This document shows, piece after piece, positions 1 through 64,000 of a stretch of 64,000 bases of DNA. The position numbers and the translations under genes were made by a program. The DNA is from an uncultured Gammaproteobacteria bacterium (lineage in GTDB: Bacteria > Patescibacteriota > Patescibacteriia > SG8-24). The stretch spans positions 1,046-65,045 of the forward strand of contig CAYOXM010000002.1 in NCBI GenBank assembly GCA_964407925.1. Reading direction: 5' to 3'. The notes below the pieces were generated by a model. The model made no database searches. It was not told the DNA's origin and worked only from the letters and a program-made list of their open reading frames with translations. The stretch's first letter is position 1; each line of letters starts with the position of its first letter.

Positions 1-166
1 ACACTTTTCGATCAGCCCATTTTAGTCCAAACCTGTCTCAATTTTGCCGACCGGAACACCTCCTCAAAGGGAGGAGAAAGCTGCCTCAAAAAGGCCTAAG
101 GTGCTTGGTGGACGACCGGACCACCGAGCCATGAGCAGGCGTGTGGGGCGTCCCACGTGCCTGATC

Positions 167-201
167 AAAAGCCCGTCCCGAAAGGGGCGGGCTTTTGTTT
201 T
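167..201 (+). terminator. Intrinsic terminator (GC hairpin gcccgtccc-gaaa-ggggcgggc followed by a T-run). It probably ends an upstream transcript or small RNA that enters the window from the left.
   Basis: Perfect 9-bp stem with a GAAA loop, then TTTTGTTTT, read directly from the sequence. Confidence 0.55.
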
Positions 202-238
202 GGTTGTGGGCAGCCATACTGCTGGCAGCGATTCTAAT

Positions 239-247
239 TACTGCTAA
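239..247 (+). promoter_or_regulatory. Extended -10 element TGCTAAACT, 13 nt upstream of the tspO ATG at 261.
   Basis: Sequence motif; same TGnTAnnCT class as the other promoters in this window. Confidence 0.35.
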
Positions 248-260
248 ACTATCAGTGGAT

Positions 261-725
261 ATGCGAGCAATCACCGTAATCATTTCCATTCTGATGGCCG
301 AAGGCGCCGGAATCCTCGGCTCGGTGTTTACCGCTTCAAGCGTCAAAGGTTGGTATCCGGCTATAGTTAAACCAGCCTGGAATCCGCCGTCGTGGGTCTT
401 CGGTCCTGTCTGGTCGATGCTTTACGCCCTCATGGGAGTTGCGGCTGCCATGATATGGAATCAGAAAACCATGCCCGGAGCGAAACTGGCGCTTTGGACT
501 TACGGGATACAACTGGTACTAAATGCGATGTGGTCGGTTCTCTTTTTCGGTCTTAAGAATCCAGGTCTGGCTTTCGCGGAAATCATCAGCCTACTCGTTT
601 TGATTACGGTTACGACCGTGCTCTTTTGGAAAATCAGGCCGTGGGCTGGCGTGCTCATGCTCCCTTACGTCGCCTGGGTTTCATTCGCCGCGTGTCTGAA
701 CTACGCTATCTGGCGATTGAATTGA
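261..725 (+). CDS. tspO: TspO/MBR family tryptophan-rich sensory protein, five predicted transmembrane helices.
   Basis: ORF 195..725. Conserved W..L.KP.WNPP.WVF and WN..FF motifs of the TspO family. Start moved to Met-23 because the first 22 codons lie inside the upstream terminator hairpin. Confidence 0.8.
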   Translation: MRAITVIISILMAEGAGILGSVFTASSVKGWYPAIVKPAWNPPSWVFGPVWSMLYALMGVAAAMIWNQKTMPGAKLALWTYGIQLVLNAMWSVLFFGLKNPGLAFAEIISLLVLITVTTVLFWKIRPWAGVLMLPYVAWVSFAACLNYAIWRLN

Positions 726-799
726 ACGAATCGCTCGAGATTTGTCGTGGATGACCTAAAGTAGCTCCATTCGAGGATTTGATACGGTAAAAACCCACT

Positions 800-1225
800 A
801 TGGCAGCAATCAATCCCTACGTTAACTTCAATGGAAATGCCGAAGAAGCGTTTACGTTTTACAAATCCGTTTTCGGTGGGGAATTCGCCGGCATAACCCG
901 TTTCAAAGACATCGCGAGCGCCGAGTTTCCCGTACCCGAAAACGAGGCGAATAAAATAATGCGCATCGCCCTGCCCATTGGCAACAGCGTCTTGATCGCG
1001 AATGACGTACCGGAAAGCATGGGGCGGGTAAACGAGAACGAAAACAGGTCGAAAATCGCCGTGACGACGGAAAGCAAGGAAGAAGCCGAAAGGATTTACA
1101 ACGGACTTTCGGCGGGCGGCACGGTTGAAATGCCGATGGCGGAAAGTCCCTGGGGTACTCACTTTGCGATGTTCAGGGACAAGTACGGCATTGAGTGGAC
1201 CGTGGAATTTGCCCCAAAAAAATAA
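800..1225 (+). CDS. VOC/glyoxalase-fold protein of the PhnB type.
   Basis: 141-aa ORF. N-terminal NPYVNFNGNAEEAF..FYKSVFG and C-terminal FGIEW pattern are typical of PhnB-like VOC proteins. Confidence 0.55.
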   Translation: MAAINPYVNFNGNAEEAFTFYKSVFGGEFAGITRFKDIASAEFPVPENEANKIMRIALPIGNSVLIANDVPESMGRVNENENRSKIAVTTESKEEAERIYNGLSAGGTVEMPMAESPWGTHFAMFRDKYGIEWTVEFAPKK

Positions 1226-1250
1226 AGCGACCGCGCATCATCCCGACGCC

Positions 1251-1688
1251 ATGAACATGTTCAAGAGGGTCAAAGCCACGACCGTCGCGAGCTACCTCGC
1301 CTCGGTGCCGCCCGAGCGGCAGGAGCTCATCCGTTTCCTGCACGGGTTCATCCGGAAAACCGCGCCGAAACTGAAGGCGCATTTCGCGTACAACATGCTC
1401 GGGTACGGTTCCTTTCCCTACAAGAACTACAAGAACGATACGCTGTCATGGCCGGTCGTCGCGCTCGCGAACCAAAAGCAGTACGTCAGCATCTACGTCT
1501 GTTCCATCGTGGACGGCAAGTACGTTGCGGAGGCGCACAAGCGGGAGTTGGGGAAGGTGAGCGTGGGAAAGAGCTGCATCCGGTTCAAGAAGCTGGAGGA
1601 CGTGAATCTTCCGGCGCTGGCGAAGGTGATTCGGATCGCGGCAAAGCGTCCAGGACTGCAAGGAGTCGGGAAAAGCAAGACACTATGA
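1251..1688 (+). CDS. DUF1801 (YdhG-like) domain protein.
   Basis: ORF 1125..1688 with an internal ATG at 1251 (MNMFKRV...). Fold-family resemblance only. Confidence 0.5.
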   Translation: MNMFKRVKATTVASYLASVPPERQELIRFLHGFIRKTAPKLKAHFAYNMLGYGSFPYKNYKNDTLSWPVVALANQKQYVSIYVCSIVDGKYVAEAHKRELGKVSVGKSCIRFKKLEDVNLPALAKVIRIAAKRPGLQGVGKSKTL

Positions 1689-2116
1689 AAAAAAAGAACC
1701 CAAAACCGGCCGGAGCATCATCGGGGCCGACCGCGCCGTCGGACCTCCGCAGGGCGCTCGCGGCCGCTCCGAAGGCGAAGGCGCAGTGGATGACGCTCAC
1801 GCCGATCGCACGGCGGGACTTCATCAACTGGATAAATTCCGCCAAGCAACCGGAGACGCATCGGCGCCGAATCGAGATTGCCTGCTCGAAACTCGTTGCC
1901 GGTCAGCGTCGTCCCTGCTGTTACGCCGTCGTCCCGATGCCCTTCTACAAAGCCCTCGGGGCCGCTCCGAAGGCGAAGGCGCGATGGAGCGGGCTCACGC
2001 CGGACGAACGCCGCGACTTCGTCGACTGGATCGACGCGGTCAAGGAGCCGGAGGCGAAGAAGTCACGCATCGACAAGGCATGCGCGATGCTCGCGGCCGG
2101 CAAGCGACATCCCTGA
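1685..2116 (+). CDS. YdeI/OmpD-associated family protein containing an internal tandem duplication of a ~50-aa module.
   Basis: ATG at 1685 overlaps the upstream stop. Two consecutive copies of APKAKA.W..LTP..RRDF..WI...K.PE...RI..AC..L.AG.R.P. Confidence 0.5.
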   Translation: MKKKNPKPAGASSGPTAPSDLRRALAAAPKAKAQWMTLTPIARRDFINWINSAKQPETHRRRIEIACSKLVAGQRRPCCYAVVPMPFYKALGAAPKAKARWSGLTPDERRDFVDWIDAVKEPEAKKSRIDKACAMLAAGKRHP

Positions 2117-2135
2117 CGGTTATCAACGAACCCTT

Positions 2136-2459
2136 ATGCTCGACAAGAAAATCATCAAGCAGAGCCTGACCTTCTCCGCGCTGGCGGTGGCGTACGTCTT
2201 CGTCGTGGCGACGGTCATGCGGAACGCGGCGAAGATATTCGGGCCGGATGAGCCGGATAACGTGCTCGCGCCGGTCGCGCTGCTCCTCCTGTTGGTCGTC
2301 TCCGCCGCGACGATGGCCGTATTGGTTTTCGGCAAGCCCGTCATGCTGTATATCGACGGAAAGAAACGCGAGGCCGTCGCGATGGCGATCTGCACCATCG
2401 GCAGCCTCGCGGCCTTCACGATCCTGCTGCTCGTCGGCGTGGCGACGTTCCGTCCGTGA
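2136..2459 (+). CDS. Small membrane protein (three predicted TM helices), unknown function.
   Basis: ATG at 2136 (MLDKKIIKQ...) inside ORF 1878..2459. Hydrophobic segments. Confidence 0.4.
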   Translation: MLDKKIIKQSLTFSALAVAYVFVVATVMRNAAKIFGPDEPDNVLAPVALLLLLVVSAATMAVLVFGKPVMLYIDGKKREAVAMAICTIGSLAAFTILLLVGVATFRP

Positions 2460-2466
2460 CGCATCC

Positions 2467-3012
2467 ATGCCGAAATACCTCGCGCTGCTCCGCGGCATCA
2501 ACGTCGGCGGGAACAACGTCATCAAGATGGCCGACCTCAAGGCGTGCTTCGAGGGTATGGGTTTTTCGGACGTGACGACCTACATCCAAAGCGGCAACGT
2601 AGTTTTCGCTGCGAAGGCGGGAGACGCCGTTCGCCTCGCGGTGAAAATCGAAAAGGCGCTCGCCGCCCGTTTCGCGTATCCCGCGAAGGTCGTCGTCGTG
2701 ACGCATGGCGAACTCCGCAAGGTCGTGCGCGGAGCGCCGAAGGGATTCGGTTCCGCGCCGGCGAAATTCCGTTACGACGTCATTTTCCTCAAGATGCCGT
2801 ACACGGCGAAGGCGGCGATGAAGCACGTAAGCGCCCGTCCCGGCGTCGATGCGGTGCATGCCGGAAAGCGCGCGCTGTACTTCTCCCGGCTCGACGCGCG
2901 CGCGACGCAAAGCCGCCTTTCGAAAATAATGCAGACGCCGGCATACGCGCACATGACCATCCGCAACTGGAACACGACGACGAAGCTGCTCGCCATGATG
3001 GACGGTCAATGA
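2467..3012 (+). CDS. DUF1697 domain protein.
   Basis: ATG at 2467 (MPKYLALLRGINVGGNN...), the characteristic DUF1697 N-terminus. Confidence 0.55.
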   Translation: MPKYLALLRGINVGGNNVIKMADLKACFEGMGFSDVTTYIQSGNVVFAAKAGDAVRLAVKIEKALAARFAYPAKVVVVTHGELRKVVRGAPKGFGSAPAKFRYDVIFLKMPYTAKAAMKHVSARPGVDAVHAGKRALYFSRLDARATQSRLSKIMQTPAYAHMTIRNWNTTTKLLAMMDGQ

Positions 3013-3070
3013 GGGATGGCGGCATCCTCGGGGTGGCGGGTTGCGTGTTTTTTCAGTACAGTTATCGCAT

Positions 3071-3985
3071 ATGAAGAAGCACTCCGCCATCGCCTACGCG
3101 ATCATTGCGCTTTCCTTTCCGGTGGCGGTTTTCGCGCAGACGGACGGCGGAACCGGCAGCGTCGAGCCCGCCCCGGCGGTAACGGCGCCGCGAGAGTCGG
3201 CCCTTGCCCCCGCGCCGTCGCCGCAAGAAGCGCCGCCTGCCGCGCAGCAGCAAGCGGTCGCTTCGCCGTCGCCTACGCCGTCGCCCAGTCCCGCTTCTGC
3301 CGCTGCGGCCCCCGCTCCGCCGCCTTCGCCCGCGTTGATGCCCGCCGCGCGACCCTCTCCTTCGCCGTCTCCGGCCGCCACGAACGCCGCTCCCGAGGCC
3401 GTCGCCGCGCCGACGTCGCAGCCTGATGAACCGCCCTCGCTCGAGGATGTCCAGGGCGCGGTCGAGGAGATCGCCGAGTACGCGCCGGAACCGATGCAGC
3501 CCGTCCTTGCGGCAGTCGCCGGCGCGCTCGGCGGCATCGTCTTCATGCTCGGCCTTTGGGAGTTCCTGAAGCGCCTCAAGCATCGCGGAAAGAAGGACTG
3601 CGACCACTGCGGCGGGACCGGCACGCAATCCGACGACGGTAAGTGCGGCTTGTGCGGTGGGTCGAAAAAAATTGAAAAAGAGGTGGAAGTGACCATCGCC
3701 TGCACGCACTGCAAGGGGAGCGGAACCGACCCCTGCCACCACTGCAGCGGTACGGGAAAAATGTCCCTGCCTAATCCTCCACAGAGCCAGGAAGAGCTCG
3801 AAGGCTGGCCGCCCTGCGATTTCTGCGGCGGAAGCGGGAAGAAAAAAGTTGGCGCGGGTCGCGACTGGGGAGAGGCGAATGACGCCATGAAGGGCGACTT
3901 CGCCTGCTGCTTCTGTCACGGCAAGAAAACGGCGACGTTCAAGCAGAAAGTGCAGATCGATTGCCCGCTCTGCGCGAAAAAGTAA
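3071..3985 (+). CDS. Membrane-anchored protein with seven DnaJ cysteine-rich-domain-type CxxC(xGxG) zinc-finger motifs. Layout: signal peptide, Pro/Ala/Ser-rich low-complexity region, one TM helix, then the Cys-rich domain.
   Basis: ATG at 3071 (MKKHSAIAYAIIALSFPVAVFAQ). Motifs CDHCGGTG, CGLCGGSK, CTHCKGSG, CHHCSGTG, CDFCGGSG, CCFCHGKK, CPLCAKK read directly from the translation. Confidence 0.6.
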   Translation: MKKHSAIAYAIIALSFPVAVFAQTDGGTGSVEPAPAVTAPRESALAPAPSPQEAPPAAQQQAVASPSPTPSPSPASAAAAPAPPPSPALMPAARPSPSPSPAATNAAPEAVAAPTSQPDEPPSLEDVQGAVEEIAEYAPEPMQPVLAAVAGALGGIVFMLGLWEFLKRLKHRGKKDCDHCGGTGTQSDDGKCGLCGGSKKIEKEVEVTIACTHCKGSGTDPCHHCSGTGKMSLPNPPQSQEELEGWPPCDFCGGSGKKKVGAGRDWGEANDAMKGDFACCFCHGKKTATFKQKVQIDCPLCAKK

Positions 3986-3996
3986 ACACCGACGCC

Positions 3997-4560
3997 ATGC
4001 CGAACAGGACGAAAGCGCGGCTTGAGGAGCTGGCGCAAAATCTGGTATCTTCGACGACGCCGATTCCGGCGGTATTGAAGCTCAAGACTGCCGAGCTGGT
4101 TTTGCGCGTCATGGAACAGAAGAAGCGAAGGCACTTCGGCCTCTTCGTCATTCTCGGCTGGCAGAGGAAGTGGCAGGACTATCTCGACATCTCCGACAGC
4201 CAGCAGGACATCTTCGTCGGCCGCCGCGTCGACATCGAGCGAGCCGGATCCGGCGGGCGTTTCGACGTGGGCACGACCATCGACTTCGACGGGGCGATCC
4301 TGATCGACCGGCGCGGCAACGTCCTGCATTCCGGCGTCTTCATCGAGGGGCTGCGGCCGAGGGCCGTGGCGCAGAAAGTGAATCCCGGCCGTTTCAACGA
4401 CCTGTCCGAGCAGTTCGGCTTCGAGACGAAAGTCCACGCTCGTCACCTTGCGGCGATCGCGGCGTCGTACGTGTTCAAGGGAACCACGGTGTTCACGGTC
4501 TCCGAGGAGACGGACGCGTTCCACGTCTTCGAGGGCGGCCGGATCGTTCATCACTTCTGA
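3997..4560 (+). CDS. DisA_N/DAC (diadenylate cyclase) domain-like protein with an N-terminal helical extension; the RHR motif is degenerate.
   Basis: FDGAILID (DGA motif), HARHLAA (in place of GTRHRAA) and VSEETDA (in place of VSEETG) align with the DAC fold. Start at the second Met, after the upstream stop. Confidence 0.45.
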   Translation: MPNRTKARLEELAQNLVSSTTPIPAVLKLKTAELVLRVMEQKKRRHFGLFVILGWQRKWQDYLDISDSQQDIFVGRRVDIERAGSGGRFDVGTTIDFDGAILIDRRGNVLHSGVFIEGLRPRAVAQKVNPGRFNDLSEQFGFETKVHARHLAAIAASYVFKGTTVFTVSEETDAFHVFEGGRIVHHF

Positions 4561-4572
4561 ATTGCGGAAAAT

Positions 4573-4601
4573 TTGACAGCCGTTCCGCCGCCGCCTATAT
4601 T
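4573..4601 (+). promoter_or_regulatory. Sigma70-like promoter TTGACA-N17-TATATT upstream of the small zinc-ribbon gene.
   Basis: Hexamers at 4573-4578 and 4596-4601 with 17-nt spacing. Confidence 0.45.
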
Positions 4602-4633
4602 CGCGGCCGCGATAAATCATTACCGACACCGCC

Positions 4634-4888
4634 ATGATCACGAAGGTCTGCGAAAAGTGCGACAAGGAGATGCGTCTCGTTCCCGCCGGCTTCAGCAAGG
4701 CGAAGAACAAGCCGTACTCGGCGTTTTGGTCCTGCGATACGCGGAACGGCGGCTGCGGCGCGACTGCCAGGGCCGAGGGCGAAGCCGCAGGTCCGGCGCC
4801 GGAAATGATGGGCGGGAGCAGTCCTGACCGCCTCGCGTCGATTGAGCGGAAACTCGACGAAATCATCGGCCTTATCAAGGCGATGTAA
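4634..4888 (+). CDS. Small zinc-ribbon protein (CxxC...C..C).
   Basis: 84-aa ORF with CEKCDK...C..........C.C, and high GC3. Confidence 0.4.
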   Translation: MITKVCEKCDKEMRLVPAGFSKAKNKPYSAFWSCDTRNGGCGATARAEGEAAGPAPEMMGGSSPDRLASIERKLDEIIGLIKAM

Positions 4889-4921
4889 CGGCGCGACGCC
4901 GGATGGCGCGGCCGCGGTAAA

Positions 4922-4930
4922 CCTGCCATA
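4922..4930 (+). promoter_or_regulatory. Extended -10 element TGCCATACT ending 8 nt before the ATG at 4939 (leaderless arrangement).
   Basis: Sequence motif. Confidence 0.4.
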
Positions 4931-4938
4931 CTGTTGGC

Positions 4939-5622
4939 ATGTGTTTTTCCGCAACGGCAAGCTTCATCGCGGGCGGCGCGCTCACTGCCGCCGGTGCCGT
5001 CACGCTTCGAGAGGCGAAGGATAGGTCCCATGTCCCGCTCGCGGCGATGCCGCTCCTTTTCGGGATACAGCAGTTGGTCGAGGGCGTCGTCTGGCTCTCG
5101 GCCGACCATCCCGTGGTGCAGAGCTGCGCGGCGTCCGTGTACGTGCTTTTCTCGCATCTGCTCTGGCCGCTCTACGTGCCGCTCGCGGTGATGCTCATCG
5201 AGCCGAAGGGCCGCAGGCGGTCGATTCTCAAGGGGTTCACCGTCTTCGGCATTTCGCTCAGCGTGTGGCTCGGCTGGTTCATCATTCACGGGCCGGTCAA
5301 GGCGTCGCTCGGCGCGCGCGGCATCATCTATTATCTGAATGTTCCGGAAATTCCGTATGGTCTCGCGGCGTACGTTTTCGTGACCTGCTTCGCCTGCTTT
5401 TTTTCGAGTCACAAGTTCATCCGGCTGTTCGGCATCTCCCTTCTCGGCTCGCTCGCCATCGCGCTCATGGCGTACCAGCAGGCGTTTTATTCGGTCTGGT
5501 GCTTCTTCGCTGCCATCCTGAGCGGCATCATCTACGCGCATCTGAAGCAGGGCGTGCGGTTGTGGCCGCAGGCGGTGAAGAAAGCCGCTGCCGCGCTCGA
5601 TAAGAAACTGAAATCGGTCTAG
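4939..5622 (+). CDS. Polytopic membrane protein of unknown function (about seven predicted TM helices).
   Basis: 227-aa ORF with hydrophobic helices throughout. Confidence 0.5.
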   Translation: MCFSATASFIAGGALTAAGAVTLREAKDRSHVPLAAMPLLFGIQQLVEGVVWLSADHPVVQSCAASVYVLFSHLLWPLYVPLAVMLIEPKGRRRSILKGFTVFGISLSVWLGWFIIHGPVKASLGARGIIYYLNVPEIPYGLAAYVFVTCFACFFSSHKFIRLFGISLLGSLAIALMAYQQAFYSVWCFFAAILSGIIYAHLKQGVRLWPQAVKKAAAALDKKLKSV

Positions 5623-5627
5623 TCCCC

Positions 5628-6194
5628 ATGTTTTTGAAAAGCGTCGTCAATTTGGAAGGGCTGCCCGACGACGAACGTCCGCACGTCGCGCTCGCCGGCC
5701 GCTCGAACGTGGGAAAATCCTCGCTCGTCAACGCGCTTTCGGGAAAGGCGAATCTCGCTCGCGTCAGCGCCGAGCCGGGGCGGACGCAGGCGTTGAATTT
5801 TTACGACATCGATCCGGCGTACTACCTGGTCGACATGCCCGGCTACGGCTTCGCGCGCGGACAGAAGGGAAAGCGCGCGGAACTTACTAGGCTCATCACC
5901 GACTACCTGCAGCGCGCGGCACAAGTGAAACTCGTCGCCGTCGTGATCGACTCTCGCATCGGTCCGACCGACCTTGATCGGACGATGCTCGCGTTTTTGG
6001 AGAAGGCGAAGCTGCCGCGCGTCATCCTCGCGAGCAAGGTCGACAAGCTGTCGAACGCGAAATTCGCGGAAATGAAACGCACGCTCGCGAAGGAATATCC
6101 GGACGTGCCGCAGTACTACCACTCCACCGCGTCGAGCAAGTACCGCGGGGAAATCAGGCGCGTGTTCGCCCTCGCGGCGAAAAGCGGAAAGTGA
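5628..6194 (+). CDS. engB: Ribosome biogenesis GTPase YihA/EngB.
   Basis: G1 motif AGRSNVGKSS, DMPGYG and SKVDKL motifs, and a length of 188 aa. Confidence 0.85.
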   Translation: MFLKSVVNLEGLPDDERPHVALAGRSNVGKSSLVNALSGKANLARVSAEPGRTQALNFYDIDPAYYLVDMPGYGFARGQKGKRAELTRLITDYLQRAAQVKLVAVVIDSRIGPTDLDRTMLAFLEKAKLPRVILASKVDKLSNAKFAEMKRTLAKEYPDVPQYYHSTASSKYRGEIRRVFALAAKSGK

Positions 6195-6202
6195 CGCGCG
6201 CT

Positions 6203-6730
6203 ATGAAGATGCGGATGCTTTTCGCCGTTCTCGCGATGGCCGCAATGATCGGCGCCGTGCTCTTCACGCGTCCCGCGCCGGTAACGGCGCCGACGCGCAG
6301 CGCTGGCGCCGCGCCGTCGCCGTCAGCGGGAAAAACCGACGACGAATGGCGGAAAATCTTGACGCCGGAGCAGTTCCATATCCTCCGCGAGAAAGGGACC
6401 GAGGCGCCGTTCAGCAGCCCGCTCGATTTTGAGACGCGTCCCGGAACGTACGTGAGCGCGGACTGCGGCACGCCGCTTTTCCGCTCTGAACAGAAGTACG
6501 ACTCGGGTACCGGATGGCCGAGCTTTTGGGCGCCGATCGACCCTTCTGCCGTCACGCTCGTCCAAGACGACTCTCTGGCGTTCGAGACCCGTATTGAGGT
6601 GCTGGACGCGAAGTGCGGCGGCCACCTCGGTCACGTCTTCGACGACGGCCCTCCCCCGACGGGAAAGCGGTACTGCATGAACGGTGCCGCGTTGAAATTC
6701 ATCCCCGACGAACCGGGGGCGAAACGCTGA
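6203..6730 (+). CDS. msrB: Peptide-methionine (R)-S-oxide reductase MsrB carrying an N-terminal signal/anchor peptide (exported form).
   Basis: CGTPLF...GWPSF...CGGHLGHVF (two CxxC pairs plus a catalytic Cys). N-terminal hydrophobic segment MKMRMLFAVLAMAAMIGAVLF. An alternative GTG start lies at 6191. Confidence 0.85.
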   Translation: MKMRMLFAVLAMAAMIGAVLFTRPAPVTAPTRSAGAAPSPSAGKTDDEWRKILTPEQFHILREKGTEAPFSSPLDFETRPGTYVSADCGTPLFRSEQKYDSGTGWPSFWAPIDPSAVTLVQDDSLAFETRIEVLDAKCGGHLGHVFDDGPPPTGKRYCMNGAALKFIPDEPGAKR

Positions 6731-6737
6731 ACGACCA

Positions 6738-7196
6738 ATGCTGTACTCCGCCTTCATCAAAAAAACCAGGGCATGCCCGTTCTGCACGCCGACGCAAAGG
6801 GTCTTTGCCAAGAACGCCAAGGCGTACCTGACATATTCGATAGCGCCGTATGCCCGCTACCACCTGTTGGCGATTCCCAAACGTCACGTCGAGTCGCTGT
6901 CCGACCTCACCGCCGCCGAGGCGCGGGATATCCAGGAGATGCTGGGCGCGGGCGTTCGGGTCCTTTCCGCGAAGGGCATCGACGACTACACCATTCTTGC
7001 GAGAAACGGCCGCGCGTCGGGCAAAAGCGTGCCGCATGTCCATTATCACGTCATACCCAAGCATCGCATGGGCGACCTGGACCGCGAACAGCAGTTCCGC
7101 AAAGTCATGGGCGCGGCGCAGGTCCGAAAACTCTCCCGTGAAGTGCTTGCCGCCCTGAGGAAACCGGCCCGCCGGACGCGGGGCGGGAAGGCTTGA
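6738..7196 (+). CDS. HIT (histidine triad) family hydrolase.
   Basis: HVHYHVIP histidine-triad motif. Confidence 0.75.
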   Translation: MLYSAFIKKTRACPFCTPTQRVFAKNAKAYLTYSIAPYARYHLLAIPKRHVESLSDLTAAEARDIQEMLGAGVRVLSAKGIDDYTILARNGRASGKSVPHVHYHVIPKHRMGDLDREQQFRKVMGAAQVRKLSREVLAALRKPARRTRGGKA

Positions 7197-7233
7197 CTTT
7201 TTCGCTAAGATATGTCAACCTTCGCAGATTCCT

Positions 7234-7623
7234 ATGAAGACATTTTTTCGCGACAATCGCGGAGGAGGCAAATCCTTCGGCAAGAAGTTCGGCGACGACC
7301 GCGGTCCGCGGAAATTCGGCTTTGGCGCGCGCGGCAACGGCCCCGCGACGCTGCATGACGCGACCTGCGCGGAGTGCAACAGCCCCTGTCAGGTGCCCTT
7401 CAGGCCCAACGGCAGGAAACCCGTCCTCTGCGGCAACTGCTTCAAGAAGGACGAAGGCGGAGAGCGGCGGAGCTACGGCCGCCCGGCGTTCGGCGAGCGG
7501 CGTACGTTCAGCAAGCCGTTCGAACGGCCCCAGGCGCAGCAGGCCGACCTCAGCCGCGTCGAGGCGAGGCTCGCGGCGATCGAAGCGAGGCTTGACGAGC
7601 TGCTCAGCAGGACCGCGGAATAA
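7234..7623 (+). CDS. Stand-alone CxxC-x17-CxxC domain protein (the domain usually forms the C-terminal tail of DEAD-box helicases).
   Basis: CAEC-NSPCQVPFRPNGRKPVL-CGNC gives exactly 17 residues between the Cys pairs. Gly/Arg/Phe-rich flanks. Confidence 0.6.
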   Translation: MKTFFRDNRGGGKSFGKKFGDDRGPRKFGFGARGNGPATLHDATCAECNSPCQVPFRPNGRKPVLCGNCFKKDEGGERRSYGRPAFGERRTFSKPFERPQAQQADLSRVEARLAAIEARLDELLSRTAE

Positions 7624-7629
7624 CCAATA

Positions 7630-7658
7630 AAAACGGGCCTTCCACAGGCCCGTTTTTG
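7630..7658 (+). terminator. Intrinsic terminator (aacgggcct-tccac-aggcccgtt followed by TTTT).
   Basis: Hairpin and T-run immediately after the stop at 7623. Confidence 0.6.
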
Positions 7659-7678
7659 CGACTATCCGGAAGTTCCTC

Positions 7679-7684
7679 TATACT
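7679..7684 (+). promoter_or_regulatory. -10 element TATACT upstream of the HU gene.
   Basis: Sequence motif 34 nt upstream of the ATG at 7718. Confidence 0.35.
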
Positions 7685-7717
7685 TCCCGCCATAATCATT
7701 CACGTATCGTTATTGTT

Positions 7718-7999
7718 ATGGCGAAGCTCACGAAGGCCCAGATCATCACCTCGCTCGCGGACAAGACCGGCCTGACGAAAAAGGACGTCATGGCCGTCCT
7801 CGACGCCCAGCACGCGCTGGCGCTCAAGGAGGTCAAGTCCAAGGGCCAGTTCGTGGTCGGCGATTTCGGCAAGCTCGTGAAGGCGCACCGCAAGGCGCGC
7901 ATGGGCCGCAACCCGGCGACCGGCGCGGAGATCAAGATCCCCGCGAAGACCGTCGTGAAGTTCCGCCTCTCCAAGGTCACGAAGGAAGCGCTCGCGTAG
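7718..7999 (+). CDS. hup: HU family nucleoid-associated DNA-binding protein.
   Basis: 93 aa, MAKLTKAQII..., GDFGKL...R.ARMGRNP.TG HU signature. Confidence 0.85.
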   Translation: MAKLTKAQIITSLADKTGLTKKDVMAVLDAQHALALKEVKSKGQFVVGDFGKLVKAHRKARMGRNPATGAEIKIPAKTVVKFRLSKVTKEALA

Positions 8000-8011
8000 T
8001 CGATTCCGGTC

Positions 8012-8049
8012 AGAGCCCCCGCGAGAACGTCCGCGGGGGCTCTTTTTTC
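8012..8049 (+). terminator. Intrinsic terminator (agagcccccgcg...cgcgggggctct followed by TTTTTT).
   Basis: 12-bp GC stem plus T-run after the hup stop. Confidence 0.65.
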
Positions 8050-8057
8050 CTCGGCAT

Positions 8058-8086
8058 TTGACGGCTGGTCGCGGCGCACGTATATC
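8058..8086 (+). promoter_or_regulatory. Sigma70-like promoter TTGACG-N17-TATATC upstream of the Pif1-family helicase gene.
   Basis: Hexamers at 8058-8063 and 8081-8086. Confidence 0.45.
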
Positions 8087-8113
8087 CTGCACGTAACCGC
8101 TCATCGAACCGCC

Positions 8114-9646
8114 ATGACGCAAGAACAGGCGATAGCCATTCTGAAAACCGGCGCGAGCGTCTTTTTGACGGGCGAGCCGGGGTCCGGAAAAACGCATACC
8201 GTGAACCGGTACGTGTCTTTTCTGCGCGGGCACGGCATCGAGCCCGCGCTCACCGCGTCGACGGGCATCGCCGCGACGCACATCGGCGGGATGACCGTGC
8301 ATTCGTGGTCGGGCATCGGCATCGCGGACGCGCTGTCCTCGTACGACCTCGAGCGCATCGCCTCGAACGAGCGCATCTGGAAGCGGCTGTCGAAAGCGAA
8401 AGTGCTCGTCATCGACGAGATTTCGATGCTCGACGCGCGCACGCTCGACATGGTGGATCAGGTCTGCCGCGCCGTCCGCCGCAAGGATGAGCCGTTCGGC
8501 GGCCTGCAGACCGTGCTCGTCGGCGACTTTTTCCAACTGCCGCCTGTCGCGCGGGAGGGCCGCGTCGCTTCCTTCGCGTTCCGTTCGCGCGCGTGGCAGG
8601 AACTCGCGCCGCGCGTCTGTTACCTCGCCGGCCAGTACCGTCAGGACGACAGGGCGTTCATGTCCGTCCTTTCCGCAATACGCGCGAACGTCGTCGGCGA
8701 GGATCATTTTCGCGAGCTTGAATCGCGCGTCGCGAATCCCGAGGACGCGCCGAAAGACGTCGTAAAGCTTTTTTCGCACAACGTCGACGTCGACCGCATC
8801 AACGACCGGGAGCTCGCGAGGATTTCCGGCGTCCCGCGCACGTACGAGATGCAGGCGCACGGCGCCGAGCGCCTGTTGGAATCGCTCCGCCGCAGCTGCC
8901 TGTCGCCGGAGAACCTCGCGCTCAAGGTCGGGGCGGCGGTCATGTTCACGCGCAACAACCCGCAGGCGGGGTTCGTGAACGGCACGCTCGGCACCGTCGA
9001 GGGGTTCGATCCCGATTCGGGATTTCCCGTCGTCGCGACGCGCCGCGGCGCGAAGATCAAGGCCGAGCCGATGGAATGGATGATCGACGATCAGGGAAAG
9101 TCGCTCGCCTCAGTGACCCAGGTGCCGCTCCGTCTCGCGTGGGCGATGACGATTCACAAGAGCCAGGGGATGAGCCTCGACGCCGCGCTCGTCGACCTCG
9201 GTGCGACGTTCGAATACGGGCAAGGGTACGTGGCCCTTTCGCGCGTACGGCGGCTGTCCGGGCTGTACCTGCTCGGGTGCAACGAACGCGCGACGCAGGT
9301 CCATCCCGAAGTCCTCGCCCAAGACATCGTCTTCCGCGACGCTTCGCGAGGAGCGGAAGAGCGGCTTGCAAGTCTCTCTGACGAAGCGCGGCTCGCGGCC
9401 GAGGAGGCGCACGTCGTCGCCTGCGGCGGCACGTTGGCGGTGAAAAAGGAGAAGAAAAAGCCCGCGCAGCAGGCGGCGCGCGAGCAGCATGCCAACGCCT
9501 ACGCGCGATGGACGCCGGACGAGGAAGGTGTGCTCGTCAGGATGTTCCGTTCAGGTTCCGCAGTGAAGGACATCGCCAAGCAGTTGGACCGCCAGCGCGG
9601 CGGCATAACGTCGCGGCTGAAGAAATTGGGGCTCATAAAGGACTAG
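8114..9646 (+). CDS. PIF1/RecD-like superfamily-1 DNA helicase with a C-terminal helix-turn-helix tail.
   Basis: Walker A GEPGSGKTH, motif II VLVIDEISM, GDFFQLPPV, and WAMTIHKSQG (a Pif1-family signature). Confidence 0.75.
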   Translation: MTQEQAIAILKTGASVFLTGEPGSGKTHTVNRYVSFLRGHGIEPALTASTGIAATHIGGMTVHSWSGIGIADALSSYDLERIASNERIWKRLSKAKVLVIDEISMLDARTLDMVDQVCRAVRRKDEPFGGLQTVLVGDFFQLPPVAREGRVASFAFRSRAWQELAPRVCYLAGQYRQDDRAFMSVLSAIRANVVGEDHFRELESRVANPEDAPKDVVKLFSHNVDVDRINDRELARISGVPRTYEMQAHGAERLLESLRRSCLSPENLALKVGAAVMFTRNNPQAGFVNGTLGTVEGFDPDSGFPVVATRRGAKIKAEPMEWMIDDQGKSLASVTQVPLRLAWAMTIHKSQGMSLDAALVDLGATFEYGQGYVALSRVRRLSGLYLLGCNERATQVHPEVLAQDIVFRDASRGAEERLASLSDEARLAAEEAHVVACGGTLAVKKEKKKPAQQAAREQHANAYARWTPDEEGVLVRMFRSGSAVKDIAKQLDRQRGGITSRLKKLGLIKD

Positions 9647-9674
9647 CCGTGGCGGGGAAAAGGCGGCCAAAATC

Positions 9675-9683
9675 TGCTATACT
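9675..9683 (+). promoter_or_regulatory. Extended -10 element TGCTATACT ending 6 nt before the ATG at 9690 (leaderless arrangement).
   Basis: Sequence motif. Confidence 0.45.
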
Positions 9684-9689
9684 GGGCGC

Positions 9690-10625
9690 ATGATCGCCCT
9701 GCACATCCTCCTGATGGCCTCGCTGTCCCTCATCATGGGACAGGCGGCGCACCACGTCGTGAATGCCGTCAAACACGCAGGCAAGCGTTTCGGCATAAGC
9801 AAGTTTCTCGTCGCGTTCGTGTTTCTCGGGATGGCGACCTCGACGCCCGAAGTCTCGGTGGCCGTGCTTTCCGCCCTCCGGGGCACGCCTGGCCTGTCGC
9901 TCGGCAACCTTCTCGGCGCGAACATCGTCATCCTCTCGCTGCTGTCGGGTCTCGCGGCCGTCATCGGCGGTCGGCTTCATCCCGGTGAAATCTACCGGAA
10001 GCGCACGCTGCCGCTTTTCCTGTTCATCGTGCTCCTGCCCGCCTTCGCCGCGCTCGACGGGCGGCTGACGCGCGCGGATGGCGTCCTCCTCGTGACGGCG
10101 CATTTCCTTTTCATCCTGCACCTCTATTGGAGCAGGGAAACGGGCACGCCGAGAGTTGAGACCGTCACGAAGGGCCCATTCAGGAGGCAGCTTGCCATTG
10201 CTGCCGCGGCGGTTCTCGTCCTCCTCTCGTCCTCGTATTTTCTCGTGAACTCCGCGCTCATCGTCGCGCGTTCTCTCGGTGCGACGCCGCTGCTCATCGG
10301 CCTCCTCCTGTTTTCCGTCGGTACCAACCTGCCCGAATTTTCGCTCGTCCTGACGCAGGCCGGGGGCCGTCAAAAAGACGTCGTCCTCGGCGACCTCTTC
10401 GGCAGCCTGCTCCTGAACACGCCGACGCTCGGCCTCCTCGCGCTCATCAGCCCTTTTACCATCGCCGATCAGGCCGCCGTGCAGGCATCGGCGGTTTTCC
10501 TCATCGCGCTCGCCGCCATTTTCGGCGCTTTCCTGTGGACCGGCCGTGCGCTCGAGCGGCGTGAGGGGTACTGCCTGCTCGCGCTCTACGCCGGATTCCT
10601 CGCGTGGTACGCGCGGTTCCTGTAG
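9690..10625 (+). CDS. Sodium/calcium exchanger (CaCA family, YrbG-like) membrane protein.
   Basis: Two alpha-repeat regions with GNLLGANI and GTNLPE motifs; polytopic membrane protein. Confidence 0.7.
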   Translation: MIALHILLMASLSLIMGQAAHHVVNAVKHAGKRFGISKFLVAFVFLGMATSTPEVSVAVLSALRGTPGLSLGNLLGANIVILSLLSGLAAVIGGRLHPGEIYRKRTLPLFLFIVLLPAFAALDGRLTRADGVLLVTAHFLFILHLYWSRETGTPRVETVTKGPFRRQLAIAAAAVLVLLSSSYFLVNSALIVARSLGATPLLIGLLLFSVGTNLPEFSLVLTQAGGRQKDVVLGDLFGSLLLNTPTLGLLALISPFTIADQAAVQASAVFLIALAAIFGAFLWTGRALERREGYCLLALYAGFLAWYARFL

Positions 10626-10654
10626 CGGCGCGCTCGCGGATGCGGGCTTTGACG

Positions 10655-10663
10655 TGGTATGCT
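10655..10663 (+). promoter_or_regulatory. Extended -10 element TGGTATGCT. The ORF-track start at 10659 lies inside it, so the real start is probably 10668 or 10674.
   Basis: Sequence motif overlapping the first ATG. Confidence 0.4.
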
Positions 10664-10673
10664 GCATATGCCT

Positions 10674-12455
10674 ATGCGCGACGAGAAACGCTTCCTGCAG
10701 GTTTTCGCCATCGGTCTCGCGGCCCTTGTGGTCGGCGGGGGCTTTTGGACGTCGTGGTCCGTGCGGCAGATCACCGCGCAGGTCAGGGAAGACCTGTCGT
10801 TCGGGGTCGAAATAACGGGTGCTGGCGTTAACGCGGCGCGCGTCGAACAGCTGACGCTGTCCCCGGCGGACAAGACCGCGGAGGACTACCTGCGCCTGCG
10901 CGCGTTCCTCGGTCGCGTGCAAAAGATGCTCGACCGCAAGCACGTCCGCGGCGTCTACCTGATGAAGGTGACCGGCGACGACGTCCGGTTCGTCGTGGAC
11001 TCGGCACCGGAGACCGATCCGTGGCACAGCGAACCCGGCAAAAAATACGAGGAGCCTCCGGCGGCGGTATTTGAAACGGCGCGTCTCGGCGAGACGCGAT
11101 TCGTCGGTCCGTACACCGACGAATACGGGACGTTTTATTCCGTTTTCTCGCCCGTGCGCGACGTGACGGGGCGCATCGTGGCCGTCGCCGGCGGCGACGT
11201 GGATGCCGCGATGTACGACCTTCTGGTGAACCGACGGTTGCGTCTGCTGTTGGCGATTGCGCTCCTTGCGATGGTCGCCTATTGCGCGCTCGGATTCGCC
11301 GTCGTGAGCGTGCTGCGGAGGCGGCACGAGCGGACGCGGCGTCTTGCGGAGCAGCTCCGCGGCGCGAGGGAGCGTGACGCCCTGCTCATGAACATCAACG
11401 AGGGGGTCGTGGCGGTCGACGAAAGCGGCATCGTGACCTTCGTCAACACGTACGCGGCGAAGGCGGTCGGAACGCGGCGCGAGGACGCCATCGGCAAGCC
11501 GTTCGAGCAGCGTTGGCTCGTCACGGATGAAAAGGGCGTTGAGCTTCCCGAGGAACGGCAGCCGCTCATGGCGGGCCGCGGCGGAAAGACGAAGGCGCCG
11601 AGCGGCGGATACGTGTATCTGCGCGGTAAAAACGGCACGTTCCCCGTCATCGTCGCCTCGGCGCGCGTGCGGGGCAAGGACTTTCCCGCCATGACGGTGA
11701 TGACGTTCAGGGATTACGCCAAGGAGGCGGAAGTCGACCGGATGAAGTCTGATTTCATCTCCGTCGCCGCGCATCAGATCAAGACGCCGCTCACTGCGCT
11801 CAAGTGGATTGTCGGAACCTTGACCGGCGCGAAAACCGTCCGTCCTCCCGAGGAGGCGGAAGTCATCGGCCAGTTGTCTGACGTCGTGCGGCATCTCGAC
11901 GAGCTCGTTCACGCGCTGCTGAATGTGTCGCGCATCGAGTCCGGAAAGTTAGTGCTCGAACCGCGGCCCGTGGCGCTCGCGCCGATCGTCGAGGATGCGA
12001 TGAAGGAAGTCGAGCTGAAGGCCAAGGAAAAAAATCTCCACCTGTCGCTCGTGGTCGGCGACGACGTCGCCGAGGCGATGGCGGACTCGCGAATCATCCG
12101 CGAAGTGTACAAGAACCTGCTCACGAACGCGGTGAAGTACACGTCAAAGGGGGGTCACGTCCATGTCGAGATCGCTGGTGACGGGGAAAGCGTGCGTTCG
12201 TCCGTCAAGGACGACGGGTACGGCATTCCCGACGCGGAAAAGGACCGCGTGTTCGCTAAGTTTTTCCGCGCTTCAAACGTGGTCGGTCTGGATGAAGAGG
12301 GGACGGGCCTCGGGCTGTATTACGCGAAGCAGGTCGTCGAGGCGTCCGGCGGCGAAATGTGGTTTGAATCGACGCAGGGCAAGGGCTCGACCTTTTATTT
12401 CAGATTGCCGGTCGCGGAGCTGAGGCCGAAGAAACACGCGACTCGAGCGCGCTAG
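10674..12455 (+). CDS. Sensor histidine kinase with an extracytoplasmic Cache-like domain, a TM helix, a PAS domain, HisKA and HATPase_c domains.
   Basis: H-box SVAAHQIKTPL. N/G boxes LLTNAVKYT and GTGLGL. PAS-like region INEGVVAVDESGIVTFVN. No response regulator lies adjacent. Confidence 0.8.
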   Translation: MRDEKRFLQVFAIGLAALVVGGGFWTSWSVRQITAQVREDLSFGVEITGAGVNAARVEQLTLSPADKTAEDYLRLRAFLGRVQKMLDRKHVRGVYLMKVTGDDVRFVVDSAPETDPWHSEPGKKYEEPPAAVFETARLGETRFVGPYTDEYGTFYSVFSPVRDVTGRIVAVAGGDVDAAMYDLLVNRRLRLLLAIALLAMVAYCALGFAVVSVLRRRHERTRRLAEQLRGARERDALLMNINEGVVAVDESGIVTFVNTYAAKAVGTRREDAIGKPFEQRWLVTDEKGVELPEERQPLMAGRGGKTKAPSGGYVYLRGKNGTFPVIVASARVRGKDFPAMTVMTFRDYAKEAEVDRMKSDFISVAAHQIKTPLTALKWIVGTLTGAKTVRPPEEAEVIGQLSDVVRHLDELVHALLNVSRIESGKLVLEPRPVALAPIVEDAMKEVELKAKEKNLHLSLVVGDDVAEAMADSRIIREVYKNLLTNAVKYTSKGGHVHVEIAGDGESVRSSVKDDGYGIPDAEKDRVFAKFFRASNVVGLDEEGTGLGLYYAKQVVEASGGEMWFESTQGKGSTFYFRLPVAELRPKKHATRAR

Positions 12456-12466
12456 CCTGCCGCCCC

Positions 12467-13813
12467 ATGCGCACGACCATCACCGTCGCCATCCTCTCCC
12501 TCCTCCTGGCCGGTCCCGCGCTCGCCGCCCCCGCATCGGGGTCGCTCGTCCGCGCCTCGCAACCATCCGTCTATTATTACGGACCTGACGGCAAACGGTA
12601 CGTCTTCCCGAACGAGAAGACGTACAAGACGTGGTATGCCGATTTCAGCGGCGTCATCAAGATTTCGGACGCGGACCTCGCCGCGATTCCGCTCGGCGGC
12701 AACGTGACGTACAAGCCGGGGAGCAGGATGGTGAAAATAACGTCCGATTCCAAAGTTTACGCGGTCGACGCCGGCGGTACGCTCCGGCCGATTCAGGACG
12801 AGGCTGCCGCGAAGGCGTTGTACGGTTCCTCGTGGAACACGATGGTCGACGACGTGCCGGACGCGTTTTTCGTGAATTACAAGACGGGGGCCGCGGTCGC
12901 GACGGCGGCCGATTTCTCGCCGTCCGCCGCAACGGCGAAGGCGGCGTCGATAGCGGCCGACCGCGGTCTTGCCGCCGTCTCTTCCCTCGACATCCACGCC
13001 CTGCCGATAGGCGACGGAAAATATTCAACGGCGTCAAAAAGGGGGTACGTGTATTCTTGTCAGACTGCGTTCAGCGGCGGCGGCGCGTTCGCGTCGGGGA
13101 GCTGGATAAGCGGCGCGACGTGGGATGCGACGAAAAAGCCGACGGTCGACGGCAGCGTGACCTGGCCGAACGCCGCGTTCGCGATCGCGAAAAGCGGTGT
13201 CAGCCGGACGTTCACGAGCAACGCCCTGCCGAAAAATCACGCGACGGGGACCTTCCCGATTTCCGCATCGGATGACGCGTACATGTACGACCGTAATCCG
13301 AATTCGATCGCCGCGCAGTCGCTCTCGTTCACGCTTCCCGTCAGTCCGGTTGTCGCCGCGAACCCGTCCTGCGTCGGCGGCGAGGTCGGCATTGCGACGT
13401 CCGGCGTTCCCATTTTTAACGGATTTGACGCCGGCGGACGCGACGCGGTCGCTCATGAAATCCAGGATTCGTGCGGCGGCCATCCGCAGGTTTCGGGCAT
13501 GTACCACTACCATGGGCCGAGCGCGTGCGTCGCGACGGGCGATTCCGAACTGTTCGGCTACGCCTTCGACGGTTTCGGCATCTTCTCGAACGTCGAGAGC
13601 GGGAAGTCGCTCACGAACGACGACCTCGACGAGTGTCACGGGCACAGCCACGCGATATCGTGGGACGGTGTCATGACGACGATGTACCACTATCACCTGA
13701 CGAAGGAATTCCCTTACACCGTCGGTTGCTTCCGCGGCCAGAAGTACGTGAACGGTCCGCTTGGCGGCGGTGCAGGTCCGGGCGGCATGCAGGGGCCTCC
13801 CCCGATGTTCTGA
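12467..13813 (+). CDS. Secreted YHYH-domain protein with an N-terminal repeat domain of the type seen in Parcubacteria-like exported proteins.
   Basis: Signal peptide. YYYGPDGKRYVFPNEKTYKTWY...ISDADL module. C-terminal YHYHGP...YHYHLT motifs. Confidence 0.55.
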   Translation: MRTTITVAILSLLLAGPALAAPASGSLVRASQPSVYYYGPDGKRYVFPNEKTYKTWYADFSGVIKISDADLAAIPLGGNVTYKPGSRMVKITSDSKVYAVDAGGTLRPIQDEAAAKALYGSSWNTMVDDVPDAFFVNYKTGAAVATAADFSPSAATAKAASIAADRGLAAVSSLDIHALPIGDGKYSTASKRGYVYSCQTAFSGGGAFASGSWISGATWDATKKPTVDGSVTWPNAAFAIAKSGVSRTFTSNALPKNHATGTFPISASDDAYMYDRNPNSIAAQSLSFTLPVSPVVAANPSCVGGEVGIATSGVPIFNGFDAGGRDAVAHEIQDSCGGHPQVSGMYHYHGPSACVATGDSELFGYAFDGFGIFSNVESGKSLTNDDLDECHGHSHAISWDGVMTTMYHYHLTKEFPYTVGCFRGQKYVNGPLGGGAGPGGMQGPPPMF

Positions 13814-13854
13814 TGCGCGCGAGGTCACCGATGACGCTCGCGAAGAAGAAGCGT

Positions 13855-13884
13855 GAAACGAACCTCCGCGGAGGTTCGTTTTTC
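13855..13884. terminator. Intrinsic terminator between convergent secreted-protein genes.
   Basis: gaaacgaacctcc-gcgg-aggttcgtttttc hairpin with flanking A/T runs. Confidence 0.55.
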
Positions 13885-13899
13885 ATTCGGCCGGCGGCG

Positions 13900-14985
13900 T
13901 CAGCGCCACAGGCGCTTCGGGCCGAGCACCGCGTTGTGGAGCCAAAGTTCGAAAAGCGACGCCCACGTGGGATCGATTTCCGGTTCGGCGAGCAGCGGCG
14001 TCGAGAAGTTCACGTTGAACCGCCGCCATGGCGACCACATCTGCCAGCCGCGCCTTCCCCAGTAATGGCGGGCGCGCAACCGGTAATGGCCGTCCGGCAG
14101 CACGCGCCGGATGACGCCGGTATCGCCGAAGCAGTCGATCCTGTCGTCGCTGCACCGAACGGCGGCGTGGGAAACGTCCTTGGCGCGGGAGATGACCACG
14201 GTTTCCCACGTCCGGGCGGCGTCATCCCACGTTTCGAGGTGGTACTGGCTGTAAAAATGCTCGTCGTCGTTCGGATCGTCCTTTTCCCCGATGTCGAGCG
14301 GGTGACGGGACCGCGTGACGTCCGTGTAGAATTCGAACGTGATGACCGGCTCGTGGCGGTACAGCCCCTCGTACGGCAGTCTGACGAACGTGCGTCCGAG
14401 GGCGGCGGGGGCCCCTCGCGGCTTCCGTACGAGGTCTTCGGACATGATTTTGAAATACGCGTCCAGTTCCGGCGTGCCGTAATACGACTGCGGGGCCGGC
14501 AGGGGGTTGTTTCTCGTGAAGCGCACCTGGAGCTGGTTGTTGCACTGCAGGTGCATGTCCTTTCCCGTGTGCAGCAGCACGATTTGCCCAACGGTGATGT
14601 TCGTCTCCTGCGTCAGGTCGTAGTAAACCTCCTTGGTTTCGTAGCGCTTGAACGAAAAAGTTTCGGGGTCGCCCCAGACCCACCGTCCGCCGTCGAAAAC
14701 CCCGGGGGACAGCATCGCCTTGCATGGCCGCTCGCCCTCGTTGCGGATCAGGACGGCGAACCCCAGGAAGCGCGCGTCCCGGTTGACGAAGCAGTCCTCG
14801 TTGTTCGCGAAGTGGATGAAGTTGCCGCCGTCGCCTTCCTCCTGCTCCTCCTGCGCGCAGTTGACCATCGCCGCCTGAGCGGCGCGCGGCGCAGTCGAGA
14901 AGCATGCCGCGGCGACGAGGGCCAATGCCGCGGCCCGTCGCGCGTGCCGTGCTGTGGCATCTCCGTTGTGGCGGAAGAGGGCCAT
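13900..14985 (-). CDS. Secreted hypothetical protein (~360 aa), Trp/Arg-rich at the C-terminus, no recognisable domain.
   Basis: Signal peptide MALFRHNG...ALALVAAACFSTAPRAAQA. High GC3 throughout. Confidence 0.5.
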   Translation of the reverse strand: MALFRHNGDATARHARRAAALALVAAACFSTAPRAAQAAMVNCAQEEQEEGDGGNFIHFANNEDCFVNRDARFLGFAVLIRNEGERPCKAMLSPGVFDGGRWVWGDPETFSFKRYETKEVYYDLTQETNITVGQIVLLHTGKDMHLQCNNQLQVRFTRNNPLPAPQSYYGTPELDAYFKIMSEDLVRKPRGAPAALGRTFVRLPYEGLYRHEPVITFEFYTDVTRSRHPLDIGEKDDPNDDEHFYSQYHLETWDDAARTWETVVISRAKDVSHAAVRCSDDRIDCFGDTGVIRRVLPDGHYRLRARHYWGRRGWQMWSPWRRFNVNFSTPLLAEPEIDPTWASLFELWLHNAVLGPKRLWR

Positions 14986-14986
14986 G

Positions 14987-15514
14987 TCAGCGGACCGCAA
15001 TGACGCGGTAGATGACCATCTTCGCCGGTCCCTTCACGGCGGCCTCGTCCCCCGGTTTTTTTCCGAGGAGCGCCTTGCCGAGCGGCGAAAGGTGCGAGAT
15101 GCGTCCCGAAGAAGGGTCGGTTTCCTGCGAACCGGTCAGCTGATACCGCTTCTCCTTGCCGTTGACCTCGACGACGACCGTCGAGCCGATGCGCGCCCCG
15201 CCTTCGGCGTCGGCTCCCGGACGGATGACGACGGCGAATTTCAGCCGTTCCTTCATTTCGAAAATCAGGCTGTCGATTTTCATGAGACGGCCCTTGGCCT
15301 CGGAATACGCGGCATTCTCGGAAAGGTCGCCCATCTCCCTCGCGCGCGTGAGGTCCTCGAGCGCGCGGGGTCGCGAAACGTCCTCCAGCCGGCGGAGATC
15401 TTTCTCGATTTTCTGCAGGGCAGCCGGCGACAGGAAGTCGTCGGCAGGGCCGCCGTACTTCCTGCGTTCCGCCGAGCGCCGTTTCGGTACTTGCATAGCG
15501 GGGGATAAGGGCAT
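14987..15514 (-). CDS. greA: Transcription elongation factor GreA.
   Basis: GDLSENAAY...KG signature and a C-terminal FKBP-like domain. An alternative start at 15496 (MQVPKRR) is possible. Confidence 0.8.
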   Translation of the reverse strand: MPLSPAMQVPKRRSAERRKYGGPADDFLSPAALQKIEKDLRRLEDVSRPRALEDLTRAREMGDLSENAAYSEAKGRLMKIDSLIFEMKERLKFAVVIRPGADAEGGARIGSTVVVEVNGKEKRYQLTGSQETDPSSGRISHLSPLGKALLGKKPGDEAAVKGPAKMVIYRVIAVR

Positions 15515-15556
15515 GGTAGCGGTACGGGCTCGGCGGTGGCAAGGCCGCCTTAAACG

Positions 15557-15565
15557 TGGTATACT
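15557..15565 (+). promoter_or_regulatory. Extended -10 element TGGTATACT ending 7 nt before the ATG at 15573 (leaderless arrangement).
   Basis: Sequence motif. Confidence 0.45.
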
Positions 15566-15572
15566 GTCTTAC

Positions 15573-16421
15573 ATGAACCTCTCGAGGAAGGTCAGTAACG
15601 AACAGCACGACATTACCGCGCTTTTCGTCCTTAACGTGCTTATCGTCGCGGCGGCGCTCCTCGCCGGCGACGGCAAGTCGTTCTTCCAGGACGGAACGGT
15701 ATACGGTTTCGGCCTGCTGTTTCTCACCCTCGCGTCGGTACGCGCCGCGACGCTCTATCGGCTGTTCGACCCGACGCTGAAGAAGTACATCGCGATGTGC
15801 TCGGCGGGCATGATCATCTTCGCGGGGTCGCAAGTGTTCGAAATCGCGATTGCCGCGGCCGGCACGCGGACCTTCATGAACATGATGCACGTGACGAGCC
15901 TGTATGTCATGGCGGTGCTCGTGATGACGTGGGCTTCCGCGAGCCTTCTCGCCGAGGCGAAGCTCGAAAAGAGCTACGGTCCGTTCACCAAGAACGCGGC
16001 CGTCGGGCTCGCCGTCCTCGCCGCGGCCGGCTGGTTCACCGCCGACGTCTACCTGCAGAAAATCGATCCCACGTTCCACTTCGACAGCAGGATGATGATG
16101 CTCATCGCCCTGCTCATCGCCGTCATCGCGGGATTCGGATTGCACGCCATCCTCATGGTGAAGCGAAAATTCAGCGTGCTCAGCGGCTTCGCCGAATACC
16201 TCGGCATCGCGTTCATGCTCATGGTGCTTACGGGCGCCGTCTCGATGCTCGAGGCGGTCCGCAGTTACGCGTTCTTCCGCGAGGGCATCCACACGACGTC
16301 GTACGCGCGGTACGTGCTTTTTTACGCCGCGCTCAGCTTCCTTTTCGTGGCTTTCGGCAAGATGCGGAAGCTTGGCGGCATCTACAGCGACTTGGAAGCG
16401 GAGAGGGAAAAGGGGGCGTGA
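15573..16421 (+). CDS. Polytopic membrane protein of unknown function.
   Basis: ATG at 15573 (MNLSRKV...) inside ORF 15156..16421. About eight hydrophobic helices. Confidence 0.5.
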   Translation: MNLSRKVSNEQHDITALFVLNVLIVAAALLAGDGKSFFQDGTVYGFGLLFLTLASVRAATLYRLFDPTLKKYIAMCSAGMIIFAGSQVFEIAIAAAGTRTFMNMMHVTSLYVMAVLVMTWASASLLAEAKLEKSYGPFTKNAAVGLAVLAAAGWFTADVYLQKIDPTFHFDSRMMMLIALLIAVIAGFGLHAILMVKRKFSVLSGFAEYLGIAFMLMVLTGAVSMLEAVRSYAFFREGIHTTSYARYVLFYAALSFLFVAFGKMRKLGGIYSDLEAEREKGA

Positions 16422-16487
16422 ATCGCGGGGGCGGATTGACGCGTGGACCCGCAAGGTCCATGCTGTTTTTATAGCCTACGAACTCCT

Positions 16488-17756
16488 ATGCGATCAGCAA
16501 ATCCGTTCGAAAACGCGTTGTTGCAGATAAGTCGCGCCGCAGCCGTCCGCGCGTTCGCGCCTGCATTTCTTGAGTCGCTACGGCACCCGAAGCGCGAAAT
16601 TCGCGTCGCCATTCCGGTGCGCATGGATGACGGCAGTCAGCGCATTTTCGAGGGCTACCGCGTGCAGCACGACAACGCGCGAGGGCCGTACAAGGGCGGC
16701 ATCCGTTTCCATCAGGACACCGACATTGACGAAGTCCGCGCGCTCGCGCTCTGGATGACGATGAAGTGCAGCCTTGCGGGCCTGCCGATGGGCGGCGGCA
16801 AGGGCGGCGTGACCGTCGACCCGAAAACCCTTTCCAAAGGCGAGCTCGAACGGCTTTCGCGCGGGTTCGTCCGAGCGCTCGTCGACGTACTCGGACCGGA
16901 AAAGGACGTTCCGGCGCCGGACGTGAACACCACGCCGGAAATAATGGCGTGGATGGCCGACGAGTACGCCAGGCTCACCGGCGACGGTTCCGGCGCGGTG
17001 ATCACCGGCAAGCCGCTCGACAGGGGCGGATCGGAAGGCCGCGGCAAGGCGACCGCGCTCGGCGGTTTCTACGTCTTTCAGACGCTGCGTGCGCGGCTCG
17101 GTCTGCCTGAACGCTGCCATGTGGCCGTCCAGGGTTTTGGCAACGCCGGACGGCACGCGGCCGAGCTGTGGGCCGCCGCGGGACACCGTGTCGTCGCCGT
17201 ATCCGATTCGCGCGGCGGCGTTCACGACGAGGGCGGCCTCGACGTCGCGGCAGTCGCCGCGCACAAGGACGCGACGGGTTCGGTAGTCGGTTTCCCCGGT
17301 GCGCGGACGGTGACGAACGAGGCGCTGCTCGAACTCGCCTGCGACCTCCTCGTGCCCGCCGCACTCGAGAATCAGTTGACTGCGGCGAACGCCGGCCGGA
17401 TCAGGGCGACGGCGGTGCTGGAGCTCGCGAACGGGCCGACGACGCCCGAGGCCGACGACGCCCTGTTCGCTTCGAGAGTCCACGTCGTGCCCGACATCCT
17501 CGCGAACGCGGGCGGCGTAACCGTTTCGACTTTCGAATGGGAACAGAACCTCAGGGGCGAGCGTTGGTCGGAAGAAGAAGTCCTCGAGAAACTTTCCGCG
17601 AACATTCGCGCGCAGGCTGAGGCCACGTGGGCTCGTGCCAAAGAACTGCATACGGACATGCGTCGCGCGGCGTTCGCACTCGCACTCGAACGGCTTGAGG
17701 AGGCGAAGGCGCGCGCGGAGGAAAGAGCGGCGGAGCGTCAAGCCGTTGCCGCGTGA
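16488..17756 (+). CDS. gdhA: Glutamate dehydrogenase (Glu/Leu/Phe/Val dehydrogenase family).
   Basis: GPYKGGIRFH and GGGKGG motifs; start placed at MRSANPFE. Confidence 0.85.
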   Translation: MRSANPFENALLQISRAAAVRAFAPAFLESLRHPKREIRVAIPVRMDDGSQRIFEGYRVQHDNARGPYKGGIRFHQDTDIDEVRALALWMTMKCSLAGLPMGGGKGGVTVDPKTLSKGELERLSRGFVRALVDVLGPEKDVPAPDVNTTPEIMAWMADEYARLTGDGSGAVITGKPLDRGGSEGRGKATALGGFYVFQTLRARLGLPERCHVAVQGFGNAGRHAAELWAAAGHRVVAVSDSRGGVHDEGGLDVAAVAAHKDATGSVVGFPGARTVTNEALLELACDLLVPAALENQLTAANAGRIRATAVLELANGPTTPEADDALFASRVHVVPDILANAGGVTVSTFEWEQNLRGERWSEEEVLEKLSANIRAQAEATWARAKELHTDMRRAAFALALERLEEAKARAEERAAERQAVAA

Positions 17757-17765
17757 TGGCGGAGA

Positions 17766-17792
17766 AAAGGGCCGAAAGGCCCTTTTTACTTT
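17766..17792. terminator. Bidirectional intrinsic terminator (aaaagggcc-gaaa-ggcccttttt).
   Basis: Hairpin flanked by an A-run and a T-run between convergent genes. Confidence 0.6.
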
Positions 17793-19048
17793 TTCGTGAG
17801 CGTCATTTCCCACCCGGGAGGGTTGAGCGGGATGGTGGCGGTTTCGCCGCGGGACAGGGCGTCGAACGTCGCCGCGTGGCGAATAAAGCCGAGGTCGGGA
17901 AGTGGCGGATCGCGGAAGTCGGCGGCGAATCCGAAGGCGGCAATGCACAACGTCACGACGCCTATCGCGCGGGTGATGCGGGCTTTTTTGCGTGTCGCCG
18001 CCCATAGCGCCGACGTGACGAGCGCGAGTACGGGAAGGAACCAGTAACGGGAACCCGACGACGACGAAAAAAGCACGGACCATGCGCGGGCGGCATAATC
18101 GGCCGCCCCCGCAGTCCGGCCGATGTTTGGCGCGATGAGCGATGCGGCGAAACTCGCGCCGGCGAACGCGAGGAGATAGCGGAGCTGCCAGGATCCCCGG
18201 ACGGCGGCGTAGGCGATGGTCGCGACGGCGGCGAGGGAGATGAGGTGCGGCAGAAGATCGTGGTTCGCGAGCATGCGGTAGCCGCGCATGCCGACGAGCC
18301 CGCCGAGGAGAATCTGCTTTTCGATCATGCCGACGAGCAGCGCAAGGCTGAACTCCGGGCGATACCCGAACCTGCTGCCGGCATTGAGCGCGAACAGCGC
18401 CATGAGCTGCAGCGCTCCCGTCACCGCAAGCACGAGAAGCTGCCGAAGACGTCGGCCGTCGTTTTCCTTGCGCCACCGCAGATAGGCGAGCGGCGCAAGG
18501 AAAACCGCGTAGGGTCCCGAGAGTCCCGCGAGCGCGAGCGTCGCGACATCGACCGCGTTTCCGCCGCGCGTCGATGGCGGGCGCGCGACGACGATCATGA
18601 AGGCGATGAGCGCCAAGTACCACTGCGCGTTCGTCGCGTTGCCGTGTATTTCGGCGGTATTGGGCAGCAGCAGATAGGCCGCGGCGAGCGCCAGCCGCGC
18701 TCGGAAGTCCGGTATGGCGTCCTTGAATCGCGGCGAAAGGAGGAATGCCGCGGGCACTGCCTGCAGGACGAAAGCCACGCCATTCATGAAAAGCGGCGCG
18801 AGAGCGAGGGGCAGCGCCTGTGCGGCGAGGCCGACGAGGCGCAGGTACGTGGAGAAGTACCCGTCCTGCGTCATGAGGAACGGACGGAGCGCGCCGAACT
18901 CGTGCGCGTGCCGATACCAGATCGCGCCGTCCTCGGCCCAGAATTGCGCGTTCAGGAGGGCGTCGGGCCGGCGGAGAACAACGACGGCGAGCGCGAAAAG
19001 AAAAGCCGCCACGTACGGCCGACGTCCTTCGGCGAACGCGCGGCGCAT
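17786..19048 (-). CDS. Integral membrane protein (about 11 TM helices), possibly a GT-C-fold glycosyltransferase; function uncertain.
   Basis: 420-aa hydrophobic ORF with high GC3. Confidence 0.45.
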   Translation of the reverse strand: MRRAFAEGRRPYVAAFLFALAVVVLRRPDALLNAQFWAEDGAIWYRHAHEFGALRPFLMTQDGYFSTYLRLVGLAAQALPLALAPLFMNGVAFVLQAVPAAFLLSPRFKDAIPDFRARLALAAAYLLLPNTAEIHGNATNAQWYLALIAFMIVVARPPSTRGGNAVDVATLALAGLSGPYAVFLAPLAYLRWRKENDGRRLRQLLVLAVTGALQLMALFALNAGSRFGYRPEFSLALLVGMIEKQILLGGLVGMRGYRMLANHDLLPHLISLAAVATIAYAAVRGSWQLRYLLAFAGASFAASLIAPNIGRTAGAADYAARAWSVLFSSSSGSRYWFLPVLALVTSALWAATRKKARITRAIGVVTLCIAAFGFAADFRDPPLPDLGFIRHAATFDALSRGETATIPLNPPGWEMTLTKK

Positions 19049-19051
19049 ACG

Positions 19052-19657
19052 TCAGCGGCAGGCGGCGACGGCGGCCTCGATGGTAACTTCGGTAAAGCCG
19101 AGCGCCTTGAACAGCGTTTCAAGCTGCCGTTTCGCGCTGTCCGTGGCGACCGCGAAAATGTCGCCCGCGCATGCCGCCGCGCGGATGGCGATTTCCGCCT
19201 GCGACCGCGCATCGGCTTCGAGGTCCTTATCGCCCTTCGTGAGCAGGCCGAGCTTGCGGTCGTACACCTGCGTTTTTTCGGCGTCGAGCGAGGCGACCAG
19301 GATTTCCGGGGCGGGCAGATGCATGGTAAGCGAAGTGCCGGTCACGGTCACGTCGTCGTCGCGCAACTTGGCGAGGTCGAAACCGGCTATGACGCGGCCG
19401 TGCGCGACGAGCAGGATGCGGTCGCCGAAAAGGAAGTCCTTGAGCTTGCTGCCGACGGTTCCCGCTTCGATTACTTTTTCCACGGTGAACGACGTCGATT
19501 CGAGCCGGCCGAGGCGTTGGACCTCCTTCACGACCGCCGTGCGGCTCAAATCGAACGCGGGACCGGCGGAAGGCCGGCTGACCTTGAGGGCGATGGCGGT
19601 GACGACGCCGCCGCCGAGGACGATGCCGACGGCGAGTGCGATGATCGCGCGTTTCAT
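19052..19657 (-). CDS. DUF4230-like membrane-anchored protein.
   Basis: Start at MKRAIIALAVGIVLGGG (one TM helix), then a soluble domain. Confidence 0.45.
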   Translation of the reverse strand: MKRAIIALAVGIVLGGGVVTAIALKVSRPSAGPAFDLSRTAVVKEVQRLGRLESTSFTVEKVIEAGTVGSKLKDFLFGDRILLVAHGRVIAGFDLAKLRDDDVTVTGTSLTMHLPAPEILVASLDAEKTQVYDRKLGLLTKGDKDLEADARSQAEIAIRAAACAGDIFAVATDSAKRQLETLFKALGFTEVTIEAAVAACR

Positions 19658-19722
19658 GTCGTTCAGTATACCGGCCTCCGGCCGGTCGCACAAATGAAAA
19701 ACCGCCCTTTCGGGCGGGTTCG

Positions 19723-20499
19723 TCAGACGCCCTTCCCGAAGACGGGAAGTTCACCGTGACAGACGAGCGGGAAGTCGTGAAAGGCCTCAGGATGCTTCGC
19801 GAGGATGAAGCGGTCGAGGAGCAGGTAGCTCTGCGGCGCCATGACCGCGGCCAACCGCCGCAGGGCGAGCGCGACCGTGCGCGGACGGAAGTAGCCGAGG
19901 AAGTTGCGGCAGACGATGAGGTCGTACGGACCGCCGAGGTGGTCCTTGAACACGTCGCCGTGCCTGAACCGCAGGTGGCCCATGACGACGGGATCGACGT
20001 AGCCGTGGACGTACTTCGGCATTCCTGAGAGCGGGATGATGCCGCTCCTCGCCGTGTCGATGCACGCGGGCTGGATGTCGATGCCGTCAATCAGGAAGTG
20101 GCCGCAGCCGCCCTCCAGGCATTCGATGGCCAGGCTGACCGCCTCCTCGCCGTGCGAGCACGGGAGGCTCAGGATGCGCCCGCCTTCCGCATTGTCCCTG
20201 AGGAACGGGACTATTTCCTTGCGCAGGAAATCGATCTCCGGTCCATCGAACCGCATCAGGGTCGTCTCGTTCGTGATGAGGTTCGCGCGGAGCTTCTCTT
20301 CGAGGCTCATGCGGGCGAACGTCCCGGCACCCGCCCAATACGCGCCGCGCGAATCGGCGGCGAGCAGGCGCTCGAGATCGGCGACGTCCTTGGCGCGATC
20401 GACCGCGTAGAGCAGCTCCGAAACGTATCGCGAATCCTTGTCGAGCACGCCGGATTCCTGTCGAATGAACGAACGAACGGCATCAAGATCATTCAGCAT
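19723..20499 (-). CDS. CheR-type SAM-dependent methyltransferase-domain protein (orphan; no chemotaxis genes nearby).
   Basis: [17 protein letters not shown] (compare CheR RIWSAGCSTGEEPYSLA) and [12 protein letters not shown] (compare DVIFCRNVLIYF). Confidence 0.55.
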
Positions 20500-20560
20500 G
20501 GCATCGTCCTCCTTGTCCCCTCCGATAAGGAACCGCGCATCTTTGCAGAAAAAACGCGTT

Positions 20561-20590
20561 TTGTCAACCGTGTGACCGCCGTGCTACGAT
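20561..20590 (+). promoter_or_regulatory. Sigma70-like promoter TTGTCA-N18-TACGAT upstream of the second msrB.
   Basis: Hexamers at 20561-20566 and 20585-20590. Confidence 0.4.
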
Positions 20591-20622
20591 TGCGTCCGTG
20601 CTCATCCGTTAACGCGTTCCCC

Positions 20623-21027
20623 ATGACCGACAAGATGCTCAAAAGCGAGGAGGAATGGAAGCGATCGCTCACGCCGGAGCAGTATCGCGTGCTGCGCGAG
20701 AAGGGAACCGAAGCGGCTTTTACGGGGAAATACTGGGATGTCGACGCCGACGGGATGTTCCGCTGCGCGGGCTGCGGCGCAGCGCTGTTCGCGTCCGACG
20801 CGAAGTTCGACTCCGGGACCGGTTGGCCGAGCTTCACCGCGCCTGCGGCAAAGGACGCGGTCGAGTTGCGAACCGACGACAGTCATGGCATGCGCCGGAC
20901 GGAGGTCGTCTGCGCGAAGTGCGGCGGGCATCTCGGGCACGTCTTCGACGACGGTCCGGGACCGGACGGCAAGCGTTTCTGCATCAATTCCTGCTCGTTG
21001 TCGCTCGACGAGAAGAAAAAAGGATGA
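20623..21027 (+). CDS. msrB: Peptide-methionine (R)-S-oxide reductase MsrB, cytoplasmic form without a signal peptide.
   Basis: CAGCGAALF...GWPSF...[12 protein letters not shown]; 134 aa. Confidence 0.85.
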
Positions 21028-21058
21028 GAAAACCCGCGGTTCGCCGCGGGTTTTCGTC
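21028..21058. terminator. Bidirectional intrinsic terminator (aaaacccgcgg-ttcg-ccgcgggtttt).
   Basis: Hairpin flanked by A-runs and T-runs between convergent genes. Confidence 0.6.
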
Positions 21059-22868
21059 ACGCGATTTGGATCGGCACGCTCACGACCGCGACGTTCTCGC
21101 GGAGCAGTTCGTGCTTTATCCACGTCGCCGTCTGGTTGTGCAGCAGGAGCTGCCACCAATGCGGACAGATGAATTCCGGCAAAATGACCGAAATCGCCGC
21201 CTGCGGATGCTGCCGTTCGATTTCGCGGATATAGTGCAGGAGGATGTCGACGATGCGCCGGTACGGCGACGGCGCGATGATGAGCGGGATGTCGAGGCCC
21301 CAGGTATCCCATTTCTCGCGAATCGTCGCCGCGTCACGGTCGTCAAAACTCACGTGGATGGCCTTGATGACTGTCGGCTGAAGCGACTTGGCGTAACGGG
21401 CGGCCGCGACCGTTCCCTTGTGCACGGTACCGATGAACAGGATGGCGACGCGTTCCTCGGGAATCGGCAGCTGGCGCTCTTCCGAAAGCGTCAATCGCGT
21501 CTTGAAGTGTTCGTAATGCCGTTTGATGCCGTAGGAGGTCGCGACGATCGCGGGAATGGCCACGAAGACCGCCCAGGCGCCGTGCGTGAACTTGGTCGCG
21601 GCGATGACGGCGAGCACGGCGACGGTGACCGCGCCGCCCACGGCGTTCATCGCCATGTTGCGACGCCATCCCGCCGTGCGCTCCCTGAGCCACTTGCGCA
21701 CCATCCCGAACTGCGAAAGCGAAAAGCCGAGGAAAACGCCGACGGCGTAGAGCGGGATGAGCCGGTGCGTCTCGCCAGCGAAGCCGATGACAAGCAGCGA
21801 CGAGGCCGCCGCGAGGAGCATGATGCCGTTCGAATACACCAGCCGGTCGCCTTGATTCACGAGCTGGGCCGGCAGGTAGCGGTCGCGCGCCATGAAGAAC
21901 GCGAGGCGGGGAAAATCGGCGAAGCTCGTGTTCGCCGCGAAGAGAAGGATGAGCGCCGTCGAGAATTGGACGAGGTAGTATCCCGGACCTCCGGCGAATA
22001 CCGCGCGGGCGATTTGCGATACGACTGTCTCTCCCGCGACAGGCAGGACGCCGAGACGGTCCGCGAGCACGGTGATGCCGACGAACAACACGGCGAGGAT
22101 GGCGCCCATCGCGAACAGCGTCCGTCGCGCGTTTTTCGACTCCGGCTTTTTGAATGCCTGTACGCCGTTGGAAATGGCCTCGATGCCGGTGAGCGCGGTG
22201 CAGCCGGCGGCGAACGCGCGCAAGATCAGGAAGACGCCAAGGCCCTCGTGCGCGAGCGGCACGGCGGCGGTGAGCGGCGGCGTCCCCGCGGCGGTCCGGA
22301 TGAGTCCCGTGACGATGAGCGCGGCGATCGAGGCGATGAAGACGTACGCCGGCACCGCGAACGCCTTGCCTGACGCACGGACTCCGCGCAGGTTCGTGAC
22401 CGTGATGAGCGTGATGGCGGCGACGCCGAGCGCGATGCGGTGCTCGTGCAGGGCGGGAAAGGCCGACGTGAGCGCCGCGGTACCGGCGGTAATCGAAACC
22501 GCGACGGTCAACGTGTAGTCGAGGAGGAGCGACGCGCCCGCGACGAGCGCTGGCAGTTCGCCGAGGTTTTCCTTCGCCACGACGTAGGCGCCGCCGCCGG
22601 TCGGATAGGCCCTGATCGTCTGCCCGTACGACAGGACGACTATGAGGAGCAGGACGACGATGGCGGACGCGAGCGGCAGGGTAAGGTGCAGGCCGGCCGC
22701 GCCCGCAAGCACCAGGACCAGAAGTATTTCTTCCGTCGCGTAAGCGACCGAGGAGAGCGCGTCCGAGGAAAAGACGGCGAGCGCGGTGCGCTTGTCGAGC
22801 CGCTCTTCGGTCGCCTGTGCCGTCTTCAACGGCTGCCCTATGAGGAGCCTTTTGAGGGCGTTGGGCAT
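21057..22868 (-). CDS. APC-superfamily amino-acid permease with a C-terminal cytoplasmic domain.
   Basis: Start at MPNALKRLLIGQPL (typical APC N-terminus), 12 TM segments and a soluble tail of ~150 aa. Confidence 0.7.
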   Translation of the reverse strand: MPNALKRLLIGQPLKTAQATEERLDKRTALAVFSSDALSSVAYATEEILLVLVLAGAAGLHLTLPLASAIVVLLLIVVLSYGQTIRAYPTGGGAYVVAKENLGELPALVAGASLLLDYTLTVAVSITAGTAALTSAFPALHEHRIALGVAAITLITVTNLRGVRASGKAFAVPAYVFIASIAALIVTGLIRTAAGTPPLTAAVPLAHEGLGVFLILRAFAAGCTALTGIEAISNGVQAFKKPESKNARRTLFAMGAILAVLFVGITVLADRLGVLPVAGETVVSQIARAVFAGGPGYYLVQFSTALILLFAANTSFADFPRLAFFMARDRYLPAQLVNQGDRLVYSNGIMLLAAASSLLVIGFAGETHRLIPLYAVGVFLGFSLSQFGMVRKWLRERTAGWRRNMAMNAVGGAVTVAVLAVIAATKFTHGAWAVFVAIPAIVATSYGIKRHYEHFKTRLTLSEERQLPIPEERVAILFIGTVHKGTVAAARYAKSLQPTVIKAIHVSFDDRDAATIREKWDTWGLDIPLIIAPSPYRRIVDILLHYIREIERQHPQAAISVILPEFICPHWWQLLLHNQTATWIKHELLRENVAVVSVPIQIA

Positions 22869-22931
22869 AGCAAATGACGCTTCAAGCATACCCCCGCGTT
22901 CGCCGGCGTGGCAACCAATCGGCGAGTCCCG

Positions 22932-22937
22932 TATACT
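22932..22937 (+). promoter_or_regulatory. -10 element TATACT ending 8 nt before the ATG at 22946 (leaderless arrangement).
   Basis: Sequence motif. Confidence 0.4.
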
Positions 22938-22945
22938 GCGTCCAT

Positions 22946-24211
22946 ATGCAGTCCGCACTCCCGAATCCCAAGGACAAGCGCAAGAAGAACCGTTACGAGG
23001 TCGAGCCGCAGCTCGGCAGCCGCGCCGAACGGCCCGAAGAGAAGGAGACGCGTCCTGACGTAGAGGCGATGGAAACCGAGAAGGGCGCCGTATCGAACGT
23101 CGACGCCGGGTATGCCGGCGAGGTTTCGTCGTACTTCAACGAGCGTCGAAAGGTCGCCGACGTCACGGACGCGCAGGACACGGAGTATTTCGACTACGAC
23201 GCATTCCTTGCCGAGGAGCAACGTTCGCTTGAGAAACTGGCCAACCCCGAGACTGCGGCGAAACTCCAACCGAAGGACGTCGCGTTCGCGCTCGGCGATC
23301 TTGCGGGCACGATGAGTGCCAAGAACCCCGAACGGAAAGTGAACGTCACCGGCGACGACGCGAAGGACGCGGCGGCGCAGCGCGAACACGACGCCAGTCG
23401 CAGGCTCTTCATGGATTCGGCGAAGAAGATCTTCCCGAACGTGAGCGCCGACGCCGGCGACATGGGCAACGAAGTGGCGAGGACCGCCGAACGGCTGAGT
23501 TTCGCCGCCGACGCGTCCTTCATTCCCGATCTTGCGCCGGCCGACCTGCAGAGGATGTTCGACGACGACCCCGAGGCGCTCGCCGAAAAGCTCGACGAGG
23601 TCCTGGAAAAGACGGGGGATCTGATGCAGACGCGCGCACGGATGTCGTTCGACCTCCAGGACGGCAAGCGGCGCGTCGAGGCCGACGCCCACCTTGCCGC
23701 GGGGACGGAGATGTACTACAAACTTCAGCTCCTTCGCGACAAGGTGCGCGAGAAGCAGTATGGCCGGCCGGACATCGCCGCGAACGAGCAGCGCAAGGTC
23801 GACGAGATGCGCCGCGCGTTCGACGGCGGAACCGCGGAGGAGAAGAAGGATGACGCGGTCGCGCAGCGCGCGCTCGAGACGGCGAAGGCGGGAGGGGCCG
23901 GCGGCGAGGCGCTCCGCGACGCATGGAACGGCGACGGAGCGAAGCTCGCGGCGCGCATGGACCGTCTCACGGAACGCGCGAAGGCGATGACGGAGGAGAA
24001 GCTCAAGGACGACCGGCATCCGCTGTCACGCACGGACGCCGTCAGGCTTTCGCTCAGGCAGTGCTACGGCGACCTCCTTCCGGCAGAACGCAAGGCGTTC
24101 GAGGATGCCGCGAACAAGGAGACGGCCGAGAGGGAACGCGATGAAAATCCGGAGGTCGTTTCCGGCGAAAAGCTGTACGTCGAGTTCATGGCGAAGCTCG
24201 TTCGGGAATGA
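22946..24211 (+). CDS. Acidic, probably alpha-helical hypothetical protein (~420 aa), no TM helix or signal peptide.
   Basis: ATG at 22946 (MQSALPNPKDK...) and high GC3. Confidence 0.45.
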   Translation: MQSALPNPKDKRKKNRYEVEPQLGSRAERPEEKETRPDVEAMETEKGAVSNVDAGYAGEVSSYFNERRKVADVTDAQDTEYFDYDAFLAEEQRSLEKLANPETAAKLQPKDVAFALGDLAGTMSAKNPERKVNVTGDDAKDAAAQREHDASRRLFMDSAKKIFPNVSADAGDMGNEVARTAERLSFAADASFIPDLAPADLQRMFDDDPEALAEKLDEVLEKTGDLMQTRARMSFDLQDGKRRVEADAHLAAGTEMYYKLQLLRDKVREKQYGRPDIAANEQRKVDEMRRAFDGGTAEEKKDDAVAQRALETAKAGGAGGEALRDAWNGDGAKLAARMDRLTERAKAMTEEKLKDDRHPLSRTDAVRLSLRQCYGDLLPAERKAFEDAANKETAERERDENPEVVSGEKLYVEFMAKLVRE

Positions 24212-24237
24212 AAAAAGAAGGCCTCGGGCCTTCTTGC
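24212..24237. terminator. Bidirectional intrinsic terminator (aaaaaagaaggcc-tcg-ggccttctt).
   Basis: Hairpin with a flanking A-run and T-rich 3' side. Confidence 0.55.
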
Positions 24238-24247
24238 GGAGCGCGGG

Positions 24248-24514
24248 TCACGGCGTGCGGTAACGGATGATCCGCCAAGCGTGCATGCCACCGTTGCCGA
24301 AGTGGAACTTGAGCATGAGGTAACCGCCCTTTGCGACATCTTCTACTTCGGCGGTCGGCGCGACCGCCTTCAGGATTTCGGTCGCGCGGGCGATGGACAT
24401 GACCTTGCCGTCGAGGCCGTCGGCCACGACCTTGAGCTGGAGCGGGAGCGGTACGGCAGCGCCGCCGATGCCGGGATGCGGGGCGTAGAAGTACTTCCGC
24501 GTATCGTCGTTCAT
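24248..24514 (-). CDS. Small hypothetical protein (88 aa).
   Basis: High GC3 and a GGAGGT Shine-Dalgarno sequence 3 nt upstream of the start. Confidence 0.4.
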   Translation of the reverse strand: MNDDTRKYFYAPHPGIGGAAVPLPLQLKVVADGLDGKVMSIARATEILKAVAPTAEVEDVAKGGYLMLKFHFGNGGMHAWRIIRYRTP

Positions 24515-24583
24515 GGAACCTCCGAGAAAGGGCCGCGATCAGCCTAGCAGCGTGTCATCACTTCTGTCATCACCCCTCGTCGC

Positions 24584-25216
24584 ATGTGGTTATACGAAAG
24601 GAGGAAGTACGCCTCCGAAAAGAACGGCAAAATCACCTGTCGGAAGCTCTTCGGCCGCTGGGAGATTTTCGTCGGCGGCTTTCATGAGACGTCGCGGTAC
24701 CTCCGCGCGGTATGGCGCGACGCCTATGCCAGGCTGCCGGCGGACTTTTCCCCCCGCAGAATACTGATTTTCGGACTGGCGGGAGGGGACAACGTCGTCC
24801 TTCTCAACGAACGGTTTCCCGCCGGGCGCGTTACCGCGGTCGAGTGGGACCCGGTGATGGTGCGCATCGCGGATGAACTGCAAATCTTTCCGCCCGAACT
24901 TCGGCCGGACGTGATCGTCGCGGACGGCCGTGACGCCGTCGCGACCCTCGCGGCCGGCGCTTACGACCTCGTCCTCGTCGACATGTTCCGTGGCCCGCGC
25001 GTCGCCCAGACCTCGTATTCCCCGGAATTCCTGTCCGGCTTACGACGCATCGTCGCGCCGGGCGGCTTCATTTTTGCGAACGGCTTCGCCGAACCGCAAT
25101 TGTTCGAGGCCGTCGGTCGCCATTTCACGGCCGTGGCGACCTGGAAGACGAAGAACAACAGGATGGCATTGTTCCGCAAGCCCCTTGCGGAGGTCGGGGA
25201 GGGCGCGGTACGCTAA
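24584..25216 (+). CDS. Spermidine-synthase-fold/class I SAM-dependent methyltransferase-like protein.
   Basis: ILIFGLAGGDNVVLL (GGGDGG-like motif), VTAVEWDP and YDLVLVDMF. Confidence 0.5.
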   Translation: MWLYERRKYASEKNGKITCRKLFGRWEIFVGGFHETSRYLRAVWRDAYARLPADFSPRRILIFGLAGGDNVVLLNERFPAGRVTAVEWDPVMVRIADELQIFPPELRPDVIVADGRDAVATLAAGAYDLVLVDMFRGPRVAQTSYSPEFLSGLRRIVAPGGFIFANGFAEPQLFEAVGRHFTAVATWKTKNNRMALFRKPLAEVGEGAVR

Positions 25217-25287
25217 ATGCCTATGGTGCGCACGACCCGAAACGCCATGACCGGCGAGTATTATCCTCACGGAGGGCTGGCTTCGTA

Positions 25288-26175
25288 TTGAGCGACTCGC
25301 ATCGCCTCACGGAGACGGCCCCGGACTACCGGGGCTTTTTCATTCCATCCATGCCTCAAGAAATCGTCGAAAGCATAGTCCTCCTCGATCTCGACCACCC
25401 CGGCGCGAACGATCCCGCGTACCGTCGTCGTCGTGACGACATCGCCGCGCTGACCGGCGCGTGGCGGCGCGACCCTTCGCGCATCCCTGACGTGGCCTAC
25501 ACCGACGAGGAAAGGGAGACGTGGCGTTGCGTCGTGTCACGGCTCGAAGCCAAGCATGAGGGTCGGGCGAGTGCCGCGTACCTGCGCGCAAAACGGTCCC
25601 TCGACATCGTTCCCGAGCGCGTACCGCAGCTTTCCGAACTGGATGCCGTCCTCGCTCGTCGTCACGGTTTTCGCCTTGCGCCCGTCGAGGGACTCATCGA
25701 ATCGCGCGCGTTCCTCGGCGCCCTCGGTGACGGTGTCATGCGCTGCACGCAGTACTTGCGGCATTCCTCGCGGCCGGAGTACACCCCCGAACCCGATCTC
25801 GTGCACGAGGTCGTCGGGCACGTGCCGACGTTCACCGATGCCGAGTTCGTCGCTTACACGAAACTTGTCGGCCGTGCCTCACATTCGGCGACGCCGGCGC
25901 AGCTCACTCAGCTCGAACGGCTGTACTGGTTCACCATCGAGTTCGGGCTTGTCAGGGAACAGGGCGAACTGAAAGCCTTCGGCGCGGGACTGCTCTCGTC
26001 GCTCGGGGAAATCGACCACTGCCTCGGCCCCGAGGTCGAGCGGCGTCCGTTCGCGATGGCGGAAGTGCTCGATACGCCTTTCGATTTTTCCGCCATGCAG
26101 CCGAAGCTCTTCGTCATCGATTCTTTCGCTCAACTTAGGAAAGAAACGGAGGGGCTCCTCCGGTCGTTTCGATGA
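25288..26175 (+). CDS. phhA: Phenylalanine-4-hydroxylase (biopterin-dependent aromatic amino-acid hydroxylase, monomeric bacterial type).
   Basis: PEPDLVHEVVGHVP iron-binding His pair and ERLYWFTIEFGL. TTG start at 25288 with a GGAGGG Shine-Dalgarno sequence 11 nt upstream. Confidence 0.75.
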   Translation: MSDSHRLTETAPDYRGFFIPSMPQEIVESIVLLDLDHPGANDPAYRRRRDDIAALTGAWRRDPSRIPDVAYTDEERETWRCVVSRLEAKHEGRASAAYLRAKRSLDIVPERVPQLSELDAVLARRHGFRLAPVEGLIESRAFLGALGDGVMRCTQYLRHSSRPEYTPEPDLVHEVVGHVPTFTDAEFVAYTKLVGRASHSATPAQLTQLERLYWFTIEFGLVREQGELKAFGAGLLSSLGEIDHCLGPEVERRPFAMAEVLDTPFDFSAMQPKLFVIDSFAQLRKETEGLLRSFR

Positions 26176-26184
26176 TGGTATACT
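26176..26184 (+). promoter_or_regulatory. Extended -10 element TGGTATACT; ATGs follow at 26188 and 26194.
   Basis: Sequence motif. Confidence 0.4.
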
Positions 26185-26187
26185 GTC

Positions 26188-27012
26188 ATGCGTATGAGAA
26201 AAATCATCCTCAGGCGGGCAATCCCCGTTATCGCAATCGTCGTCATTGCTTCGGTCGTCATGGCCCTGCAGTCGGTGCGTCGTGCCGAGCGTTCTGCGTC
26301 CGTTCCCACGAACGCAGCCGCCCTCAAGGGCGAGGCCGGCAACCCCGACATCGTGGCGGAAATGGTCACGTACCACGGAACGACGCGCGGCTTCTACGCC
26401 GCGCCGAACGGCTACGGCGACGAACCCGGCGTCGTGATGATTCACGAGTGGTGGGGCTTGAACGACGGCATCAAGGAACAGGCGCGGACTCTCGCAGCGA
26501 AAGGATTCGCCGTCTTGGCCGTCGACTTATATGACGGCAGGGTCGCCGCGACCCCCGAAGAGGCGCGCGCGTACGTTTCCGGCGTCAAACCCGAAGCGGC
26601 GGTCGCGAACATGCGCGACGCCGTGGCCTTCTTGCGCGGCAAGGGCGCTTCCAGGATCGCATCGCTCGGGTGGTGTTTCGGCGGCGGACAATCGCTGCAA
26701 CTCGCGCTTTCCGGCGAAAAGCTGGACGCGACGGTCATTTACTACGGTTCCCTGACCGATGACGAGAAAAAGCTTTCGGCGATGAAGTGGCCCGTGCTCG
26801 GCATTTTCGGCGACAAGGACCAGTCGATTACGGTCGATAGCGTGCGCAAATTCGAAGGTGCGCTCAGCCGTCTCGGCACCGAGAAGGAGATATACGTCTT
26901 CCCCGGCGTCGGCCACGCTTTCGCGAATCCGTCCGGGGCGAACTACGCGCCGAACGAGACCAAGGAGGCCTGGGACAAGACGGTGACGTTTCTCATGAAG
27001 CATTTGAAGTAG
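26188..27012 (+). CDS. Dienelactone hydrolase family protein with an N-terminal TM anchor.
   Basis: GWCFGG nucleophile-elbow motif and the ...GHAF terminal His motif. Confidence 0.7.
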   Translation: MRMRKIILRRAIPVIAIVVIASVVMALQSVRRAERSASVPTNAAALKGEAGNPDIVAEMVTYHGTTRGFYAAPNGYGDEPGVVMIHEWWGLNDGIKEQARTLAAKGFAVLAVDLYDGRVAATPEEARAYVSGVKPEAAVANMRDAVAFLRGKGASRIASLGWCFGGGQSLQLALSGEKLDATVIYYGSLTDDEKKLSAMKWPVLGIFGDKDQSITVDSVRKFEGALSRLGTEKEIYVFPGVGHAFANPSGANYAPNETKEAWDKTVTFLMKHLK

Positions 27013-27016
27013 CACG

Positions 27017-28513
27017 ATGGCACGCATTGAACGAGGAAATCCGTTCGCCACGCTGACTGCGGCGTTCCTGGGGCTGTCGCTCCTGTTTCCGGCATTGCCG
27101 GCGGCCGCGCAGGAAGTGCCGTCCGCGGAACCTCCTCCGGCGGCGGCCGCGCCGGTCCGTCCGCCGTCGCTCATGGACGCGGTCCGTCGCGCCAAACCGC
27201 TCCTCGAGGAGCGGCGGAAGGAGCGTGTGGCGCTGCAGAAGCAACCCTACGTCGTCGCCGCTCGTCCCGCGGCCGTCGACATCGTGCTTGCGGTATGGGA
27301 TCGCGACACGGACCAGATTACGCTGGTCGATGCGGAAAAAAGCGGTTCACGGCTCACCGTTAAACCTCCGTCAGCGCTCAGGATAAAGGTGACGTTCGAC
27401 AGTCGCGTCTACTCGCAGTATGCGCTTCCGCCGGAAGACAACGCCGTCGTCGTCGGCGTCGTTTACCCCAGTTTCACGAAAGTTACGGTAAAGAAAAAAA
27501 CGGCTTATGAGGGGCGCGACGTCGTGTACGTCCCGTATACGAAGGAGTTTTTCGTGCCTGAAGTGCTTTCCGCCGGCTCCGACTACCTGTCATTCCTCAT
27601 CCAGGACGCGTTCGACGAGCTTCGTGCGAAGGGCATCCGTTCCCGCGCCTTTCCGGACAAGCTGGTCGCCGACGTCATCGATCCGTACCTCATCAAGTCC
27701 ATCGTCGTCATCGAGCATACCGATCATGCCTCGCTCCTGCGCGAAGACAATCCCGAACGGACGCTCGGCATTTTCCTCGCCAAGCTCGCGCTGAACGGCG
27801 ATGACGCGTTCGGCGTCGATCGGTCGACTGCGGGCGCGGTCGGCCTCGTGCAGTTCATACCGTCGACCTATTCGCTGTACGTGAAGAACCGGAAGGACCT
27901 CGAGCTCATTCCCGACTTCGCGCGCGGCATGGCGGACCACAAGAACGCCGTGAAGGCGGAGGTAGCCTATCTTGATCAGAGCTTGGCCGAACTGCCGCAA
28001 AAGGTCCGGGACACCTACCTCGGCGACAAGGTGAAGGCGGCGGAGTTCCTCGCCGCGGCCTACAACGGCGGTTCGACCCGCGTGAAGAGGGCGATTGCCG
28101 CGTTCGGGGAAGACTGGGCGAGTTCGCGCGCCGCGCCGCTCGCCTCGGCACGCGCCGAGTACGACCGGCTCATCGTGCGCGGCGAGGCCGTGAAGGCGAA
28201 GATGCGCAAGGCGGACGCGAAGTCCCTTGCGAAGCTCGAGGCCGAGCTCGCCGACATCCGAAGGACGTACAAGCCGATCAAGGCGAAAATCGCGCAATAC
28301 GAGTCCGCGGCGCTGAGGACGGAGACGGTCAATTACGTCGCCAAACTTCGCGCGACCTACGGCATGTTCACGGCGGGGATGTTCGCGACGCCGAATGCCC
28401 CGTCTGGCGCCCTGCCGGCCCGCGCGGTATCGACGGATCGGCCCGCGCCATTGGCGCTCGTCCCCGCCGCGCAAATCTGTTTCGGCGACGGCGGCTGCGC
28501 GGCAGCGCAATGA
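27017..28513 (+). CDS. Secreted lytic-transglycosylase (SLT-domain)-like protein.
   Basis: Signal peptide; GAVGLVQFIPSTY (compare SLT GLMQ) and AAYNGGSTRV (compare AYNAG). Confidence 0.5.
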   Translation: MARIERGNPFATLTAAFLGLSLLFPALPAAAQEVPSAEPPPAAAAPVRPPSLMDAVRRAKPLLEERRKERVALQKQPYVVAARPAAVDIVLAVWDRDTDQITLVDAEKSGSRLTVKPPSALRIKVTFDSRVYSQYALPPEDNAVVVGVVYPSFTKVTVKKKTAYEGRDVVYVPYTKEFFVPEVLSAGSDYLSFLIQDAFDELRAKGIRSRAFPDKLVADVIDPYLIKSIVVIEHTDHASLLREDNPERTLGIFLAKLALNGDDAFGVDRSTAGAVGLVQFIPSTYSLYVKNRKDLELIPDFARGMADHKNAVKAEVAYLDQSLAELPQKVRDTYLGDKVKAAEFLAAAYNGGSTRVKRAIAAFGEDWASSRAAPLASARAEYDRLIVRGEAVKAKMRKADAKSLAKLEAELADIRRTYKPIKAKIAQYESAALRTETVNYVAKLRATYGMFTAGMFATPNAPSGALPARAVSTDRPAPLALVPAAQICFGDGGCAAAQ

Positions 28514-28516
28514 CCT

Positions 28517-29017
28517 ATGCGACCCGTGGGCAGGGGATTCTCGCTCATCGAGATGCTGGTGGTCGTCGCCATCATCGGCGTCCTGTCGACCGTCGTGATG
28601 TTTGCGGTCTCCACGGTGACGAAGAAAGGGCGGGACGCGAAACGCAAGGCGACGGTTTCTCAGATCGGGCGATTTTTCGCCGGCGAAACCTGTTTTATGC
28701 CGGAGAGCGGGCCGGGGCAATACGACATCGCGGACCTTTGGATTGAAATACAGGCGAAAAATCCGCAGTACGCGCAATTCCTCGCGGCAATTCCCTATGA
28801 TCCGCTCGCGCGGACGTCGGGAACGTCGAGATACGGATACACGGTAAGCCAAGACGGAGACGCGTGCGCGCTCTACGCGAACCTCGAGTTCGGCGGGGAA
28901 CCGACGACGCTCGATGGTTTGCCGGGGCCCACACCGGGCGCCGGCTCCGGAGTGCTCAAGGGCACGACGGACGGTCCGAACGGCACCCCTGTCTGGTTCC
29001 AAATCACCAATAAATAA
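28517..29017 (+). CDS. Prepilin-type N-terminal cleavage/methylation-domain protein (type IV pilin or pseudopilin-like).
   Basis: GFSLIEMLVVVAIIGVLS class-III signal-peptide motif. Confidence 0.65.
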   Translation: MRPVGRGFSLIEMLVVVAIIGVLSTVVMFAVSTVTKKGRDAKRKATVSQIGRFFAGETCFMPESGPGQYDIADLWIEIQAKNPQYAQFLAAIPYDPLARTSGTSRYGYTVSQDGDACALYANLEFGGEPTTLDGLPGPTPGAGSGVLKGTTDGPNGTPVWFQITNK

Positions 29018-29060
29018 AATAACCCCCACACCAATGCATTGGTGTGGGGGCGTTCGTTTC
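29011..29060. terminator. Bidirectional intrinsic terminator (cccccacaccaatgcattggtgtggggg).
   Basis: Perfect 12-bp palindromic stem flanked by an A-rich 5' side and a T-containing 3' side, between the convergent pilin and pepF genes. Confidence 0.6.
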
Positions 29061-30924
29061 AGGGATTGACGCCCATCTCCTTCGAGAGCGCCTCGGCTTC
29101 CGCGACCATGCGGCCCATGCTCACCTCGATGCCGGCCGCCCAGAACTTCGGGTCAGTCGGATCGAGGCCGAAGGGCGCGAGGAGCGCGACGCAGTCCTTG
29201 GTGCTGCCGGCGCGCAGCAGGTCCAGGTAGAGCGGCTCGAACCGTTCGCCGAGCCGCTCGCGCGCCGCGTAGAGCGACTGCGTGAGCAGCTCGCCGAACG
29301 CGTAGGCGTAGACGTAGAACGGGCGGTGGAAGTGCGAGATGTACGCCCAGAGGTGCTCGGTGTCCTCGTAGGTGAACACTTCGCCGGATTCCCCGTAGTA
29401 CCGCCGCGTCACTTCGGACCAGAGCTTGTCGAGGTCTTCGGCGGAGCGCCGCTCGGTCTCGAGGCGGACAAACGCGTCCCCGTCGTGGCCGTGAAGCGCG
29501 CGCTCGAAGTCCGAGAAGCTGATCTGCCGGACGACGGTGTTGGTGATGCCGTCGAGCTTGTCCATGACGAGCGAGAGTACCGCCTTCGCGTCGCCCTTCT
29601 TCGCGAGTTCGGCCTTCAGGAAGTTGAAGGTCGTCATTTCGCCGAAGACCGAGGCGGTTTCGGCGTACGCCATCGGCGCGTGCATCTGGAGCTCGCCTTG
29701 CGTTTCGCCGGCCAGGAGCCCGTGGACGCCGTGACCGAGCTCGTGCGCCAGCGTCATCACGTCATCGCTTGTCCCCAGGAAATTGAGGAAGGTGAACGAG
29801 ACGGGCTTGCCGCCGGGGAGGCAGATGGAGTAGTTGTACGCGCCGCCCTGCTTGCCCGGCTGCGCGGGCGCGTCGATGCGACGGGCCGCGATCGTTTGCT
29901 CGACGAGAGATGCCAGCGTCGGACTGAAACTCCTGTACGCGGCGACGACCGTCGACACGGCCTTGTCCCAAGGGACGATCGTGGCGTCGGCGAACGGCAT
30001 CGGGGCGTTACGATCGCTCCAGCGGAGCGTCTTCATGCCGAGATGCGCGGCCTTCAGGCGGTAGTAGCGGCGCGCGAGCGGCGCGGCGACGTCCCGTACG
30101 GCGGCATGGAGCGACTCCACCACCGCATCCGGGATCCTGCTGCTCTTGTTCCGCGACTCCATCGGGTGCTTGTAGCCGCGCTCGCGATCCTCGACCTCTT
30201 TCGAGGCGGAAACCATGTGCAGCGTCTGCGCGGAATACTTGGCGAACGCGCCACCGAGCCCCGCGTTGACCGCCTTCATCGCTTCGGCGCGCGTCGCGCC
30301 GTCCGGATCGTTGTTCATGAGACTCACCATCTCGGTGAGCGTCTTCGATTCGCCGCGGAAGGGGAACCGGAGGTCCGCCTCCACCTCGTCGAAAAACTCC
30401 GACCAGGCGCCGGCGCCGAACTGGCCGCGCTTGGTGAGCGCGCCCTCGACCTCCTCCTTGAGCAGGTGCGGCTTGAAGACGCGAGCAAGCGAAATCCACG
30501 GCGCATGGCGCGCGACGGTCGCGTCATTCGCGACGAGCGACGCGACCACGTCGTCGCCGAGCGCCACGAGTTCGTGATCGAAGAAGTTGAGATACTCGCC
30601 GGACGCGAGGTTCATCGCCTTCTCGGTTTTCGCCATCGCCTTCTTCACCGCGTCGTCCGCGGTGTTCACCGAGGAGCGCAGGAACAGGTACACCTGGATC
30701 TTGTTGCCGAGCGACGCAAGGTTCGCGTAGTCGGCGATCGCCTTGCCGAGCGTTTCGGCGAGGCGTCCCTTGTGTTCCGCGTGGAACGCCTTCGCGGCCG
30801 CGACCCACGTCTCAACGTCGGAAAAGAGCTTGGGGTCGGTCGGTCCGGAATACAGGAAAGAGAGGTCCCAGCGGACGTCCTCGGCACCGGTACGCTTGTC
30901 CTTGTCGGTCATCGAATCCTCCAT
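29059..30924 (-). CDS. pepF: Oligoendopeptidase F (M3 family).
   Basis: HELGHGVH zinc-binding motif; 621 aa. Confidence 0.8.
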   Translation of the reverse strand: MEDSMTDKDKRTGAEDVRWDLSFLYSGPTDPKLFSDVETWVAAAKAFHAEHKGRLAETLGKAIADYANLASLGNKIQVYLFLRSSVNTADDAVKKAMAKTEKAMNLASGEYLNFFDHELVALGDDVVASLVANDATVARHAPWISLARVFKPHLLKEEVEGALTKRGQFGAGAWSEFFDEVEADLRFPFRGESKTLTEMVSLMNNDPDGATRAEAMKAVNAGLGGAFAKYSAQTLHMVSASKEVEDRERGYKHPMESRNKSSRIPDAVVESLHAAVRDVAAPLARRYYRLKAAHLGMKTLRWSDRNAPMPFADATIVPWDKAVSTVVAAYRSFSPTLASLVEQTIAARRIDAPAQPGKQGGAYNYSICLPGGKPVSFTFLNFLGTSDDVMTLAHELGHGVHGLLAGETQGELQMHAPMAYAETASVFGEMTTFNFLKAELAKKGDAKAVLSLVMDKLDGITNTVVRQISFSDFERALHGHDGDAFVRLETERRSAEDLDKLWSEVTRRYYGESGEVFTYEDTEHLWAYISHFHRPFYVYAYAFGELLTQSLYAARERLGERFEPLYLDLLRAGSTKDCVALLAPFGLDPTDPKFWAAGIEVSMGRMVAEAEALSKEMGVNP

Positions 30925-31031
30925 GACGGTCGTTGAGAAAAGACCATGGCGGCATGGTCGTGAATATGCGTCATTGTGTCAAATCCGGCGGTTTGCGCCA
31001 ACCCGTCGTTTTCCGACGCCGCGATTTGGGG

Positions 31032-31037
31032 TACGCT
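31032..31037 (+). promoter_or_regulatory. -10 element TACGCT ending 6 nt before the ATG at 31044 (leaderless arrangement).
   Basis: Sequence motif. Confidence 0.35.
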
Positions 31038-31043
31038 ACGCGC

Positions 31044-31610
31044 ATGAAGGACGTATTCGTCATGGGGGATGGCAGCAAAAGCATCGCCATCGAACGGAAG
31101 CGAAACCCCCGCGGCCGGCGGGCTTGGCTGACGGTGCATCCCGACGGACGCGCCGTGTTGTCGCTGCCGCGCTGGATGGACGACGCCGAGGCCGAGCGGT
31201 TCGTTCGCGCGCAGGAGGCGTGGCTGCGGAGGCAGTTGGCTCGCGTCAGCCGGTTCAAGCATGACACCTTTCTTCCGCACGACCGGCGTTCGTATCTCGC
31301 GCGGAAAGAAGAGGCACGGGCGCTCGTCCACGCATGCATAGAAAAGGTGAACGCCGCGTACGGCCTCAGTTTCGGACGCGTGTTCATCAAGGATCTGCGA
31401 CGGAATTGGGGCAGCTGCTCGGAAAAGGGGAACCTGAATTTCAATTACAAGCTCGTATACCTGCCCGTTCGGCTCGCGGAGTATGTCGTTGCGCACGAAT
31501 TGTGCCACCTCGCGCATTTCGACCACTCGGAAAAATTTTGGACGCTCGTGGCGCGGACGTTCCCCGATCACCGCGAACTGCGCCGGACGCTTCGGACGTA
31601 CCACTCCTGA
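31044..31610 (+). CDS. YgjP-like M48/SprT-family metal-dependent hydrolase (DUF45).
   Basis: HELCHLAHFDHSEKFW motif. Confidence 0.7.
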   Translation: MKDVFVMGDGSKSIAIERKRNPRGRRAWLTVHPDGRAVLSLPRWMDDAEAERFVRAQEAWLRRQLARVSRFKHDTFLPHDRRSYLARKEEARALVHACIEKVNAAYGLSFGRVFIKDLRRNWGSCSEKGNLNFNYKLVYLPVRLAEYVVAHELCHLAHFDHSEKFWTLVARTFPDHRELRRTLRTYHS

Positions 31611-31614
31611 CGGC

Positions 31615-31648
31615 AAAGAAAAAAGCCCGCGTGCGGGCTCGGTTTCAG
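31615..31648. terminator. Bidirectional intrinsic terminator (aaaaaagcccgc-gtg-cgggctcggttt).
   Basis: Hairpin between convergent genes. Confidence 0.55.
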
Positions 31649-32214
31649 CGCAGGGCCGCGCTGCGGGCGATCCTGTCGATGTCGGCGGTCATCGCGGCGC
31701 TCGTCTCGGGCGGCCAGATGCCGGAGACGACGATCATGCGTTCGGGCTGCGTCGGGAACCGGACGAGCACGACTCTTCCCTGCGCGGCGACGGGCCGCAG
31801 CTTCGCGGGGTGGCGCGTCCATGAGAACCACGCCATATCGCCGCTCGCCGTCGAGACGATGAGCGATGTCGTGACGTTTCCGTCCGTTATGGCCGCGACC
31901 ATGCGCTCGGCGTGATCCGCGAGCGCGACGTCGCCGGTATTCCGGAGCGTGACGGCGATGAGCGCCTTGCCCGACTCGTGGACGTAAACGATGTCCGCGC
32001 CCGGCGCCTCGTCGCGGGAGGCGGATTCTCCCCATGCCGGCGGCGTCCACGCGAGAATCTGCGGACGGCGGTACGGGTCGGCGGCGAAAGGCGAATCGAC
32101 CGCCGTGGTCGCGGGAATGAGAGGCGGTGCGGCAGTAACGGCGGGAGCCGGCGGGGTCGCCGCGCAACCGGCAAGAAACAGGCAGGAAATCGCGGTAGCG
32201 GCTTTCGGTCTCAT
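31645..32214 (-). CDS. Lipoprotein of unknown function; paralog of the gene at 32354-32959.
   Basis: Lipobox LFLAGC. Shared motif G(D/N)(M/L)AWF(S/T)W(T/N) with the neighbouring gene. Confidence 0.5.
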   Translation of the reverse strand: MRPKAATAISCLFLAGCAATPPAPAVTAAPPLIPATTAVDSPFAADPYRRPQILAWTPPAWGESASRDEAPGADIVYVHESGKALIAVTLRNTGDVALADHAERMVAAITDGNVTTSLIVSTASGDMAWFSWTRHPAKLRPVAAQGRVVLVRFPTQPERMIVVSGIWPPETSAAMTADIDRIARSAALR

Positions 32215-32353
32215 CGCGTCGCTCCTCTAAAAGGACAGGTTTGGCCGCACGCTAGCACGTCGTCGCCGTAAGGGGAAGGGGGGATGGTTCGACCGGCGGC
32301 GGCGTAAAAAAAGGACCCATCCCGAAGGAGGGGTCCGTGACGCGGAGCGCCGG

Positions 32354-32959
32354 TCACTGGTAGCTGAAGCTCGCGGCGGCCTCGTCGAGGTCTTTCGCGT
32401 TCTCCTTGTTGTTCGCCTTGTCCCACATGCCGAGGAGCTCCACGGTGACGTCCGCGGTGTCGGCGGTCTTGGGGATGTGCCGGACGACGACCTTGCCGCA
32501 CTGCGGTTTGCCCTCTCCGGCGGCGGGGTTGTTCCAGGTGAACCAGGCGAGGTTGCCGTCGGCGGACTTCTCCACCTTGCCGGCCTTCACACCCTTGGCC
32601 TGAGCGACCGCCTTGCGCGTCTCCTCGGCCTCTTCGGCCGCGGACTTCTCGCGCGTGGCGTAGATGTCCACCAGGATCATGCCCTTCTTCGGCGGGTTGA
32701 GCAGGACGGCGTCGATGTCCTCCGGGGCGCCGACCATGCTCGGGGGGATCCGCGCCCAGCCGCCGGGGATCTTCATCTGGAGCGTCTTCTTCGCCTTGGG
32801 CGGCGGCGGAGGCGTCTCGTTCTGATGCGCGGGCGGCGGTTCTGCCGCCGGCGCGGGTGCGGCGGGCGCCGCCTTGGGGTCCGCCGCAGGGGGCGGCTTG
32901 GTGCTCGCGCAGGCGGCGAGCAGGGTGGCGGCGAGAATCAGTGCCGGCGTATGACGCAT
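32354..32959 (-). CDS. Lipoprotein of unknown function with a Pro/Ala-rich linker; paralog of the gene at 31645-32214.
   Basis: Start at MRHTPALILAATLLAAC (lipobox LLAAC). Confidence 0.5.
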   Translation of the reverse strand: MRHTPALILAATLLAACASTKPPPAADPKAAPAAPAPAAEPPPAHQNETPPPPPKAKKTLQMKIPGGWARIPPSMVGAPEDIDAVLLNPPKKGMILVDIYATREKSAAEEAEETRKAVAQAKGVKAGKVEKSADGNLAWFTWNNPAAGEGKPQCGKVVVRHIPKTADTADVTVELLGMWDKANNKENAKDLDEAAASFSYQ

Positions 32960-33102
32960 CGGTCTCTCCTTGTCTGGAAAATGAACGGGCATGCCATGGT
33001 GGCGCGCCGCTTTGACGATAGCATAGCGTCAAATGCCGTCCACTCCGAGGCATGGACCTTGATTTTTTCGCGAAAACGTGTACGGTTTACGCGGAGGCCG
33101 TC

Positions 33103-33480
33103 ATGAACAAGACGCCGATCTTTTTTGCCCTCATGCTCGCCGTCGCGCTCGCCTTGAGCGGTTGCACCGTCTATACGACTTCGCGTCCCGTGTACGTGGA
33201 ACGGCGGATCGCGTGGCAACCGACGTACGTCCACACCTATGCGCACGGCTGCTGGGCCGACGACATCTGGTACGCGCCCTGTCCGGTCGCGCCTGGAGCA
33301 CCCTACGGTTACTACGTCTACGTCGACGGCTGTTACCGCTGGCACAACCACGTCGTCTGGGAGTACCGACTCGGACATCCGCCGCCGCGATGGGGCCACC
33401 ACCCGCCACCCCCGTCCCGCGGCCACCGCCGATACGAGCCGGCACATCCGCACCGCACCCCTCCGCCACGGAGGTTCTAA
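33103..33480 (+). CDS. Tyr/His/Pro/Trp-rich lipoprotein.
   Basis: MNKTPIFFALMLAVALALSGC lipobox; unusual composition. Confidence 0.4.
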   Translation: MNKTPIFFALMLAVALALSGCTVYTTSRPVYVERRIAWQPTYVHTYAHGCWADDIWYAPCPVAPGAPYGYYVYVDGCYRWHNHVVWEYRLGHPPPRWGHHPPPPSRGHRRYEPAHPHRTPPPRRF

Positions 33481-33484
33481 CGTC

Positions 33485-33516
33485 AGAAGCCGCTGCAAGC
33501 GGCTCTTTTTTTATTT
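33485..33516 (+). terminator. Intrinsic terminator (gaagccgc-tgca-agcggctc followed by TTTTTTTATTT).
   Basis: Hairpin plus T-run. Confidence 0.6.
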
Positions 33517-33550
33517 GGAGCATGACGGGCGTCGCGGCTCCTGCTATGCT

Positions 33551-34789
33551 ATGGACATTGATTCATCGACATGCATCAACATGTACACCACGTTCCTGCT
33601 TCAGGCGCTCTCCGCGGTCGTCGGCGTCGCGGCGACCTTCCTCGTCGTAAAGGGAATGCTCAGTATCCGAAAAAGGGCTGACCGCGGCACGCGGACAACC
33701 ATCGACATCGGCGCCGGCGCGCTCATCGTCGCGGCGGTCGTGTACCTCGTTGCTGGCATCCCATACCCGTTGCACTTCGCCATGCCGCCGACGATGCACG
33801 CGATGACCAAGGACAAGCTGCCGGCATCGTTGCCGGTACCGTCCGTAATCCGCTTCCTCTGGAACAAGGATCGGTTTGAGAAAGTCGCCGACATCGGACG
33901 TGATCCGAACGCCGTGCCTGCGCCGATTGCACGACGGGAACCGTCGACGGTGAAAATTGACGTTCGCGCGAAGGAAGTCGTCGCCGAAATAGCGCCGGGA
34001 ATTTTCTTCAACTACTGGACCTACGACGGGCAGGTGCCCGGACCGATGTACCGGGTGCGTGCGGGCGATACCGTCGATCTCAGTTTGACCAATGATCCCA
34101 CCAGCCTGCATTCGCACAACATCGATCTGCACGCGGTCACGGGACCTGGCGGCGGCGCGGCGGTGACAGACGTCGCGCCGGGCGAGACCAAGTCCTTCCG
34201 CTGGCTCGCGAAGCATCCAGGACTGTACGAATATCACTGCGCGACCGCGAACGTCAGCACGCACAACGCGCACGGACAATACGGTCTCATCCTCGTCGAG
34301 CCCGAGGGCGGCCTCCCTCCGGTCGACAAGGAGTTCTATCTCGTGCAGGGAGAGTCCTATACCGCAGGAGGGATCGGGAAGAGGGGGATGCTGGCATTCG
34401 ACACGCGCGGCCTGATTGACGGCGAGCCGACCTATGTCACGTTCAACGGCAAGGTGGAACAGGCGCCGCGGATGAAAGCGCGCGTGGGCGACCGCATCCG
34501 CATGTACGTCGGCAACGGCGGCGTCAACCTGGTATCGTCGTTCCATGTCATCGGCGAGATTTTCGACACCGTCTACCCCGAAGCTGGGATGGGCGAAGGT
34601 TCGGCAGTCTTTAAGAACGTGCAGACGACAGCGGTGCTTCCTGGCGGCGCGACCGTCGTGGAATTCACGGTTGATGTTCCGGGCAAATACACCATCGTGG
34701 ATCACGCGCTCGCGCGGATGAACAAGGGTGCCTGGGCGGTTCTCGAGGTGGAGGGCGAGCCGAATCCCTCGGTTTTCCAGCCCTTGTAG
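33551..34789 (+). CDS. nirK: Copper-containing nitrite reductase NirK (two-domain cupredoxin) with two N-terminal TM helices. An alternative start lies at 33581.
   Basis: HSHNIDLHAV type-2 Cu His motifs, HCATANV, HAHGQYGLILVEP. The TGCTATGCT -10 element directly abuts the ATG at 33551, so the ATG at 33581 (MYTTFLLQ) may be the true start. Confidence 0.75.
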   Translation: MDIDSSTCINMYTTFLLQALSAVVGVAATFLVVKGMLSIRKRADRGTRTTIDIGAGALIVAAVVYLVAGIPYPLHFAMPPTMHAMTKDKLPASLPVPSVIRFLWNKDRFEKVADIGRDPNAVPAPIARREPSTVKIDVRAKEVVAEIAPGIFFNYWTYDGQVPGPMYRVRAGDTVDLSLTNDPTSLHSHNIDLHAVTGPGGGAAVTDVAPGETKSFRWLAKHPGLYEYHCATANVSTHNAHGQYGLILVEPEGGLPPVDKEFYLVQGESYTAGGIGKRGMLAFDTRGLIDGEPTYVTFNGKVEQAPRMKARVGDRIRMYVGNGGVNLVSSFHVIGEIFDTVYPEAGMGEGSAVFKNVQTTAVLPGGATVVEFTVDVPGKYTIVDHALARMNKGAWAVLEVEGEPNPSVFQPL

Positions 34790-34806
34790 GCGGCACCGCT
34801 CCCGAG

Positions 34807-34815
34807 TGGTACACT
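34807..34815 (+). promoter_or_regulatory. Extended -10 element TGGTACACT ending 7 nt before the ATG at 34823 (leaderless arrangement).
   Basis: Sequence motif. Confidence 0.4.
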
Positions 34816-34822
34816 CGGGCAT

Positions 34823-36130
34823 ATGAAACGACTGGTCGCCGCATCCATCGCCATCGCGCTCGTTTTAGGCGGAGCGTACGCGTTTTATGCGCGCATGCCG
34901 GGAAAATCGCCGACTGCAACGCCCGATGCCGTTATGCGTCAGTCAGACCCGCCAGCGCCGATTCAAGACGCGCCTCCCGCGGAGGTCGCCGCGCTGCCCG
35001 AACCTCCGGGCCAGCACGACGAGACGACCATGGCGCAGCCAGTCGCGTATTTTCCGCCGCCGACCGTCGACCTCACCGGCTCGAAACTCGGCAACCAGCG
35101 CGTACCGGGCACGGATGCCATCGGCGACATCCATAAGATCGTCTTTCATGATCCGACACAGTCGCTTTTCATGACCGTCATCGAGCCGGACGGGATGCGT
35201 TCGGTATGGCGACTTAACGAGCAGGGGAAGACGGAGCGCGTCTTCGCCGCGAACCCCTATCAAGGGGAAATCGACATCCAGGTCGACAGCAAGGGCATTC
35301 TCTACGTGCAGTACGACAACCCGTGGAGGCTGTACCGTTCGAAGGACGGACTCAAGACGTGGACCGAAGTGATGAAGGATGTCGGCATGTTCTGGCAGAT
35401 CGCCGATGACGGGAAGGGAAACGTCTACGGCACGATGCACGAGTACAACCGCGCCATACTGTACCGAAGCCAGGACGACGGTTTCACGTGGGAGGCATGG
35501 CGCGATTTTCAGAAGATTTTTCCCGAGTACGCGACGCGCTACGACGATACAGATACGCGGTACAGGCTGCGCCACCTTCACGGTCTCATCGTGAACGACA
35601 AGACGGGAGCCATCATCGTGGGCACGGGCGACGTCGCGCGGTTCGCCTTCCGTTCGGACGACGACGGCGCGACTTGGAAAAAAATCTGGGACGAAGGGTT
35701 TACCGCATCTGTCGCGATGTCCGGCGGCAACCGCTACCTGCTCGGCCCCGACCAGCTCCACGGCCACGGCATCGCGTTGTACGACGTGGCTGCGGACACG
35801 GTGAAGGAGGTCTGGAACCCGATTCCGCACAATTACGCCGGGTACACCTACAGCATGATCAACGTCGACGGCATCTATTACGCCGCGTTTCATACCGAAG
35901 CGAACGAAGTGGAGAGCGTCGTGCCGAAGTCCGGCCTCATCGCGTCGCCCGACGGCATCGCGTGGTACCCATTCCTCGAGTGGGCGCCGTTGTCGCATCA
36001 CGCCCGGACGAACTTATGGCTTGCCTCGGCGCCGTCACGCGTTTACGCGAGCCTGAACGGCCTGTTGTATGCCTTCACTCCGCTCGACCGCGAATGGTTC
36101 AGGACTCGCGACCCGTTTCCCGCGAAATGA
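34823..36130 (+). CDS. Exported BNR/Asp-box repeat beta-propeller protein (sialidase or Ycf48-like fold).
   Basis: N-terminal TM/signal segment. Three SxDxGxTW repeats (SKDGLKTW, SQDDGFTW, SDDDGATW). Confidence 0.55.
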   Translation: MKRLVAASIAIALVLGGAYAFYARMPGKSPTATPDAVMRQSDPPAPIQDAPPAEVAALPEPPGQHDETTMAQPVAYFPPPTVDLTGSKLGNQRVPGTDAIGDIHKIVFHDPTQSLFMTVIEPDGMRSVWRLNEQGKTERVFAANPYQGEIDIQVDSKGILYVQYDNPWRLYRSKDGLKTWTEVMKDVGMFWQIADDGKGNVYGTMHEYNRAILYRSQDDGFTWEAWRDFQKIFPEYATRYDDTDTRYRLRHLHGLIVNDKTGAIIVGTGDVARFAFRSDDDGATWKKIWDEGFTASVAMSGGNRYLLGPDQLHGHGIALYDVAADTVKEVWNPIPHNYAGYTYSMINVDGIYYAAFHTEANEVESVVPKSGLIASPDGIAWYPFLEWAPLSHHARTNLWLASAPSRVYASLNGLLYAFTPLDREWFRTRDPFPAK

Positions 36131-36136
36131 CGGGAC

Positions 36137-36170
36137 GAAAAAGCCGCCCGTGCAGGCGGCTTTTTCGTTT
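36137..36170. terminator. Bidirectional intrinsic terminator (aaaaagccgcc-cgtgc-aggcggcttttt).
   Basis: Hairpin between the convergent BNR and icd genes. Confidence 0.6.
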
Positions 36171-37375
36171 CAGGAGGCGAGCCGCGTGGCGACCGCGTCG
36201 ATGAATCCTTCCGTGGTCGCCGGTTCTTTCACTTCGAGCGTCGTCAGCTGCACGAGATCTTTCGTCATGATGCCGGCGTCGACGGTGTCCATCACCGCCT
36301 TCTCGAGGCGCTTCGCGAATGCCGTCACGTCCGGCGTCTTGTCGATCTCGCCCCGCTTCGCGAGCGCGCCGGTCCAGGCGAATATGCTCGCGACCGAGTT
36401 CGTCGAGGTCGGTTCGCCCTTCTGGTGCTTGTACCAGTGCCGCTGGACCGTGCCATGCGCGGCTTCGTATTCGTACACGCCGTTCGGGCTCACGAGCACC
36501 GAGGTCATCAGGCCCAGCGACCCGTAACCCGCGGCGAGCATGTCGGACATCACGTCGCCGTCGTAGTTCATGCAGGCCCACAGGATGCCGCCCTCGTGCC
36601 GCATCACCCGCGCGACGATGTCGTCGATGAGCGTGTAGAAGTGGTGAATGCCCGCCGCGTCGAAATCCTTGCGGCGCGTCTCGACCTCCTGTTCGAAAAT
36701 CTTCCTGAACGTCCCGTGATACGTCTTCGAAATCGTGTCCTTCGTGCCGAACCAGAGGTCCATTTTCTCCGACAGCGCGTACTCGATGCAGGCGCGCGCG
36801 AACGACATGATGGACTCCTCGGTGTTGTGAATCGCCTGCGCGATTCCCGGACCCTTGAGTTCGGTGACGAGCCGGCGTTCCTCAAGGCCGTTCGCGCCCG
36901 AGTAGATCAGTTCGACTTTGCCCGGGCCCCAACAGGCGATCTCGGCATTCTTATATATGTCGCCGTAGGCGTGGCGCGCGATGACGATCGGCTTTTTCCA
37001 CGAGCGGACCATCGGCGGAATGCTTTTCACCATGATCGGCTTGCGGAACACCGTGCCGTCGAGGATGCCCCGGATGGTGGCGTTCGGGCTGTCCCACGCG
37101 CGCTTCAGCGAGTACTCGAGCACGCGGTCGTTGTTCGGGGTGATGGTGGCGCATTTCACGCCGACGCCGTGGCGCAGGATTGCCTCCGCCGCCCCGACCG
37201 TCACCTTGTCGTCGGTCGCGTCGCGGTTCTTGATGCCGAGATCGAAGTACTCGAGATTGACGTCGAGGTTCGGAAGAATCAGTTTCTCCTTGATGAGTTG
37301 CCAGATGACGCGGGTCATCTCGTCGCCGTCGAGCTCGACGAGCGGCGTCAGGACCTTCGGTTTCGTGATTGGCAT
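36170..37375 (-). CDS. icd: NADP-dependent isocitrate dehydrogenase, eukaryote-like homodimeric (IDH1/2-type) subfamily.
   Basis: Near-collinear match to IDH1: [64 protein letters not shown]. Start at MPITKPKV. Confidence 0.85.
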
Positions 37376-37435
37376 GGGCGTGCGGAAAGAGTTATCATCG
37401 TGGGCGAAGTGTACCATGACGAATTTTTGACTACT

Positions 37436-40129
37436 ATGCTCGACCCCTTCCGCGCCAAACGCACGCTCTCGACTGAGGACAGAGACGTCACCTACTATGC
37501 GCTCTCCGCGCTGCAAGAGGCGGGTTTAGCCAAAATTTCACGCCTCCCGTACGCGATTCGCGTGCTTTTGGAAGCGCTCCTGCGCACCGTCGACGGCCGT
37601 GCGGTGACTGAAGATGACGTCCGGCGACTCGCGCGCTGGGGAGAGGCGGGGAACGAAGGCGCGGAGCTCCCGTTCCGGCCCTCCCGCGTCGTCCTGCAGG
37701 ACTTCACGGGCGTCCCGTGCATCGCCGACCTCGCGGCGATGCGTGACGCGCTCGCCGAGGCCGGGGGCGATCCCGCCAAGGTGAACCCGCTCATCCCCGT
37801 CGATCTCGTCATCGACCATTCGGTGCAGGTGGACGCGCACGGCACGTCCGGCGCGCTCGCCGAAAACGTCCGGCGCGAATTCGAACGCAACGGCGAACGC
37901 TACGCGTTCCTCAAGTGGGGCCAGCGCGCGTTCGCGAACCTGCGCGTCGTCCCGCCGGCGACCGGCATCGTGCATCAGGTCAATTTGGAGCTGCTCGCGT
38001 CCGTCGTGCGCGTCGAGGAGCTCGGCGGGGAACGCGTCGCTTTCCCGGACACGGTCGTCGGCACCGACTCGCATACCACGATGATCAACGGTCTCGGCGT
38101 GCTGGGCTGGGGCGTCGGCGGCATCGAGGCGGAGGCGGCGATGCTGGGACAGCCCGTCGCCATGACCGCGCCGCCGGTCGTCGGCGTCGAACTGTCCGGC
38201 GCGTTGCGAGAAGGGGTGACGGCGACCGATCTCGTGCTCGCCATAACCGAGATCCTGCGGAAACACGGCGTCGTGGAAAAATTCGTCGAATTCCACGGGT
38301 CCGGCGCGTCCGCTCTCTCTCTCGCCGACCGCGCGACGGTCGCGAACATGGCTCCGGAATACGGCGCGACGGTCGGTTATTTCCCGATCGACGGCGAAAC
38401 GCTCCGCTACCTCCGTGCCACCGGTCGTGAGGAGCGTCATGTCGCGCTCGTCGAGGCGTACGCGAAGGCGCAGGGACTTTTCCGCGAGGACGGCGCGCCG
38501 ACCCCGTCGTATTCGGAGCGCGTCGCCATCGACCTCGCGCGCGTCGAGCCGGCCGTCGCGGGTCCGAAGCGTCCGCAGGACCGCGTTCCGCTCTCGCAGG
38601 TAAAACGATCGTTCCGCGAAGCGCTCATCGCGCCGACGGAGAAACGCGGCTACGGCCTCGCGCATGAAGCGCTGACGGGGAACGACGAGGCGGCGGTACG
38701 TCACGGATCGGTCATCATCGCCGCCATCACCAGCTGCACCAATACCTCGAATCCTTCAGTGATGCTTGCCGCGGGATTGCTCGCCAAAAAGGCGACCGAG
38801 CGGGGACTCCGCGTGCCGGACCACGTGAAAACCAGCCTCGCGCCGGGTTCGCGCGCGGTCACGGCGTATCTGGAAAAAGCAGGTCTCACCGCGCCGCTCG
38901 AGCAGCTCGGTTTCGGCGTCGTCGGCTACGGCTGCACGACGTGCATCGGGAACAGCGGACCGGTCGAAGACGCGATCGCCGAGCGCATCGAGCGTGACGG
39001 TATCGTTGCGGCCGCAGTGCTTTCCGGCAACCGCAATTTCGAAGGACGCGTGCATCCGTCAGCCAAGGCGAACTATCTCGCGTCGCCGCCGCTCGTCGTC
39101 GCATACGCGCTCGCGGGCCGCGTCGACGTCGATTTCGCGACCGAGCCGATCGGAATCGACTCCGCGGGGAAGCCGGTGACGCTCGCCGAACTTTGGCCGT
39201 CATCAGCGGAAATCGACGAAGCCATGCGCGGTGCGCTCACGCCCGAGGTGTTCCGCGAACAGTACGGCCGCGCGTTCGAGGGAAGCGCCGAGTGGCAAGC
39301 GGTGAAGGCCGCAGGAGGCGACCGCTACGCTTGGGACGCGGCTTCTTCCTACATCAAAGCGCCGCCGTTCTTCGCGTCGGCTCCCGCGAACGCGCCCGGT
39401 ATCGCCGGCGCGCGGGCGCTCGTCATGCTCGGCGACTCGGTCACGACCGACCACATCTCTCCCGCGGGCAACATCGCCATGAAGAGCGCGGCGGCGAAAT
39501 ACCTGATGGGACTTGGCGTCGTGCCTTCGGACTTCAATTCGTACGGCGCGCGTCGCGGCAACCACGAAGTGATGATGCGCGGGACGTTCGCGAACGTACG
39601 GCTCAAGAACCTTCTCGCGCCCGGCACCGAGGGCGGCGTCACGACGCACCTGCCGAGCGGCGACGTCATGAGCATCTTCGACGCGTCCGCGCGATACGTC
39701 GAAACGGGGACGCCGCTCATCGTCATCGCCGGCAAGGATTACGGCATGGGTTCTTCACGCGACTGGGCGGCAAAAGGGGTGCGACTGCTCGGCGTCAAGG
39801 CAGTGCTCTTCGAGAGCGTCGAGCGCATTCACCGAAGCAATCTCGCCGGCATGGGCATCCTGCCGCTGCAATTCAAGCCGGGAGAAACGCCCGCGACGCT
39901 CGGTCTTACGGGGCGGGAGACGTTCACCGTCGCGTACGATGCCGCGACGCTCGCACCGGGACAGGACCTGCGGATCGTCGCGCGACGCGACGATGGCGCG
40001 GAGACGACGTTCGTCGCGGTTTGCAGGCTCGATACGCCGGTCGAAATCGACTATCACCGCTGCGGCGGCATCCTCCCGTACGTCCTTCGCGCGATGTCGA
40101 AGACCGGAGCGACGCGCGTTCAGCCATAG
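37436..40129 (+). CDS. acnA: Aconitate hydratase A.
   Basis: 897 aa. N-terminus aligns with AcnA (..TYYALSAL...[17 protein letters not shown]). Cys ligands lie in the CTNTSNP and [10 protein letters not shown] regions. Confidence 0.85.
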
Positions 40130-40147
40130 CGGGACGCAGCAAAAGCG

Positions 40148-40180
40148 GGAAAGGCCGCGCACGCGCGGCCTTTTTTCGTC
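40148..40180 (+). terminator. Intrinsic terminator (aaaggccgcgc-acg-cgcgcggcc followed by TTTTTT).
   Basis: Hairpin plus T-run after the acnA stop. Confidence 0.6.
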
Positions 40181-40207
40181 TGCGGGGATGCGGTATGCTG
40201 AATGCCT

Positions 40208-41524
40208 ATGCGAACCTCAACTTTTCTCGCCTTCGCGCTTCTCGCCACGCTCGTTTTTCCCGCGCCGTCGCAAGCCGGAACGCTCGCCGACCGTCTGCGC
40301 GGCTACGTCCTTTTGCAAGTCCAGCAGCACGGCGAGGCGTGGTACGTGTCGCCGACGGACGGATCGCGCACGTACATGAAAGACGGCGCAGCGGCATTTT
40401 CCGTCATGCGTTCCCACGGCCTCGGCATCACCGACGCGGACCTATCGTCGCTCCAAGCGGGGAACGCGGCGCTCAAGTCGCGCCTCCTCGGGCGCATCGT
40501 GCTCCAAGTCCAGCAGCACGGCGAGGCGTGGTACGTATGTCCTCGCGACGGCGTCGTGACGTACATGAAGGACGGTGCGGCGGCGTTTGCCATCATGCGC
40601 GCCTGCGGCCTCGGCATCACCGACGCGGACCTCGGTACCATCGCCGTCGCGGGATCGACATCTGCGTCCGCCTCGCCGAGCGTGCCAGCCTCGGGAATCG
40701 CGTCCATCGGCGGCTGCCAGATGTTTCCGGCGGACAATCCGTGGAATCGCGACATCTCCAAAGACCCCGTCCATCCGAAGTCCGCGACATACGTCGCCTC
40801 CATCGGCAGCGGCGGTCACCTTCACCCCGATTTCGGCGGAAACGGCGAGTACGGCATTCCTTATGACGTCGTTCCGGGGACGCAGCCGAAAGTGCCGATA
40901 ACGTGGACCGCGTACGGCGACGAATCCGATCCCGGTCCGTATCCGATTCCGCCGAACGCAAAAGTCGAGAATGGCAGCGATGCGCACGTGCTCGTGCTCG
41001 ATAGCGGGGCTTGCAAGCTCTATGAGCTGTACGCGGCCGCGAAGACGGCGAACGGATGGTCGGCGGATTCCGGCGCGGTCTTTGATTTGAAGTCCAACGC
41101 CCTGCGGCCCGAGGGGTGGACGTCCGCGGACGCTGCCGGGCTGCCGATCCTTCCCGGGCTCATTCGCTATGACGAAGTCGCCGCCGGAGCGGTGAAGCAC
41201 GCCATCCGCTTCACGGCGAGCCGCACCCAGAACGGCTGGATCCATCCTGCCACGCATCATGCCGGATCGAATGATCCCAGCCGTCCGCCCATGGGACTGC
41301 GCATGCGCCTGAAGGCAGACTACGACCTTTCCGGATTTTCTGGCCAGTCGCGCGTCATTCTCGAGGCGATGAAGAAATACGGACTGATTCTCGCCGACAA
41401 CGGCTCGAATTGGTTCTTCACGGGCGCCGCCGATCCTCGGTGGGACGACGATGACCTCAACCAAATGAAGGCGGTTCCGGGAAGCGCGTTCGAGGCGGTC
41501 TATACGGGAGAAATACTGAGGTAG
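40208..41524 (+). CDS. Secreted protein with two tandem ~51-aa N-terminal repeats of the Parcubacteria-type exported-protein module and a C-terminal domain of unknown function.
   Basis: Signal peptide MRTSTFLAFALLATLVFPAPSQA; repeats RL.G..LQVQQHGEAWYV.P.DG..TYMKDGAAAF..MR..GLGITDADL. The -10 element TATGCT (40194-40199) makes 40208 a likelier start than 40202. Confidence 0.55.
   Translation: MRTSTFLAFALLATLVFPAPSQAGTLADRLRGYVLLQVQQHGEAWYVSPTDGSRTYMKDGAAAFSVMRSHGLGITDADLSSLQAGNAALKSRLLGRIVLQVQQHGEAWYVCPRDGVVTYMKDGAAAFAIMRACGLGITDADLGTIAVAGSTSASASPSVPASGIASIGGCQMFPADNPWNRDISKDPVHPKSATYVASIGSGGHLHPDFGGNGEYGIPYDVVPGTQPKVPITWTAYGDESDPGPYPIPPNAKVENGSDAHVLVLDSGACKLYELYAAAKTANGWSADSGAVFDLKSNALRPEGWTSADAAGLPILPGLIRYDEVAAGAVKHAIRFTASRTQNGWIHPATHHAGSNDPSRPPMGLRMRLKADYDLSGFSGQSRVILEAMKKYGLILADNGSNWFFTGAADPRWDDDDLNQMKAVPGSAFEAVYTGEILR
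40292..40633 (+). repeat. Intragenic tandem direct repeat: two ~153-nt units (40292-40444 and 40481-40633) separated by a 36-nt spacer, period 189 nt, with long identical nucleotide cores.
   Basis: Identical stretches caagtccagcagcacggcgaggcgtggtacgt and ggcctcggcatcaccgacgcggacct occur in both copies. Confidence 0.8.
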
Positions 41525-41544
41525 GCGGCGACGCGACGCAAAAA

Positions 41545-41553
41545 TGCTATACT
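41545..41553 (+). promoter_or_regulatory. Extended -10 element TGCTATACT ending 6 nt before the ATG at 41560 (leaderless arrangement), inside a 36-nt intergenic gap.
   Basis: Sequence motif. Confidence 0.45.
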
Positions 41554-41559
41554 GGCGGC

Positions 41560-42840
41560 ATGGGCGTCTCCGCGAAAAATCCGAACACGGCTGAGCACAG
41601 GCACGAGCTGTCCGACGACGATGCCGTCGAGCTTTATCGTTGGCTGACGATTCCGCGCGTCGCTACCGTCGGCGTCATGGTCGCCGCCATTTCTTGGTTC
41701 TGGTTCCATGGCGCCATCGACTTCGATCCCGAACCGATCATCTTCGGGCTCGTGCCGATTTTCCTTGCCGCTTCGGCGACCGTCGGCGTCCTCATCATGC
41801 GCAAGCTGCGCGCCGCGTTCCTGCTCGTGGTCCAGCTCGTCATCGACACGATGGGCGTCACCGCGGCGATCCTCATGACCGGAGGCATTCGCAGCCCGTT
41901 CATAGGCATGTACGTCCTTGTCATCGTTTCCGCCGGGATCATCTCGACGGGGACCGCGATCGGCATCGGCCTGCTCATCGCCGCGCTGTACGGCGGGATG
42001 GCCTGGCTGGACCGTCTCGGCGGACCGGTCGTCCACGGGATGTCGATGGGGTACGCGCAAAACGACGCCATCAGCCTGACGGTATACGTCCTCGTCGTGG
42101 CGCTCGTCGCCTTCCAAAGCCAATTTTACGCGCGACGCATCCGCGAGAAGGACGAGGAACTCCTCAAGCTCAAGGACGAATTCCTCTTTCGCACCATACA
42201 CGACCTCCGCTCGCCGTCGACGGTCATCAGGCTCATTCTCGAAAAATACGCCGATCCCGTCCTGCACCGTAAATTCCCGGAAATGGAGGGCGACATCGGC
42301 ATGATCCAGGGCGCGCTCGGGCGCATGACGAACCTCATTGAGGACCTCCTCAAGATCGGCCGCGGGGAGCAGACCGGATTCGTGCTGAAAAAGGACGCGC
42401 TTGATCCGGCGGCGGTTATGAACGGCGTCATCGCCGAGCTCGGTCCCGTCATCAAGAAGAAAAACGTGACGGTCGAGCATGTCGCGGCGGGCGCGGCGAA
42501 GATTCTCGGCGACGCGGAGAAGCTGAAGGAGGCATTCAACAATTTCGTGGAAAACGCGGTGAAGTACAACCGCGATGGCGGCGCGATAACCGTCGCCTAC
42601 CGGAAGGAGGCACGCGCCCTTGCCGTCACCATTGCCGACACGGGCATCGGCATTTCGGAAAAGAGCCTCCAGAAACTTTTCACGCCGTATTTCCGGGGGG
42701 ACATCGGGCGGGAAATACAGGGGACGGGGCTCGGCCTCTACATGACCAAACGGCTTATCGAAAAAATGGGAGGCGCGGTCGCGGTGGCGTCCGTGAAGGA
42801 AAAGGGGACGACATTCACCGTGCGGCTGCCGCTCGCGTGA
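41560..42840 (+). CDS. Membrane sensor histidine kinase (multi-TM N-terminus, HisKA, HATPase_c), orphan.
   Basis: H-box FRTIHDLRSP, N-box NFVENAVKYN, G-boxes DTGIGI and GTGLGL. Confidence 0.75.
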   Translation: MGVSAKNPNTAEHRHELSDDDAVELYRWLTIPRVATVGVMVAAISWFWFHGAIDFDPEPIIFGLVPIFLAASATVGVLIMRKLRAAFLLVVQLVIDTMGVTAAILMTGGIRSPFIGMYVLVIVSAGIISTGTAIGIGLLIAALYGGMAWLDRLGGPVVHGMSMGYAQNDAISLTVYVLVVALVAFQSQFYARRIREKDEELLKLKDEFLFRTIHDLRSPSTVIRLILEKYADPVLHRKFPEMEGDIGMIQGALGRMTNLIEDLLKIGRGEQTGFVLKKDALDPAAVMNGVIAELGPVIKKKNVTVEHVAAGAAKILGDAEKLKEAFNNFVENAVKYNRDGGAITVAYRKEARALAVTIADTGIGISEKSLQKLFTPYFRGDIGREIQGTGLGLYMTKRLIEKMGGAVAVASVKEKGTTFTVRLPLA

Positions 42841-42847
42841 ACGGCCG

Positions 42848-42885
42848 CAATAAAAGCCCCCGCAACGCTGCGGGGGCTTTCAAAT
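42848..42885. terminator. Bidirectional intrinsic terminator (aaaagcccccgc-aacgct-gcgggggcttt).
   Basis: Hairpin between convergent genes. Confidence 0.6.
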
Positions 42886-43326
42886 TCACTGCTCCGTCCG
42901 TTCGGTCCAGCACGTCCTTCCGGCGGGATGGGACCAGTAGTCCGTCGCCGGGGCGACGCCCGGTTTGCCGATGGGCGCGGGTCGCGCCGGCTTTTCGGAG
43001 GGGAGTTCGAAGGTCGCACAGAGCTCGAACGACGTCGATGAGACGGCGCGGTAGCCGTACGGTTCTCCCGTCCGCGGATCAGCAGCCATGACCTCGGGGT
43101 ATCGCTCGGCGAGCGCGGCGAGCGACGCGGGAAGCGCGCCTTCCTGCTCGAGCGTCATCCGCGCGGCCGACGCGAGGGACTGGAGCGCCGCGGAACGCTC
43201 CTGGTCGAACCGCCGCATGCGCTCGTCATTCGGGTTGCCGGCCATGAATGCTCCCGCCGCCAGCGCGCATGCGGCGACGAGGGCTGCGGAAAGGGCGAGA
43301 ATCCTCCTGAGGGCGTCGGTCTTCAT
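42886..43326 (-). CDS. Small secreted hypothetical protein (~146 aa).
   Basis: Start at MKTDALRRILALSAALVAACALAAGA; its ATG overlaps the upstream stop (ATGA). Confidence 0.4.
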   Translation of the reverse strand: MKTDALRRILALSAALVAACALAAGAFMAGNPNDERMRRFDQERSAALQSLASAARMTLEQEGALPASLAALAERYPEVMAADPRTGEPYGYRAVSSTSFELCATFELPSEKPARPAPIGKPGVAPATDYWSHPAGRTCWTERTEQ

Positions 43327-43952
43327 GCGTCGTTCTCCTCGCGGCGGAGGTCCAGCAGGTAGTAGAGGAGCGTGCCACCGGTGATGGCGAGCACGGTGAG
43401 CGCCTTCAGGGCGAAGCGCGCCGTCATGTCCCCCTCGAGAAACCCGTTGATGAGGGCGATCAGGTCGACGATTCCGGCGGCTCCCGCGGTGAACAGCGTC
43501 ACGTACGTGAGCCACTTGCGCACCTTCGACGCGCGCTTCGCGGGGTCGCGCCGCGCCGCCCGTTCCGCCGTCCAGGACAGGAAGGCGAACACGGGGCCGG
43601 CGACGACGAGCGCCGAAAGCGCGAGGCGCACGGTCGACGCGGAACCGTTGGCGTACTGGTTCAGCGGATCGGCGATCAGCCGGTCGATGCCTTCGAATGC
43701 CAGCGTGCCGACGCTGAACGCGCTGATGTAGAGGCAGAGGAAGAGCGTGAGGTAGTGGAACGCCTCACGCGCCGAAAGGTACGGCTTGCGACGCGGAACG
43801 GGCACGGGAAAATCCATGTCGACATAGGCGTCGAGCGCGTCGCGCACGTCGTCGTCCGGCCAGCCGGCGTCCTTCAGGGCGGCGGCGATTTTGACGTTTT
43901 CGACGCCGCGGACCTTCGCTTCCTTTACGAAATCCTTCAGCTCCTGCTCCAT
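43323..43952 (-). CDS. Membrane protein with an N-terminal soluble helical domain and four TM helices (DUF5671-like; assignment uncertain).
   Basis: 209-aa ORF with high GC3. Confidence 0.45.
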   Translation of the reverse strand: MEQELKDFVKEAKVRGVENVKIAAALKDAGWPDDDVRDALDAYVDMDFPVPVPRRKPYLSAREAFHYLTLFLCLYISAFSVGTLAFEGIDRLIADPLNQYANGSASTVRLALSALVVAGPVFAFLSWTAERAARRDPAKRASKVRKWLTYVTLFTAGAAGIVDLIALINGFLEGDMTARFALKALTVLAITGGTLLYYLLDLRREENDA

Positions 43953-44053
43953 CGGAAACTCCCTTCGACTGTTCGGGAAATGAACGTTGGCTCATCGTAG
44001 AGCCGCATCCGGAGAACGTCAACGAAGGACGCCGGCAGGCATCCTTGCGGACT

Positions 44054-44326
44054 CTAGGCGAGCGGAGAAGGCCGGCCTTCGTTGACGTCGCCGGCGAAAA
44101 AATACGCGGAACGGTATTCTTCGCCGAGGCCGCGCAGAAACGCCTCGCCGTCGGCGGGATAGGTCTGCCGCGCGAGCTGCATCGAGAAGACGCCGTCGGC
44201 CGCGATGCGCGCGCCGAGCGCGACGTCCCCCTCCCAGCTGACGTCCGTGCCGTCAAACGTGAACCTGACGAGCGTGATCGCCCTCCTCGCCGCCGCGTCA
44301 AACGTGCTGATATCGACCCATTGCAT
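44054..44326 (-). CDS. Small hypothetical protein (~90 aa) immediately downstream of the kinase-like gene.
   Basis: Start at MQWVDISTFD, 5 nt after the stop of the upstream gene. Confidence 0.35.
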   Translation of the reverse strand: MQWVDISTFDAAARRAITLVRFTFDGTDVSWEGDVALGARIAADGVFSMQLARQTYPADGEAFLRGLGEEYRSAYFFAGDVNEGRPSPLA

Positions 44327-44331
44327 ATTCG

Positions 44332-46602
44332 TCAGCCCTTGCCGATGCCGGCGTGAAAAATCGTCCACTCCGAATCCGGCAGGCGGAAATCGGGATCCGC
44401 GGCGCGGTGCAGCCTGCCCTCGAACTCCCTCCATGACCGCTTGCCGTCCTTCGGTCCGAGGAGCGTCATGAACATTTCCTTCAGGATGGCGAGCACCTCG
44501 CGATTTTCGAGAAGGTCCTCGACATTCTTGCGCAGGCCTTCGGGGACGGGCTCTCCGTTGACCTCCGTCAGCGGGAAGGAGCGCAGCTTGTCGTAATCGT
44601 GTACCCGTTCTCCGAAAATCGCGCCGTTGTCGATTGCGACATGCTTGCCGTCCTTGCTGATGAGCCAGTTGCCTGCGTGCCGGTCGCTGTTCTGCGTAAG
44701 CCAGTCAAACAGCCCGAGCTTTTTCAGCTCCTCGCGATGCCGGTCCTCCGCCCATCCGACGGTCGTCGCGACGTCGCCGACCTTCCAGTCCTGAACCGCG
44801 GCGATGCCTTCGGGTCCGTTGCGCAGGACCGTCGCTGGCACGAGGCCGAAACGCAACGCGCGGTCGATGAACGACGCCAGCACTTCGCGTCCCACCATGC
44901 CGCCTTCCGGAATGCCGTCGCGAACGCCGCGCTCGCGCAATCGCGACTTGTACAGCGCGGGCATGTCGCGGCCCTCGATGAGGACGTATCGCGGGCTGTT
45001 CGCGCTTTCGCCGCTGACGGCGCCGACGCGCTGAATGCGTCCGTGCAGCCGCTGCTCGTCGCCCACGCGCGACCGCTCGGCCTCGGCAGCGCCCAGAATG
45101 GTTCGTTCCATCGCGAGCATCAGGTCAACGCTCGCCCTGTCGGTCTTTTCGATGAGCATCGCGGCTTCCTTCTCCTCGCGCGTCTCCCTGCGCTCGGGCA
45201 GGGAGTGCGCACGCGCCTCGTCAAGCATCGCCTCGGCGTCGCTGCTCGGGACGCCGAGCGCGTCCATGAGCGACAGCCGCTGCTCCATCGGGTAGCGGCG
45301 GAGGATGTCGACGACCGTGTCATGCGAAAAACGCATCGCCTCGGCGGCGCTCGGTAGCAGGGCGGGATTTTTTTCGAGCAAGTCCTGCGTAACCGCGATT
45401 TTTTCTTCCAAAGAAAGGTCGGAACCCGTCGCCGCGACGTAATCAGGGAAGGCGTCGGGATGCTTTCTGGCCAATCGAAGACCGACGGCGAGCTTCTCGG
45501 AGGCGCTCAGGCCGAGTTCGTCAAGACGACCGCCCAGTTCGGGAAGACCCGCGACCATGGTGACGAGCGCGTCGATTTGCGCGTCCGGTCCGAGGTCGGG
45601 CAACCGCTTGAGCCCCTCGAGCGCCGACGGCGGATGCGCTTCCGCAAGGATGCGCAAATTCCTTATCTGGCGCTCCAGCGGAAGGTCGGCCAGCGCTTTA
45701 GCCGATGCGGAGGGGTTCGATTCGACGAGCGCGTCGGCGATTTTCACGTCAGCCACGCCCTCGAACAGCTCGGGAAACTCCTTAAGTACCGGCGTGCCGC
45801 CCTTGACGACGGCGCGCAGAAGAAGCGGTTCGCGGTCGTCATCCGCGGGAGGCGTTCGGCGCATCGCCTCGAGCGCCATGCGGACGTCGAACGAGGAGCC
45901 GCCGCCCGTCGCGAGCACTTCCGCGGGCGCCATCTTCCTGCGCTGCGCCGCCGCCGTCCGTTTTCCGAGATACGTCTCGAAAAAACGGCGGCGCACTGCC
46001 GGACCGGCCTCTTCGAGCAGTCCCGCGTAACGCTCGGCGAGGGGAAGGGCGGCGGCGTCGAGCGAGGCGAAGTCAAGTTTGGCCTCGATCTCGGGCCAGT
46101 CGTCCGGATGCGCACGCGCGGCGGCCTCGAACTTGTCATCAATGACCGCCATGAACGCGTCGGGGTCGTCGCGCAATTTCTCCGGCATTTTGTCCAGTGC
46201 GCCCGCGGTGGCGGGGAAAAAATGCCGATCGAGGAAATCCAGGTACGCGCGCGAACCCTCGGTCTCCGGTGCCTCTTCGGCGATAGCTTCGGCCTCGCGC
46301 CGCGCCTCTTCCGCGATCGCCCGCATGCGTTCGGCGTTCTCGCGAAGGAACTCCTCGCTGTCGCGCTTCAGCTGGGTAAGTTCGAACGGGACGTCGTCCA
46401 GGCCTTCGGTCGCGGAACCCATGACGGCGGCAGCCTGCCTCTCGGCCTCTGCGATGTCGTCGATGAGCGCGCGATACTCGCGTCCCGACGACTCCCTCGG
46501 CGTTTCTCTACCCTCCGAAAGCGGCTCCGGCCGCCCTTCAGGGCCGACGGGCCGCTCCGGAAACGGCATTTCGCGCGACTGTTCCGTCGGCATACGCGTC
46601 AT
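44332..46602 (-). CDS. Large (~755 aa) protein with a C-terminal PI3K/PI4K-like atypical kinase catalytic signature; the acidic alpha-helical N-terminal ~550 aa has no recognised domain.
   Basis: C-terminus LGLFDWLTQNSDRHAGNWLISKDGKHVAIDNGAIFG aligns with the PI3/4K catalytic loop GDRHxxN and the DFG-like IDxG motif. Confidence 0.55.
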   Translation of the reverse strand: MTRMPTEQSREMPFPERPVGPEGRPEPLSEGRETPRESSGREYRALIDDIAEAERQAAAVMGSATEGLDDVPFELTQLKRDSEEFLRENAERMRAIAEEARREAEAIAEEAPETEGSRAYLDFLDRHFFPATAGALDKMPEKLRDDPDAFMAVIDDKFEAAARAHPDDWPEIEAKLDFASLDAAALPLAERYAGLLEEAGPAVRRRFFETYLGKRTAAAQRRKMAPAEVLATGGGSSFDVRMALEAMRRTPPADDDREPLLLRAVVKGGTPVLKEFPELFEGVADVKIADALVESNPSASAKALADLPLERQIRNLRILAEAHPPSALEGLKRLPDLGPDAQIDALVTMVAGLPELGGRLDELGLSASEKLAVGLRLARKHPDAFPDYVAATGSDLSLEEKIAVTQDLLEKNPALLPSAAEAMRFSHDTVVDILRRYPMEQRLSLMDALGVPSSDAEAMLDEARAHSLPERRETREEKEAAMLIEKTDRASVDLMLAMERTILGAAEAERSRVGDEQRLHGRIQRVGAVSGESANSPRYVLIEGRDMPALYKSRLRERGVRDGIPEGGMVGREVLASFIDRALRFGLVPATVLRNGPEGIAAVQDWKVGDVATTVGWAEDRHREELKKLGLFDWLTQNSDRHAGNWLISKDGKHVAIDNGAIFGERVHDYDKLRSFPLTEVNGEPVPEGLRKNVEDLLENREVLAILKEMFMTLLGPKDGKRSWREFEGRLHRAADPDFRLPDSEWTIFHAGIGKG

Positions 46603-46853
46603 TCGAGGCTTTTACGGACGTTATCCGCCTTTACGCGCGCCGCCGCGCGCGCGAACCCATCAGCGGTTTCGCGCCGGCGTTTCTTGAGTTCGGCGATGCG
46701 TGCTTTCGCGCGTTCGTAGATCGCCTTCACCCGCGTTTCCTTGTCCGTGGTCATCGATTCGGTCATGGTCGCTCCGCCTTCCCGCCGCACCGCCATCGCG
46801 CCGAAAATCACGACGGTCGCCGCGACGGCGGCGAGCAGTGCCAAGGTCGGCAT
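46599..46853 (-). CDS. Small single-TM protein (84 aa), translationally coupled (ATGA overlap) to the kinase-like gene.
   Basis: MPTLALLAAVAATVVIFGAMAV TM segment followed by a basic coiled-coil tail. Confidence 0.35.
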   Translation of the reverse strand: MPTLALLAAVAATVVIFGAMAVRREGGATMTESMTTDKETRVKAIYERAKARIAELKKRRRETADGFARAAARVKADNVRKSLE

Positions 46854-46966
46854 ATGCTGAAAGTGTACCTGCCTGCGGCCCCTTTGACAAAGACGCTCAA
46901 GGGAGGAACAGTACCGTCGTCCCTCGGAGGGACGCGTTCATTTCCAAGGAGAAAGGGAACCACGTC

Positions 46967-48706
46967 ATGCACTTCCTCCTCATCGCCGCCGCAGTGGCCG
47001 TACTCGGCGCGCTGCCGTTGCTTTTTCGGCGACGGTTCGGTGCCGCGTCGAAACTCGCGGCCGTAGCGGCGCTCGTCGCCGCCGCGGTCGAATACTTCGC
47101 GCTGCCTTCGGCCGTATGGCCGTTTTGGGGAGCGACGGGCATCCTCGTCGTCGCCTGCTGGGCGGTCGCCGGCATTGTCGCCTATACGCACGACGAACGC
47201 GAGCGCGAAAGGCAGTACGACCGGCGACGCGACTACCGGTCCGTCGACAGTGCCGCCGAACGTCGGTCGCTCTTGCTCGCCGCAGGCTGGCCGGTAATCG
47301 GAGCCGTCCTGCTCGCGATACGATTCGCCTCGAGCTGGGCCGCGTTCCGCGCGCCGGAATACGTCGCGCTCATCGGCGAAGTGCAGCGGAGCGACTGGGC
47401 CAAGGACGTACAGCGCGCCGATCCGCGGCACATCCGTCTCGTGCCGCAGGAGATGGCGCACTGGCTCGCCAACAAACAGCTCGGCGAAGCGCCTGGCGCG
47501 GTCGGCAGCCAGTTCCAGATCGCCGAGGAGTCGCTGACGCTGCAGATGATCAGGGGCGAGCTGTGGTACGTCGCGCCGCTCGACTTCAAGGACTTCGGCG
47601 CCTGGCAGTCCGCCGGCGCGTCACCAGGGTACGTCATGGTGCACGCGGAAGACCCGCTGCGTCAGGTCATCGTCGTCACGGACCGGAAGTTCACGTACAC
47701 GCCGAACGCCTGCTTCGGAAACAACCTCGAACGGCATCTCTGGACCGCGGGTTGGCGCACGAAAGGCCTCACCGACTGGTCGCTCGAAATCGACGAGGCG
47801 GGCAAGGCGTGGTGGATCGTCTCCGTCTACGAGCCGACGATCGGCTGGAAGGGCGAGCGCGTGCTCGGCGTCGTCATCGTGGACCCGGAAAACGGCGATA
47901 CCGCGTTCCATGCGGTCGGCGACGTGCCGCATTGGGTGGACCGCGTGTTCCCCAAGGCGTTCGTGCAGCGCTACATCTCGTCCTGGGGCGCGTACTCGAA
48001 CGGCTGGCTGAACGGCTGGTGGTACAAGAAAGACGTCACCGAACCCGAGACGCCATCCATCGTCTATGGCGCCGACGGCGAACCGTACTGGGTGACCGGG
48101 GTGACGTCGACGAACGAGCATGACGAGTCGCTCGTCGGGCTGATGTACACGCACACCCGCACGGGGAAGTCCGTCTTCTACCGCGCGGTCGGCGGCACGG
48201 ATTCAGCCGTGCTCCAAGCGGTCAACAACAAGGTCGCCTACCGGAAGCTGCACGGCGCGAGCCCGGTCCTCTACAACCTGTACGGGACCATGGCATCCAT
48301 CGTGCCCCTCCTCGGCGAAAGCCACACCTTCCAAGGAGTGGCCATCGTCCGGATCGACAATCTCCAAGTCGCCGTCGGCGAAACGCCGGTCCAGGCGCTC
48401 GAGGAGTACCGCAAGCTCATTCCCGAAAGCGTCGACCGCATCGAACCGTCCGCAAGCGACCATTCGCGGACCATCGAGGGCAAGGTCGCCCGCATCGCCG
48501 ACATCGGCGGCGGCACATACTACGTCTACCTCGAGGGCGTTCCTACGGTGTTCGTCGGTTCGCGGGAGCATGCTCGGGCGATGCCGCTCACGAAGCCCGG
48601 CGATAAAGTACGCATCAGATACCTCGCCTCGGGCGAGTCGCCGCCCATAGTCTCGTTCGAGAACCTCTCTCTGCCGATCGTCTCCGGCCCACCGCCGGAG
48701 AAGTAG
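46967..48706 (+). CDS. Membrane protein with four N-terminal TM helices and a large (~450 aa) extracytoplasmic domain of unknown function.
   Basis: ATG at 46967 (MHFLLIAAAVAVLGALPLLF), preceded by an AAGGAGA Shine-Dalgarno sequence at 46945-46951, one of the few clear Shine-Dalgarno sequences in the window. Confidence 0.5.
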   Translation: MHFLLIAAAVAVLGALPLLFRRRFGAASKLAAVAALVAAAVEYFALPSAVWPFWGATGILVVACWAVAGIVAYTHDERERERQYDRRRDYRSVDSAAERRSLLLAAGWPVIGAVLLAIRFASSWAAFRAPEYVALIGEVQRSDWAKDVQRADPRHIRLVPQEMAHWLANKQLGEAPGAVGSQFQIAEESLTLQMIRGELWYVAPLDFKDFGAWQSAGASPGYVMVHAEDPLRQVIVVTDRKFTYTPNACFGNNLERHLWTAGWRTKGLTDWSLEIDEAGKAWWIVSVYEPTIGWKGERVLGVVIVDPENGDTAFHAVGDVPHWVDRVFPKAFVQRYISSWGAYSNGWLNGWWYKKDVTEPETPSIVYGADGEPYWVTGVTSTNEHDESLVGLMYTHTRTGKSVFYRAVGGTDSAVLQAVNNKVAYRKLHGASPVLYNLYGTMASIVPLLGESHTFQGVAIVRIDNLQVAVGETPVQALEEYRKLIPESVDRIEPSASDHSRTIEGKVARIADIGGGTYYVYLEGVPTVFVGSREHARAMPLTKPGDKVRIRYLASGESPPIVSFENLSLPIVSGPPPEK

Positions 48707-48709
48707 GAA

Positions 48710-48744
48710 CGGCGGGCCCCTTCGCCCGCCGTCTTTTTTTTCCG
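48710..48744 (+). terminator. Intrinsic terminator (acggcgggc-cccttc-gcccgccgt followed by TTTTTTTT).
   Basis: Hairpin plus T-run. Confidence 0.65.
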
Positions 48745-48753
48745 GAACGCGCG

Positions 48754-48762
48754 TGGCATACT
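48754..48762 (+). promoter_or_regulatory. Extended -10 element TGGCATACT ending 6 nt before the ATG at 48769 (leaderless arrangement).
   Basis: Sequence motif. Confidence 0.4.
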
Positions 48763-48768
48763 CGCGCC

Positions 48769-49347
48769 ATGGAAGGATTCCTCGCGCGGGCCGTGACCGC
48801 AGCCGTCGTGCTGGCGAGTTTCGGCCTCTATCACCTCGTGAACGGACGAAAGCCGCGGACGCGCGTGCTCATGACGCCGTTCGATGACGCCATCCCGTTC
48901 GTGCCCGCATTCAGCGTGCCGTATATGCTGTATTTTCCGTTCCTGTTCGGCACGGTGCTGTACGGCATTTTGGCGACCGCTGAGTGGCGCGCGGTCGCGA
49001 TGGCGACGGTGCTCATTCAAGCCGCCGCGTCGCTTACGTACCTCCTTTTTCAAACGCACGTGCCCCGGCCCATCGTCGAGGGGAAGGGACCGTTCGCGGC
49101 GCTGACGCGGTACGTCTATGCCAACGACCAGCCGTATAACTGCTTCCCGAGCCTGCACGTGGCGCACGCGGCCGGATGCCTGTACTGGTCGGCATCGTTT
49201 TTCCCCGCGTTCACGGCCGCCTTCGCCGCGCTGGCGGTCGCCATCATCCTTTCGACGATGTTCATCAAGCAGCACGCCGTCGCCGACGTCGCCGGAGGAC
49301 TCGTCCTCGTCGCGGCCGCGTTCAGCGTCGTTTCGGTCGTCGCGTGA
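48769..49347 (+). CDS. PAP2-superfamily membrane phosphatase.
   Basis: PSLHVAHA and KQHAVADVAGG, matching the PAP2 motif 2 and 3 pattern. Confidence 0.6.
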   Translation: MEGFLARAVTAAVVLASFGLYHLVNGRKPRTRVLMTPFDDAIPFVPAFSVPYMLYFPFLFGTVLYGILATAEWRAVAMATVLIQAAASLTYLLFQTHVPRPIVEGKGPFAALTRYVYANDQPYNCFPSLHVAHAAGCLYWSASFFPAFTAAFAALAVAIILSTMFIKQHAVADVAGGLVLVAAAFSVVSVVA

Positions 49348-49382
49348 GAACCCTTCGCGGCAGACGTATTCGCGCAGCGCGA

Positions 49383-49427
49383 AAATAAAACGCCGCCGTC
49401 TCCGGCGGCGCCCGATGTTTTTTCGAA
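49383..49427. terminator. Bidirectional intrinsic terminator (cgccgccg-tctc-cggcggcg).
   Basis: Hairpin flanked by AAAATAAAA and TTTTTT. Confidence 0.55.
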
Positions 49428-49432
49428 CGAGA

Positions 49433-50116
49433 TCAATCGGCCATCGTCCCGTGGATGAGCACCGTCCCGACGACCTTCCCTTGGGGATTCTTGAGCGGCG
49501 ATGCCCAAAGTTTGACGTCGATGACCGCGCCGTCCTTCCGTTTCCGTCGCGCCTTCGCGCCTTCGAGGATGCGCCCCTCGGCGATATGGCGCCGCATGCG
49601 CGTGAACTCGTCCTTGTCGGTATCCGTTATCGTGGGAAGGATTTTTCCGACGGCCTCTTCGGCGGACCAGCCGAACAGGCGGACCGACGCGGGATTCCAT
49701 TCCGTGACGTTGCCTTGCAGGTCGAGCGCGGCGATGGACGCCGGCGCCCCCTGCACGATGTCCATCATGCGTTTCGCGCGGCTTTCGCTGTCCTGCAGGC
49801 TGAGCGTCTTTTTCACGACGACCTGTTCCAGCTTGTCCGAATACTCCCGAATCTCCGCCTCGTGCCGCTCCTGCATCTTCGTCATCATCCGGAACAGGAT
49901 GGCGAGCATCGTCTGCGAGAGGACGATGGCCACGATCGTGATGAGCCAGGCCGGCCTGTCGAATTTCACCCCCGCCGGCAGCTTCGCGTCGACGAACTGC
50001 AGCAGTCCGGCGGTCGCGGCGATGCCGGTGCCGGCGATGAACACGCAGCCGGCGATGAATTTGTCGCGTAACGCCTTGATGTCGTTTGAGGTCGGCATAG
50101 GTTTTTCGTGATTCAT
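49433..50116 (-). CDS. Membrane-anchored PAS-domain protein without an output domain.
   Basis: Start at MNHEKPMPT (ATGA overlap with the upstream gene), two TM helices, then a PAS-like region DIVQGAPASIAALDLQGNVTEWNPASVRLFGWSAEEAVGK. Confidence 0.55.
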   Translation of the reverse strand: MNHEKPMPTSNDIKALRDKFIAGCVFIAGTGIAATAGLLQFVDAKLPAGVKFDRPAWLITIVAIVLSQTMLAILFRMMTKMQERHEAEIREYSDKLEQVVVKKTLSLQDSESRAKRMMDIVQGAPASIAALDLQGNVTEWNPASVRLFGWSAEEAVGKILPTITDTDKDEFTRMRRHIAEGRILEGAKARRKRKDGAVIDVKLWASPLKNPQGKVVGTVLIHGTMAD

Positions 50117-51864
50117 CGTCCCCACGATGCGTAGGGAGCGGTCATGAGCAAGGAAGATCCGGAATCGGGGCAGCGGAACGATACGGCACCGGTATCCGAC
50201 GTGGCCAAGGCGTCGGCCCAGAAGCACGGCGTCGTTCCCGCGCAGGCGCGAACGAGCGCTGCGGGTGCCGTGGCACGGACGGTCTCGCCGGGGGTGCAGG
50301 GGACGGCCGCGGGGCGCATGCGCCAACCGCAGTCGCGGAGCGGCCCGTACTCCAGAGTATCGCATTCCGCCGTAACCGCGCCACCCGTCCTGGGGATGCT
50401 CACGGTGACGCTCGCCCTGTCGTTCGTATAAAACTCCGGATTCTCCCTGCAGGCCTGCTTGAGCGCGGGCTTGCCCGAAGGCCCGAGTACGGGGTTTCCG
50501 GCGGCATCCAGGGCGGGAACGTACTTGCCCGGGACGGCCTCACCCTCGCACAGGAGCCGCAGCGGATTCACTTGCATGGCAAGGGAGAATTCCTGTGACT
50601 CGCCCTCGATCGCCAAGTCGGTAATGTCGATCCATTGGCAGTCGAGACCGATGAAATACTCGTCCTCCCAGCCCGCGCTGATGCCTTGGTTTTCGCAGGA
50701 GGCGAAGGGCGTGGTGAACGCCACGTCGGCGGCGTTCGCGGCGCGGCCGGTGCTTTCGACGCAGAACGACTGCTTCGCGCCCGGGAGTACGGGTTTTCCG
50801 TCCTTCTCGAGTGAAAATTCGCCGTAACCGTTAAAGTGATAGTGGCCGTGGCACTGCGACCAGGCGAATTGGTTCGTCTTTTCGATGAGCGCGTTCACGT
50901 CGCCGAAAGCCAGGTCACGATCGCCGAGGTTGGGGGTGACGGCGCGGAATCGCAGCAGCCGCCGCATTCCGGGCCCTCCCACGCAGCCCTCCGCCACGGC
51001 ACAGGAGTCGGGCGTGAAATGCTTATAGATGATGTCATAATCCTTGAGCGCTGCCGCATCGACGCTGATATCCGCACCGCCGACGGAGCGGGGGTGCGCG
51101 GCGGCGAGCTTTTCCGCGACGGCGGGGTCGTACGCGATCCGCTCCATCCGCACGTAGAGCGCCCCCACGCCGTTCTCCCGCGCCAAAACGTCGAGGCACG
51201 GCTCAAGAGGAAGGCCCCCGGGGTGTTCGCAAACGGGGACGCCGGGCGCGCATTTTGGATCGAAGTAATTTCCGTAATTGCGGTCATCCACGAGTCCGAG
51301 CGGTATCTCGTCCTGATTAGCGCAGGCGTATCCAAGCCGCTGGAAGAGATTCCGCGGGTCGGACGGCACGATGAACGTTTCGACGTGGACGCCGCCCACT
51401 TCGGCGAGCGCCTCGGCGGACTGCGCGAGCGAGTCCGCGGGGGCGACGACGTGTCCAGAAAGGACGTAGGGAATCGCGACGGTTGCCCGACGCTCGTCGT
51501 ACGTCGGATCGCCGGCCGCGAGAGCGAGGTCGTCGAACGGGATCGGCATCGCCGGTTCGCGGAAAATGACCTGAAGATAGCTGGTCGACGCCTGTCGCCG
51601 GATCAACTTTTCCAGCGTCGCCGCCGAAACTGCGCTCGGCTTCATGAAAGCCTCACGTACCGCGAGCCGACGTTCGCGGCCCTCCGGCAATTGCAGGACG
51701 ATCCGGCCGCGAACCTCGACCGTCGCCATCGCCGGTTCCGCCGTCACCTTGCCGCCGGAAGTGCCAAAATTGAGCAGGACGAGCGCCTTCACCATCACGA
51801 GCAGCACGATGACGATGAGGAGGACGATGACGCCCGTCCCGCCGTGCGGATTCCTGTTTGCCAT
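50113..51864 (-). CDS. Membrane-anchored extracytoplasmic protein with a lysyl-oxidase-like copper/LTQ catalytic-site motif.
   Basis: N-terminal TM GVIVLLIVIVLLVMVKALVLL; QFAWSQCHGHYHFNGYGEF compared with lysyl-oxidase WEWHSCHQHYHSMDEF. Confidence 0.55.
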   Translation of the reverse strand: MANRNPHGGTGVIVLLIVIVLLVMVKALVLLNFGTSGGKVTAEPAMATVEVRGRIVLQLPEGRERRLAVREAFMKPSAVSAATLEKLIRRQASTSYLQVIFREPAMPIPFDDLALAAGDPTYDERRATVAIPYVLSGHVVAPADSLAQSAEALAEVGGVHVETFIVPSDPRNLFQRLGYACANQDEIPLGLVDDRNYGNYFDPKCAPGVPVCEHPGGLPLEPCLDVLARENGVGALYVRMERIAYDPAVAEKLAAAHPRSVGGADISVDAAALKDYDIIYKHFTPDSCAVAEGCVGGPGMRRLLRFRAVTPNLGDRDLAFGDVNALIEKTNQFAWSQCHGHYHFNGYGEFSLEKDGKPVLPGAKQSFCVESTGRAANAADVAFTTPFASCENQGISAGWEDEYFIGLDCQWIDITDLAIEGESQEFSLAMQVNPLRLLCEGEAVPGKYVPALDAAGNPVLGPSGKPALKQACRENPEFYTNDRASVTVSIPRTGGAVTAECDTLEYGPLRDCGWRMRPAAVPCTPGETVRATAPAALVRACAGTTPCFWADALATSDTGAVSFRCPDSGSSLLMTAPYASWGR

Positions 51865-51989
51865 ACGCCTTCAGTGAATCAGATTGCGCCGTCTTTGGAC
51901 AGCAATAGGCCGCGGATTGACGCAGCGGAAAAATCGTGCGTACGATGTGGCATCGGCGAACCGCCGCTCGCTGAACAAAGGAGTTGTTC

Positions 51990-52241
51990 ATGGCACTATC
52001 CGACGACGACCGGAGACGTCTCGCTGCGGGACTCGGCACGCTTTCCGACGAGGCGCTCGGAGAGGTGAAGCGGGAACTCGACACGCTGCATGACGAACTG
52101 GCTGATGCCAATTCGCAGTTCCCCGAAACCAAGAAGTTCCTGGCCGCACGGGGGCTGACGCATGTGAAACAGCTTGACCGACAGGGCAGGGAAGACCTGA
52201 AAGCCCACCTGATGGCGGTCTTGCGCAGCATAACGAATTGA
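51990..52241 (+). CDS. Small hypothetical protein (83 aa), alpha-helical.
   Basis: AAGGAG Shine-Dalgarno sequence 6 nt upstream; high GC3. Confidence 0.35.
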   Translation: MALSDDDRRRLAAGLGTLSDEALGEVKRELDTLHDELADANSQFPETKKFLAARGLTHVKQLDRQGREDLKAHLMAVLRSITN

Positions 52242-52378
52242 AACTCGGCGTTCGGCCGAGTTTTTCATTAGGTCATTTTCCGCTCGTGGGCCGTTGACAG
52301 TTTTCTTGAAATATGCTAAGGTCGACCGTCAATCGCTCACGCGGTTGCTTTTGTTTCTAGGCTCGCATTAGCCAAATT

Positions 52379-52966
52379 ATGACAAGGACTTCCCACCTGC
52401 GCCATCCGGTGCTCAATCGAGGTCTTTTGCTCATTCTCGGAGCGTTCTTCGTAATCGGAGCCGAAAAACCGTCTTATGCCGTGGCGGCCGACGTTCCTGC
52501 CGCGCCCGTCTCAACCCTTTCGAGGTTGACCGTTAACACCCAAGAGGTACTCCCTGCAGAACCGGCCGGACCTGAACAACCTCCGTCGATGCAGGAAGTC
52601 CTGCTCGGTCTCTGCGAGAAGCGAGGATACGGGGAGGAATGCGCCAAAACCCTGCTCGGCATGGTGTGGAAGGAATCGCTCAACGACGGCAAGGCGATCG
52701 GCGACGGCGGACGCGCGCGCGGTTGGTTCCAAATCCACTACCGCCTCCATAAGATTTCGATTGCTTGCGCGGAGGACCTCGTCTGTTCCGCGCAATGGAC
52801 GCTCGACTACCTGGAACGCAACGGTTACCGCAAATGGCCGAATTACGCCGTCCAGTGCCATAACGGCTGCGGCTTCAAGAACGGCTATGCCGCGTCCGTG
52901 CGCCGACACGGCGAACGGCTCTGGAAGAACGGCCAGCCCTACGAAATGGCGCTCGCGAAAAACTGA
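52379..52966 (+). CDS. Small membrane-anchored lysozyme/SLT-like protein.
   Basis: TM anchor; KESLNDG...GARGWFQIHY resembles the SLT ES...G.(L/F)Q(I) catalytic region. Confidence 0.4.
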   Translation: MTRTSHLRHPVLNRGLLLILGAFFVIGAEKPSYAVAADVPAAPVSTLSRLTVNTQEVLPAEPAGPEQPPSMQEVLLGLCEKRGYGEECAKTLLGMVWKESLNDGKAIGDGGRARGWFQIHYRLHKISIACAEDLVCSAQWTLDYLERNGYRKWPNYAVQCHNGCGFKNGYAASVRRHGERLWKNGQPYEMALAKN

Positions 52967-52975
52967 GTAAGTTCC

Positions 52976-53006
52976 GAAAAACGCGCCGGTCGACCGGCGC
53001 GTTTTC
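52976..53006. terminator. Bidirectional intrinsic terminator (aaaaacgcgccggtcgaccggcgcgtttt).
   Basis: Perfect palindrome with flanking A-runs and T-runs. Confidence 0.6.
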
Positions 53007-53072
53007 GTAACGCTTGGCCGTCCGCGTGATCGCTGCTAAGGTGCGGCCGGCTCTTTTGGAAAGGCGGCTGCC

Positions 53073-54023
53073 ATGCGACTCCGCGGCATCGATTTCGGAT
53101 CCGTACTCGACGCCTCGGGCGTCAGGGGATTCTTCGGGGAAGGCTATCCCTATCACCGGCTGCTGCGACCGTTCGGCCTCGATTTCGCGGGTTCGACGTT
53201 CGTCGCGAAGACAACGACGCTCTTCGCCCGCGCCGGAAACATGCCGCTGAAACGCGACCTGACACCGCAGGAACGGCTGCCGCGCTGCGTCGTCGTGAAG
53301 CCATGGAGCGGCGTGACGCTGAATGCCGTCGGGCTCTCCGGCCCGGGCGCGGCGGCGCTCCTCGAGACGGGACGCTGGCAACGTCGGGAAGAACCGTTCT
53401 TCCTCTCGTTCATGTCGATCGCCGCGACGGCGACGGAGCGGCTCGAGGAACTTTCGACGTTCATCCGCCTCCTGCGCGGGCGACTGCCGGAATTCCGGAC
53501 GCCGATCGGACTGCAGATGAACTTCTCCTGCCCGAACGTCGGCCTGCATCCGGAAGATGCCGAACGGGAAGCGCTCGACGCGCTCGACGAAGCTGCGACG
53601 CTGGATATCCCCCTCATGCCAAAGTTCAGCGTCGCGACTCCCGTGGACGTCGCCGCTGCGGTGAGTCGCCACCCCGCCTGTGACGCGCTCTGCGTGTCGA
53701 ACACCGTGCCGTGGGGACTGTTCCCCGGCCGCATCGACTGGAAAGGGCTGTTCGGCAGCGACGTCTCGCCGCTCGCGCGCTTCGGCGGCGGGGGACTGTC
53801 CGGATGGCCGCTCCTGCCCATCGTGCGCGACTGGCTCCGCAGCGCCCGCTGCCGCGGCATCGCCGTGCCCGTCAACGCGGGCGGCGGCATCTTGTCGCCG
53901 CGAGATGCCGCGCTCCTCCTCGACGAAGGCGCGGCGTCGGTCTTCATCGGGTCAGTCAGCATGCTTCGCCCTTGGCGCGTCGCCGGCATCATCCGCGCGG
54001 CGAAACGTCGTCCCCCGCGGTGA
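53073..54023 (+). CDS. Dihydroorotate dehydrogenase-family TIM-barrel flavoprotein (PyrD-like; substrate uncertain).
   Basis: NFSCPNVG (DHOD catalytic N.SCPN motif) and a C-terminal AGGGI...G.....IG FMN-phosphate-binding motif. Confidence 0.55.
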   Translation: MRLRGIDFGSVLDASGVRGFFGEGYPYHRLLRPFGLDFAGSTFVAKTTTLFARAGNMPLKRDLTPQERLPRCVVVKPWSGVTLNAVGLSGPGAAALLETGRWQRREEPFFLSFMSIAATATERLEELSTFIRLLRGRLPEFRTPIGLQMNFSCPNVGLHPEDAEREALDALDEAATLDIPLMPKFSVATPVDVAAAVSRHPACDALCVSNTVPWGLFPGRIDWKGLFGSDVSPLARFGGGGLSGWPLLPIVRDWLRSARCRGIAVPVNAGGGILSPRDAALLLDEGAASVFIGSVSMLRPWRVAGIIRAAKRRPPR

Positions 54024-54123
54024 GCGGGGGATTTTTTTTGCCGCGTCACTGACGCAGAGGCTTCGGGGCCTGCCTTTGCGCGTCCGCCGCCGCCGATGTA
54101 CGATGGAGACGTAAACCGAGCCT

Positions 54124-54459
54124 ATGCCGTACGTCGCGCCTCAAGACCGCAAGGAACTCGACGAAGCCATCGACGCGCTGGCTGACCGCGTCGTTGAGCG
54201 CGCAAAAGCGGACGGTCACGACGCCGCCTTCGCCGGCCTGCTGAATTACAGCGTCACGCGTCTGGCGCTTGGCGTGGTACGGCGACGGTTCGGCGCGATG
54301 CGCTATTGGATCATCGCGGCGGTAACGGGAGCGCTCGCAAACGCCTCCGACGAGTTCTACCGTCGCGTGGGCGTACCGTACGAGGAGCGGCAGATCGCGA
54401 AGAACGGGGACGTGGACCTCTATCACGACTACGTCGAGGAAATAAACGGGAAAGACTGA
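54124..54459 (+). CDS. Hypothetical protein (111 aa).
   Basis: High GC3; no recognisable motif. Confidence 0.4.
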   Translation: MPYVAPQDRKELDEAIDALADRVVERAKADGHDAAFAGLLNYSVTRLALGVVRRRFGAMRYWIIAAVTGALANASDEFYRRVGVPYEERQIAKNGDVDLYHDYVEEINGKD

Positions 54460-54463
54460 CCTT

Positions 54464-54805
54464 ATGGCGAGGGCGATATTCAAACTCCTGGCGGCGACCG
54501 CCGCGGTGTTCGTCGCCGCGTACGTCCTGCCCGGCGTCGAGGTACGCGACGTTTTGACCGCCGCGATCGTCGCGGTAGTGCTGGGCGTCGCGAACGCGGT
54601 CGTGCGACCGATTCTCGTCGTGCTCACGCTTCCCGCCACGATACTCACTCTCGGCCTGTTCCTGTTCGTCATCAACTCGGTCATCGTGCTCACCGTCGAC
54701 GCGCTCGTGCCGGGATTCAGCGTGGCGGGCTTCTGGTGGGCCCTGCTGTTCAGCATCGCGGTGTCCCTGGTCAATTCGTTCCTCAACTGCCTCGGGGAAG
54801 AATAA
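54464..54805 (+). CDS. PF04020 (DUF360, the so-called phage holin 4 family) four-TM membrane protein.
   Basis: LPGVEV...NAVVRPILVVLTLPATILTLGLFLFVINS, matching the family consensus pattern. Confidence 0.5.
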   Translation: MARAIFKLLAATAAVFVAAYVLPGVEVRDVLTAAIVAVVLGVANAVVRPILVVLTLPATILTLGLFLFVINSVIVLTVDALVPGFSVAGFWWALLFSIAVSLVNSFLNCLGEE

Positions 54806-54820
54806 GGTGAGACGCGGCAT

Positions 54821-54846
54821 GACCGCCCGAACGGGCGGTTTTTTCG
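54821..54846 (+). terminator. Intrinsic terminator (accgcccg-aa-cgggcggt followed by TTTTT).
   Basis: Hairpin plus T-run. Confidence 0.55.
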
Positions 54847-54945
54847 TCGCGTTACGTTTCTCCGTCTGCGCCGTAGAAGAATGTGGTACACTTTTTTAGG
54901 ACACTCAGGCGCGCGTCACACGCTCGCGCCGTAACCTCCGCAACC

Positions 54946-55893
54946 ATGCTTAACCGGAAACCGCTCGTCATAGGCGTTGTCGCCGTCGTCGGCCTCGCCG
55001 TGCTCCTCGCCACGGCGTCGCTCCTGCGCGATTCCCGTCCCGCCGTCACGTCCGGCTCGGCGGCGCTCGGCATCGCGCCGCAAGTCGCCCCGCGGATGCT
55101 TTCCAAAACCTCCGGCATCGCGGAAATGGCGTATGACGCGTCGGAGAACGGCAGCGCGCCGTCGATGGGCATGCCCGTCCCCATGCCGCCGACCGCCGGC
55201 GAAACCGCCGCCGAAGTCGATCAGAAAATCATCAAAAACGGCTCCATCAGGATGACCGTGGACGACGTGTCCGCGGCGTCGGACCGCATTTCGGCGATCG
55301 CGACGGCCAAGGGAGGCTTCGTCCAAGGCTCATCCTCTTCGGAAAGGACGGACGGCACGCGCGAGGGTTACGTCACCATCAGGGTTCCCTCGAAGGACTT
55401 CGAGGCGACGATGACGGAAGTGAAAGCGCTTGCGAAACTCGTCCGCAACGATTCCACGAACAGCCAGGACGTGACCGAGCAGTTCACCGACCTCGCGGCG
55501 CAGCTGCGCAACGCCAAGAAGCAGGAGGAGACGTACCTCGCCGTGCTCGCGAAGGCTTCGACGGTCGAGGACATCCTCAAGGTGCAAGAGCGCCTCGGCT
55601 ACGTTCGGGGCACCATCGAATCGCTCGAGGGACGGATGAAGTACCTCGAGAACGTCACGTCATATTCGACCGTCAGCGTCACGCTCGAGGAAGAACCGGC
55701 GGTCCGCCTGCCCACGAAGGAGTTCCGTCCGGCCGCAGCGGTGAAGGCCGCCGTGCAGGCGCTCGTCGCCGCGTTCCAAAAAACCGTCGAGGCGCTCATC
55801 TGGATTGTCATCGTCGGCGGCGGCATCGCCGCGCCCGTCGCGCTCCTCGCGTTCGCCGTCCGCGCCGTCGCGCGCCGCGCTAAAAAAGAGTGA
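54946..55893 (+). CDS. DUF4349 domain protein with N-terminal and C-terminal TM helices.
   Basis: Start at MLNRKPLVIGVVAVVGLAVLL; central coiled-coil and ...IESLEGRMKYLE... region typical of DUF4349. Confidence 0.5.
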   Translation: MLNRKPLVIGVVAVVGLAVLLATASLLRDSRPAVTSGSAALGIAPQVAPRMLSKTSGIAEMAYDASENGSAPSMGMPVPMPPTAGETAAEVDQKIIKNGSIRMTVDDVSAASDRISAIATAKGGFVQGSSSSERTDGTREGYVTIRVPSKDFEATMTEVKALAKLVRNDSTNSQDVTEQFTDLAAQLRNAKKQEETYLAVLAKASTVEDILKVQERLGYVRGTIESLEGRMKYLENVTSYSTVSVTLEEEPAVRLPTKEFRPAAAVKAAVQALVAAFQKTVEALIWIVIVGGGIAAPVALLAFAVRAVARRAKKE

Positions 55894-55924
55894 GTGTTAC
55901 CTCGAGCCGGATGCCGCGTAGTGC

Positions 55925-56521
55925 ATGACGGAGGACGACGCGATTCCCATGACCGAAAAAGACGACGGACAACTCGTCGAGGCCGCGCTCGCGGGGGATG
56001 CCGGGGCGTTTGGCGCGCTGTATGACCGGTACGTCAGGAAGATCCACGAGTACCTGTTCTACCGCTGCCACCACCGCGAAACGGCCGAAGATCTCACCAG
56101 CCTGACGTTTACGAAGGCGCTCGAGCGCCTTGCGAGCTTTGACGCGGGAAAGGGGACGTTCTCCGCATGGGTGTACCGCATCGCGCGCAACGCGCTCATC
56201 GACCACTTCCGCGCGCAGAAGCCCGGAACGGACATCGAGGACGTCTGGGACCTCCTGCGCGACGGCACCGACGTGGCACGCGACGCCGAAACCGCGGAGC
56301 GCCTGCGGCAGGTGGAGGCGCACCTCGCGGCGCTGCCGTCGGCGCAGCGCGAACTCGTCATCATGCGCGTCTGGGACGGACTGTCGTACGCGGAAATCGC
56401 GGAAGCGACCGGTAAGTCCGAAGCGGCATGCAAGATGGCCTTCTCGCGGACGATTGCCGCGCTCCGCAAGGCGCTCCCGCTCGCCGCGATCCTCCTCTTG
56501 CTCGCGAAACCGTTACCGTAA
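55925..56521 (+). CDS. ECF-type RNA polymerase sigma factor (sigma-70 regions 2 and 4).
   Basis: Region 2 (LYDRYVRKIHEYLFYRC...FSAWVYRIARNALIDHFR) and region 4 (LVIMRVWDGLSYAEIAEATG). Confidence 0.75.
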   Translation: MTEDDAIPMTEKDDGQLVEAALAGDAGAFGALYDRYVRKIHEYLFYRCHHRETAEDLTSLTFTKALERLASFDAGKGTFSAWVYRIARNALIDHFRAQKPGTDIEDVWDLLRDGTDVARDAETAERLRQVEAHLAALPSAQRELVIMRVWDGLSYAEIAEATGKSEAACKMAFSRTIAALRKALPLAAILLLLAKPLP

Positions 56522-56525
56522 CCGT

Positions 56526-58004
56526 ATGCATGACCAGCGCATCATCGACGACGTGCTGCAGGAACTGTATGCCGTCGACCCGACGCTCCGCGACCAGGAG
56601 GACCGCCTCGTCAAGGCCGTCCGCGCCCTGCTCGCCGCCAAACCCGAAGCCGCGCTCGACGAGCGATTCGTCCGCGAATTGCGGAAGGAACTCCTCGGAA
56701 CGTTTTCAGCGGCGACGGCGTCCGTAAAACCGAATATTTTCGACTTCATTATGAAAAACGACTCACTCAAATATCTCGTTCCGAGCGGCATCGTCGCCGT
56801 CCTCGTGCTCTCCGTACTCGTTTCCACGAAGGCCCCCGGTTCCCCCTCGTCAGCGCCGGCCGCGTCCGTCGCGACCGAATCCGCGGCAGAGGCGGGAGGC
56901 GTGCGGGTGTCCAAAGTCGCCGACGGCGCGTTCGGCGTCCTTTCCACAGGCGTCGGTGCCGATCAGGCGCCTATGGCGGCGAATCTCGGCCGCGGCGGCG
57001 GTGGCGGGGGTAACGGGTCGGCGCCTGCCGTGCCGATGGCCGACAGCAAGATGATGCTGCCATACGTGCCGTCGTACTATGCGTATTCCTACGCCGGCGA
57101 CCTCGCGCTCGACGACGAATCCGTCCCCGTCTACCGGCGTCAGAAGGGCGGTTCCTCGGCGGTCTCCGGCGGCTTGCTCGACGCCGCCACGCTCGGTCTT
57201 GTCGATCCGTCGCGTCTCGACGCCGTCGGCCTCCAGTCGCTCGCGCTCGTCCAAGACAAGGAATTCGGCTATTACGTCTACGTCGACATGAACGAGGGCA
57301 TGATTTCGCTCAGCCAGAACTACGCGAAATGGCCGCACCCGGAACAGGAATGCCGCGACGAGGAGTGTTTCGCGCGCTACCGGCTGCATGAGTCGGACAT
57401 GTTGTCCGATGCCGAGACGTTCGCCGTCGCCGACGCGTTCCTCAAGGAACTCGGCGTGAACGTCGGATCGTACGGCAGTCCGGCCGTCGCCTACGACTGG
57501 CGCACGCAGTACGCGTCGCTGAAGGGCGAGGACCGCGCCGCGTTCTACTTCCCCGAGACCGTTTCCGTCGTCTATCCGCTCGTCATCGACGGGCAGAAGG
57601 TCTACGACGAGTCGGGGAATCCGACGGGCCTCACCGTGAACGTCAACGTCCGGCACAAGCGTGCCGACGGCCTGTGGAACCTGACGACCCTCAAGTACGA
57701 CAGCGCGCAGTACGCCGCGGTCACGGACAAGTCGAAGCTCATGGGCGTCGTCGCGCGCGGCGGCGTCTACGAGGCGACCCCGCCCGATGACGCGAAGACC
57801 GAGGAGGTCGGTTTGGGAACGCCGGAACGCGTGCTCATGCGCGCGTGGTCGGGCGGACAGGAGGTCGTGGTACCGGCGCTGCGCTTCCCGGTCACGAAGA
57901 AGCCCGAAGGGCAGCCGTGGTTCCGCGACGCGGTGATGATTCCGCTCGTCAGGGACCTGATCGACGTCCCCGCGGCGAATCCCGTCCCCATGATGGTAAA
58001 GTGA
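56526..58004 (+). CDS. Probable anti-sigma factor: short cytoplasmic N-terminal helical domain, one TM helix, and a large extracytoplasmic domain.
   Basis: Starts 5 nt after the sigma-factor stop. TM segment IVAVLVLSVLVS. Operon position. Confidence 0.5.
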   Translation: MHDQRIIDDVLQELYAVDPTLRDQEDRLVKAVRALLAAKPEAALDERFVRELRKELLGTFSAATASVKPNIFDFIMKNDSLKYLVPSGIVAVLVLSVLVSTKAPGSPSSAPAASVATESAAEAGGVRVSKVADGAFGVLSTGVGADQAPMAANLGRGGGGGGNGSAPAVPMADSKMMLPYVPSYYAYSYAGDLALDDESVPVYRRQKGGSSAVSGGLLDAATLGLVDPSRLDAVGLQSLALVQDKEFGYYVYVDMNEGMISLSQNYAKWPHPEQECRDEECFARYRLHESDMLSDAETFAVADAFLKELGVNVGSYGSPAVAYDWRTQYASLKGEDRAAFYFPETVSVVYPLVIDGQKVYDESGNPTGLTVNVNVRHKRADGLWNLTTLKYDSAQYAAVTDKSKLMGVVARGGVYEATPPDDAKTEEVGLGTPERVLMRAWSGGQEVVVPALRFPVTKKPEGQPWFRDAVMIPLVRDLIDVPAANPVPMMVK

Positions 58005-58009
58005 GCGCG

Positions 58010-58038
58010 TGAAAGGGCCCGATGCGGGCCCTTTTTCG
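58010..58038 (+). terminator. Intrinsic terminator (gaaagggcccg-atg-cgggcccttt followed by TTCG).
   Basis: Hairpin plus T-run. Confidence 0.55.
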
Positions 58039-58069
58039 TCGCCGCGTTGGCGAAGAATGCCGCGTGCGG

Positions 58070-58075
58070 TAGGAT
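58070..58075 (+). promoter_or_regulatory. -10 element TAGGAT ending 7 nt before the ATG at 58083 (leaderless arrangement).
   Basis: Sequence motif. Confidence 0.3.
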
Positions 58076-58082
58076 GACGCGC

Positions 58083-58850
58083 ATGGACCCGATACACGCG
58101 CTCATCCTGGGCCTCGTCGAGGGAGTGACGGAATTCCTTCCGATCTCCTCGACCGGCCACCTCATCCTGACGTCGCGGCTTCTCGGCCTCGGCGAGAGCG
58201 ACTTCCTGAAGTCGTTCGAGATCGCGATCCAGCTCGGCGCGATTCTCGCGGTCGTCGTCATGTACCGCAAGACGATACTGCGCGACCGCGCCGCCATGGC
58301 GCGGGTGCTCGTCGCCTTCGTGCCGACCGGCGTCATCGGACTCCTGCTTCACGGCGTCGTGAAGCGCTACCTGCTGGGGGACGCGCGCGTCGTCCTCTGG
58401 GCGCTCTTTCTCGGCGGCCTCGCGCTCACGCTGTTCGAGCGGTTCCACAAGGAAAATCGCGGAACGGCCGACGTCGCCGCGATCACCTGGAAGCAGGCGC
58501 TCGTCATCGGAACGTGCCAGGCTGCGGCGATAGTGCCCGGCGTCTCCCGTTCCGCCGCAACCGTCATCGGCGGCCTCGCGCTCGGACTTCCGCGCAAGAC
58601 CGTCGTCGAATTCTCTTTCCTGCTCGCCGTCCCGACGATGGCTGCGGCGACGGGCCTCGACCTCCTGAAGTCCGCCTCGGCCTTCGCGGCCGGAGACGCC
58701 CTCGCCCTCGCCATCGGCTTCGCAGCCGCCTTCGCGACCGCGATTCTGGCCGTACGCTTCCTGCTCAAGCACGTCGTCACGCGCGACTTCTCGCCGTTCG
58801 GCGTCTACCGCATGGCGCTCGCCGCCGCGTTCGCCCTGTTCGTGCGCTGA
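58083..58850 (+). CDS. uppP: Undecaprenyl-diphosphate phosphatase UppP/BacA.
   Basis: EFLPISSTGHL and GVSRSAATVIGGL motifs. Confidence 0.8.
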   Translation: MDPIHALILGLVEGVTEFLPISSTGHLILTSRLLGLGESDFLKSFEIAIQLGAILAVVVMYRKTILRDRAAMARVLVAFVPTGVIGLLLHGVVKRYLLGDARVVLWALFLGGLALTLFERFHKENRGTADVAAITWKQALVIGTCQAAAIVPGVSRSAATVIGGLALGLPRKTVVEFSFLLAVPTMAAATGLDLLKSASAFAAGDALALAIGFAAAFATAILAVRFLLKHVVTRDFSPFGVYRMALAAAFALFVR

Positions 58851-58874
58851 CGTTGCGGCCGACGCCCGTCGGCG

Positions 58875-58880
58875 GTATAC
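58875..58880 (+). promoter_or_regulatory. -10 element TATACT ending 7 nt before the ATG at 58888 (leaderless arrangement).
   Basis: Sequence motif. Confidence 0.4.
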
Positions 58881-58887
58881 TGCAGCC

Positions 58888-59289
58888 ATGAAGAAGCGAC
58901 CCTCCTCGAAAACGGCCCCCAACGGGATGTTCGCGGGCATGACCGCGGAAACGGCCGCCATGGCGGCGCTCGCCGGCACGACGACCGGCATGATCGATTT
59001 CCTCAGCGTCGACGTCGTGTCAGGAGGAACGTTCATCCTGTTGTTCACGTTCCTGCTCGGACTCAAACTTCCGCGCCTCGCGTGGCTGTGGGCGATCGTG
59101 ATCGGCGGCGCAGTTCCCGTCGTCTGGTACGCCGGAATCGCGTTCGGTTTCACGCCCGCAGACGCCTTCGCTCCGCCCGTCGCCGCGAGCATCGCCATCG
59201 GTCCGGCCATAGTGGGCGCGTATTTCGGCGCGCTGACGCGTCATGTCGGCGATCACGTCAGGGACTTCAGGGCGGAAAAAAAGAAGTGA
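58888..59289 (+). CDS. Small membrane protein (three to four TM helices), unknown function.
   Basis: 133-aa hydrophobic ORF. Confidence 0.4.
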   Translation: MKKRPSSKTAPNGMFAGMTAETAAMAALAGTTTGMIDFLSVDVVSGGTFILLFTFLLGLKLPRLAWLWAIVIGGAVPVVWYAGIAFGFTPADAFAPPVAASIAIGPAIVGAYFGALTRHVGDHVRDFRAEKKK

Positions 59290-59327
59290 CGGTCGAACCG
59301 GCGCGACCCGCCGGTTTTTTCGTATGA

Positions 59328-59380
59328 AAAAAGCCCCCGTCCCGCGCTCGCGCGCGGAAGGGGGGGGCGAAAGGGGAGCG
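59328..59380 (-). terminator. Intrinsic terminator of the LemA gene (minus strand: cgcccccccttccgcgcgcgagcgcgggacgggggc followed by TTTTTT).
   Basis: Long GC hairpin; T-run on the minus strand. Confidence 0.55.
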
Positions 59381-59381
59381 G

Positions 59382-59933
59382 CTAGCGCAGCTTGACCTCG
59401 TCGTCCTGCTTCTTCTTGAAGGCGTCGTCGGTCCGCTCGGACGTGACGATGCCGTACTTGTCGAGGTCGATGTGCGGGTAGCCGAGCCACATGTTGACGA
59501 AGAGCGCGCGGTTGCTGCCGAGCAGCGACTCGTACTCGCGCTTCTTGTCGATGAGCTGCTGCTGATCCGCCATGAACGAGTTACGGCTCGCCTCGATGGC
59601 GGCCTGCAGCTTCACGTAGACGGCCGAATCGAGCTGCGGGTTGTGCTCCTTGATGAACTGGAACATCGCCTTGGAGCCGTCTTCCCCGTAGCGGGCCTGC
59701 ATCGTGCCGTCGTACAGCTTCTTCAGGTCGCCGGAATACATGTCGGTGACCTGCGCCATCTCGCGGAACTTCTTCCACATGTTGTCGTAGTTGTTCTTGT
59801 TCTGCTCGTACTGCGCCTTGATGCCGGCTTCTGCGCGGACGCAGTCGGTACGGAACGAGAGCAGCGAACCGACGTAGACGACGGCGATGAGCGCGAGGAC
59901 GCCCAGGATGCCGAACGTGACCATCTTCTTCAT
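59382..59933 (-). CDS. LemA family protein.
   Basis: N-terminal TM helix and conserved LemA coiled-coil region (...YEQNKNNYDNMW...). Confidence 0.7.
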   Translation of the reverse strand: MKKMVTFGILGVLALIAVVYVGSLLSFRTDCVRAEAGIKAQYEQNKNNYDNMWKKFREMAQVTDMYSGDLKKLYDGTMQARYGEDGSKAMFQFIKEHNPQLDSAVYVKLQAAIEASRNSFMADQQQLIDKKREYESLLGSNRALFVNMWLGYPHIDLDKYGIVTSERTDDAFKKKQDDEVKLR

Positions 59934-59975
59934 GACGTGACTCCTTTTTTGCGCGTAGCGGGGTTGCAGGGAAAC

Positions 59976-61091
59976 TCACCACGGACGGCGGAATGCCGAC
60001 CGTCCGAAACCGTAGCGCGACGGGCCGCCGCCGAAGGGATCCTCGCGCCAGAAGTAGATCGACAGGCCGAGGGAGAGCAGCGTCCCGAGGACGAAGATCA
60101 GCCAGCAGGCCCACGTCGGCGGTTCGAGCGTGGCCGAGAGGTATTCGAAGTCGGCCATCGGCCGGCGGACGAACTTCGTCCGCACTTCCTCGTCGACGAC
60201 GTCGAGCACGGCGTCGCCGTCAAACGACGGCATCGTGATCAGGCGGTCGCGGATGGCGATCTTGACCTCCTCGTTTTTCGTCCACGAGACGACGCCGGCC
60301 CACGCGATGGCGCCTGACGACGGCACGCCGACGGCGACGACGAGGTCGTTCTTCTTGCCGCCGAGCCACGATTCGCGCAGGCCTTCCACGTACGCCGGGT
60401 CGCCGACGTCGGTGACGATGACGATCACGTTGACTTGTCGCGCGGGACCGAGGCGGCCGTTGATTTCCGACAGGCGCGCGTTGAGCCTGCCGAGATCGGC
60501 CACCGCGGCTCCCGCCGCGATGAAGCGGTTCGCGCGATAATGATCGTACACCCTGGGATATTCAGGCACCTTGCCCTTGAACTTTTCCGCGGCACCGGTA
60601 CGCCGCAGGATGGTGTCGGGATTGCCCTTGATGTAGTTGACGTACCCGTGCTCGATGGCGGACGGTTCGCCGACCGTGATGGCGCTCCAGCGCGCGGGCG
60701 GCGACGACCCCGGACGGTTGCACGTGTCCGAGAACGCCGTTTCGCCGTTCGACGTCACCGCGTTCCACGTCACGTCCGACGAATGTTCGTAACAGGTGTC
60801 GTAACAGGTCGAGCAGTTCCGCCCGTCCTTGTCGCAGCCGCACGGATGCGGGTTGCACGGGTAGCTGTGGCAGCACGATCCCGTTCCCCGCCACTTCTTC
60901 GCGATCACGCCGTTCCAGATTTCGGTATCCGCGGTCTGAGCGTGAAGCGCGATGAGGTAGCCGATGCCGATCAGCACCACGACGACCGCCTCTTGGACCA
61001 GAAACTCTTTTTTCGTGATGAGTCCCTTGCCGAGAACGAGGCCGCCGAGTCCGACGAGTACGGGAACGAGGAGCAGGGCGAGCAGCAGCAT
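59976..61091 (-). CDS. Membrane protein with a Cys-rich extracytoplasmic segment and a TPM (YgcG)-like domain in the C-terminal half.
   Basis: VNVIVIVTDVGDPAYVEGLRESWLGGKKNDLVVAVGVP...KIAIRDRL resembles the TPM fold pattern, and it is adjacent to LemA. The CCHSYPCNPHPCGCDKDGRNCSTCYDTCYEH cluster is atypical. Confidence 0.4.
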   Translation of the reverse strand: MLLLALLLVPVLVGLGGLVLGKGLITKKEFLVQEAVVVVLIGIGYLIALHAQTADTEIWNGVIAKKWRGTGSCCHSYPCNPHPCGCDKDGRNCSTCYDTCYEHSSDVTWNAVTSNGETAFSDTCNRPGSSPPARWSAITVGEPSAIEHGYVNYIKGNPDTILRRTGAAEKFKGKVPEYPRVYDHYRANRFIAAGAAVADLGRLNARLSEINGRLGPARQVNVIVIVTDVGDPAYVEGLRESWLGGKKNDLVVAVGVPSSGAIAWAGVVSWTKNEEVKIAIRDRLITMPSFDGDAVLDVVDEEVRTKFVRRPMADFEYLSATLEPPTWACWLIFVLGTLLSLGLSIYFWREDPFGGGPSRYGFGRSAFRRPW

Positions 61092-61239
61092 GGTTTGACG
61101 CTCCTTGCGTTGTCAAAGGCCGAACGTGGCAACCTAGCAACGGCGACCTCCGCCGTCAAGCGGTTCTGGAAGGCAGAAAATCCGTATGCTACGATATGTA
61201 GTGCGCTTATCCACAAACTATCATTCACGACGTACCACT

Positions 61240-61677
61240 ATGATGAAAAAGGAGCTCATCAAGCTGAATCCCGACCTCGGCCTTCTCCTTATCCGCATCG
61301 CGCTCGGCCTCGGTTTCCTCATGCACGGCATCCAGAAGCTGCAGGGCATGCCCGGCGTCATCAAATTTTTCGGGTCGCTCGGCCTGCCGCCGTTCATGGC
61401 GTGGGTCGTCGCCATCACCGAAACGGTCGGCGGCGCGGCGATCCTGCTCGGCTGGTATACGCAGTGCGCCGGCCTCGCGCTCAGCATCGTGATGGTCGTC
61501 GCCATCGCCCTCGTGAAGCTGAAAAAGGGGTATATCGGCGGCTACGAGCTCGAACTGAACTACCTTCTTATGGCGCTCGGCCTCGCGCTGACCGGACCAG
61601 GCAAGCACTCCGGTGACGTGAAGATGCCCGGCAAGCCCGCGGCAAAGGCCCCCGAAGCCCCCAAGCAGCAGGCTTGA
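61240..61677 (+). CDS. DoxX family membrane protein.
   Basis: LLIRIALGLGFLMHGIQKL DoxX signature; four TM helices. Confidence 0.7.
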   Translation: MMKKELIKLNPDLGLLLIRIALGLGFLMHGIQKLQGMPGVIKFFGSLGLPPFMAWVVAITETVGGAAILLGWYTQCAGLALSIVMVVAIALVKLKKGYIGGYELELNYLLMALGLALTGPGKHSGDVKMPGKPAAKAPEAPKQQA

Positions 61678-61683
61678 AACGCC

Positions 61684-61715
61684 GCACGCACCGCGAGGTG
61701 CGTGTTTCGTAAAAC
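61684..61715 (+). terminator. Intrinsic terminator (cacgcacc-gcga-ggtgcgtg followed by TTTCG).
   Basis: Hairpin after the stop; weak T-run. Confidence 0.4.
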
Positions 61716-61819
61716 GGGACGCGTGTCGAAAGTGCGGCGTCATTTCGACACCTACTCCTCAATTCAAAAACTCTCAACTTTTGTCCTTTAGGTGTACACT
61801 TGTTCGGTATTCTGAGCCC

Positions 61820-62575
61820 ATGCCGAAACCGTCGACTTCCTGGGGCGGCGTCGCCGATTGGTACGACCGCCTTCTCAAGGACAACAAGGACACGTACCAG
61901 CGCGAGGTCGTCCTCCCGCATCTTTTGCGCCTCATGGAGATTGCCCACGGCGACGTGGTGCTCGACCTCGCCTGCGGGCAGGGTTTTTTCGCCGCGGCGT
62001 TCCTGCGGGAAGGGGCGAAGGTCATCGGCGCGGACATCGCGCCCGAGCTGATCGCGCTCGCCAAGAAGAGCCTCCCGAAGGAGGCGCGGCTGCACGTCGC
62101 GCCGTCGCACCGGGTGACGCAGGTAAAAGAGGGGACTGTCGACAAGGTCGCCATCGTGCTCGCGATCCAGAACATCGACGACGCGAGGGGGACGTTCCAG
62201 GAGTGCGCCCGCGTGCTGAAGCCCGGCGGCGCGCTGCACATCGTGATGAATCACCCGGCCTTCCGCGTCCCGAAACGGAGCGCCTGGGGCTGGGACAAGG
62301 ACGGGACGCAGTACCGCCGCGTCGACGGCTACCTCACCGAGGCGAAAGAAAAGATCGAGATGCATCCGGGAGGCAAGCCCGAGGCGCACACGCTCTCGTT
62401 TCATCGGCCGCTCCAATTTTACGTGAAGGCGCTCGTCCGCGCCGGTTTCGCGGTGACGGACATGGAGGAATGGATATCGCACAAGAAAAGCGACTCCGGA
62501 CCGCGCGCGGCGGCGGAGAACAAGGCGCGCAAGGAAATTCCGCTGTTCCTCTATCTTCAGGCGATAAAACGATGA
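61820..62575 (+). CDS. Class I SAM-dependent methyltransferase.
   Basis: VLDLACGQGFF (motif I), motif post-I VIGADIAPE and LKPGGAL. Confidence 0.7.
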   Translation: MPKPSTSWGGVADWYDRLLKDNKDTYQREVVLPHLLRLMEIAHGDVVLDLACGQGFFAAAFLREGAKVIGADIAPELIALAKKSLPKEARLHVAPSHRVTQVKEGTVDKVAIVLAIQNIDDARGTFQECARVLKPGGALHIVMNHPAFRVPKRSAWGWDKDGTQYRRVDGYLTEAKEKIEMHPGGKPEAHTLSFHRPLQFYVKALVRAGFAVTDMEEWISHKKSDSGPRAAAENKARKEIPLFLYLQAIKR

Positions 62576-63285
62576 GACTGCACCGCTTCATCGGCGATTT
62601 CGACTTTTCCTCGCAGCGGCTGTCCGTCAGGGACGCCGGCTTGCGCAACCAGCTCGAGAACGTCCTGCGCCTCGAGCCGGGCGACGCCGTCGAATTGTGC
62701 GACGGCGCGGGGAAGGACGCCCGCGCCCGCGTCGTCGCCTTCGGCAAGGCGACGGTCGATTTCGACGTCGACGAGGTCCGCGCCAACGCCGCCGAATCGC
62801 CGATAGACGTCGTCCTGTACTGCGCCATCCTGAAACGCGAAAACTTCGAAGTCGTGGCGCAAAAAGCCACGGAAACCGGGGTCCGCGCGATCGTCCCCGT
62901 GCTGTCGAACCGTACGGTGAAGCAGCAGCTCCGCGCCGATCGGCTTGAAAAAATCATCCGCGAAGCCGCCGAGCAATCCGGACGCGGCATCGTGCCCTCG
63001 CTCCGGGAGCCGCTGCGTTTTTCCGACGCGCTCGACGACGCGGCGGACGGCAACGCTTCGAACGTGCTTTTCGAACTCGGGGCAAGGCAATATGCGCCGG
63101 CGGCGACCGCGCCAGGCGACCGCGTCGGCGTCTTCATCGGTCCGGAAGGCGGATGGGACGACGCGGAGGTCGCGGCCGCGCGCAAACGGGGATTCCTCGT
63201 CGCGGGTCTTGGCGCGCGCACCTTGCGCGCGGAAACCGCGGCGACGGTAGCCGTCTGGCTCGCCGTAATGGGCGGTGGCCGCTGA
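62572..63285 (+). CDS. rsmE: 16S rRNA (uracil1498-N3)-methyltransferase RsmE.
   Basis: MRLHRF start overlapping the upstream stop; C-terminal GPEGGW...LGARTLRAETAA SPOUT motif. Confidence 0.8.
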   Translation: MRLHRFIGDFDFSSQRLSVRDAGLRNQLENVLRLEPGDAVELCDGAGKDARARVVAFGKATVDFDVDEVRANAAESPIDVVLYCAILKRENFEVVAQKATETGVRAIVPVLSNRTVKQQLRADRLEKIIREAAEQSGRGIVPSLREPLRFSDALDDAADGNASNVLFELGARQYAPAATAPGDRVGVFIGPEGGWDDAEVAAARKRGFLVAGLGARTLRAETAATVAVWLAVMGGGR

Positions 63286-64000
63286 TATGGACGCCCCCGT
63301 GACGGACGGCAACCTCCCCGGCGCGCGGCTCAGGCCCGTGCTCGCCTTCGACGGCGACTGCGCCTTCTGCCGCGCGTGGATCGGGCATTGGCGGAACATG
63401 ACCGGCGACGCCGTCGAGTACGCCCCGAGCAGTGAAGTCGCGGCGCGATTCCCGCACGTGCCGCGGAAGGCGTTCGACGACGCCGTGCAGCTCGTGCTGC
63501 CGGACGGGACGGTGTCGAGCGGCGCGCACGCGGTGCTCCGGACGCTCGACATCGGCGGAAAGCCGTTCGGCCTATGGTGCTACCGTCGCGTCCCGTTTTT
63601 CGCCGCGGCGAGCGAGGCGGCGTACCGGTTCATCGCGCGCCGGCGCCCGCTCGCCTTCACGGTGACGCGCCTGCTTTGGGGCAGGGACATCGGGGGCGGC
63701 GGCGTGCGTCTGACGCGATGGCTCCTGCTGGCGCTCCTCGCCGCGACGTACGCGATCGCTTTTCTTTCGCTCTCCTCCCAAATCGTCGGACTCGTCGGCG
63801 AAAACGGCGTCCTGCCCGTCGGCAATTTTCTCGCCGCGGTCGGCGGACGCTTCGGTGCGGAAAAATACTGGTTCTTCCCGACCCTCGCCTGGCTCGTGCA
63901 CGGCGACGGCGCGCTCAAGGCGATGACGCTCGCCGGTGCGGCCTCGGCCGTCCTCGCCGCGGTCGGCGTCTGGCAAGTCGGAACCTTCGCGCTCTGCTGG
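63286..64000 (+). CDS. DCC-family thiol-disulfide oxidoreductase (DUF393) N-terminal domain fused to an HTTM-like membrane domain; the 3' end is truncated by the window edge.
   Basis: FDGDCAFCRAW (DCC CxxC motif), followed after ~130 aa by hydrophobic helices; no stop before position 64000. Confidence 0.55.

Follow-up and report, generated by a model that had tools for sequence, protein, structure and literature searches.

The 64-kb window, by which we mean the whole stretch of DNA that was analysed, carries two consecutive plus-strand genes, designated ORF1 and ORF2 (Table 1), the second starting 12 nt past the stop of the first. ORF1 could also start from a TTG at 3041, but the ATG at 3071 gives it a signal peptide with predicted cleavage between MKKHSAIAYAIIALSFPVAVFA and QT, a form common to the homologs; for ORF2, the ATG at 3997 agrees with the start of all homologs. 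A long antisense reading frame (3916-5541, minus strand) was rejected as a gene, as the GC3 of ORF2 (0.83) and its conserved homologs favour the plus frame. The neighbours of ORF2 in the window are the zinc-finger gene ORF1, an 84-aa Zn-ribbon gene and a DUF6629 gene.

Table 1 Features of the ORF1-ORF2 locus, in coordinates of the window.
Feature	Position	Strand	Description	Basis
ORF1	3071..3985	+	304 aa; predicted type-I membrane protein with cytoplasmic multi-CxxC zinc-finger domain of DnaJ-CR type	ORF list, translation, homologs (P0121-P0123 and ORFs in loci L002 and L008)
ORF1 predicted signal peptide	3071..3136	+	Residues 1-22, ending ...VFA before QT	Hydrophobic window at residues 3-25; predicted cleavage site
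ORF1 Ala/Pro/Ser-rich low-complexity segment	3137..3490	+	Residues 23-140, predicted extracytoplasmic	A 30, P 29, S 14 of 118 residues
ORF1 single transmembrane helix	3497..3565	+	About residues 143-165, then KRLKHRGKK	Kyte-Doolittle windows up to 2.19
ORF1 Cys-rich domain	3599..3982	+	Seven CxxC, six conserved	Motif positions, shuffle test, alignment
ORF2	3997..4560	+	187 aa; divergent DAC-like protein	Pfam DAC, 265 homologs, AF2, Foldseek
ORF2 N-terminal helical hairpin	4006..4119	+	Residues 4-18 and 25-41, conserved LKxKTAELIL	AF2 secondary structure
ORF2 DGA	4288..4296	+	D98-G99-A100	Invariant in 33/33; D retained in 39/40 of the wider clade
ORF2 RHL in RHR position	4441..4449	+	R149-H150-L151	Invariant in 33/33
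ORF2 SEE of VSEET	4501..4509	+	S169-E170-E171; phosphate/metal ligands in canonical DACs	Invariant in 33/33
Sigma-70-like promoter match	4573..4601	+	TTGACA-17-TATATT, between ORF2 and the next gene	11/12 consensus positions; consensus match only

The layout that a first-pass annotation had given for ORF1 (signal peptide, Pro/Ala/Ser region, one transmembrane helix and seven CxxC motifs) was confirmed, with the motifs exactly as listed, starting at residues 177, 192, 211, 222, 249, 279 and 298. All 15 cysteines fall within the last 139 residues, and the seven CxxC of the Cys segment compare with a mean of 1.48 in shuffled sequences, 1 of 20,000 shuffles reaching seven. Twelve cysteines (six CxxC) are invariant across the three database homologs, and the first motif, CDHC, is found in the window only. 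The signal-peptide end (V/L)FAQT recurs in P0121 and in the L008 homolog; in place of the Ala/Pro/Ser stretch, in which these residues make up 62% of positions 23-140, the homologs carry Q/N/P-rich segments of different sequence. By the positive-inside rule the C-terminal domain would be cytoplasmic, and its Cys-rich part probably holds three predicted Zn sites.

Four of the seven motifs fit CxxCxGxG (CDHCGGTG, CTHCKGSG, CHHCSGTG and CDFCGGSG). The Pfam profile search gave ORF1 itself no significant PF00684 match, its sole match being BSD2_CRD (E = 0.057); the 311-aa homolog in L008 reached 35.2 bits with Pfam DnaJ_CXXCXGXG, above the cut-off of 32.7, and also passed Anti-TRAP. Pfam and NCBIfam searches returned no DnaJ match for a J domain in ORF1, and the earlier description of a DnaJ-CR-type protein without a J domain is backed by the L008 homolog. 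An AF2 model of the zinc-finger domain, built with the three homologs, was too poor for use (pLDDT 57.5). Like BSD2 and anti-TRAP, which are relatives of the DnaJ Cys-rich domain without a J domain, ORF1 has repeated CxxCxGxG-type motifs; unlike them, it has six to seven CxxC rather than four, is anchored in the membrane after a signal peptide and a low-complexity ectodomain, and lacks a significant profile match of its own. We read ORF1 as a membrane protein of its own, specific to its lineage and carrying a predicted cytoplasmic zinc-finger domain of DnaJ-CR type.

The assignment of ORF2 as DAC-like is backed by profile, motifs and predicted fold. PF02457 (DAC/DisA_N) matched it with 23.9 bits and E = 3.2e-5 over profile positions 52-118 of 119; the match itself was found as anticipated, but the gathering score of 27 was not reached. 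Several relatives lie above this cut-off, namely P0128 (36.0 bits, 44% identical to ORF2), P0199 (42.9), P0157 (41.9), P0185 (37.8) and P0148 (32.4), and a precomputed PF02457 match is present in many homologs. UniProt labels family members "DAC domain-containing protein", and some sources name them "DisA" automatically, which is a domain-level label only. The AF2 model of ORF2 (pLDDT 86.5, pTM 0.84) retrieved DisA, CdaA, DacA, DacM or CdaM structures in all of its best 50 Foldseek PDB matches (probability 1.0, TM 0.38-0.63), led by Mtb DisA 9y4s/9y9y (E = 7.5e-6, 180 aligned columns); sequence similarity to CdaA in the PDB was weak (E about 0.1). According to the model, ORF2 has the DAC alpha/beta fold. 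The N-terminal two-helix extension noted at first pass is present in the same model as a helical pair, with S19, K28, A32, E33 and L36 conserved among homologs.

HMMER alignment to S. pneumoniae CdaA placed R149-H150-L151 on R-H-R and VSEET on VSEETG, confirming the proposed mapping of FDGAILID (residues 97-104), HARHLAA (147-153) and VSEETDA (168-174) onto the DAC motifs with Leu for the second Arg. F133, which is F or Y in the family, aligns with the adenine-stacking Tyr in the YLPL segment of the same CdaA; the equivalent residue in Lm CdaA is Tyr187 (PMC10167629, PMC12974146). Among 33 homologs at 52-79% identity, D98, G99, A100, R149, H150, S169, E170 and E171 are invariant, as are 50+ positions in total across Azam-, Yanofsky-, Wolfe- and Harrisonbacteria. 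Only one of the 40 sequences of the wider clade has the second Arg of RHR, though several members pass the Pfam DAC cut-off. The canonical sequence GTRHR was found in 30/30 CdaA-type fragments (a set of short fragments only, from a homolog search with a 52-aa CdaA seed), whereas the ORF2 clade has H-x in place of G-T, position 148 being variable. The clade has invariant residues of its own, K145, H147, H111-S112-G113, E117-G118, D135-L136-S137 and Q139, and position 176, an invariant His among the close homologs of ORF2, is an Arg in 35/40 of the wider clade.

The RHR motif has been described as common to all DACs studied, and its replacement by AAA abolishes activity (PMC3328451, PMC4568413); in one tested CdaA, activity requires the residues that correspond to D98 and R149, and the one that corresponds to S169 contributes (PMC12974146). 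With RHL invariant in 33/33 sequences, decay of a single stray copy was rejected as an explanation of ORF2. To our knowledge, no RHL-bearing enzyme has been assayed. Because RHL is invariant together with all other active-site residues, and the wider clade is likewise without the second Arg, its sequence pattern is that of a lineage hallmark under purifying selection and not of decay, and the earlier wording of a "degenerate RHR" in a possibly "catalytically dead" protein does not suit it.

The homolog search with ORF2 collected 265 sequences; ORF2 itself was looked for as an exact match in the contig index, where no record turned up. The family is narrow, with 111 representatives among 1.84 billion proteins, mostly from Patescibacteria, and its profile did not reach canonical DACs in that set. 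The DAC-like gene is single-copy in each locus examined. Within the DAC family, ORF2 falls in an uncharacterised branch that is small, strongly conserved and found mostly in ultra-small Patescibacteria (CPR); its high conservation and single copy point to a housekeeping enzyme, not a pseudoenzyme.

In 21 of 52 genome loci the DAC-like module is fused to a cytidylyltransferase-like domain, and in 4 further loci a separate cytidylyltransferase-like gene lies directly upstream, bringing fusion or adjacency to 25/52. The fused or adjacent nucleotidyltransferase retains its HxGH and SSS motifs and is apparently intact, and the fused homologs keep the N-terminal hairpin, as their matches span ORF2 residues 9-185. 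The window genome has the stand-alone form, with no homolog of this nucleotidyltransferase within 64 kb. The fusion suggests that signal synthesis may be coupled to a nucleotide-activated, possibly envelope-related, precursor pathway. This association had been missed earlier, and is more informative than the zinc-finger pairing.

We compared ORF2 with the known DAC systems, of which Galperin reportedly distinguished 22 families in 2023 ("All DACs in a row"). In its predicted architecture it resembles CdaS (YojJ/DacB; sporulation-specific, Bacillales), which is likewise small (about 200 aa) and soluble and places a helix pair before a C-terminal DAC domain. ORF2 differs in having RHL instead of RHR and in occurring mostly in Patescibacteria rather than Bacillales, and other lineages of its family add the N-terminal cytidylyltransferase-like domain. 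Pfam and NCBIfam searches at E<=1 matched DAC only, with no YojJ N-terminal domain model, and 2FB5 is absent among the best 50 Foldseek matches. The helices of CdaS control oligomerisation (hexamer) and activity (PMC4568413).

With the membrane-bound, housekeeping CdaA/DacA, ORF2 shares the DAC fold, DGA, the adenine-stacking aromatic and VSEET. CdaA has three N-terminal transmembrane helices, in contrast to ORF2, where no hydrophobic 19-residue window exceeds 1.5; its GTRHR is HxRHL in the ORF2 clade, and the cdaA-cdaR-glmM operon has no counterpart here, as neither cdaR nor glmM lies beside ORF2. By loose analogy, CdaR may correspond to the membrane-anchored neighbour, and GlmM, which serves precursor synthesis, to the fused nucleotidyltransferase. 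Rosenberg is said to have described a structure of Lm CdaA with ATP in 2015. DisA provides the best structural matches to the ORF2 model, but ORF2 has neither its linker nor its C-terminal HhH DNA-binding domain, ending 6 residues past the DAC domain, and lacks its RHR.

A check for further c-di-AMP components in the 64-kb window found no other DAC, phosphodiesterase, receptor domain or ydaO riboswitch; Rfam gathering and tRNA scans of the window found nothing. The flanking loci, about 0.8 Mb in all and a small fraction of a genome, showed no canonical DAC by motif check. One survey that tabulates DACs, covering gut genomes only, reports none for Patescibacteria, and our literature search found no paper documenting c-di-AMP for this group.

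We consider it probable, at roughly 0.55, that ORF2 is an active, divergent, CdaS-like soluble diadenylate cyclase, judging from sequence and the predicted model. Its N-terminal hairpin would drive or regulate oligomerisation in the manner of the YojJ helices of CdaS, and two DAC domains would meet head-to-head, each binding ATP and a divalent metal through D98 of DGA, R149/H150, S169 and E170/E171, with F133 stacking on the adenine. The 3'-OH of each ATP would then attack the alpha-phosphate of the other, yielding c-di-AMP and 2 PPi, and the missing second Arg may be compensated by the invariant basic residues K145, H147 and H176. For this reading speak the Pfam DAC E-value with relatives over the cut-off, the fold, the active site with its precedent in the tested CdaA, the conservation of the family, the UniProt label and the CdaS-like architecture. 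Against it stand the departure from an RHR otherwise shared by studied DACs, the change of G-T to H-x, the sub-threshold Pfam score and the separation of the profile from canonical DACs, as well as the lack of a phosphodiesterase, receptor or riboswitch in 64 kb and of Patescibacteria DACs in the gut-genome survey.

An active DAC-fold enzyme with shifted chemistry, making another product and perhaps acting in series with the cytidylyltransferase-like domain fused in other lineages, appears unlikely. Its product might be linear pApA/pppApA, another (cyclic) dinucleotide, or a nucleotide-activated metabolite adenylylated at its 3' position. Such a shift would fit the systematic replacement of a phosphate-binding hallmark residue, the clade's own invariant residues, a profile clearly apart from canonical DACs, and the 21 fusions and 4 adjacent pairs, in which both halves look catalytic. 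Yet diadenylate cyclisation is defined by its metal, ribose and phosphate ligands, all of which are retained along with the adenine-stacking aromatic; DAC N-terminal domains are generally taken as regulatory, and the window genome has the stand-alone form. We know of no DAC-fold enzyme making another product. In its most specific version, the RH(L/x) clade would consist not of c-di-AMP synthases but of nucleotidyltransferases with the DAC fold and a new product, and in Yanofskybacteria-type genomes these would form half of a bifunctional cytidylyltransferase-DAC enzyme, which we regard as quite unlikely.

ORF1 and ORF2 share a strand with the 12-nt gap, and the only promoter-like site (1 found against 0.6 expected) lies after ORF2. 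The match suggests a unit separate from the downstream genes, and ORF1 is probably co-transcribed with ORF2 in the window. Of 11 close-clade loci, 4-5 carry a zinc-finger homolog within 1-3 kb of the DAC-like gene, at 0.4-1.1 kb in L001, L002 and L008 and about 3 kb in L011. These observations would allow ORF1 to recruit or regulate ORF2 at the membrane, as CdaR acts on CdaA, but we judge such a functional pair very unlikely. Order and spacing vary in every case, and direct adjacency is seen only in the window; 6 other close-clade loci and about 40 Yanofsky/Azambacteria-type loci have no zinc-finger gene close to the DAC-like one, the homolog P0123 sits on a 6-kb contig without a DAC-like gene, and only 3 database homologs were detectable for ORF1, compared with 265 for ORF2. 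Since the surrounding genes (84-aa Zn-ribbon, DUF6629, EngB, MsrB, HIT, HU and PIF1) recur in the same shuffled way, the pattern reflects regional synteny of close relatives. A conserved zinc finger-DAC operon was accordingly rejected on synteny, and the "membrane zinc-finger partner" of the first-pass annotation is, on the loci compared, a lineage-specific neighbour rather than a conserved partner.

Least probable of all is the other option raised at first pass, that ORF2 is a non-catalytic nucleotide- or c-di-AMP-binding regulator or a pseudoenzyme: the incomplete RHR, the unconserved G-T, the Pfam score under threshold and the lack of other c-di-AMP machinery nearby would agree with it, but pseudoenzymes usually lose catalytic residues, whereas here D98, R149, H150, S169, E170 and E171 are invariant in an unusually conserved family, and because the window, like each locus examined, holds a single DAC-like gene, the sequence seen would offer a c-di-AMP sensor no source.

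Many bacteria cannot do without c-di-AMP, an osmotic and cell-envelope signal. If ORF2 is an active diadenylate cyclase, these reduced genomes keep this signalling with an enzyme that departs from the "universal" RHR motif, and it would reveal what the second Arg is actually for; alternatively, the DAC fold may have been recruited to new chemistry, and a new product would then be a hitherto unknown nucleotide signal, or a metabolite linked to a nucleotide, in ultra-small bacteria that depend on hosts. The Pfam gathering threshold of 27 bits, tuned on canonical DACs, misses part of the ORF2 family, so DAC numbers in candidate phyla may come out too low in censuses. The repeated fusion to a cytidylyltransferase that looks active gives the signal a concrete tie to a precursor pathway, one that can be tested.

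ORF2, the gene resembling diadenylate cyclases (DACs), starts 12 nt past the stop of the zinc-finger gene ORF1 and encodes FDGAILID, HARHLAA and VSEETDA, as the first-pass annotation had described. Because its homologs all begin at this ATG, the upstream TTG at 3961 is not the start; the long antisense ORFs here were rejected as high-GC artefacts (ORF2 GC3 0.83; both forward-strand products have conserved homologs). The sole Pfam match of ORF2 was DAC (PF02457, E 3.2e-5), at 23.9 bits, under the gathering score of 27 bits, and over the C-terminal 60% of the model only; NCBIfam returned nothing relevant. Direct comparison with solved DACs gave a weak alignment (E about 0.1) that placed R149-H150-L151 on R-H-R, VSEET on VSEETG, and F133 on the Tyr in the YLPL segment of canonical enzymes. 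The AF2 model (33 homologs as input; pLDDT 86.5, pTM 0.84) predicted N-terminal helices at residues 4-18 and 25-41, bearing out the suggested two-helix extension, followed by an alpha/beta domain. With this model, the best 50 Foldseek matches in the PDB were all diadenylate cyclases (probability 1.0, TM 0.38-0.63), namely M. tuberculosis and M. smegmatis DisA, DacM/CdaM, and CdaA/DacA of Listeria, Bacillus, Staphylococcus and Streptococcus. Together, profile match, motif alignment, model and structural matches support the assignment of ORF2 as a distant member of the DAC fold.

A word-indexed search yielded 265 homologs, nearly all of 175-220 aa, with named sources in Azambacteria, Yanofskybacteria, the Parcubacteria group and the Patescibacteria group; the 120 listed were 54-92% identical to ORF2. 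The core alignment of 33 homologs (52-79% identity) contained 51 invariant positions, including F97-D98-G99-A100-I101-L102, H111-S112-G113, E117-G118, D135-L136-S137, G141-F142, K145-V146-H147, R149-H150-L151 and T167-V168-S169-E170-E171. The earlier reading of a degenerate RHR thus stands for the Leu at the second Arg but not for the degeneracy: since RHL is invariant across these sequences, it is a fixed hallmark of the aligned family rather than the decayed motif of one gene. Run with HMMER against 1.84 billion representatives, the family profile found only 111 proteins at E<=1e-3 (22 of them at E<=1e-30) and did not reach canonical DACs at that threshold; judged by its profile, the family is narrow. 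UniProt already names members 'DAC domain-containing protein', and among the papers searched we found none tying Patescibacteria to c-di-AMP, except a gut survey giving zero DACs for the phylum.

We compared a wider clade of 40 weaker profile matches (190-300 aa; consensus DGA(I/V)L(I/V)...GF...V(G/H)TRHxSAIxAS...LSEEtGxIRxFE) with canonical enzymes. Position 98 is D in 39/40, position 149 R in 36/40 and K in 4/40, and position 150 H in 36/40, with S169 and E170 retained in 33/40 and 32/40; at position 151 the 40 sequences have L, I, T, Y, S, H or N and a single Arg, versus GTRHRA in 30/30 canonical CdaA-type fragments. The Pfam DAC model matched 28 of the 40 at E<=0.01, and several scored above its gathering score despite RHL, RHS, RHT or RHI (P0199, 42.9; P0157, 41.9; P0185, 37.8; P0128, 36.0 bits). 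Residue 176, four positions after SEE, is always His in the core family and is Arg in 35/40 of the wider clade; here a phosphate ligand may have moved to a new position.

Scanning one genome per species gave 52 loci with the DAC-like gene, about 44 of them under Patescibacteria-type names (Yanofsky-, Azam-, Wolfe-, Harrison- and Uhrbacteria, Paceibacterota, Parcubacteria group, 'uncultured Saccharibacteria'). The other eight, the window's closest relatives included, bear unrelated or generic labels, being called Binatia, Gammaproteobacteria, Acutalibacteraceae, Vicinamibacterales or 'bacterium', which we read as unreliable MAG labels. At 21 of the 52 loci, the DAC-like module, its helical hairpin included, makes up the C-terminal half of a longer ORF (318-388 aa). 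Over the first ~150 aa this ORF hits both CTP_transf_like (PF01467, reaching 58.8 bits) and TIGR00125 with scores above cut-off. This cytidylyltransferase-like (NTase) domain, with HxGH and SSS signatures intact, is most similar in NCBIfam to RfaE domain II and glycerol-3-phosphate cytidylyltransferase, and its nearest solved structures are ethanolamine-phosphate cytidylyltransferase 3elb, 3glv and TagD 1coz. The window's DAC-like gene stands alone, with no NTase homolog in the 64 kb. SecA also recurs upstream of the gene (21 loci), as does a PD-(D/E)XK protein downstream of it (27 loci).

Canonical DACs need DGA and RHR for activity (PMC3328451, PMC4568413); in one CdaA, D172A and R203A abolished activity and S222A attenuated it (PMC12974146); Tyr187 stacks on adenine (PMC10167629), and head-to-head dimers are necessary for catalysis (PMC8573169). 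ORF2 keeps equivalents of all the experimentally supported residues, the second Arg of RHR excepted, and has N-terminal helices similar to those controlling oligomerisation and activity in CdaS (PMC4568413). Because of these two features, ORF2 is probably an active soluble diadenylate cyclase (confidence 0.55), in which clade-specific basic residues might compensate for the second Arg. The main rival is a DAC-fold enzyme with an altered product, suggested by the change in the phosphate-binding motif and by the fused partner, a second NTase that also looks catalytic; we consider it possible but unlikely.

Inspection of ORF1 recovered every feature the first-pass annotation had listed: a hydrophobic signal-peptide-like segment ending VFA|QT, 118 residues with 62% Ala/Pro/Ser, a hydrophobic helix at ~143-165 followed by KRLKHRGKK, and seven CxxC motifs. 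All 15 cysteines lie in the last 139 residues, 14 of them within these motifs; shuffled versions of this segment have 1.48 CxxC on average, and 1/20,000 shuffles reaches 7. Its cytoplasmic domain has three homologs in total among 5.8 billion clusters; loci L002 and L008 supplied two further homologs (36-42% identity), and L011 a partial match inside an 820-aa ORF. The low-complexity N-terminal part and single TM helix are common to all homologs, the first CxxC is present in the window protein only, and the other six (12 Cys) are invariant, suggesting three predicted zinc sites. The window protein itself had no significant DnaJ_CXXCXGXG match (BSD2_CRD only, E 0.057). PF00684 (35.2 bits, cut-off 32.7) and Anti-TRAP both match the L008 homolog above threshold, so the proposed DnaJ-CR type without a J domain is a reasonable label for the family. 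The structure model of the ORF1 zinc-finger domain was too poor for use.

The claimed pairing of the two genes did not hold up. The zinc-finger gene lies immediately upstream of the DAC-like gene in the window only; it is upstream but separated by one ORF in L001, lies ~1 kb downstream in L002 and L008 and ~3 kb downstream in L011, and is missing nearby in L003, L009, L010, L013, L014, L059 and all Yanofsky/Azambacteria-type loci examined. P0123, a more distant zinc-finger homolog, has no DAC-like gene on its 6-kb contig. Because other genes recur in shuffled order among close-clade loci (the 84-aa Zn-ribbon gene, DUF6629, EngB, MsrB, HIT, zf_Tbcl_2, HU and PIF1), the proximity is, by gene order, regional synteny rather than a specific pair. 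The Zn-ribbon and DUF6629 genes are near the DAC-like gene more often than the zinc-finger gene is. Co-transcription in the window is suggested by the 12-nt gap and by the place of the sole strong promoter-like site, which follows ORF2 in the 73-nt gap before the 84-aa gene. A specific partnership, compatible with the other readings, receives no support from synteny and is quite improbable.

Features in the window and at related loci
Feature	Location	Strand	Details
ORF1	3071-3985	+	304 aa
ORF2	3997-4560	+	187 aa
Residue 176 codon	4522-4524	+	
Sigma-70 promoter match	4573-4601	+	near-consensus, TTGACA-17-TATATT, 11/12
Zn-ribbon protein	4634-4888	+	84 aa, CxxC; near DAC-like gene in 7 close-clade loci, positions shuffled
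DUF6629 membrane protein	4939-5622	+	near DAC-like gene in 6 close-clade loci, positions shuffled
zf_Tbcl_2 protein	7234-7623	+	small treble-clef protein; Gly/Arg-rich N-terminus, coiled-coil tail; recurs in close-clade neighbourhoods
zf_Tbcl_2 copy	L010:6986-7720		finger duplicated
PI3_PI4_kinase ORF	44332-46602	-	756 aa; catalytic domain at residues 621-713, 39 bits vs cut-off 27.1
Lysyl_oxidase ORF	50113-51864	-	583 aa; 72.9 bits
Lower-GC end	1-2000		GC 0.555 vs 0.62-0.68 across the remaining window; TspO, glyoxalase-like, DUF1801, OmdA-type genes
Regions of rich gene content	9690-26175; 49000-64000		
NTase-DAC fusions	L018:3611-4621; L020:9518-10540; L026:9536-10567; L044:9365-10531		17 further loci
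Split NTase, DAC-like	L024, L032, L034, L037		NTase a separate ORF immediately upstream

Elsewhere in the window, the kinase domain is eukaryote-type and unusual in bacteria, and lysyl oxidase domains are uncommon among them. The gene contents of two regions, including aconitase, isocitrate and glutamate dehydrogenases, a biopterin-dependent aromatic amino-acid hydroxylase, PAS histidine kinases, CheR and an ECF sigma factor with DUF4349, seem rich for a Patescibacteria-type genome; the closest relatives, a high-GC clade, carry the inconsistent labels Binatia, Eisenbacteria, Gammaproteobacteria and Vicinamibacterales. Family HMMs and motifs found no second DAC-like gene in the window, Pfam matches of 56 further ORFs included no DHH/DHHA1, PgpH-type HD, RCK_C or PstA, and the Rfam scan gave zero matches, hence no ydaO riboswitch; this absence is weak evidence, because the window covers a fraction of the genome.

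A non-catalytic binder fits poorly with the invariant catalytic residues and is very unlikely. The original observation was confirmed and its interpretation partly supported, with an active cyclase as our preferred reading; the object of interest is not the gene pair but a mostly Patescibacteria DAC clade that carries RH(L/x) for RHR and is often fused to a cytidylyltransferase.

Follow-up and report, generated by a model that had tools for sequence, protein, structure and literature searches.

It has been reported that SCO1664 is invariably linked to mshC of the biosynthesis of the inositol-containing mycothiol (PMC4255298). The actinobacterial SCO1664 proteins (TIGR03843) are stand-alone, about 260 aa long and devoid of a helical N-terminal domain, and they form the bacterial branch of the family of the kinase described here, with which they align in the N-lobe. 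By profile, the best solved-structure relatives of this kinase are PI4K2A and PI4K2B (PDB 4hnd/4hne, 4pla, 4wtv), whose palmitoylated CCPCC insert anchors them to the membrane; the class I-III PI3Ks and the type III PI4Ks belong to the same Pfam family and also have a helical-repeat domain preceding the kinase domain. In HipBST, the kinase HipT, which targets TrpS, is neutralised by HipS, the equivalent of the HipA N-terminal subdomain (PMC10627512, PMC9325769, PMC6581861).

The locus compared here with these systems lies in a stretch of DNA of 64,000 nt (the window), where three minus-strand ORFs (44054-46853) code for proteins of 84, 756 and 90 aa, referred to below as partner 1, the kinase and partner 2. 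Unlike PI4K2, the kinase comes from a bacterium, has two dedicated small partners and begins with a helical half of 500 aa. We found no description of this three-gene module in the literature; a 2026 preprint on PAP2-PIK-like modules was considered and discarded, since it deals with a different family.

Organization and distribution of the cassette

The features discussed below are the following:

46862..46890, minus strand: TTGTCA-17-TACACT, similar to a sigma-70 promoter and 9 nt ahead of the 84-aa gene (consensus match only)
46599..46853, minus strand: partner 1, 84 aa (ORF translation, family alignment, hydropathy, family HMM)
44332..46602, minus strand: kinase gene, 756 aa (ORF, Pfam, NCBIfam, family profile)
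46273..46602, minus strand: kinase residues 1-110, acidic and partly disordered, then a long helix (AF2, alignment of relatives)
45658..46272, minus strand: kinase residues 111-315, lineage-specific helical expansion (alignment of relatives)
45106..45657, minus strand: kinase residues 316-499, conserved alpha-helical repeat (solenoid) domain before the catalytic domain
44335..45105, minus strand: kinase residues 500-756, type II PI4K-like / SCO1664-like catalytic domain (Pfam, NCBIfam, conservation, PDB profile)
44947..44949, minus strand: codon of K552, predicted ATP-binding Lys, motif A-L-Y-K-S, consensus AVYKP (conservation, PI4K2 alignment)
44668..44685, minus strand: codons of D640-R-H-A-G-N645, catalytic loop (conservation, PI4K2A alignment)
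44629..44631, minus strand: codon of D658 in the I-D-N-G motif, metal-binding DFG equivalent (conservation, PI4K2A alignment)
44054..44326, minus strand: partner 2, 90 aa (ORF, family alignment, AF2 model, family HMM)

An earlier note on this DNA had described three minus-strand ORFs, and direct reading of the sequence agrees with it: all three are present, the stop codon of partner 1 and the start codon of the kinase overlap as ATGA at 46599-46602, 5 nt separate the kinase stop from the start of partner 2, and the quoted peptide LGLFDWLTQNSDRHAGNWLISKDGKHVAIDNGAIFG occurs in the 756-aa translation. The ATGA overlap is kept in five further loci (L006 to L010). Since the two closest relatives begin their kinase at the residue equivalent to M4 (ATG 46593 in the window), a few nt past the upstream stop, the kinase of the window may start either at ATG 46602 or, alternatively, at ATG 46593. 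For partner 2, the longest ORF in frame extends to 44434 and the conserved start is the ATG at 44326. Transcription of the cassette may start from the promoter-like match at 46862-46890. Such sites, which are consensus matches only, number 2 per 4 kb versus 0.4 expected, and because the second one (44022-43994) precedes the next gene after the cassette, they suggest that the cassette forms its own transcription unit. Its composition is that of the surroundings and no mobile-element genes flank it. A PAP2_3 lipid phosphatase/phosphotransferase gene lies at 1.9 kb from the cassette, a neighbour limited to this window among the loci compared.

The small ORFs, whose conservation with the kinase had been put forward as a check, accompany it consistently. 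A member of the partner 2 family adjoins a family kinase in 12 of the 12 assessable loci (the adjacency was seen in the window, L001, L003, L006, L007-L010, L012 and L017-L020), and the partner 1 family HMM finds matches in 10 loci, each directly upstream of the kinase, while the kinase domains of the relatives sharing these ORFs are only 29-55% identical. A reciprocal search with partner 2 returned only 23 protein clusters from 5.8 billion proteins, and the kinase lay alongside in all four of the fresh contexts that it provided. Rare and patchily distributed, the module has flanks that bear no relation to each other across lineages and no conserved metabolic neighbours. Named homologues of the kinase and of partner 2 are Patescibacteria/CPR, and CPR-type bacteria are so far the only ones in which the module was seen. 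The window itself yielded no marker gene that would confirm the reduced genome supposed in the earlier note. Relatives were also obtained from bins titled Vicinamibacterales, Acutalibacteraceae and Gammaproteobacteria, on short contigs whose taxonomy was deemed unreliable. In GTDB genomes, loci were recovered with alignment A6, and none with alignment A1, so that the genome of the window is probably no species representative. Rarity and patchiness would be expected of an accessory enzyme, and equally of a conflict module.

The kinase and its catalytic domain

The PI3K/PI4K-like signature that the earlier note had seen near the C-terminus was confirmed in Pfam, where PF00454 (PI3_PI4_kinase) matches residues 621-713 with 39.0 bits (E 1.1e-9), well over the 27.1 bits required for gathering; P0001-P0003 likewise carry the precomputed PF00454 tag. 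In NCBIfam, TIGR03843 matches the N-lobe (residues 521-608) with 72 bits, below its curated cutoff of 172.4, the best stretch being model positions 4-91 of 253. Against PDB, a single-sequence phmmer query gave no match and a 3-sequence profile gave insignificant matches only; a 29-sequence domain profile, which was required for significant PI4K2 matches, retrieved PI4K2A (4hnd_A, E 1.2e-9) and PI4K2B (4wtv_A, E 6e-8) as the best ones, in an alignment spanning the Lys strand, the catalytic loop, IDNG and the RxxP segment. Type III PI4K and PI3K reached E values of 8e-4 to 0.03 in the same search; these marginal matches are confined to the catalytic-loop/DFG part, and the helical region of the window protein has no specific similarity to theirs. 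Judged by these profiles, the 756-aa protein carries a true PI3/PI4-kinase-family domain with eukaryotic type II PI4K as nearest solved relatives. The family proposed at first stands, whereas class I-III PI3K or type III PI4K as closest relatives had to give way to type II PI4K and SCO1664.

The motifs are collinear with those of PI4K2. AVFKPKNEEP, with the ATP-binding Lys, corresponds to AVYKPrsrE in the family, LNIVPRT to LdiVPaT and the catalytic loop LDYIIRNTDRGNDNWLI to FDWLTQNSDRHAGNWLI (NTDRGNDNWLI in PI4K2A, facing D640-N645 of the window), and, in PI4K2A, AAIDNGLAFP with the metal-binding Asp corresponds to VAIDNGAIFG and WRAYPF, downstream of IDNG, to LRSFPL; these motif blocks alone align and whole-domain identity is low. 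The upstream Lys that had been sought is K552, located 88 residues ahead of D640 and conserved in 96% of 70 relatives, with E573, its salt-bridge partner in helix C, conserved in 99%. As for the Gly-rich loop, the window protein has a P-loop-like S-A-N-S-P segment that aligns with the GSSGS loop of PI4K2. In the same relatives, D640 is conserved in 99%, R641 in 90%, H642 in 86%, N645 in 96% and D658 in 100%. Of the three outcomes by which the earlier note would have seen its idea refuted (no profile match, no upstream Lys, small ORFs not conserved with the kinase), none came about.

The domain profile also retrieved named SCO1664-family proteins at E values of about 1e-21, and 1429 proteins matched the kinase family profile at E<=1e-3 when 1.84 billion representatives were searched. 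A second, word-indexed search found 24 proteins only, probably due to low-complexity ERER words crowding the candidates. Giant homologues join this kinase domain to GDPD, alpha/beta-hydrolase and Gln_amidase domains. A match to phrog_3162 (PHROGs, E 1.4e-5) covers the catalytic loop only and is functionally uninformative, and both points also hold for a weaker one to the PADLOC candidate defence family PDC-M03A (E 0.0017).

A chance resemblance of motifs, or an inactive pseudokinase serving as a scaffold, was weighed against these data. The AF2 model is of low confidence in the catalytic domain (pLDDT <50 over residues 467-690), and in some relatives the catalytic loop is degraded, reading DGH in L017 and DG[KR]PAN in L012, L018 and L019. 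However, the low pLDDT is accounted for by an alignment of 3 sequences, so that the fold assignment rests on the sequence profiles, and these are significant for PF00454, TIGR03843 and PDB entries. Moreover, the window protein keeps every catalytic residue, each of them 86-100% conserved across the 70 relatives. The kinase gene has a dN/dS of 0.18 versus its closest relative (range 0.12-0.27, with 0.12 for the kinase domain) and is therefore under purifying selection. We consider this explanation hardly credible.

The remaining part of about 550 aa had been described as acidic and alpha-helical, and this description holds: the N-terminal half has a pI of 4.7, a net charge of -34 and helical structure by DSSP of the AF2 model. 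Residues 1-110 are weakly conserved in relatives of 560-590 aa, which align only to this part and to about 290/315-756 and thus lack residues 111-315, the fastest-evolving part of the kinase (45% identity to L001). Residues 316-499, by contrast with that lineage-specific expansion, are conserved in about 20 representative clusters; AF2 gives a pLDDT of 70-88 over residues 240-465, and Foldseek with this model returned generic HEAT/ARM/TPR alpha-solenoid matches only (E>=0.01). The protein contains 0 cysteines, so it has no CCPCC palmitoylation insert and its attachment to the membrane, in contrast to that of PI4K2, would use the transmembrane partner.

Since the N-lobe matches TIGR03843 and the SCO1664 homologues are retrieved so clearly, the kinase could also be a cytoplasmic enzyme acting on a small molecule (inositol, a sugar or a similar hydroxyl metabolite), as presumed for SCO1664, with small proteins that are accessory and not essential to catalysis. 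The link of SCO1664 to mshC (PMC4255298) speaks in favour of this, as does the IMG/VR contig L021, where the stop of a 301-aa relative overlaps the start of a HAD-type phosphatase to which a partner-2-like domain is fused, an arrangement suggesting a kinase and a phosphatase that may act on one substrate. Nevertheless, the score stays far under the TIGR03843 cutoff, no metabolic genes are conserved beside the cassette, and SCO1664 proteins lack the extra helical domains, the predicted membrane anchor and the obligate partner that characterise the CPR subfamily; apart from the L021 fusion, the small families were found only beside CPR-type kinases. A small-molecule kinase is thus a rather improbable reading.

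The small partners and the comparison with HipBST

Partners 1 and 2 are two new small-protein families, currently annotated only as hypothetical, with no match in Pfam, NCBIfam, PADLOC or PHROGs. Partner 1 (pI 10.65) is the single-TM protein that had been recognised upstream of the kinase, its N-terminal transmembrane helix spanning residues 4-22. This helix is present in five of six lineages (19-residue Kyte-Doolittle mean 2.1-2.8) and is followed by Arg/Lys; the partner 1 of L006 has no transmembrane segment. A basic helix with the conserved motif [IV]KxIYxRAKxxLxxL[KR]KER comes after it, and is cytoplasmic according to the predicted topology. Partner 2 is an acidic alpha/beta protein (b1-b2-b3-a1-b4-b5-a2-b6) with the hallmark motif PxDGExFL...Y, modelled by AF2 with a pLDDT of 95.4 and a pTM of 0.86 and with no sequence match in PDB. 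In the clade without partner 1 (L012, L018 and L019), partner 2 begins with a helix of strong amphipathicity (hydrophobic moment 0.57-0.61). In loci of Uhrbacteria and of the Falkowbacteria type, partner 2 is extended at its N-terminus; a fused partner 1 was considered for these extensions and rejected, as the partner 1 HMM was silent at E<=0.01, and they can be called helical/amphipathic only. A motif in them resembles partner 1, with a BLAST E value of 0.12 in a tiny database.

A HipA reading of the kinase had been judged the poorer fit, and rightly so, since no HipA model of Pfam matched at E<=1 and the loop D-R-H-A-G-N has no Lys. Because partner 2 weakly resembles HipS, however, the HipA idea returns in an altered form, that of a HipBST-like tripartite toxin-antitoxin or abortive-infection module. 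Here the kinase would arrest growth by phosphorylating Ser/Thr of proteins, for example of an aminoacyl-tRNA synthetase; the 90-aa protein would be the HipS-type antitoxin keeping the kinase inactive, and the third component, the 84-aa protein, would have a modulating role. In Uhrbacteria, a gap of 62 nt separates the kinase from an upstream gene of the same strand, trpS (TIGR00233, 346 bits), which codes for the target of HipT. The small gene precedes the kinase in L012, L018 and L019, as hipS precedes hipT, and a small upstream gene overlapping the start of the kinase is typical of TA operons. Its rarity among 5.8 billion proteins, the unrelated flanks and the weak PDC-M03A match fit such a module as well, and so does the rate of nonsynonymous change in the kinase and partner 2, which is 4-7 times faster than in neighbouring genes. 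On the other hand, HipT belongs to the HipA_C family, while the kinase of the window is a PI3_PI4_kinase with no HipA_C or HipA_2 match in Pfam and with a DRHxxN instead of a DxHxKN loop. The third component of HipBST is the HTH repressor HipB, whereas the cassette has no HTH or HipB-like component and its third member, partner 1, is a membrane protein with no match to HTH families in Pfam or NCBIfam. Such toxins normally lack a helical-repeat N-terminal domain of 300-500 aa, the trpS adjacency is restricted to one lineage, and neither flanking mobile-element genes nor a deviating composition mark the cassette. On balance we regard a HipBST-like module as unlikely, while according it a serious share of the probability.

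A candidate membrane-associated kinase complex

We tentatively favour a membrane-associated kinase complex of three subunits, which some CPR/Patescibacteria-type bacteria would possess as an accessory trait, a reading that falls a little short of what we would call probable. The 756-aa catalytic subunit would use its complete, type II PI4K-like active site to phosphorylate a hydroxyl group with the gamma-phosphate of ATP. Partner 1 would be a single-pass membrane anchor, whose basic cytoplasmic helix may hold the kinase at the inner face of the membrane by docking its N-terminal half, which is acidic and helical; the complementary charges of both (pI 10.65 versus 4.7) point to this link. As for the 90-aa protein, we see in it a candidate obligate subunit of small size, which would bind the kinase and either gate its activity or direct it, much as HipS controls the split kinase HipT. 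The substrate would most likely sit at the membrane, with a lipid head group slightly favoured over a protein.

Several further observations bear on this scheme. The amphipathic helix of partner 2 in the clade without partner 1 also fits a membrane link. A lean towards lipids is suggested by the lipid-kinase nature of the nearest characterised relatives, the giants with GDPD and alpha/beta-hydrolase domains, the PAP2_3 neighbour and the link between SCO1664 and mycothiol. Counted on the other side are the partner 1 of L006 without a transmembrane segment and two neighbours, each in one lineage only, that hint at protein substrates: the PP2C-type phosphatase adjoining the cassette in L017 and trpS in Uhrbacteria.

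The earlier note had also offered a host-interaction effector; neither a signal peptide nor other support was found for a secreted one. As an explanation in its own right, an exported kinase would phosphorylate phosphoinositides or proteins in the host cell of the CPR bacterium. Chemistry of the type II PI4K kind is otherwise eukaryotic, the CPR lineages of the named homologues are episymbiotic, the kinase gene evolves fast relative to its neighbours and toxin-like domains (Gln_amidase, GDPD) occur in the giant multi-domain homologues, all of which would suit an effector. Yet the acidic, disordered N-terminus has no signal peptide, no secretion-system genes are found near the cassette, the topology of partner 1 puts its conserved helix in the cytoplasm, and hosts, if bacterial, mostly have no phosphoinositides. 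Export is therefore very improbable.

To our knowledge, CPR bacteria cannot synthesise their own lipids. We speculate that the membrane-anchored complex of three subunits, controlled by a clamp subunit of the HipS kind, phosphorylates inositol lipids or other lipids with hydroxyl groups that are scavenged from the host, and we give this more specific proposal a slim chance.

The bacterial PI3/PI4-kinase family is numerous, with 1429 representative clusters in this search, and we found no member with a known substrate in its SCO1664/type II PI4K-like branch. The module is a defined case with genetic partners, consisting of a catalytic subunit nearest to type II PI4K, a predicted membrane anchor and a small subunit of no described family whose AF2 fold is highly confident. 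With it one can test if bacterial type II PI4K-like enzymes target lipids or proteins, if 'split kinase' control of the HipS kind extends beyond the HipA family, and what role an accessory, fast-evolving kinase module has in ultra-small symbiotic bacteria. If the scavenged-lipid reading is true, the cassette would be a prokaryotic three-subunit counterpart of the eukaryotic phosphoinositide kinases, and a regulatory logic of 'small subunit plus kinase' would be common to PI4K-like and HipA-like kinases.

Organisation and conservation of the cassette

The arrangement proposed in the earlier note, three minus-strand genes with an ATGA overlap and a 5-nt gap, is present in the sequence:

46599-46853, minus strand: partner 1 gene, ORF of 84 aa
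44332-46602, minus strand: kinase gene, ORF of 756 aa
44054-44326, minus strand: partner 2 gene, ORF of 90 aa

The overlap joins the stop codon of the 84-aa ORF to the kinase ATG, and the 90-aa ORF starts 5 nt past the kinase stop. The two closest relatives begin their kinase at the equivalent of M4 (ATG 46593), leaving 3-6 nt between it and the stop codon before it; therefore, the start in the window is either of two ATGs, nine bases apart. Sigma-70-like promoters were matched, by consensus only, 9 nt 5' of the 84-aa gene and in the 101-nt gap between the cassette and the next gene, which codes for a DUF5671 protein, and these sites suggest that the three genes form a single transcription unit. 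The GC content of the cassette (~65%) is the same as in the remainder of the window.

Loci holding relatives were collected by exact-protein look-ups, a pattern scan of GTDB genomes and look-ups starting from the small protein. The 90-aa family adjoins a kinase-family gene in every assessable locus (the window, L001, L003, L006, L007, L008, L009, L010, L012, L017, L018, L019 and L020), even where kinase-domain identity to the window is as low as 29-38%, and the 84-aa family lies directly 5' of the kinase in ten loci, so that the small ORFs are indeed conserved with it, as had been supposed. Besides the window, five loci (L006 to L010) keep the ATGA overlap. When the 90-aa family was in turn used as the query against 5.8 billion proteins, only 23 clusters came back, the named ones belonging to Candidatus Uhrbacteria, Candidatus Falkowbacteria and 'Patescibacteria group', and the kinase was present in all four previously unseen contexts. 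Two layouts lack partner 1: in Uhrbacteria partner 2, which is 136 aa long and has a helical N-terminal extension, comes after the kinase, and in a Falkowbacteria-like clade partner 2, again N-terminally extended, precedes the kinase. When flanks were compared between lineages, no conserved neighbours were found beyond the module.

On the 3' side, the DUF5671 membrane protein (43323-43952, minus strand; 100.7 bits) and an overlapping 146-aa protein (42886-43326, minus strand) are syntenic in L001, with 91% and 72% identity, and are absent beside the cassette in more distant relatives. A large membrane protein of 580 aa without a Pfam family (46964-48706, plus strand), with several N-terminal transmembrane helices and a ~400-aa domain, is divergent from the cassette; only L002, the closest relative, has kept it in this place (69% identity).

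The 64 kb window contains no tRNA or tmRNA genes, and many of its predicted proteins have no Pfam family (e.g., 56850-59210, 16578-18623 and 20655-22373). It holds a multicopper oxidase (33239-34789, plus strand), a lysyl-oxidase-like protein (50113-51864, minus strand), a DUF4349 protein followed by an ECF sigma factor (54883-56521, plus strand), PAS histidine kinases and a 1234-aa ORF (36425-40129, plus strand) whose aconitase domain begins only at residue 410, the N-terminal part being probably an over-extension typical of high-GC DNA and not protein. With its aconitase, oxidases and histidine kinases, this is not obviously the gene content of a minimal genome, and the reduced genome named in the earlier note is thus an assumption.

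Family and evolution of the kinase

By its sequence profile, the kinase is a member of Pfam PI3_PI4_kinase: PF00454 matched residues 621-713 with 39 bits against a gathering score of 27.1. Among 1.84 billion representatives, a profile built from the kinase and its two close homologues retrieved 1429 proteins with E<=1e-3. The columns that stay conserved when 70 domain relatives are aligned coincide exactly with the catalytic residues of a protein-kinase-like enzyme, including the upstream ATP-binding lysine, K552, for which the earlier note had proposed looking.

Conservation of kinase catalytic residues among 70 domain relatives
K552: 96%
E573: 99%
P589 / T591: 99% / 97%
Q604: 97%
D640 / R641 / H642 / N645: 99% / 90% / 86% / 96%
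D658: 100%

The PI3K/PI4K-type reading of the motif was thus correct as to family, while the branch is that of type II PI4K and SCO1664-like proteins and not that of the PI3K/type III sequence used for comparison. When a 29-sequence kinase-domain profile was compared with all PDB sequences, human type II PI4K alpha (E 1.2e-9) and beta (E 6e-8) ranked first, whereas E was no better than 7e-4 to 0.03 for type III PI4K, PI3K and FAM20 kinases. Aligned with PI4K2, the domain is collinear over several segments: a P-loop-like segment, the lysine strand (AVFKPKNEEP versus AVYKP..E in the kinase family), a VP.T hinge, the catalytic loop (NTDRGNDNWLI versus NSDRHAGNWLI), IDNG and, further downstream, R-x-[YF]-P-[FL]. 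Of the kinases compared, type II PI4Ks are the ones that the catalytic domain resembles most, and it is predicted to work like them. The one weak point is structural, as an AF2 model from only three sequences gave pLDDT <50 for the kinase domain. Membership of the SCO1664 equivalog was ruled out, since TIGR03843 matched the N-lobe (residues 521-608) with 72 bits, far under the family cutoff of 172; HipA-family membership, already judged the poorer fit, was ruled out because no HipA model in the Pfam search matched.

The kinases of L012, L018 and L019 have a degenerate catalytic loop, AQ[TA]DG[KR]PAN, replacing NSDRHxGN, and that of L017 reads DGH; these members retain Asp and Asn, have lost Arg/His, and may have altered chemistry or regulation.

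As had been noted, the rest of the protein is acidic and helical (residues 1-499; pI 4.7, net charge -34). Residues 240-465 were modelled by AF2 as a helical-repeat solenoid (pLDDT 70-88), with only generic HEAT/ARM/TPR matches. Relatives of 560-590 aa align with residues 1-110 and about 290/315-756, which makes residues 111-315 a lineage-specific expansion. In a comparison with L001, the closest relative, dN/dS is 0.18 for the whole gene and 0.12 for the kinase domain alone, so the gene is functional. In the same comparison the kinase dN (0.30) is 4-7 times higher than that of flanking genes (0.045-0.08), and protein identity is 61% for the kinase versus 88-92% for the flanking genes.

Substrate class

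Several points lean towards a lipid or other hydroxyl compound as the substrate. The nearest characterised relatives in the PDB profile search are lipid kinases, and giant homologues join the kinase domain to GDPD and lipase-type hydrolase domains. Two giant proteins, of 3184 aa (P0045) and 2892 aa (P0066), carry 3-4 tandem kinase-domain copies; in P0045 these stand beside DUF4347 and weak HipA_2 matches, in P0066 beside GDPD, Abhydrolase_8 and a Gln_amidase toxin domain. Further, in the window only, the cassette has a PAP2_3 gene at a distance of 1.9 kb. PAP2_3 is a family of lipid phosphatases and phosphotransferases. The gene (48769-49347, plus strand; 192-aa membrane protein, 33.3 bits versus a cutoff of 27) comes directly behind the divergent gene of the 580-aa membrane protein, and no PAP2_3 neighbour was seen in the examined flanks of other loci. 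Finally, SCO1664 has been linked to mycothiol, an inositol-containing compound (PMC4255298).

Four observations point to a protein substrate and to the rival reading as a toxin-antitoxin module, which seems to us less likely. Partner 2 weakly resembles HipS of the HipBST system; the module is rare, patchy and fast-evolving; a PP2C-type phosphatase adjoins it in L017; and trpS, whose product is the target of the HipT kinase (PMC6581861), lies directly 5' of the kinase in Uhrbacteria. This trpS gene (TIGR00233, 346 bits) is 62 nt upstream on the same strand in L003/L004/L005 (e.g., L003 4956-5939), an adjacency confined to one lineage that may be due to chance. The L017 protein (1365-2771, minus strand; 468 aa) is the divergent neighbour of the three-gene cassette, its Stp1-like Ser/Thr phosphatase domain scoring 70.6 bits, below cutoff.

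In L021 (IMG/VR UViG_3300033233_000014, 3617-5133), the gene of a stand-alone kinase relative (301 aa) overlaps, stop to start, with a phosphatase gene that follows it. The phosphatase has a HAD-like N-terminus (Hydrolase_3, 23.6 bits versus a cutoff of 20.9) and, over its C-terminal ~70 aa, a match to the 90-aa partner family that includes PRDGVAFLRAL. This predicted fusion of a HAD-type phosphatase to a partner-2-like domain shows that a phosphatase can be recruited to the kinase through the partner domain, and it decides for neither class of substrate.

The small proteins and a proposed membrane-tethered complex

Partner 1 (pI 10.65) has a transmembrane helix in five of six lineages (19-residue Kyte-Doolittle mean 2.1-2.8), followed by Arg/Lys and a basic helix. 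This helix carries the conserved motif [IV]KxIYxRAKxxLxxL[KR]KER, and by the positive-inside rule it would face the cytoplasm. Loci without partner 1 have a partner 2 whose N-terminal extension is strongly amphipathic (hydrophobic moment ~0.6). Partner 2 matched no Pfam family and no PDB sequence; AF2, from a 23-sequence alignment, gave a b-b-b-a-b-b-a-b domain (pLDDT 95.4, pTM 0.86).

Strict linkage, translational coupling and complementary charges argue that the three proteins may act as one complex, and the transmembrane anchor, or the amphipathic helix in its stead, suggests that the kinase acts on the cytoplasmic side of the membrane. In type II PI4Ks palmitoylation provides the membrane attachment, a route impossible for the cassette kinase because it has no cysteine. 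On these arguments the reading that we prefer is a kinase tethered to the membrane, with a small subunit that gates it or serves as an adaptor, its complex, localisation, activity and substrate all being what we infer. In the literature searched, neither the module nor the small families nor the helical-domain kinase subfamily was described, and database names of the homologues are all 'hypothetical protein'. The cassette places a known kinase family in an architecture that is new, has three components and is CPR-restricted.

Follow-up and report, generated by a model that had tools for sequence, protein, structure and literature searches.

Lysyl oxidases are best known for the cross-linking of collagen and elastin in animals. 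The stretch of DNA analysed here, 64,000 nucleotides in length and referred to below as the window, carries a gene whose product contains a motif resembling their copper site, followed directly by a gene for a membrane-bound PAS protein. The locus therefore raises two questions: whether the first product belongs to the lysyl oxidase (LOX) family and retains the residues needed for catalysis, and whether the second gene encodes its functional partner.

Family membership and catalytic residues

The LOX-family gene occupies positions 50113-51864 on the minus strand, the strand that also carries the PAS gene and all features of the two genes described below. It was delimited from the list of open reading frames and the PF01186 match, encodes 583 residues and has a GAAGG 5 nt upstream of its ATG, as read from the start region; the NCBI protein P0001 is 100% identical to its product. 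The elements described in the earlier note, namely the open reading frame, an N-terminal transmembrane anchor and the motif QFAWSQCHGHYHFNGYGEF (residues 332-350, window positions 50815-50871), were all found, the anchor in the form of a hydrophobic segment.

A profile search matches residues 300-440 (50545-50967) to positions 51-180 of the 204 in PF01186, at a score of 72.9 bits (E 3.6e-20; cut-off 20.4). Relaxing the threshold to E<=5 brought up no further Pfam family, PF01179 included, and no NCBIfam model matches the protein. When the single protein was used as a phmmer query against the PDB, human LOXL2 (5ZE3) was the sole match (E 6e-12), and the family profile matches the 5ZE3 chain with an E-value of 1.1e-22. 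An AlphaFold model of the protein (pLDDT 84.3, pTM 0.83) leads to the same structure; in a Foldseek search of the PDB, chains A and B of 5ZE3 are the only matches at E<=1e-3 (E 2.9e-11, probability 1.0). The corresponding TM-scores, 0.27 and 0.35, are low and the rmsd is high because both chains are multi-domain.

The motif holds Cys338 and the triad His339, His341 and His343 (50836-50850), which aligns with the CHRHYH sequence of LOXL2, the three histidines corresponding to LOXL2 His626, His628 and His630, and which provides the putative copper ligands. Lys364 (50773-50775) aligns with LOXL2 Lys653, and Tyr403 (50656-50658) with LOXL2 Tyr689, making them the likely equivalents of the lysine and tyrosine precursors of the LTQ cofactor. 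The roles of all five LOXL2 residues have been shown experimentally; Tyr689 is both the LTQ precursor and, in the precursor state, the fourth metal ligand, and in the 5ZE3 precursor structure the Lys and Tyr are 16.6 Å apart (PMC5899467). The LTQ tyrosine had previously been placed within the sequence HYHFNGY, directly after the triad, but neither Tyr342 nor Tyr347 is the equivalent residue, which lies 60 residues further on, at Tyr403.

The three histidines, Lys364 and Tyr403 are invariant in 19 homologues, at identities down to 33% (alignment A1). All 18 cysteines of the protein are likewise invariant across these homologues, and among them are the equivalents of LOXL2 Cys625, Cys657, Cys673 and Cys695, which lie at disulfide positions; this pattern fits an oxidising, extracytoplasmic location. 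The Pfam match, the histidine triad, the LTQ lysine and tyrosine, the predicted fold and the four LOXL2-equivalent cysteines bear out the lysyl oxidase assignment, including the presence of the cofactor lysine, which had been left to be located. To judge from the alignments and the predicted structure, the protein is a bacterial relative of animal lysyl oxidase, predicted to be tethered to the membrane, in which the catalytic residues are all intact.

Domain organisation and predicted membrane anchor

The LOX protein has a single strongly hydrophobic segment, at its N-terminus. Kyte-Doolittle values, averaged over 19-residue windows, exceed 1.6 across residues 4-38 and reach a maximum of 3.45, and the AlphaFold model has a helix at residues 10-33 (51766-51837). 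This helix would be a signal anchor or an uncleaved signal peptide, and on the topology predicted from it the remainder of the protein would lie outside the cytoplasm. Two distant homologues, P0020 and P0031, have hydrophobic leaders that end in a Cys and, read by eye, are lipoprotein-like.

Three domains follow the helix. The first, a folded N-terminal domain formed by residues 44-232 (51169-51735; pLDDT mostly 85-97), contains four invariant cysteines (181, 205, 212 and 223) and the conserved block DPRxLFQRLGYACANQDE (alignment A1); searches gave neither a Pfam family nor a significant PDB fold match for it. The alignments of many top-scoring representatives begin within this domain, at about query residue 120-150. 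The catalytic domain, which contains the PF01186 match, extends over approximately residues 233-492 (50389-51168), its outer limits being approximate and set by inference. Residues 493-583 (50116-50388) form a C-terminal Cys-rich β domain with six invariant cysteines, for which the search again returned no Pfam family.

Comparison with known amine oxidases

The closest structural counterparts are the animal enzymes LOX and LOXL1-4, represented by human LOXL2 (5ZE3), which is the only significant fold match and shares PF01186 with the window protein. Common to both are the His-x-His-x-His copper site on a β-hairpin, the LTQ lysine and tyrosine at aligned positions, the near-identical block DCQWIDITD and the four equivalent cysteines; an extracytoplasmic location, as in the animal enzymes, is predicted for the window protein. 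In contrast to the animal enzymes, the window protein has no SRCR domains and no basic propeptide, and is predicted to be tethered by its N-terminal helix; it has an insertion of about 35 residues after the VNP motif, and adds N-terminal and C-terminal domains, of 190 and 90 residues respectively, that are absent from the animal enzymes. The Cys663-Cys685 disulfide of LOXL2 is also missing, with Gly and Trp at those positions, and no clear counterparts of the acidic ligands that bind Ca2+ in LOXL2 were recognised by eye. Collagen and elastin, the substrates of the animal enzymes, do not exist in the organism represented by the window.

Prokaryotic LOX homologues were described in 2015 by Grau-Bove et al., in whose survey most have no domain other than LOX, accompanied in some by a signal peptide or transmembrane segment (PMC4448552). 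One of them, the archaeal HTU-LOX from Haloterrigena turkmenica, is an active, BAPN-sensitive amine oxidase of broad specificity, which oxidises taurine, glycine, aminoglycosides and polymyxin and whose native role was called "cryptic" (Pestov et al. 2019; PMC6452851). The window protein resembles these proteins in its N-terminal hydrophobic segment, its conserved copper and LTQ residues and a patchy distribution that was probably shaped by horizontal transfer. Its three-domain organisation sets it apart from most of the proteins in the 2015 survey, and equally from the CPR sequences of Pestov et al., which fall into a "short" group (PMC6452851).

The topaquinone copper amine oxidases (CAOs, PF01179) carry out the same overall reaction, in which a primary amine, O2 and H2O yield an aldehyde, NH3 and H2O2, and they too use a Tyr-derived quinone cofactor made with copper held by three histidines. 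The two folds are unrelated, however; one of the His ligands in CAOs is distant in sequence (PMC5899467), and the CAO cofactor, TPQ, is derived from a single Tyr and not from the Lys-Tyr cross-link that gives LTQ.

Distribution of the family

Lysyl oxidase homologues had been described in the earlier note as rare and patchily distributed in prokaryotes, which is only roughly true: a search of 1.84 billion representatives gave relatives at E<=1e-3 in 2075 clusters (50% identity), 267 relatives were confirmed when the species representatives of GTDB were scanned with an alignment, and bacterial homologues have been on record since 2015. A scan of genome contigs with the single protein found no LOX relative, whereas the alignment-based scan did find relatives. 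Most members of the subfamily of three-domain proteins, of about 580-700 residues, come from Myxococcota; others are found in Chloroflexota, Actinomycetota and the probable CPR clade to which the window belongs. Close relatives of the window protein (P0011, P0020, P0027 and P0032) already bear the NCBI name "lysyl oxidase family protein", and the LOX-bearing MAG that is closest in GTDB carries the label Candidatus Binatia. No functional study was among the literature found on LOX in Patescibacteria, Parcubacteria or myxobacteria, although such sequences are mentioned in passing by Pestov et al. (PMC6452851).

The best named matches to the glutamate dehydrogenase encoded in the window (64-70% identity) are all from Uhrbacteria, Patescibacteria or Paceibacterota. 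On the evidence of this one marker gene the genome is probably that of a member of the Patescibacteria (CPR) related to Uhrbacteria. Neither Rfam nor tRNA scans gave any match in the window.

The downstream PAS gene

The membrane PAS protein is encoded at 49433-50116 and has 227 residues if it starts at the ATG that overlaps the LOX stop codon, or 221 if it starts at the conserved position 50098. Two hydrophobic transmembrane segments (residues 20-42 and 55-79) are followed by a helical linker and then by the PAS domain, for which profile matches to PF00989 (59.6 bits against 22.6) and TIGR00229 (61.8 bits against 22.9) cover residues 113-221; the domain itself, at residues 119-221 (49454-49762), is predicted to be cytoplasmic. 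This arrangement resembles the input half, TM-TM-linker-PAS, of sensor histidine kinases such as AtoS and FixL. Unlike these, the protein has no HisKA, HATPase or other output domain, as had been noted from the sequence, and no kinase remnant is present; a terminator-like hairpin (49388-49413, minus strand, detected by a consensus scan) lies 20 nt past the PAS stop codon, and has an 11-bp stem with 8 G-C pairs and a T-run. The same scan found no such hairpin between the LOX and PAS genes, so that the two are probably carried on one transcript.

The overlap of the two genes in an ATGA tetranucleotide at 50113-50116 is present as described, formed by the LOX stop codon (TGA, 50115-50113) and an ATG (50116-50114), but it is probably not a functional start. 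All four PAS homologues compared (4/4) start at the position of Met7 (ATG 50098-50096), and the junction in the nearest relative reads CTGA. The real gap between the two genes in the window is therefore likely to be 14 nt.

Among relatives, the PAS gene adjoins the LOX gene only where the LOX proteins are 78-84% identical to that of the window (loci L001, L085 and L087). The ATGA overlap itself is unique to the window among the LOX-PAS loci compared; the gap is 13 nt both in L085, where the junction reads CTGA, and in L087, and it is 76 nt, after a TAA stop, in L001, so the translational coupling is not kept. In orthologues at 57-59% identity (L002 and L083) the downstream gene encodes an unrelated membrane protein of 125 residues, which we considered as a truncated homologue of the PAS protein and rejected, the 21-23% identity being spurious, and at about 43% (L084) it is a GIY-YIG gene. 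No orthologue of the window PAS protein was found by tblastn at 80 distant GTDB LOX loci. The converse situation is seen in L086, which has the PAS protein at 89% identity within a full ten-gene synteny block but lacks the LOX gene, the best tblastn hit for LOX having an E-value of 9.8. Upstream of LOX in the window, an intergenic region (51865-51983) separates it from a conserved, divergently transcribed gene for an 85-residue protein (51984-52241, plus strand); part of this region, at about 51869-51910, is recognisable in L086, where it lies directly 5' of the PAS gene.

A further protein of the window, of 195 residues and encoded upstream, was read by eye as a lytic transglycosylase (WKES...GWFQIH), but was set aside on finding no Pfam or NCBIfam match even at E<=5. 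Across the 80 distant LOX loci there is no conserved neighbour, and only Ser/Thr kinases (8) and ABC ATPases (7) recur; these vary in distance and strand and are taken as background. The lack of any neighbour kept across these loci suggests that the family is usually encoded by a stand-alone gene.

These observations bear on the proposal, made in the earlier note, that the two proteins form a redox- or amine-sensing pair. In such a pair the PAS protein would respond to a product of the oxidase (H2O2, aldehyde, ammonia) or to the redox state, and would relay the signal to a partner, with translational coupling fixing the proportion of LOX to PAS protein. In its favour, LOX and PAS lie side by side on one strand, with no terminator-like site between them and a strong one after the PAS gene, their adjacency is kept in three relatives, and conservation is higher for the PAS protein (89-94% identity) than for the LOX protein (78-84%). 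As H2O2 crosses membranes, its detection by a PAS domain in the cytoplasm is conceivable in principle. The predicted topology, however, places the PAS and LOX domains on opposite sides of the membrane, with an outside loop of only about 12 residues in a PAS protein that has no output domain. The association is confined to loci with LOX identity of at least 78%, it gives way to other genes in more distant orthologues, and in L086 the PAS gene and its neighbourhood persist without LOX. We consider a functional sensing pair very unlikely, and the PAS gene is probably a recent and dispensable neighbour in one lineage.

Proposed enzyme and function

We propose, with a probability of roughly 0.8, that the LOX protein is a copper- and LTQ-dependent amine oxidase tethered at the cell surface by its N-terminal helix, an activity assigned by homology with LOXL2. 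The helix would anchor the protein in the cytoplasmic membrane, with the three folded, disulfide-rich domains directed outward. By analogy with LOXL2, Cu(II) would be bound by His339, His341 and His343, on a β-hairpin, together with Tyr403; Tyr403 would be oxidised by copper and O2, and addition of Lys364 would then give LTQ. The mature enzyme could carry out the oxidative deamination of primary amines to aldehydes, with release of NH3 and H2O2. The candidates are peptidyl-lysine side chains as well as amines that are small or polymeric. The proposed tethering, together with the presence of two additional conserved domains, leads us to favour a macromolecule at the cell surface as the target, in preference to amines that diffuse freely.

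A much more specific version is that the enzyme of a Patescibacteria (CPR) episymbiont converts lysines of its own surface, or of the host envelope, to aldehydes that form covalent cross-links. If so, the cross-links would harden the envelope of the symbiont or weld it to its host, providing a bacterial counterpart of extracellular-matrix cross-linking in which the N- and C-terminal domains supply target recognition. We regard this version as speculative and unlikely.

A broad-specificity scavenging or detoxifying enzyme, with small soluble amines, polyamines or cationic antibiotics as its substrates and no role in the modification of a surface macromolecule, is a possible but rather doubtful alternative. 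Its role might be to supply ammonia, to destroy compounds of the aminoglycoside or polymyxin type, or to direct H2O2 against competitors or hosts. HTU-LOX, the only characterised prokaryotic LOX, has relaxed specificity of this kind (PMC6452851), and no substrate-like gene, whether for a collagen-like or for a Lys-rich structural protein, is conserved beside members of the family. On the other hand, the gene has no linked amine transporter or aldehyde dehydrogenase, and recognition of a macromolecule may account more readily for the tethering and for the two additional domains, which are conserved and disulfide-rich. The chemistry is common to this alternative and to the surface-directed oxidase that we favour, the substrate alone differs, and no evidence here separates them. 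The absence of the LOXL2 Cys663-Cys685 disulfide, and the undetectable activity of native HTU-LOX in its host (PMC6452851), might instead point to a catalytically dead LOX-fold protein with a structural or adhesive role at the surface. Invariance of the three histidines, the lysine and the tyrosine in 19 sequences that have diverged to 33% identity would not be expected without selection for catalysis, and makes such a protein very improbable.

Significance

Bacterial LOX proteins are already documented, and the window protein leaves knowledge of the family unchanged; the coupling to a PAS sensor, which had seemed to set the locus apart, is not borne out. No functional study of any bacterial member was found in the literature searched. 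The window protein is a well-conserved and, as its sequence suggests, probably active addition to the family from a poorly studied lineage, likely CPR/Patescibacteria. Since the subfamily to which it belongs has three domains, the extra ones being without a Pfam family, it is a reasonable candidate for expression and substrate discovery.

Identification of the lysyl oxidase and its catalytic residues

The protein encoded at 50113-51864 on the reverse strand is a lysyl oxidase. The 583-residue open reading frame, its motif QFAWSQCHGHYHFNGYGEF (residues 332-350; 50815-50871, reverse strand) and its hydrophobic N-terminal anchor are all present as the earlier note described, and the family assignment proposed there is borne out. 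Residues 300-440 match the Pfam family Lysyl_oxidase (PF01186) with 72.9 bits (E = 3.6e-20), against a gathering score of 20.4. Human lysyl oxidase-like 2 (LOXL2; PDB 5ZE3) is the sole match among all PDB sequences, at E = 6e-12 for the single sequence, and a profile of 19 homologues finds the same entry at E = 1.1e-22. When a confident AlphaFold2 model built from the 19-homologue alignment (mean pLDDT 84.3, pTM 0.83) was compared with the PDB using Foldseek, both chains of 5ZE3, and nothing else, matched significantly (probability 1.0), with E-values of 2.9e-11 and 8.3e-11.

In LOXL2 the metal is bound by His626, His628, His630 and Tyr689, and the lysine tyrosylquinone (LTQ) cofactor is made from Lys653 and Tyr689 (PMC5899467). 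HMMER alignments place H339, H341 and H343 of the window protein on these three histidines, which agrees with the copper ligands first read from the motif, and place K364, the LTQ lysine that was sought, on Lys653. The LTQ tyrosine had been located in or just after the HYH sequence (Y342 or Y347), but this is the wrong residue; the tyrosine aligned with Tyr689 is Y403, 60 residues further on, in GWEDEYFIGLDCQWIDITD. All five residues are unchanged throughout the 19 homologues, at identities down to 33%, as are 18 of the 18 cysteines. C338, C368, C390 and C409 correspond to C625, C657, C673 and C695 of LOXL2, whereas the LOXL2 C663-C685 pair has no counterpart.

Domain architecture

The N-terminus carries a single strongly hydrophobic stretch, with 19-residue Kyte-Doolittle windows above 1.6 spanning residues 4-38 (maximum 3.45), and residues 10-33 are helical in the model; we take this helix as the anchor. 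There follow a confidently folded domain (residues 44-232) with four invariant cysteines and the block DPRxLFQRLGYACANQDE, for which Pfam and NCBIfam searches found no family; the lysyl oxidase domain (residues about 233-492), with an insertion after its VNP motif; and a cysteine-rich β domain (residues 493-583). Foldseek comparison of the non-catalytic domains with PDB folds gave nothing significant, the best being YcdA, MoaC and SEA at E = 0.02-0.4. Many of the best 150 representatives align from about residue 120-150 to about 530-570, and full-length matches occur in Myxococcota, Chloroflexota, Actinomycetota and other metagenome-assembled genomes (MAGs), indicating a recurrent three-domain subfamily.

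Association with the PAS protein

The earlier note had described an ATGA overlap with the gene for a membrane PAS protein lacking an output domain, and both are found in the window. The oxidase stop codon (TGA, 50115-50113) overlaps an ATG at 50116-50114 that opens a reading frame running to 49433 on the reverse strand (PF00989, 59.6 bits; TIGR00229, 61.8 bits). Its product has hydrophobic segments at residues 20-42 and 55-79 followed by a helical linker, and Pfam and NCBIfam searches gave no output domain. Since all homologues start at the position of Met7, and the related locus L085 has CTGA at the same site, the overlap is an oddity of the window sequence; the true start is probably the ATG at 50098. 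No terminator-like site separates the two genes, and a strong one (11-bp stem with 8 G-C pairs and a T-run; 49413-49388) lies 20 nt after the PAS stop, so in the window they are probably co-transcribed.

Conservation of the gene pairing did not hold up beyond close relatives. The pairing is confined to loci whose oxidase is 78-84% identical, and the overlap to the window: L085 (oxidase 83%, PAS 94%) and L087 (oxidase 84% across the 429 residues that its contig covers) have gaps of 13 nt, and L001 (78% and 92%) has a TAA stop and a gap of 76 nt. At 57-59% identity, L002 and L083 keep the upstream side (an 84-residue gene, a gene of about 190 residues, a DHO_dh-like gene and DUF6899), and the gene downstream of the oxidase encodes an unrelated 125-residue membrane protein. 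A GIY-YIG gene occupies that place in L084 (about 43%; GC 40%). Neither a PAS orthologue (tblastn) nor any other conserved neighbour was found in 80 GTDB loci bearing the oxidase. Conversely, L086 shares the ten-gene neighbourhood with its PAS gene (89% identity), and tblastn found no oxidase there (best E = 9.8); the region upstream of the oxidase (window about 51869-51910) is still recognisable immediately in front of PAS. Compared with window 50080-52010, L086:5257-6331 looks like a clean loss of the oxidase, or a clean gain elsewhere. L086 also has a CHASE-HATPase histidine kinase and a 144-residue gene inserted between PAS and a PAP2 gene.

As each gene occurs without the other, they form no obligate pair, and the redox- or amine-sensing partnership earlier suggested is unlikely. 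Direct sensing is further disfavoured by the predicted topology, in which the PAS domain would be cytoplasmic with an outside loop of about 12 residues and the oxidase domain would lie outside. Candidate partners for the output-less PAS protein are a PAS-HisKA-HATPase sensor kinase (10659-12455, forward) and a 426-residue protein whose only domain is a C-terminal HATPase_c (41560-42840, forward).

Genomic context

Divergent from the oxidase, on the forward strand, are genes for an 85-residue helical protein (51984-52241) and a 195-residue protein with a hydrophobic N-terminal segment (52379-52966), both without a family in Pfam and NCBIfam; on visual inspection, a WKES...GWFQIH motif in the latter recalls lytic transglycosylases. 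Their position is kept in all clade members with an oxidase at least 57% identical and in L086. Convergent with PAS, a PAP2-family phosphatase gene (48769-49347, forward) adjoins that of a 580-residue membrane protein without a family (46964-48706, forward); the pair, with a 585-residue protein, is kept in L086, and L087 shows PAP2 with a partial upstream frame.

Two forward-strand genes are possibly copper-related: a 516-residue multicopper-oxidase-domain protein (33239-34789; Cu-oxidase_3 and Cu-oxidase_2) 15 kb from the oxidase, and a 448-residue YHYH-domain protein (12467-13813) 36 kb away. The window also encodes a PIF1-like helicase (8114-9646, forward); a 1234-residue aconitase (36425-40129, forward) with an N-terminal extension of ~400 residues that has no Pfam match, the Aconitase domain starting only at residue 410; and a 756-residue protein (44332-46602, reverse) with a long acidic helical N-terminal region without a family and a C-terminal PI3/PI4-kinase-like domain (PF00454, 39 bits; SCO1664 family TIGR03843 below cut-off, 72 bits vs 172).

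The window has 64% GC, many of its reading frames lack a Pfam family, and tRNA and Rfam scans gave no match. The best named relatives of its glutamate dehydrogenase (16443-17756, forward; 64-70% identity) are labelled only Candidatus Uhrbacteria, 'Patescibacteria group' or Paceibacterota, which suggests a high-GC Patescibacteria (CPR) genome; we provisionally regard a CPR origin as likely. GC spans 40-66% in the clade of close oxidase orthologues, and the nearest oxidase-bearing GTDB MAG (L002/L003) is labelled Candidatus Binatia.

Proposed function

The best-supported reading, to which we assign a probability of about 0.8, is copper/LTQ amine-oxidase chemistry by a tethered enzyme. The protein would be an ectoenzyme on the outer face of the cytoplasmic membrane, with Cu(II) held by H339, H341, H343 and Y403 and LTQ built from Y403 and K364, and would oxidise primary amines to aldehydes, giving off NH3 and H2O2. 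A lysyl oxidase fold without catalysis is unlikely, given that the catalytic residues are invariant. Our confidence in the substrate class is much lower than in the chemistry. Because the protein is tethered and has two further conserved domains, we think a surface macromolecule somewhat more likely than free amines to be its substrate; action on small amines or antibiotics is a plausible alternative with a precedent in the Haloterrigena turkmenica enzyme, which was shown to be an active amine oxidase that is sensitive to BAPN and has relaxed specificity (Pestov et al. 2019; PMC6452851). We consider it improbable that the amine oxidase serves as a surface cross-linker of a CPR bacterium, with the cell's own envelope or that of a host as its target.

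Relatives are numerous: phmmer against 1.84 billion representatives at 50% identity gave 2075 clusters at E<=1e-3, of which 1261 reach E<=1e-10 and 131 reach E<=1e-30, and a scan of GTDB species representatives yielded 267 confirmed relatives, the majority from Myxococcota. Close relatives already bear the NCBI name 'lysyl oxidase family protein'. Grau-Bove et al. (2015; PMC4448552) reported such genes from five phyla of bacteria and two groups of archaea, checked their copper and LTQ residues, and described simple domain arrangements that include a signal peptide or a TM segment. The native role of the Haloterrigena enzyme was termed 'cryptic' (PMC6452851), and no functional study came up when we searched the literature for lysyl oxidases in combination with Patescibacteria, Parcubacteria or myxobacteria. 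The window protein thus adds one member to a family that is already known though little understood.
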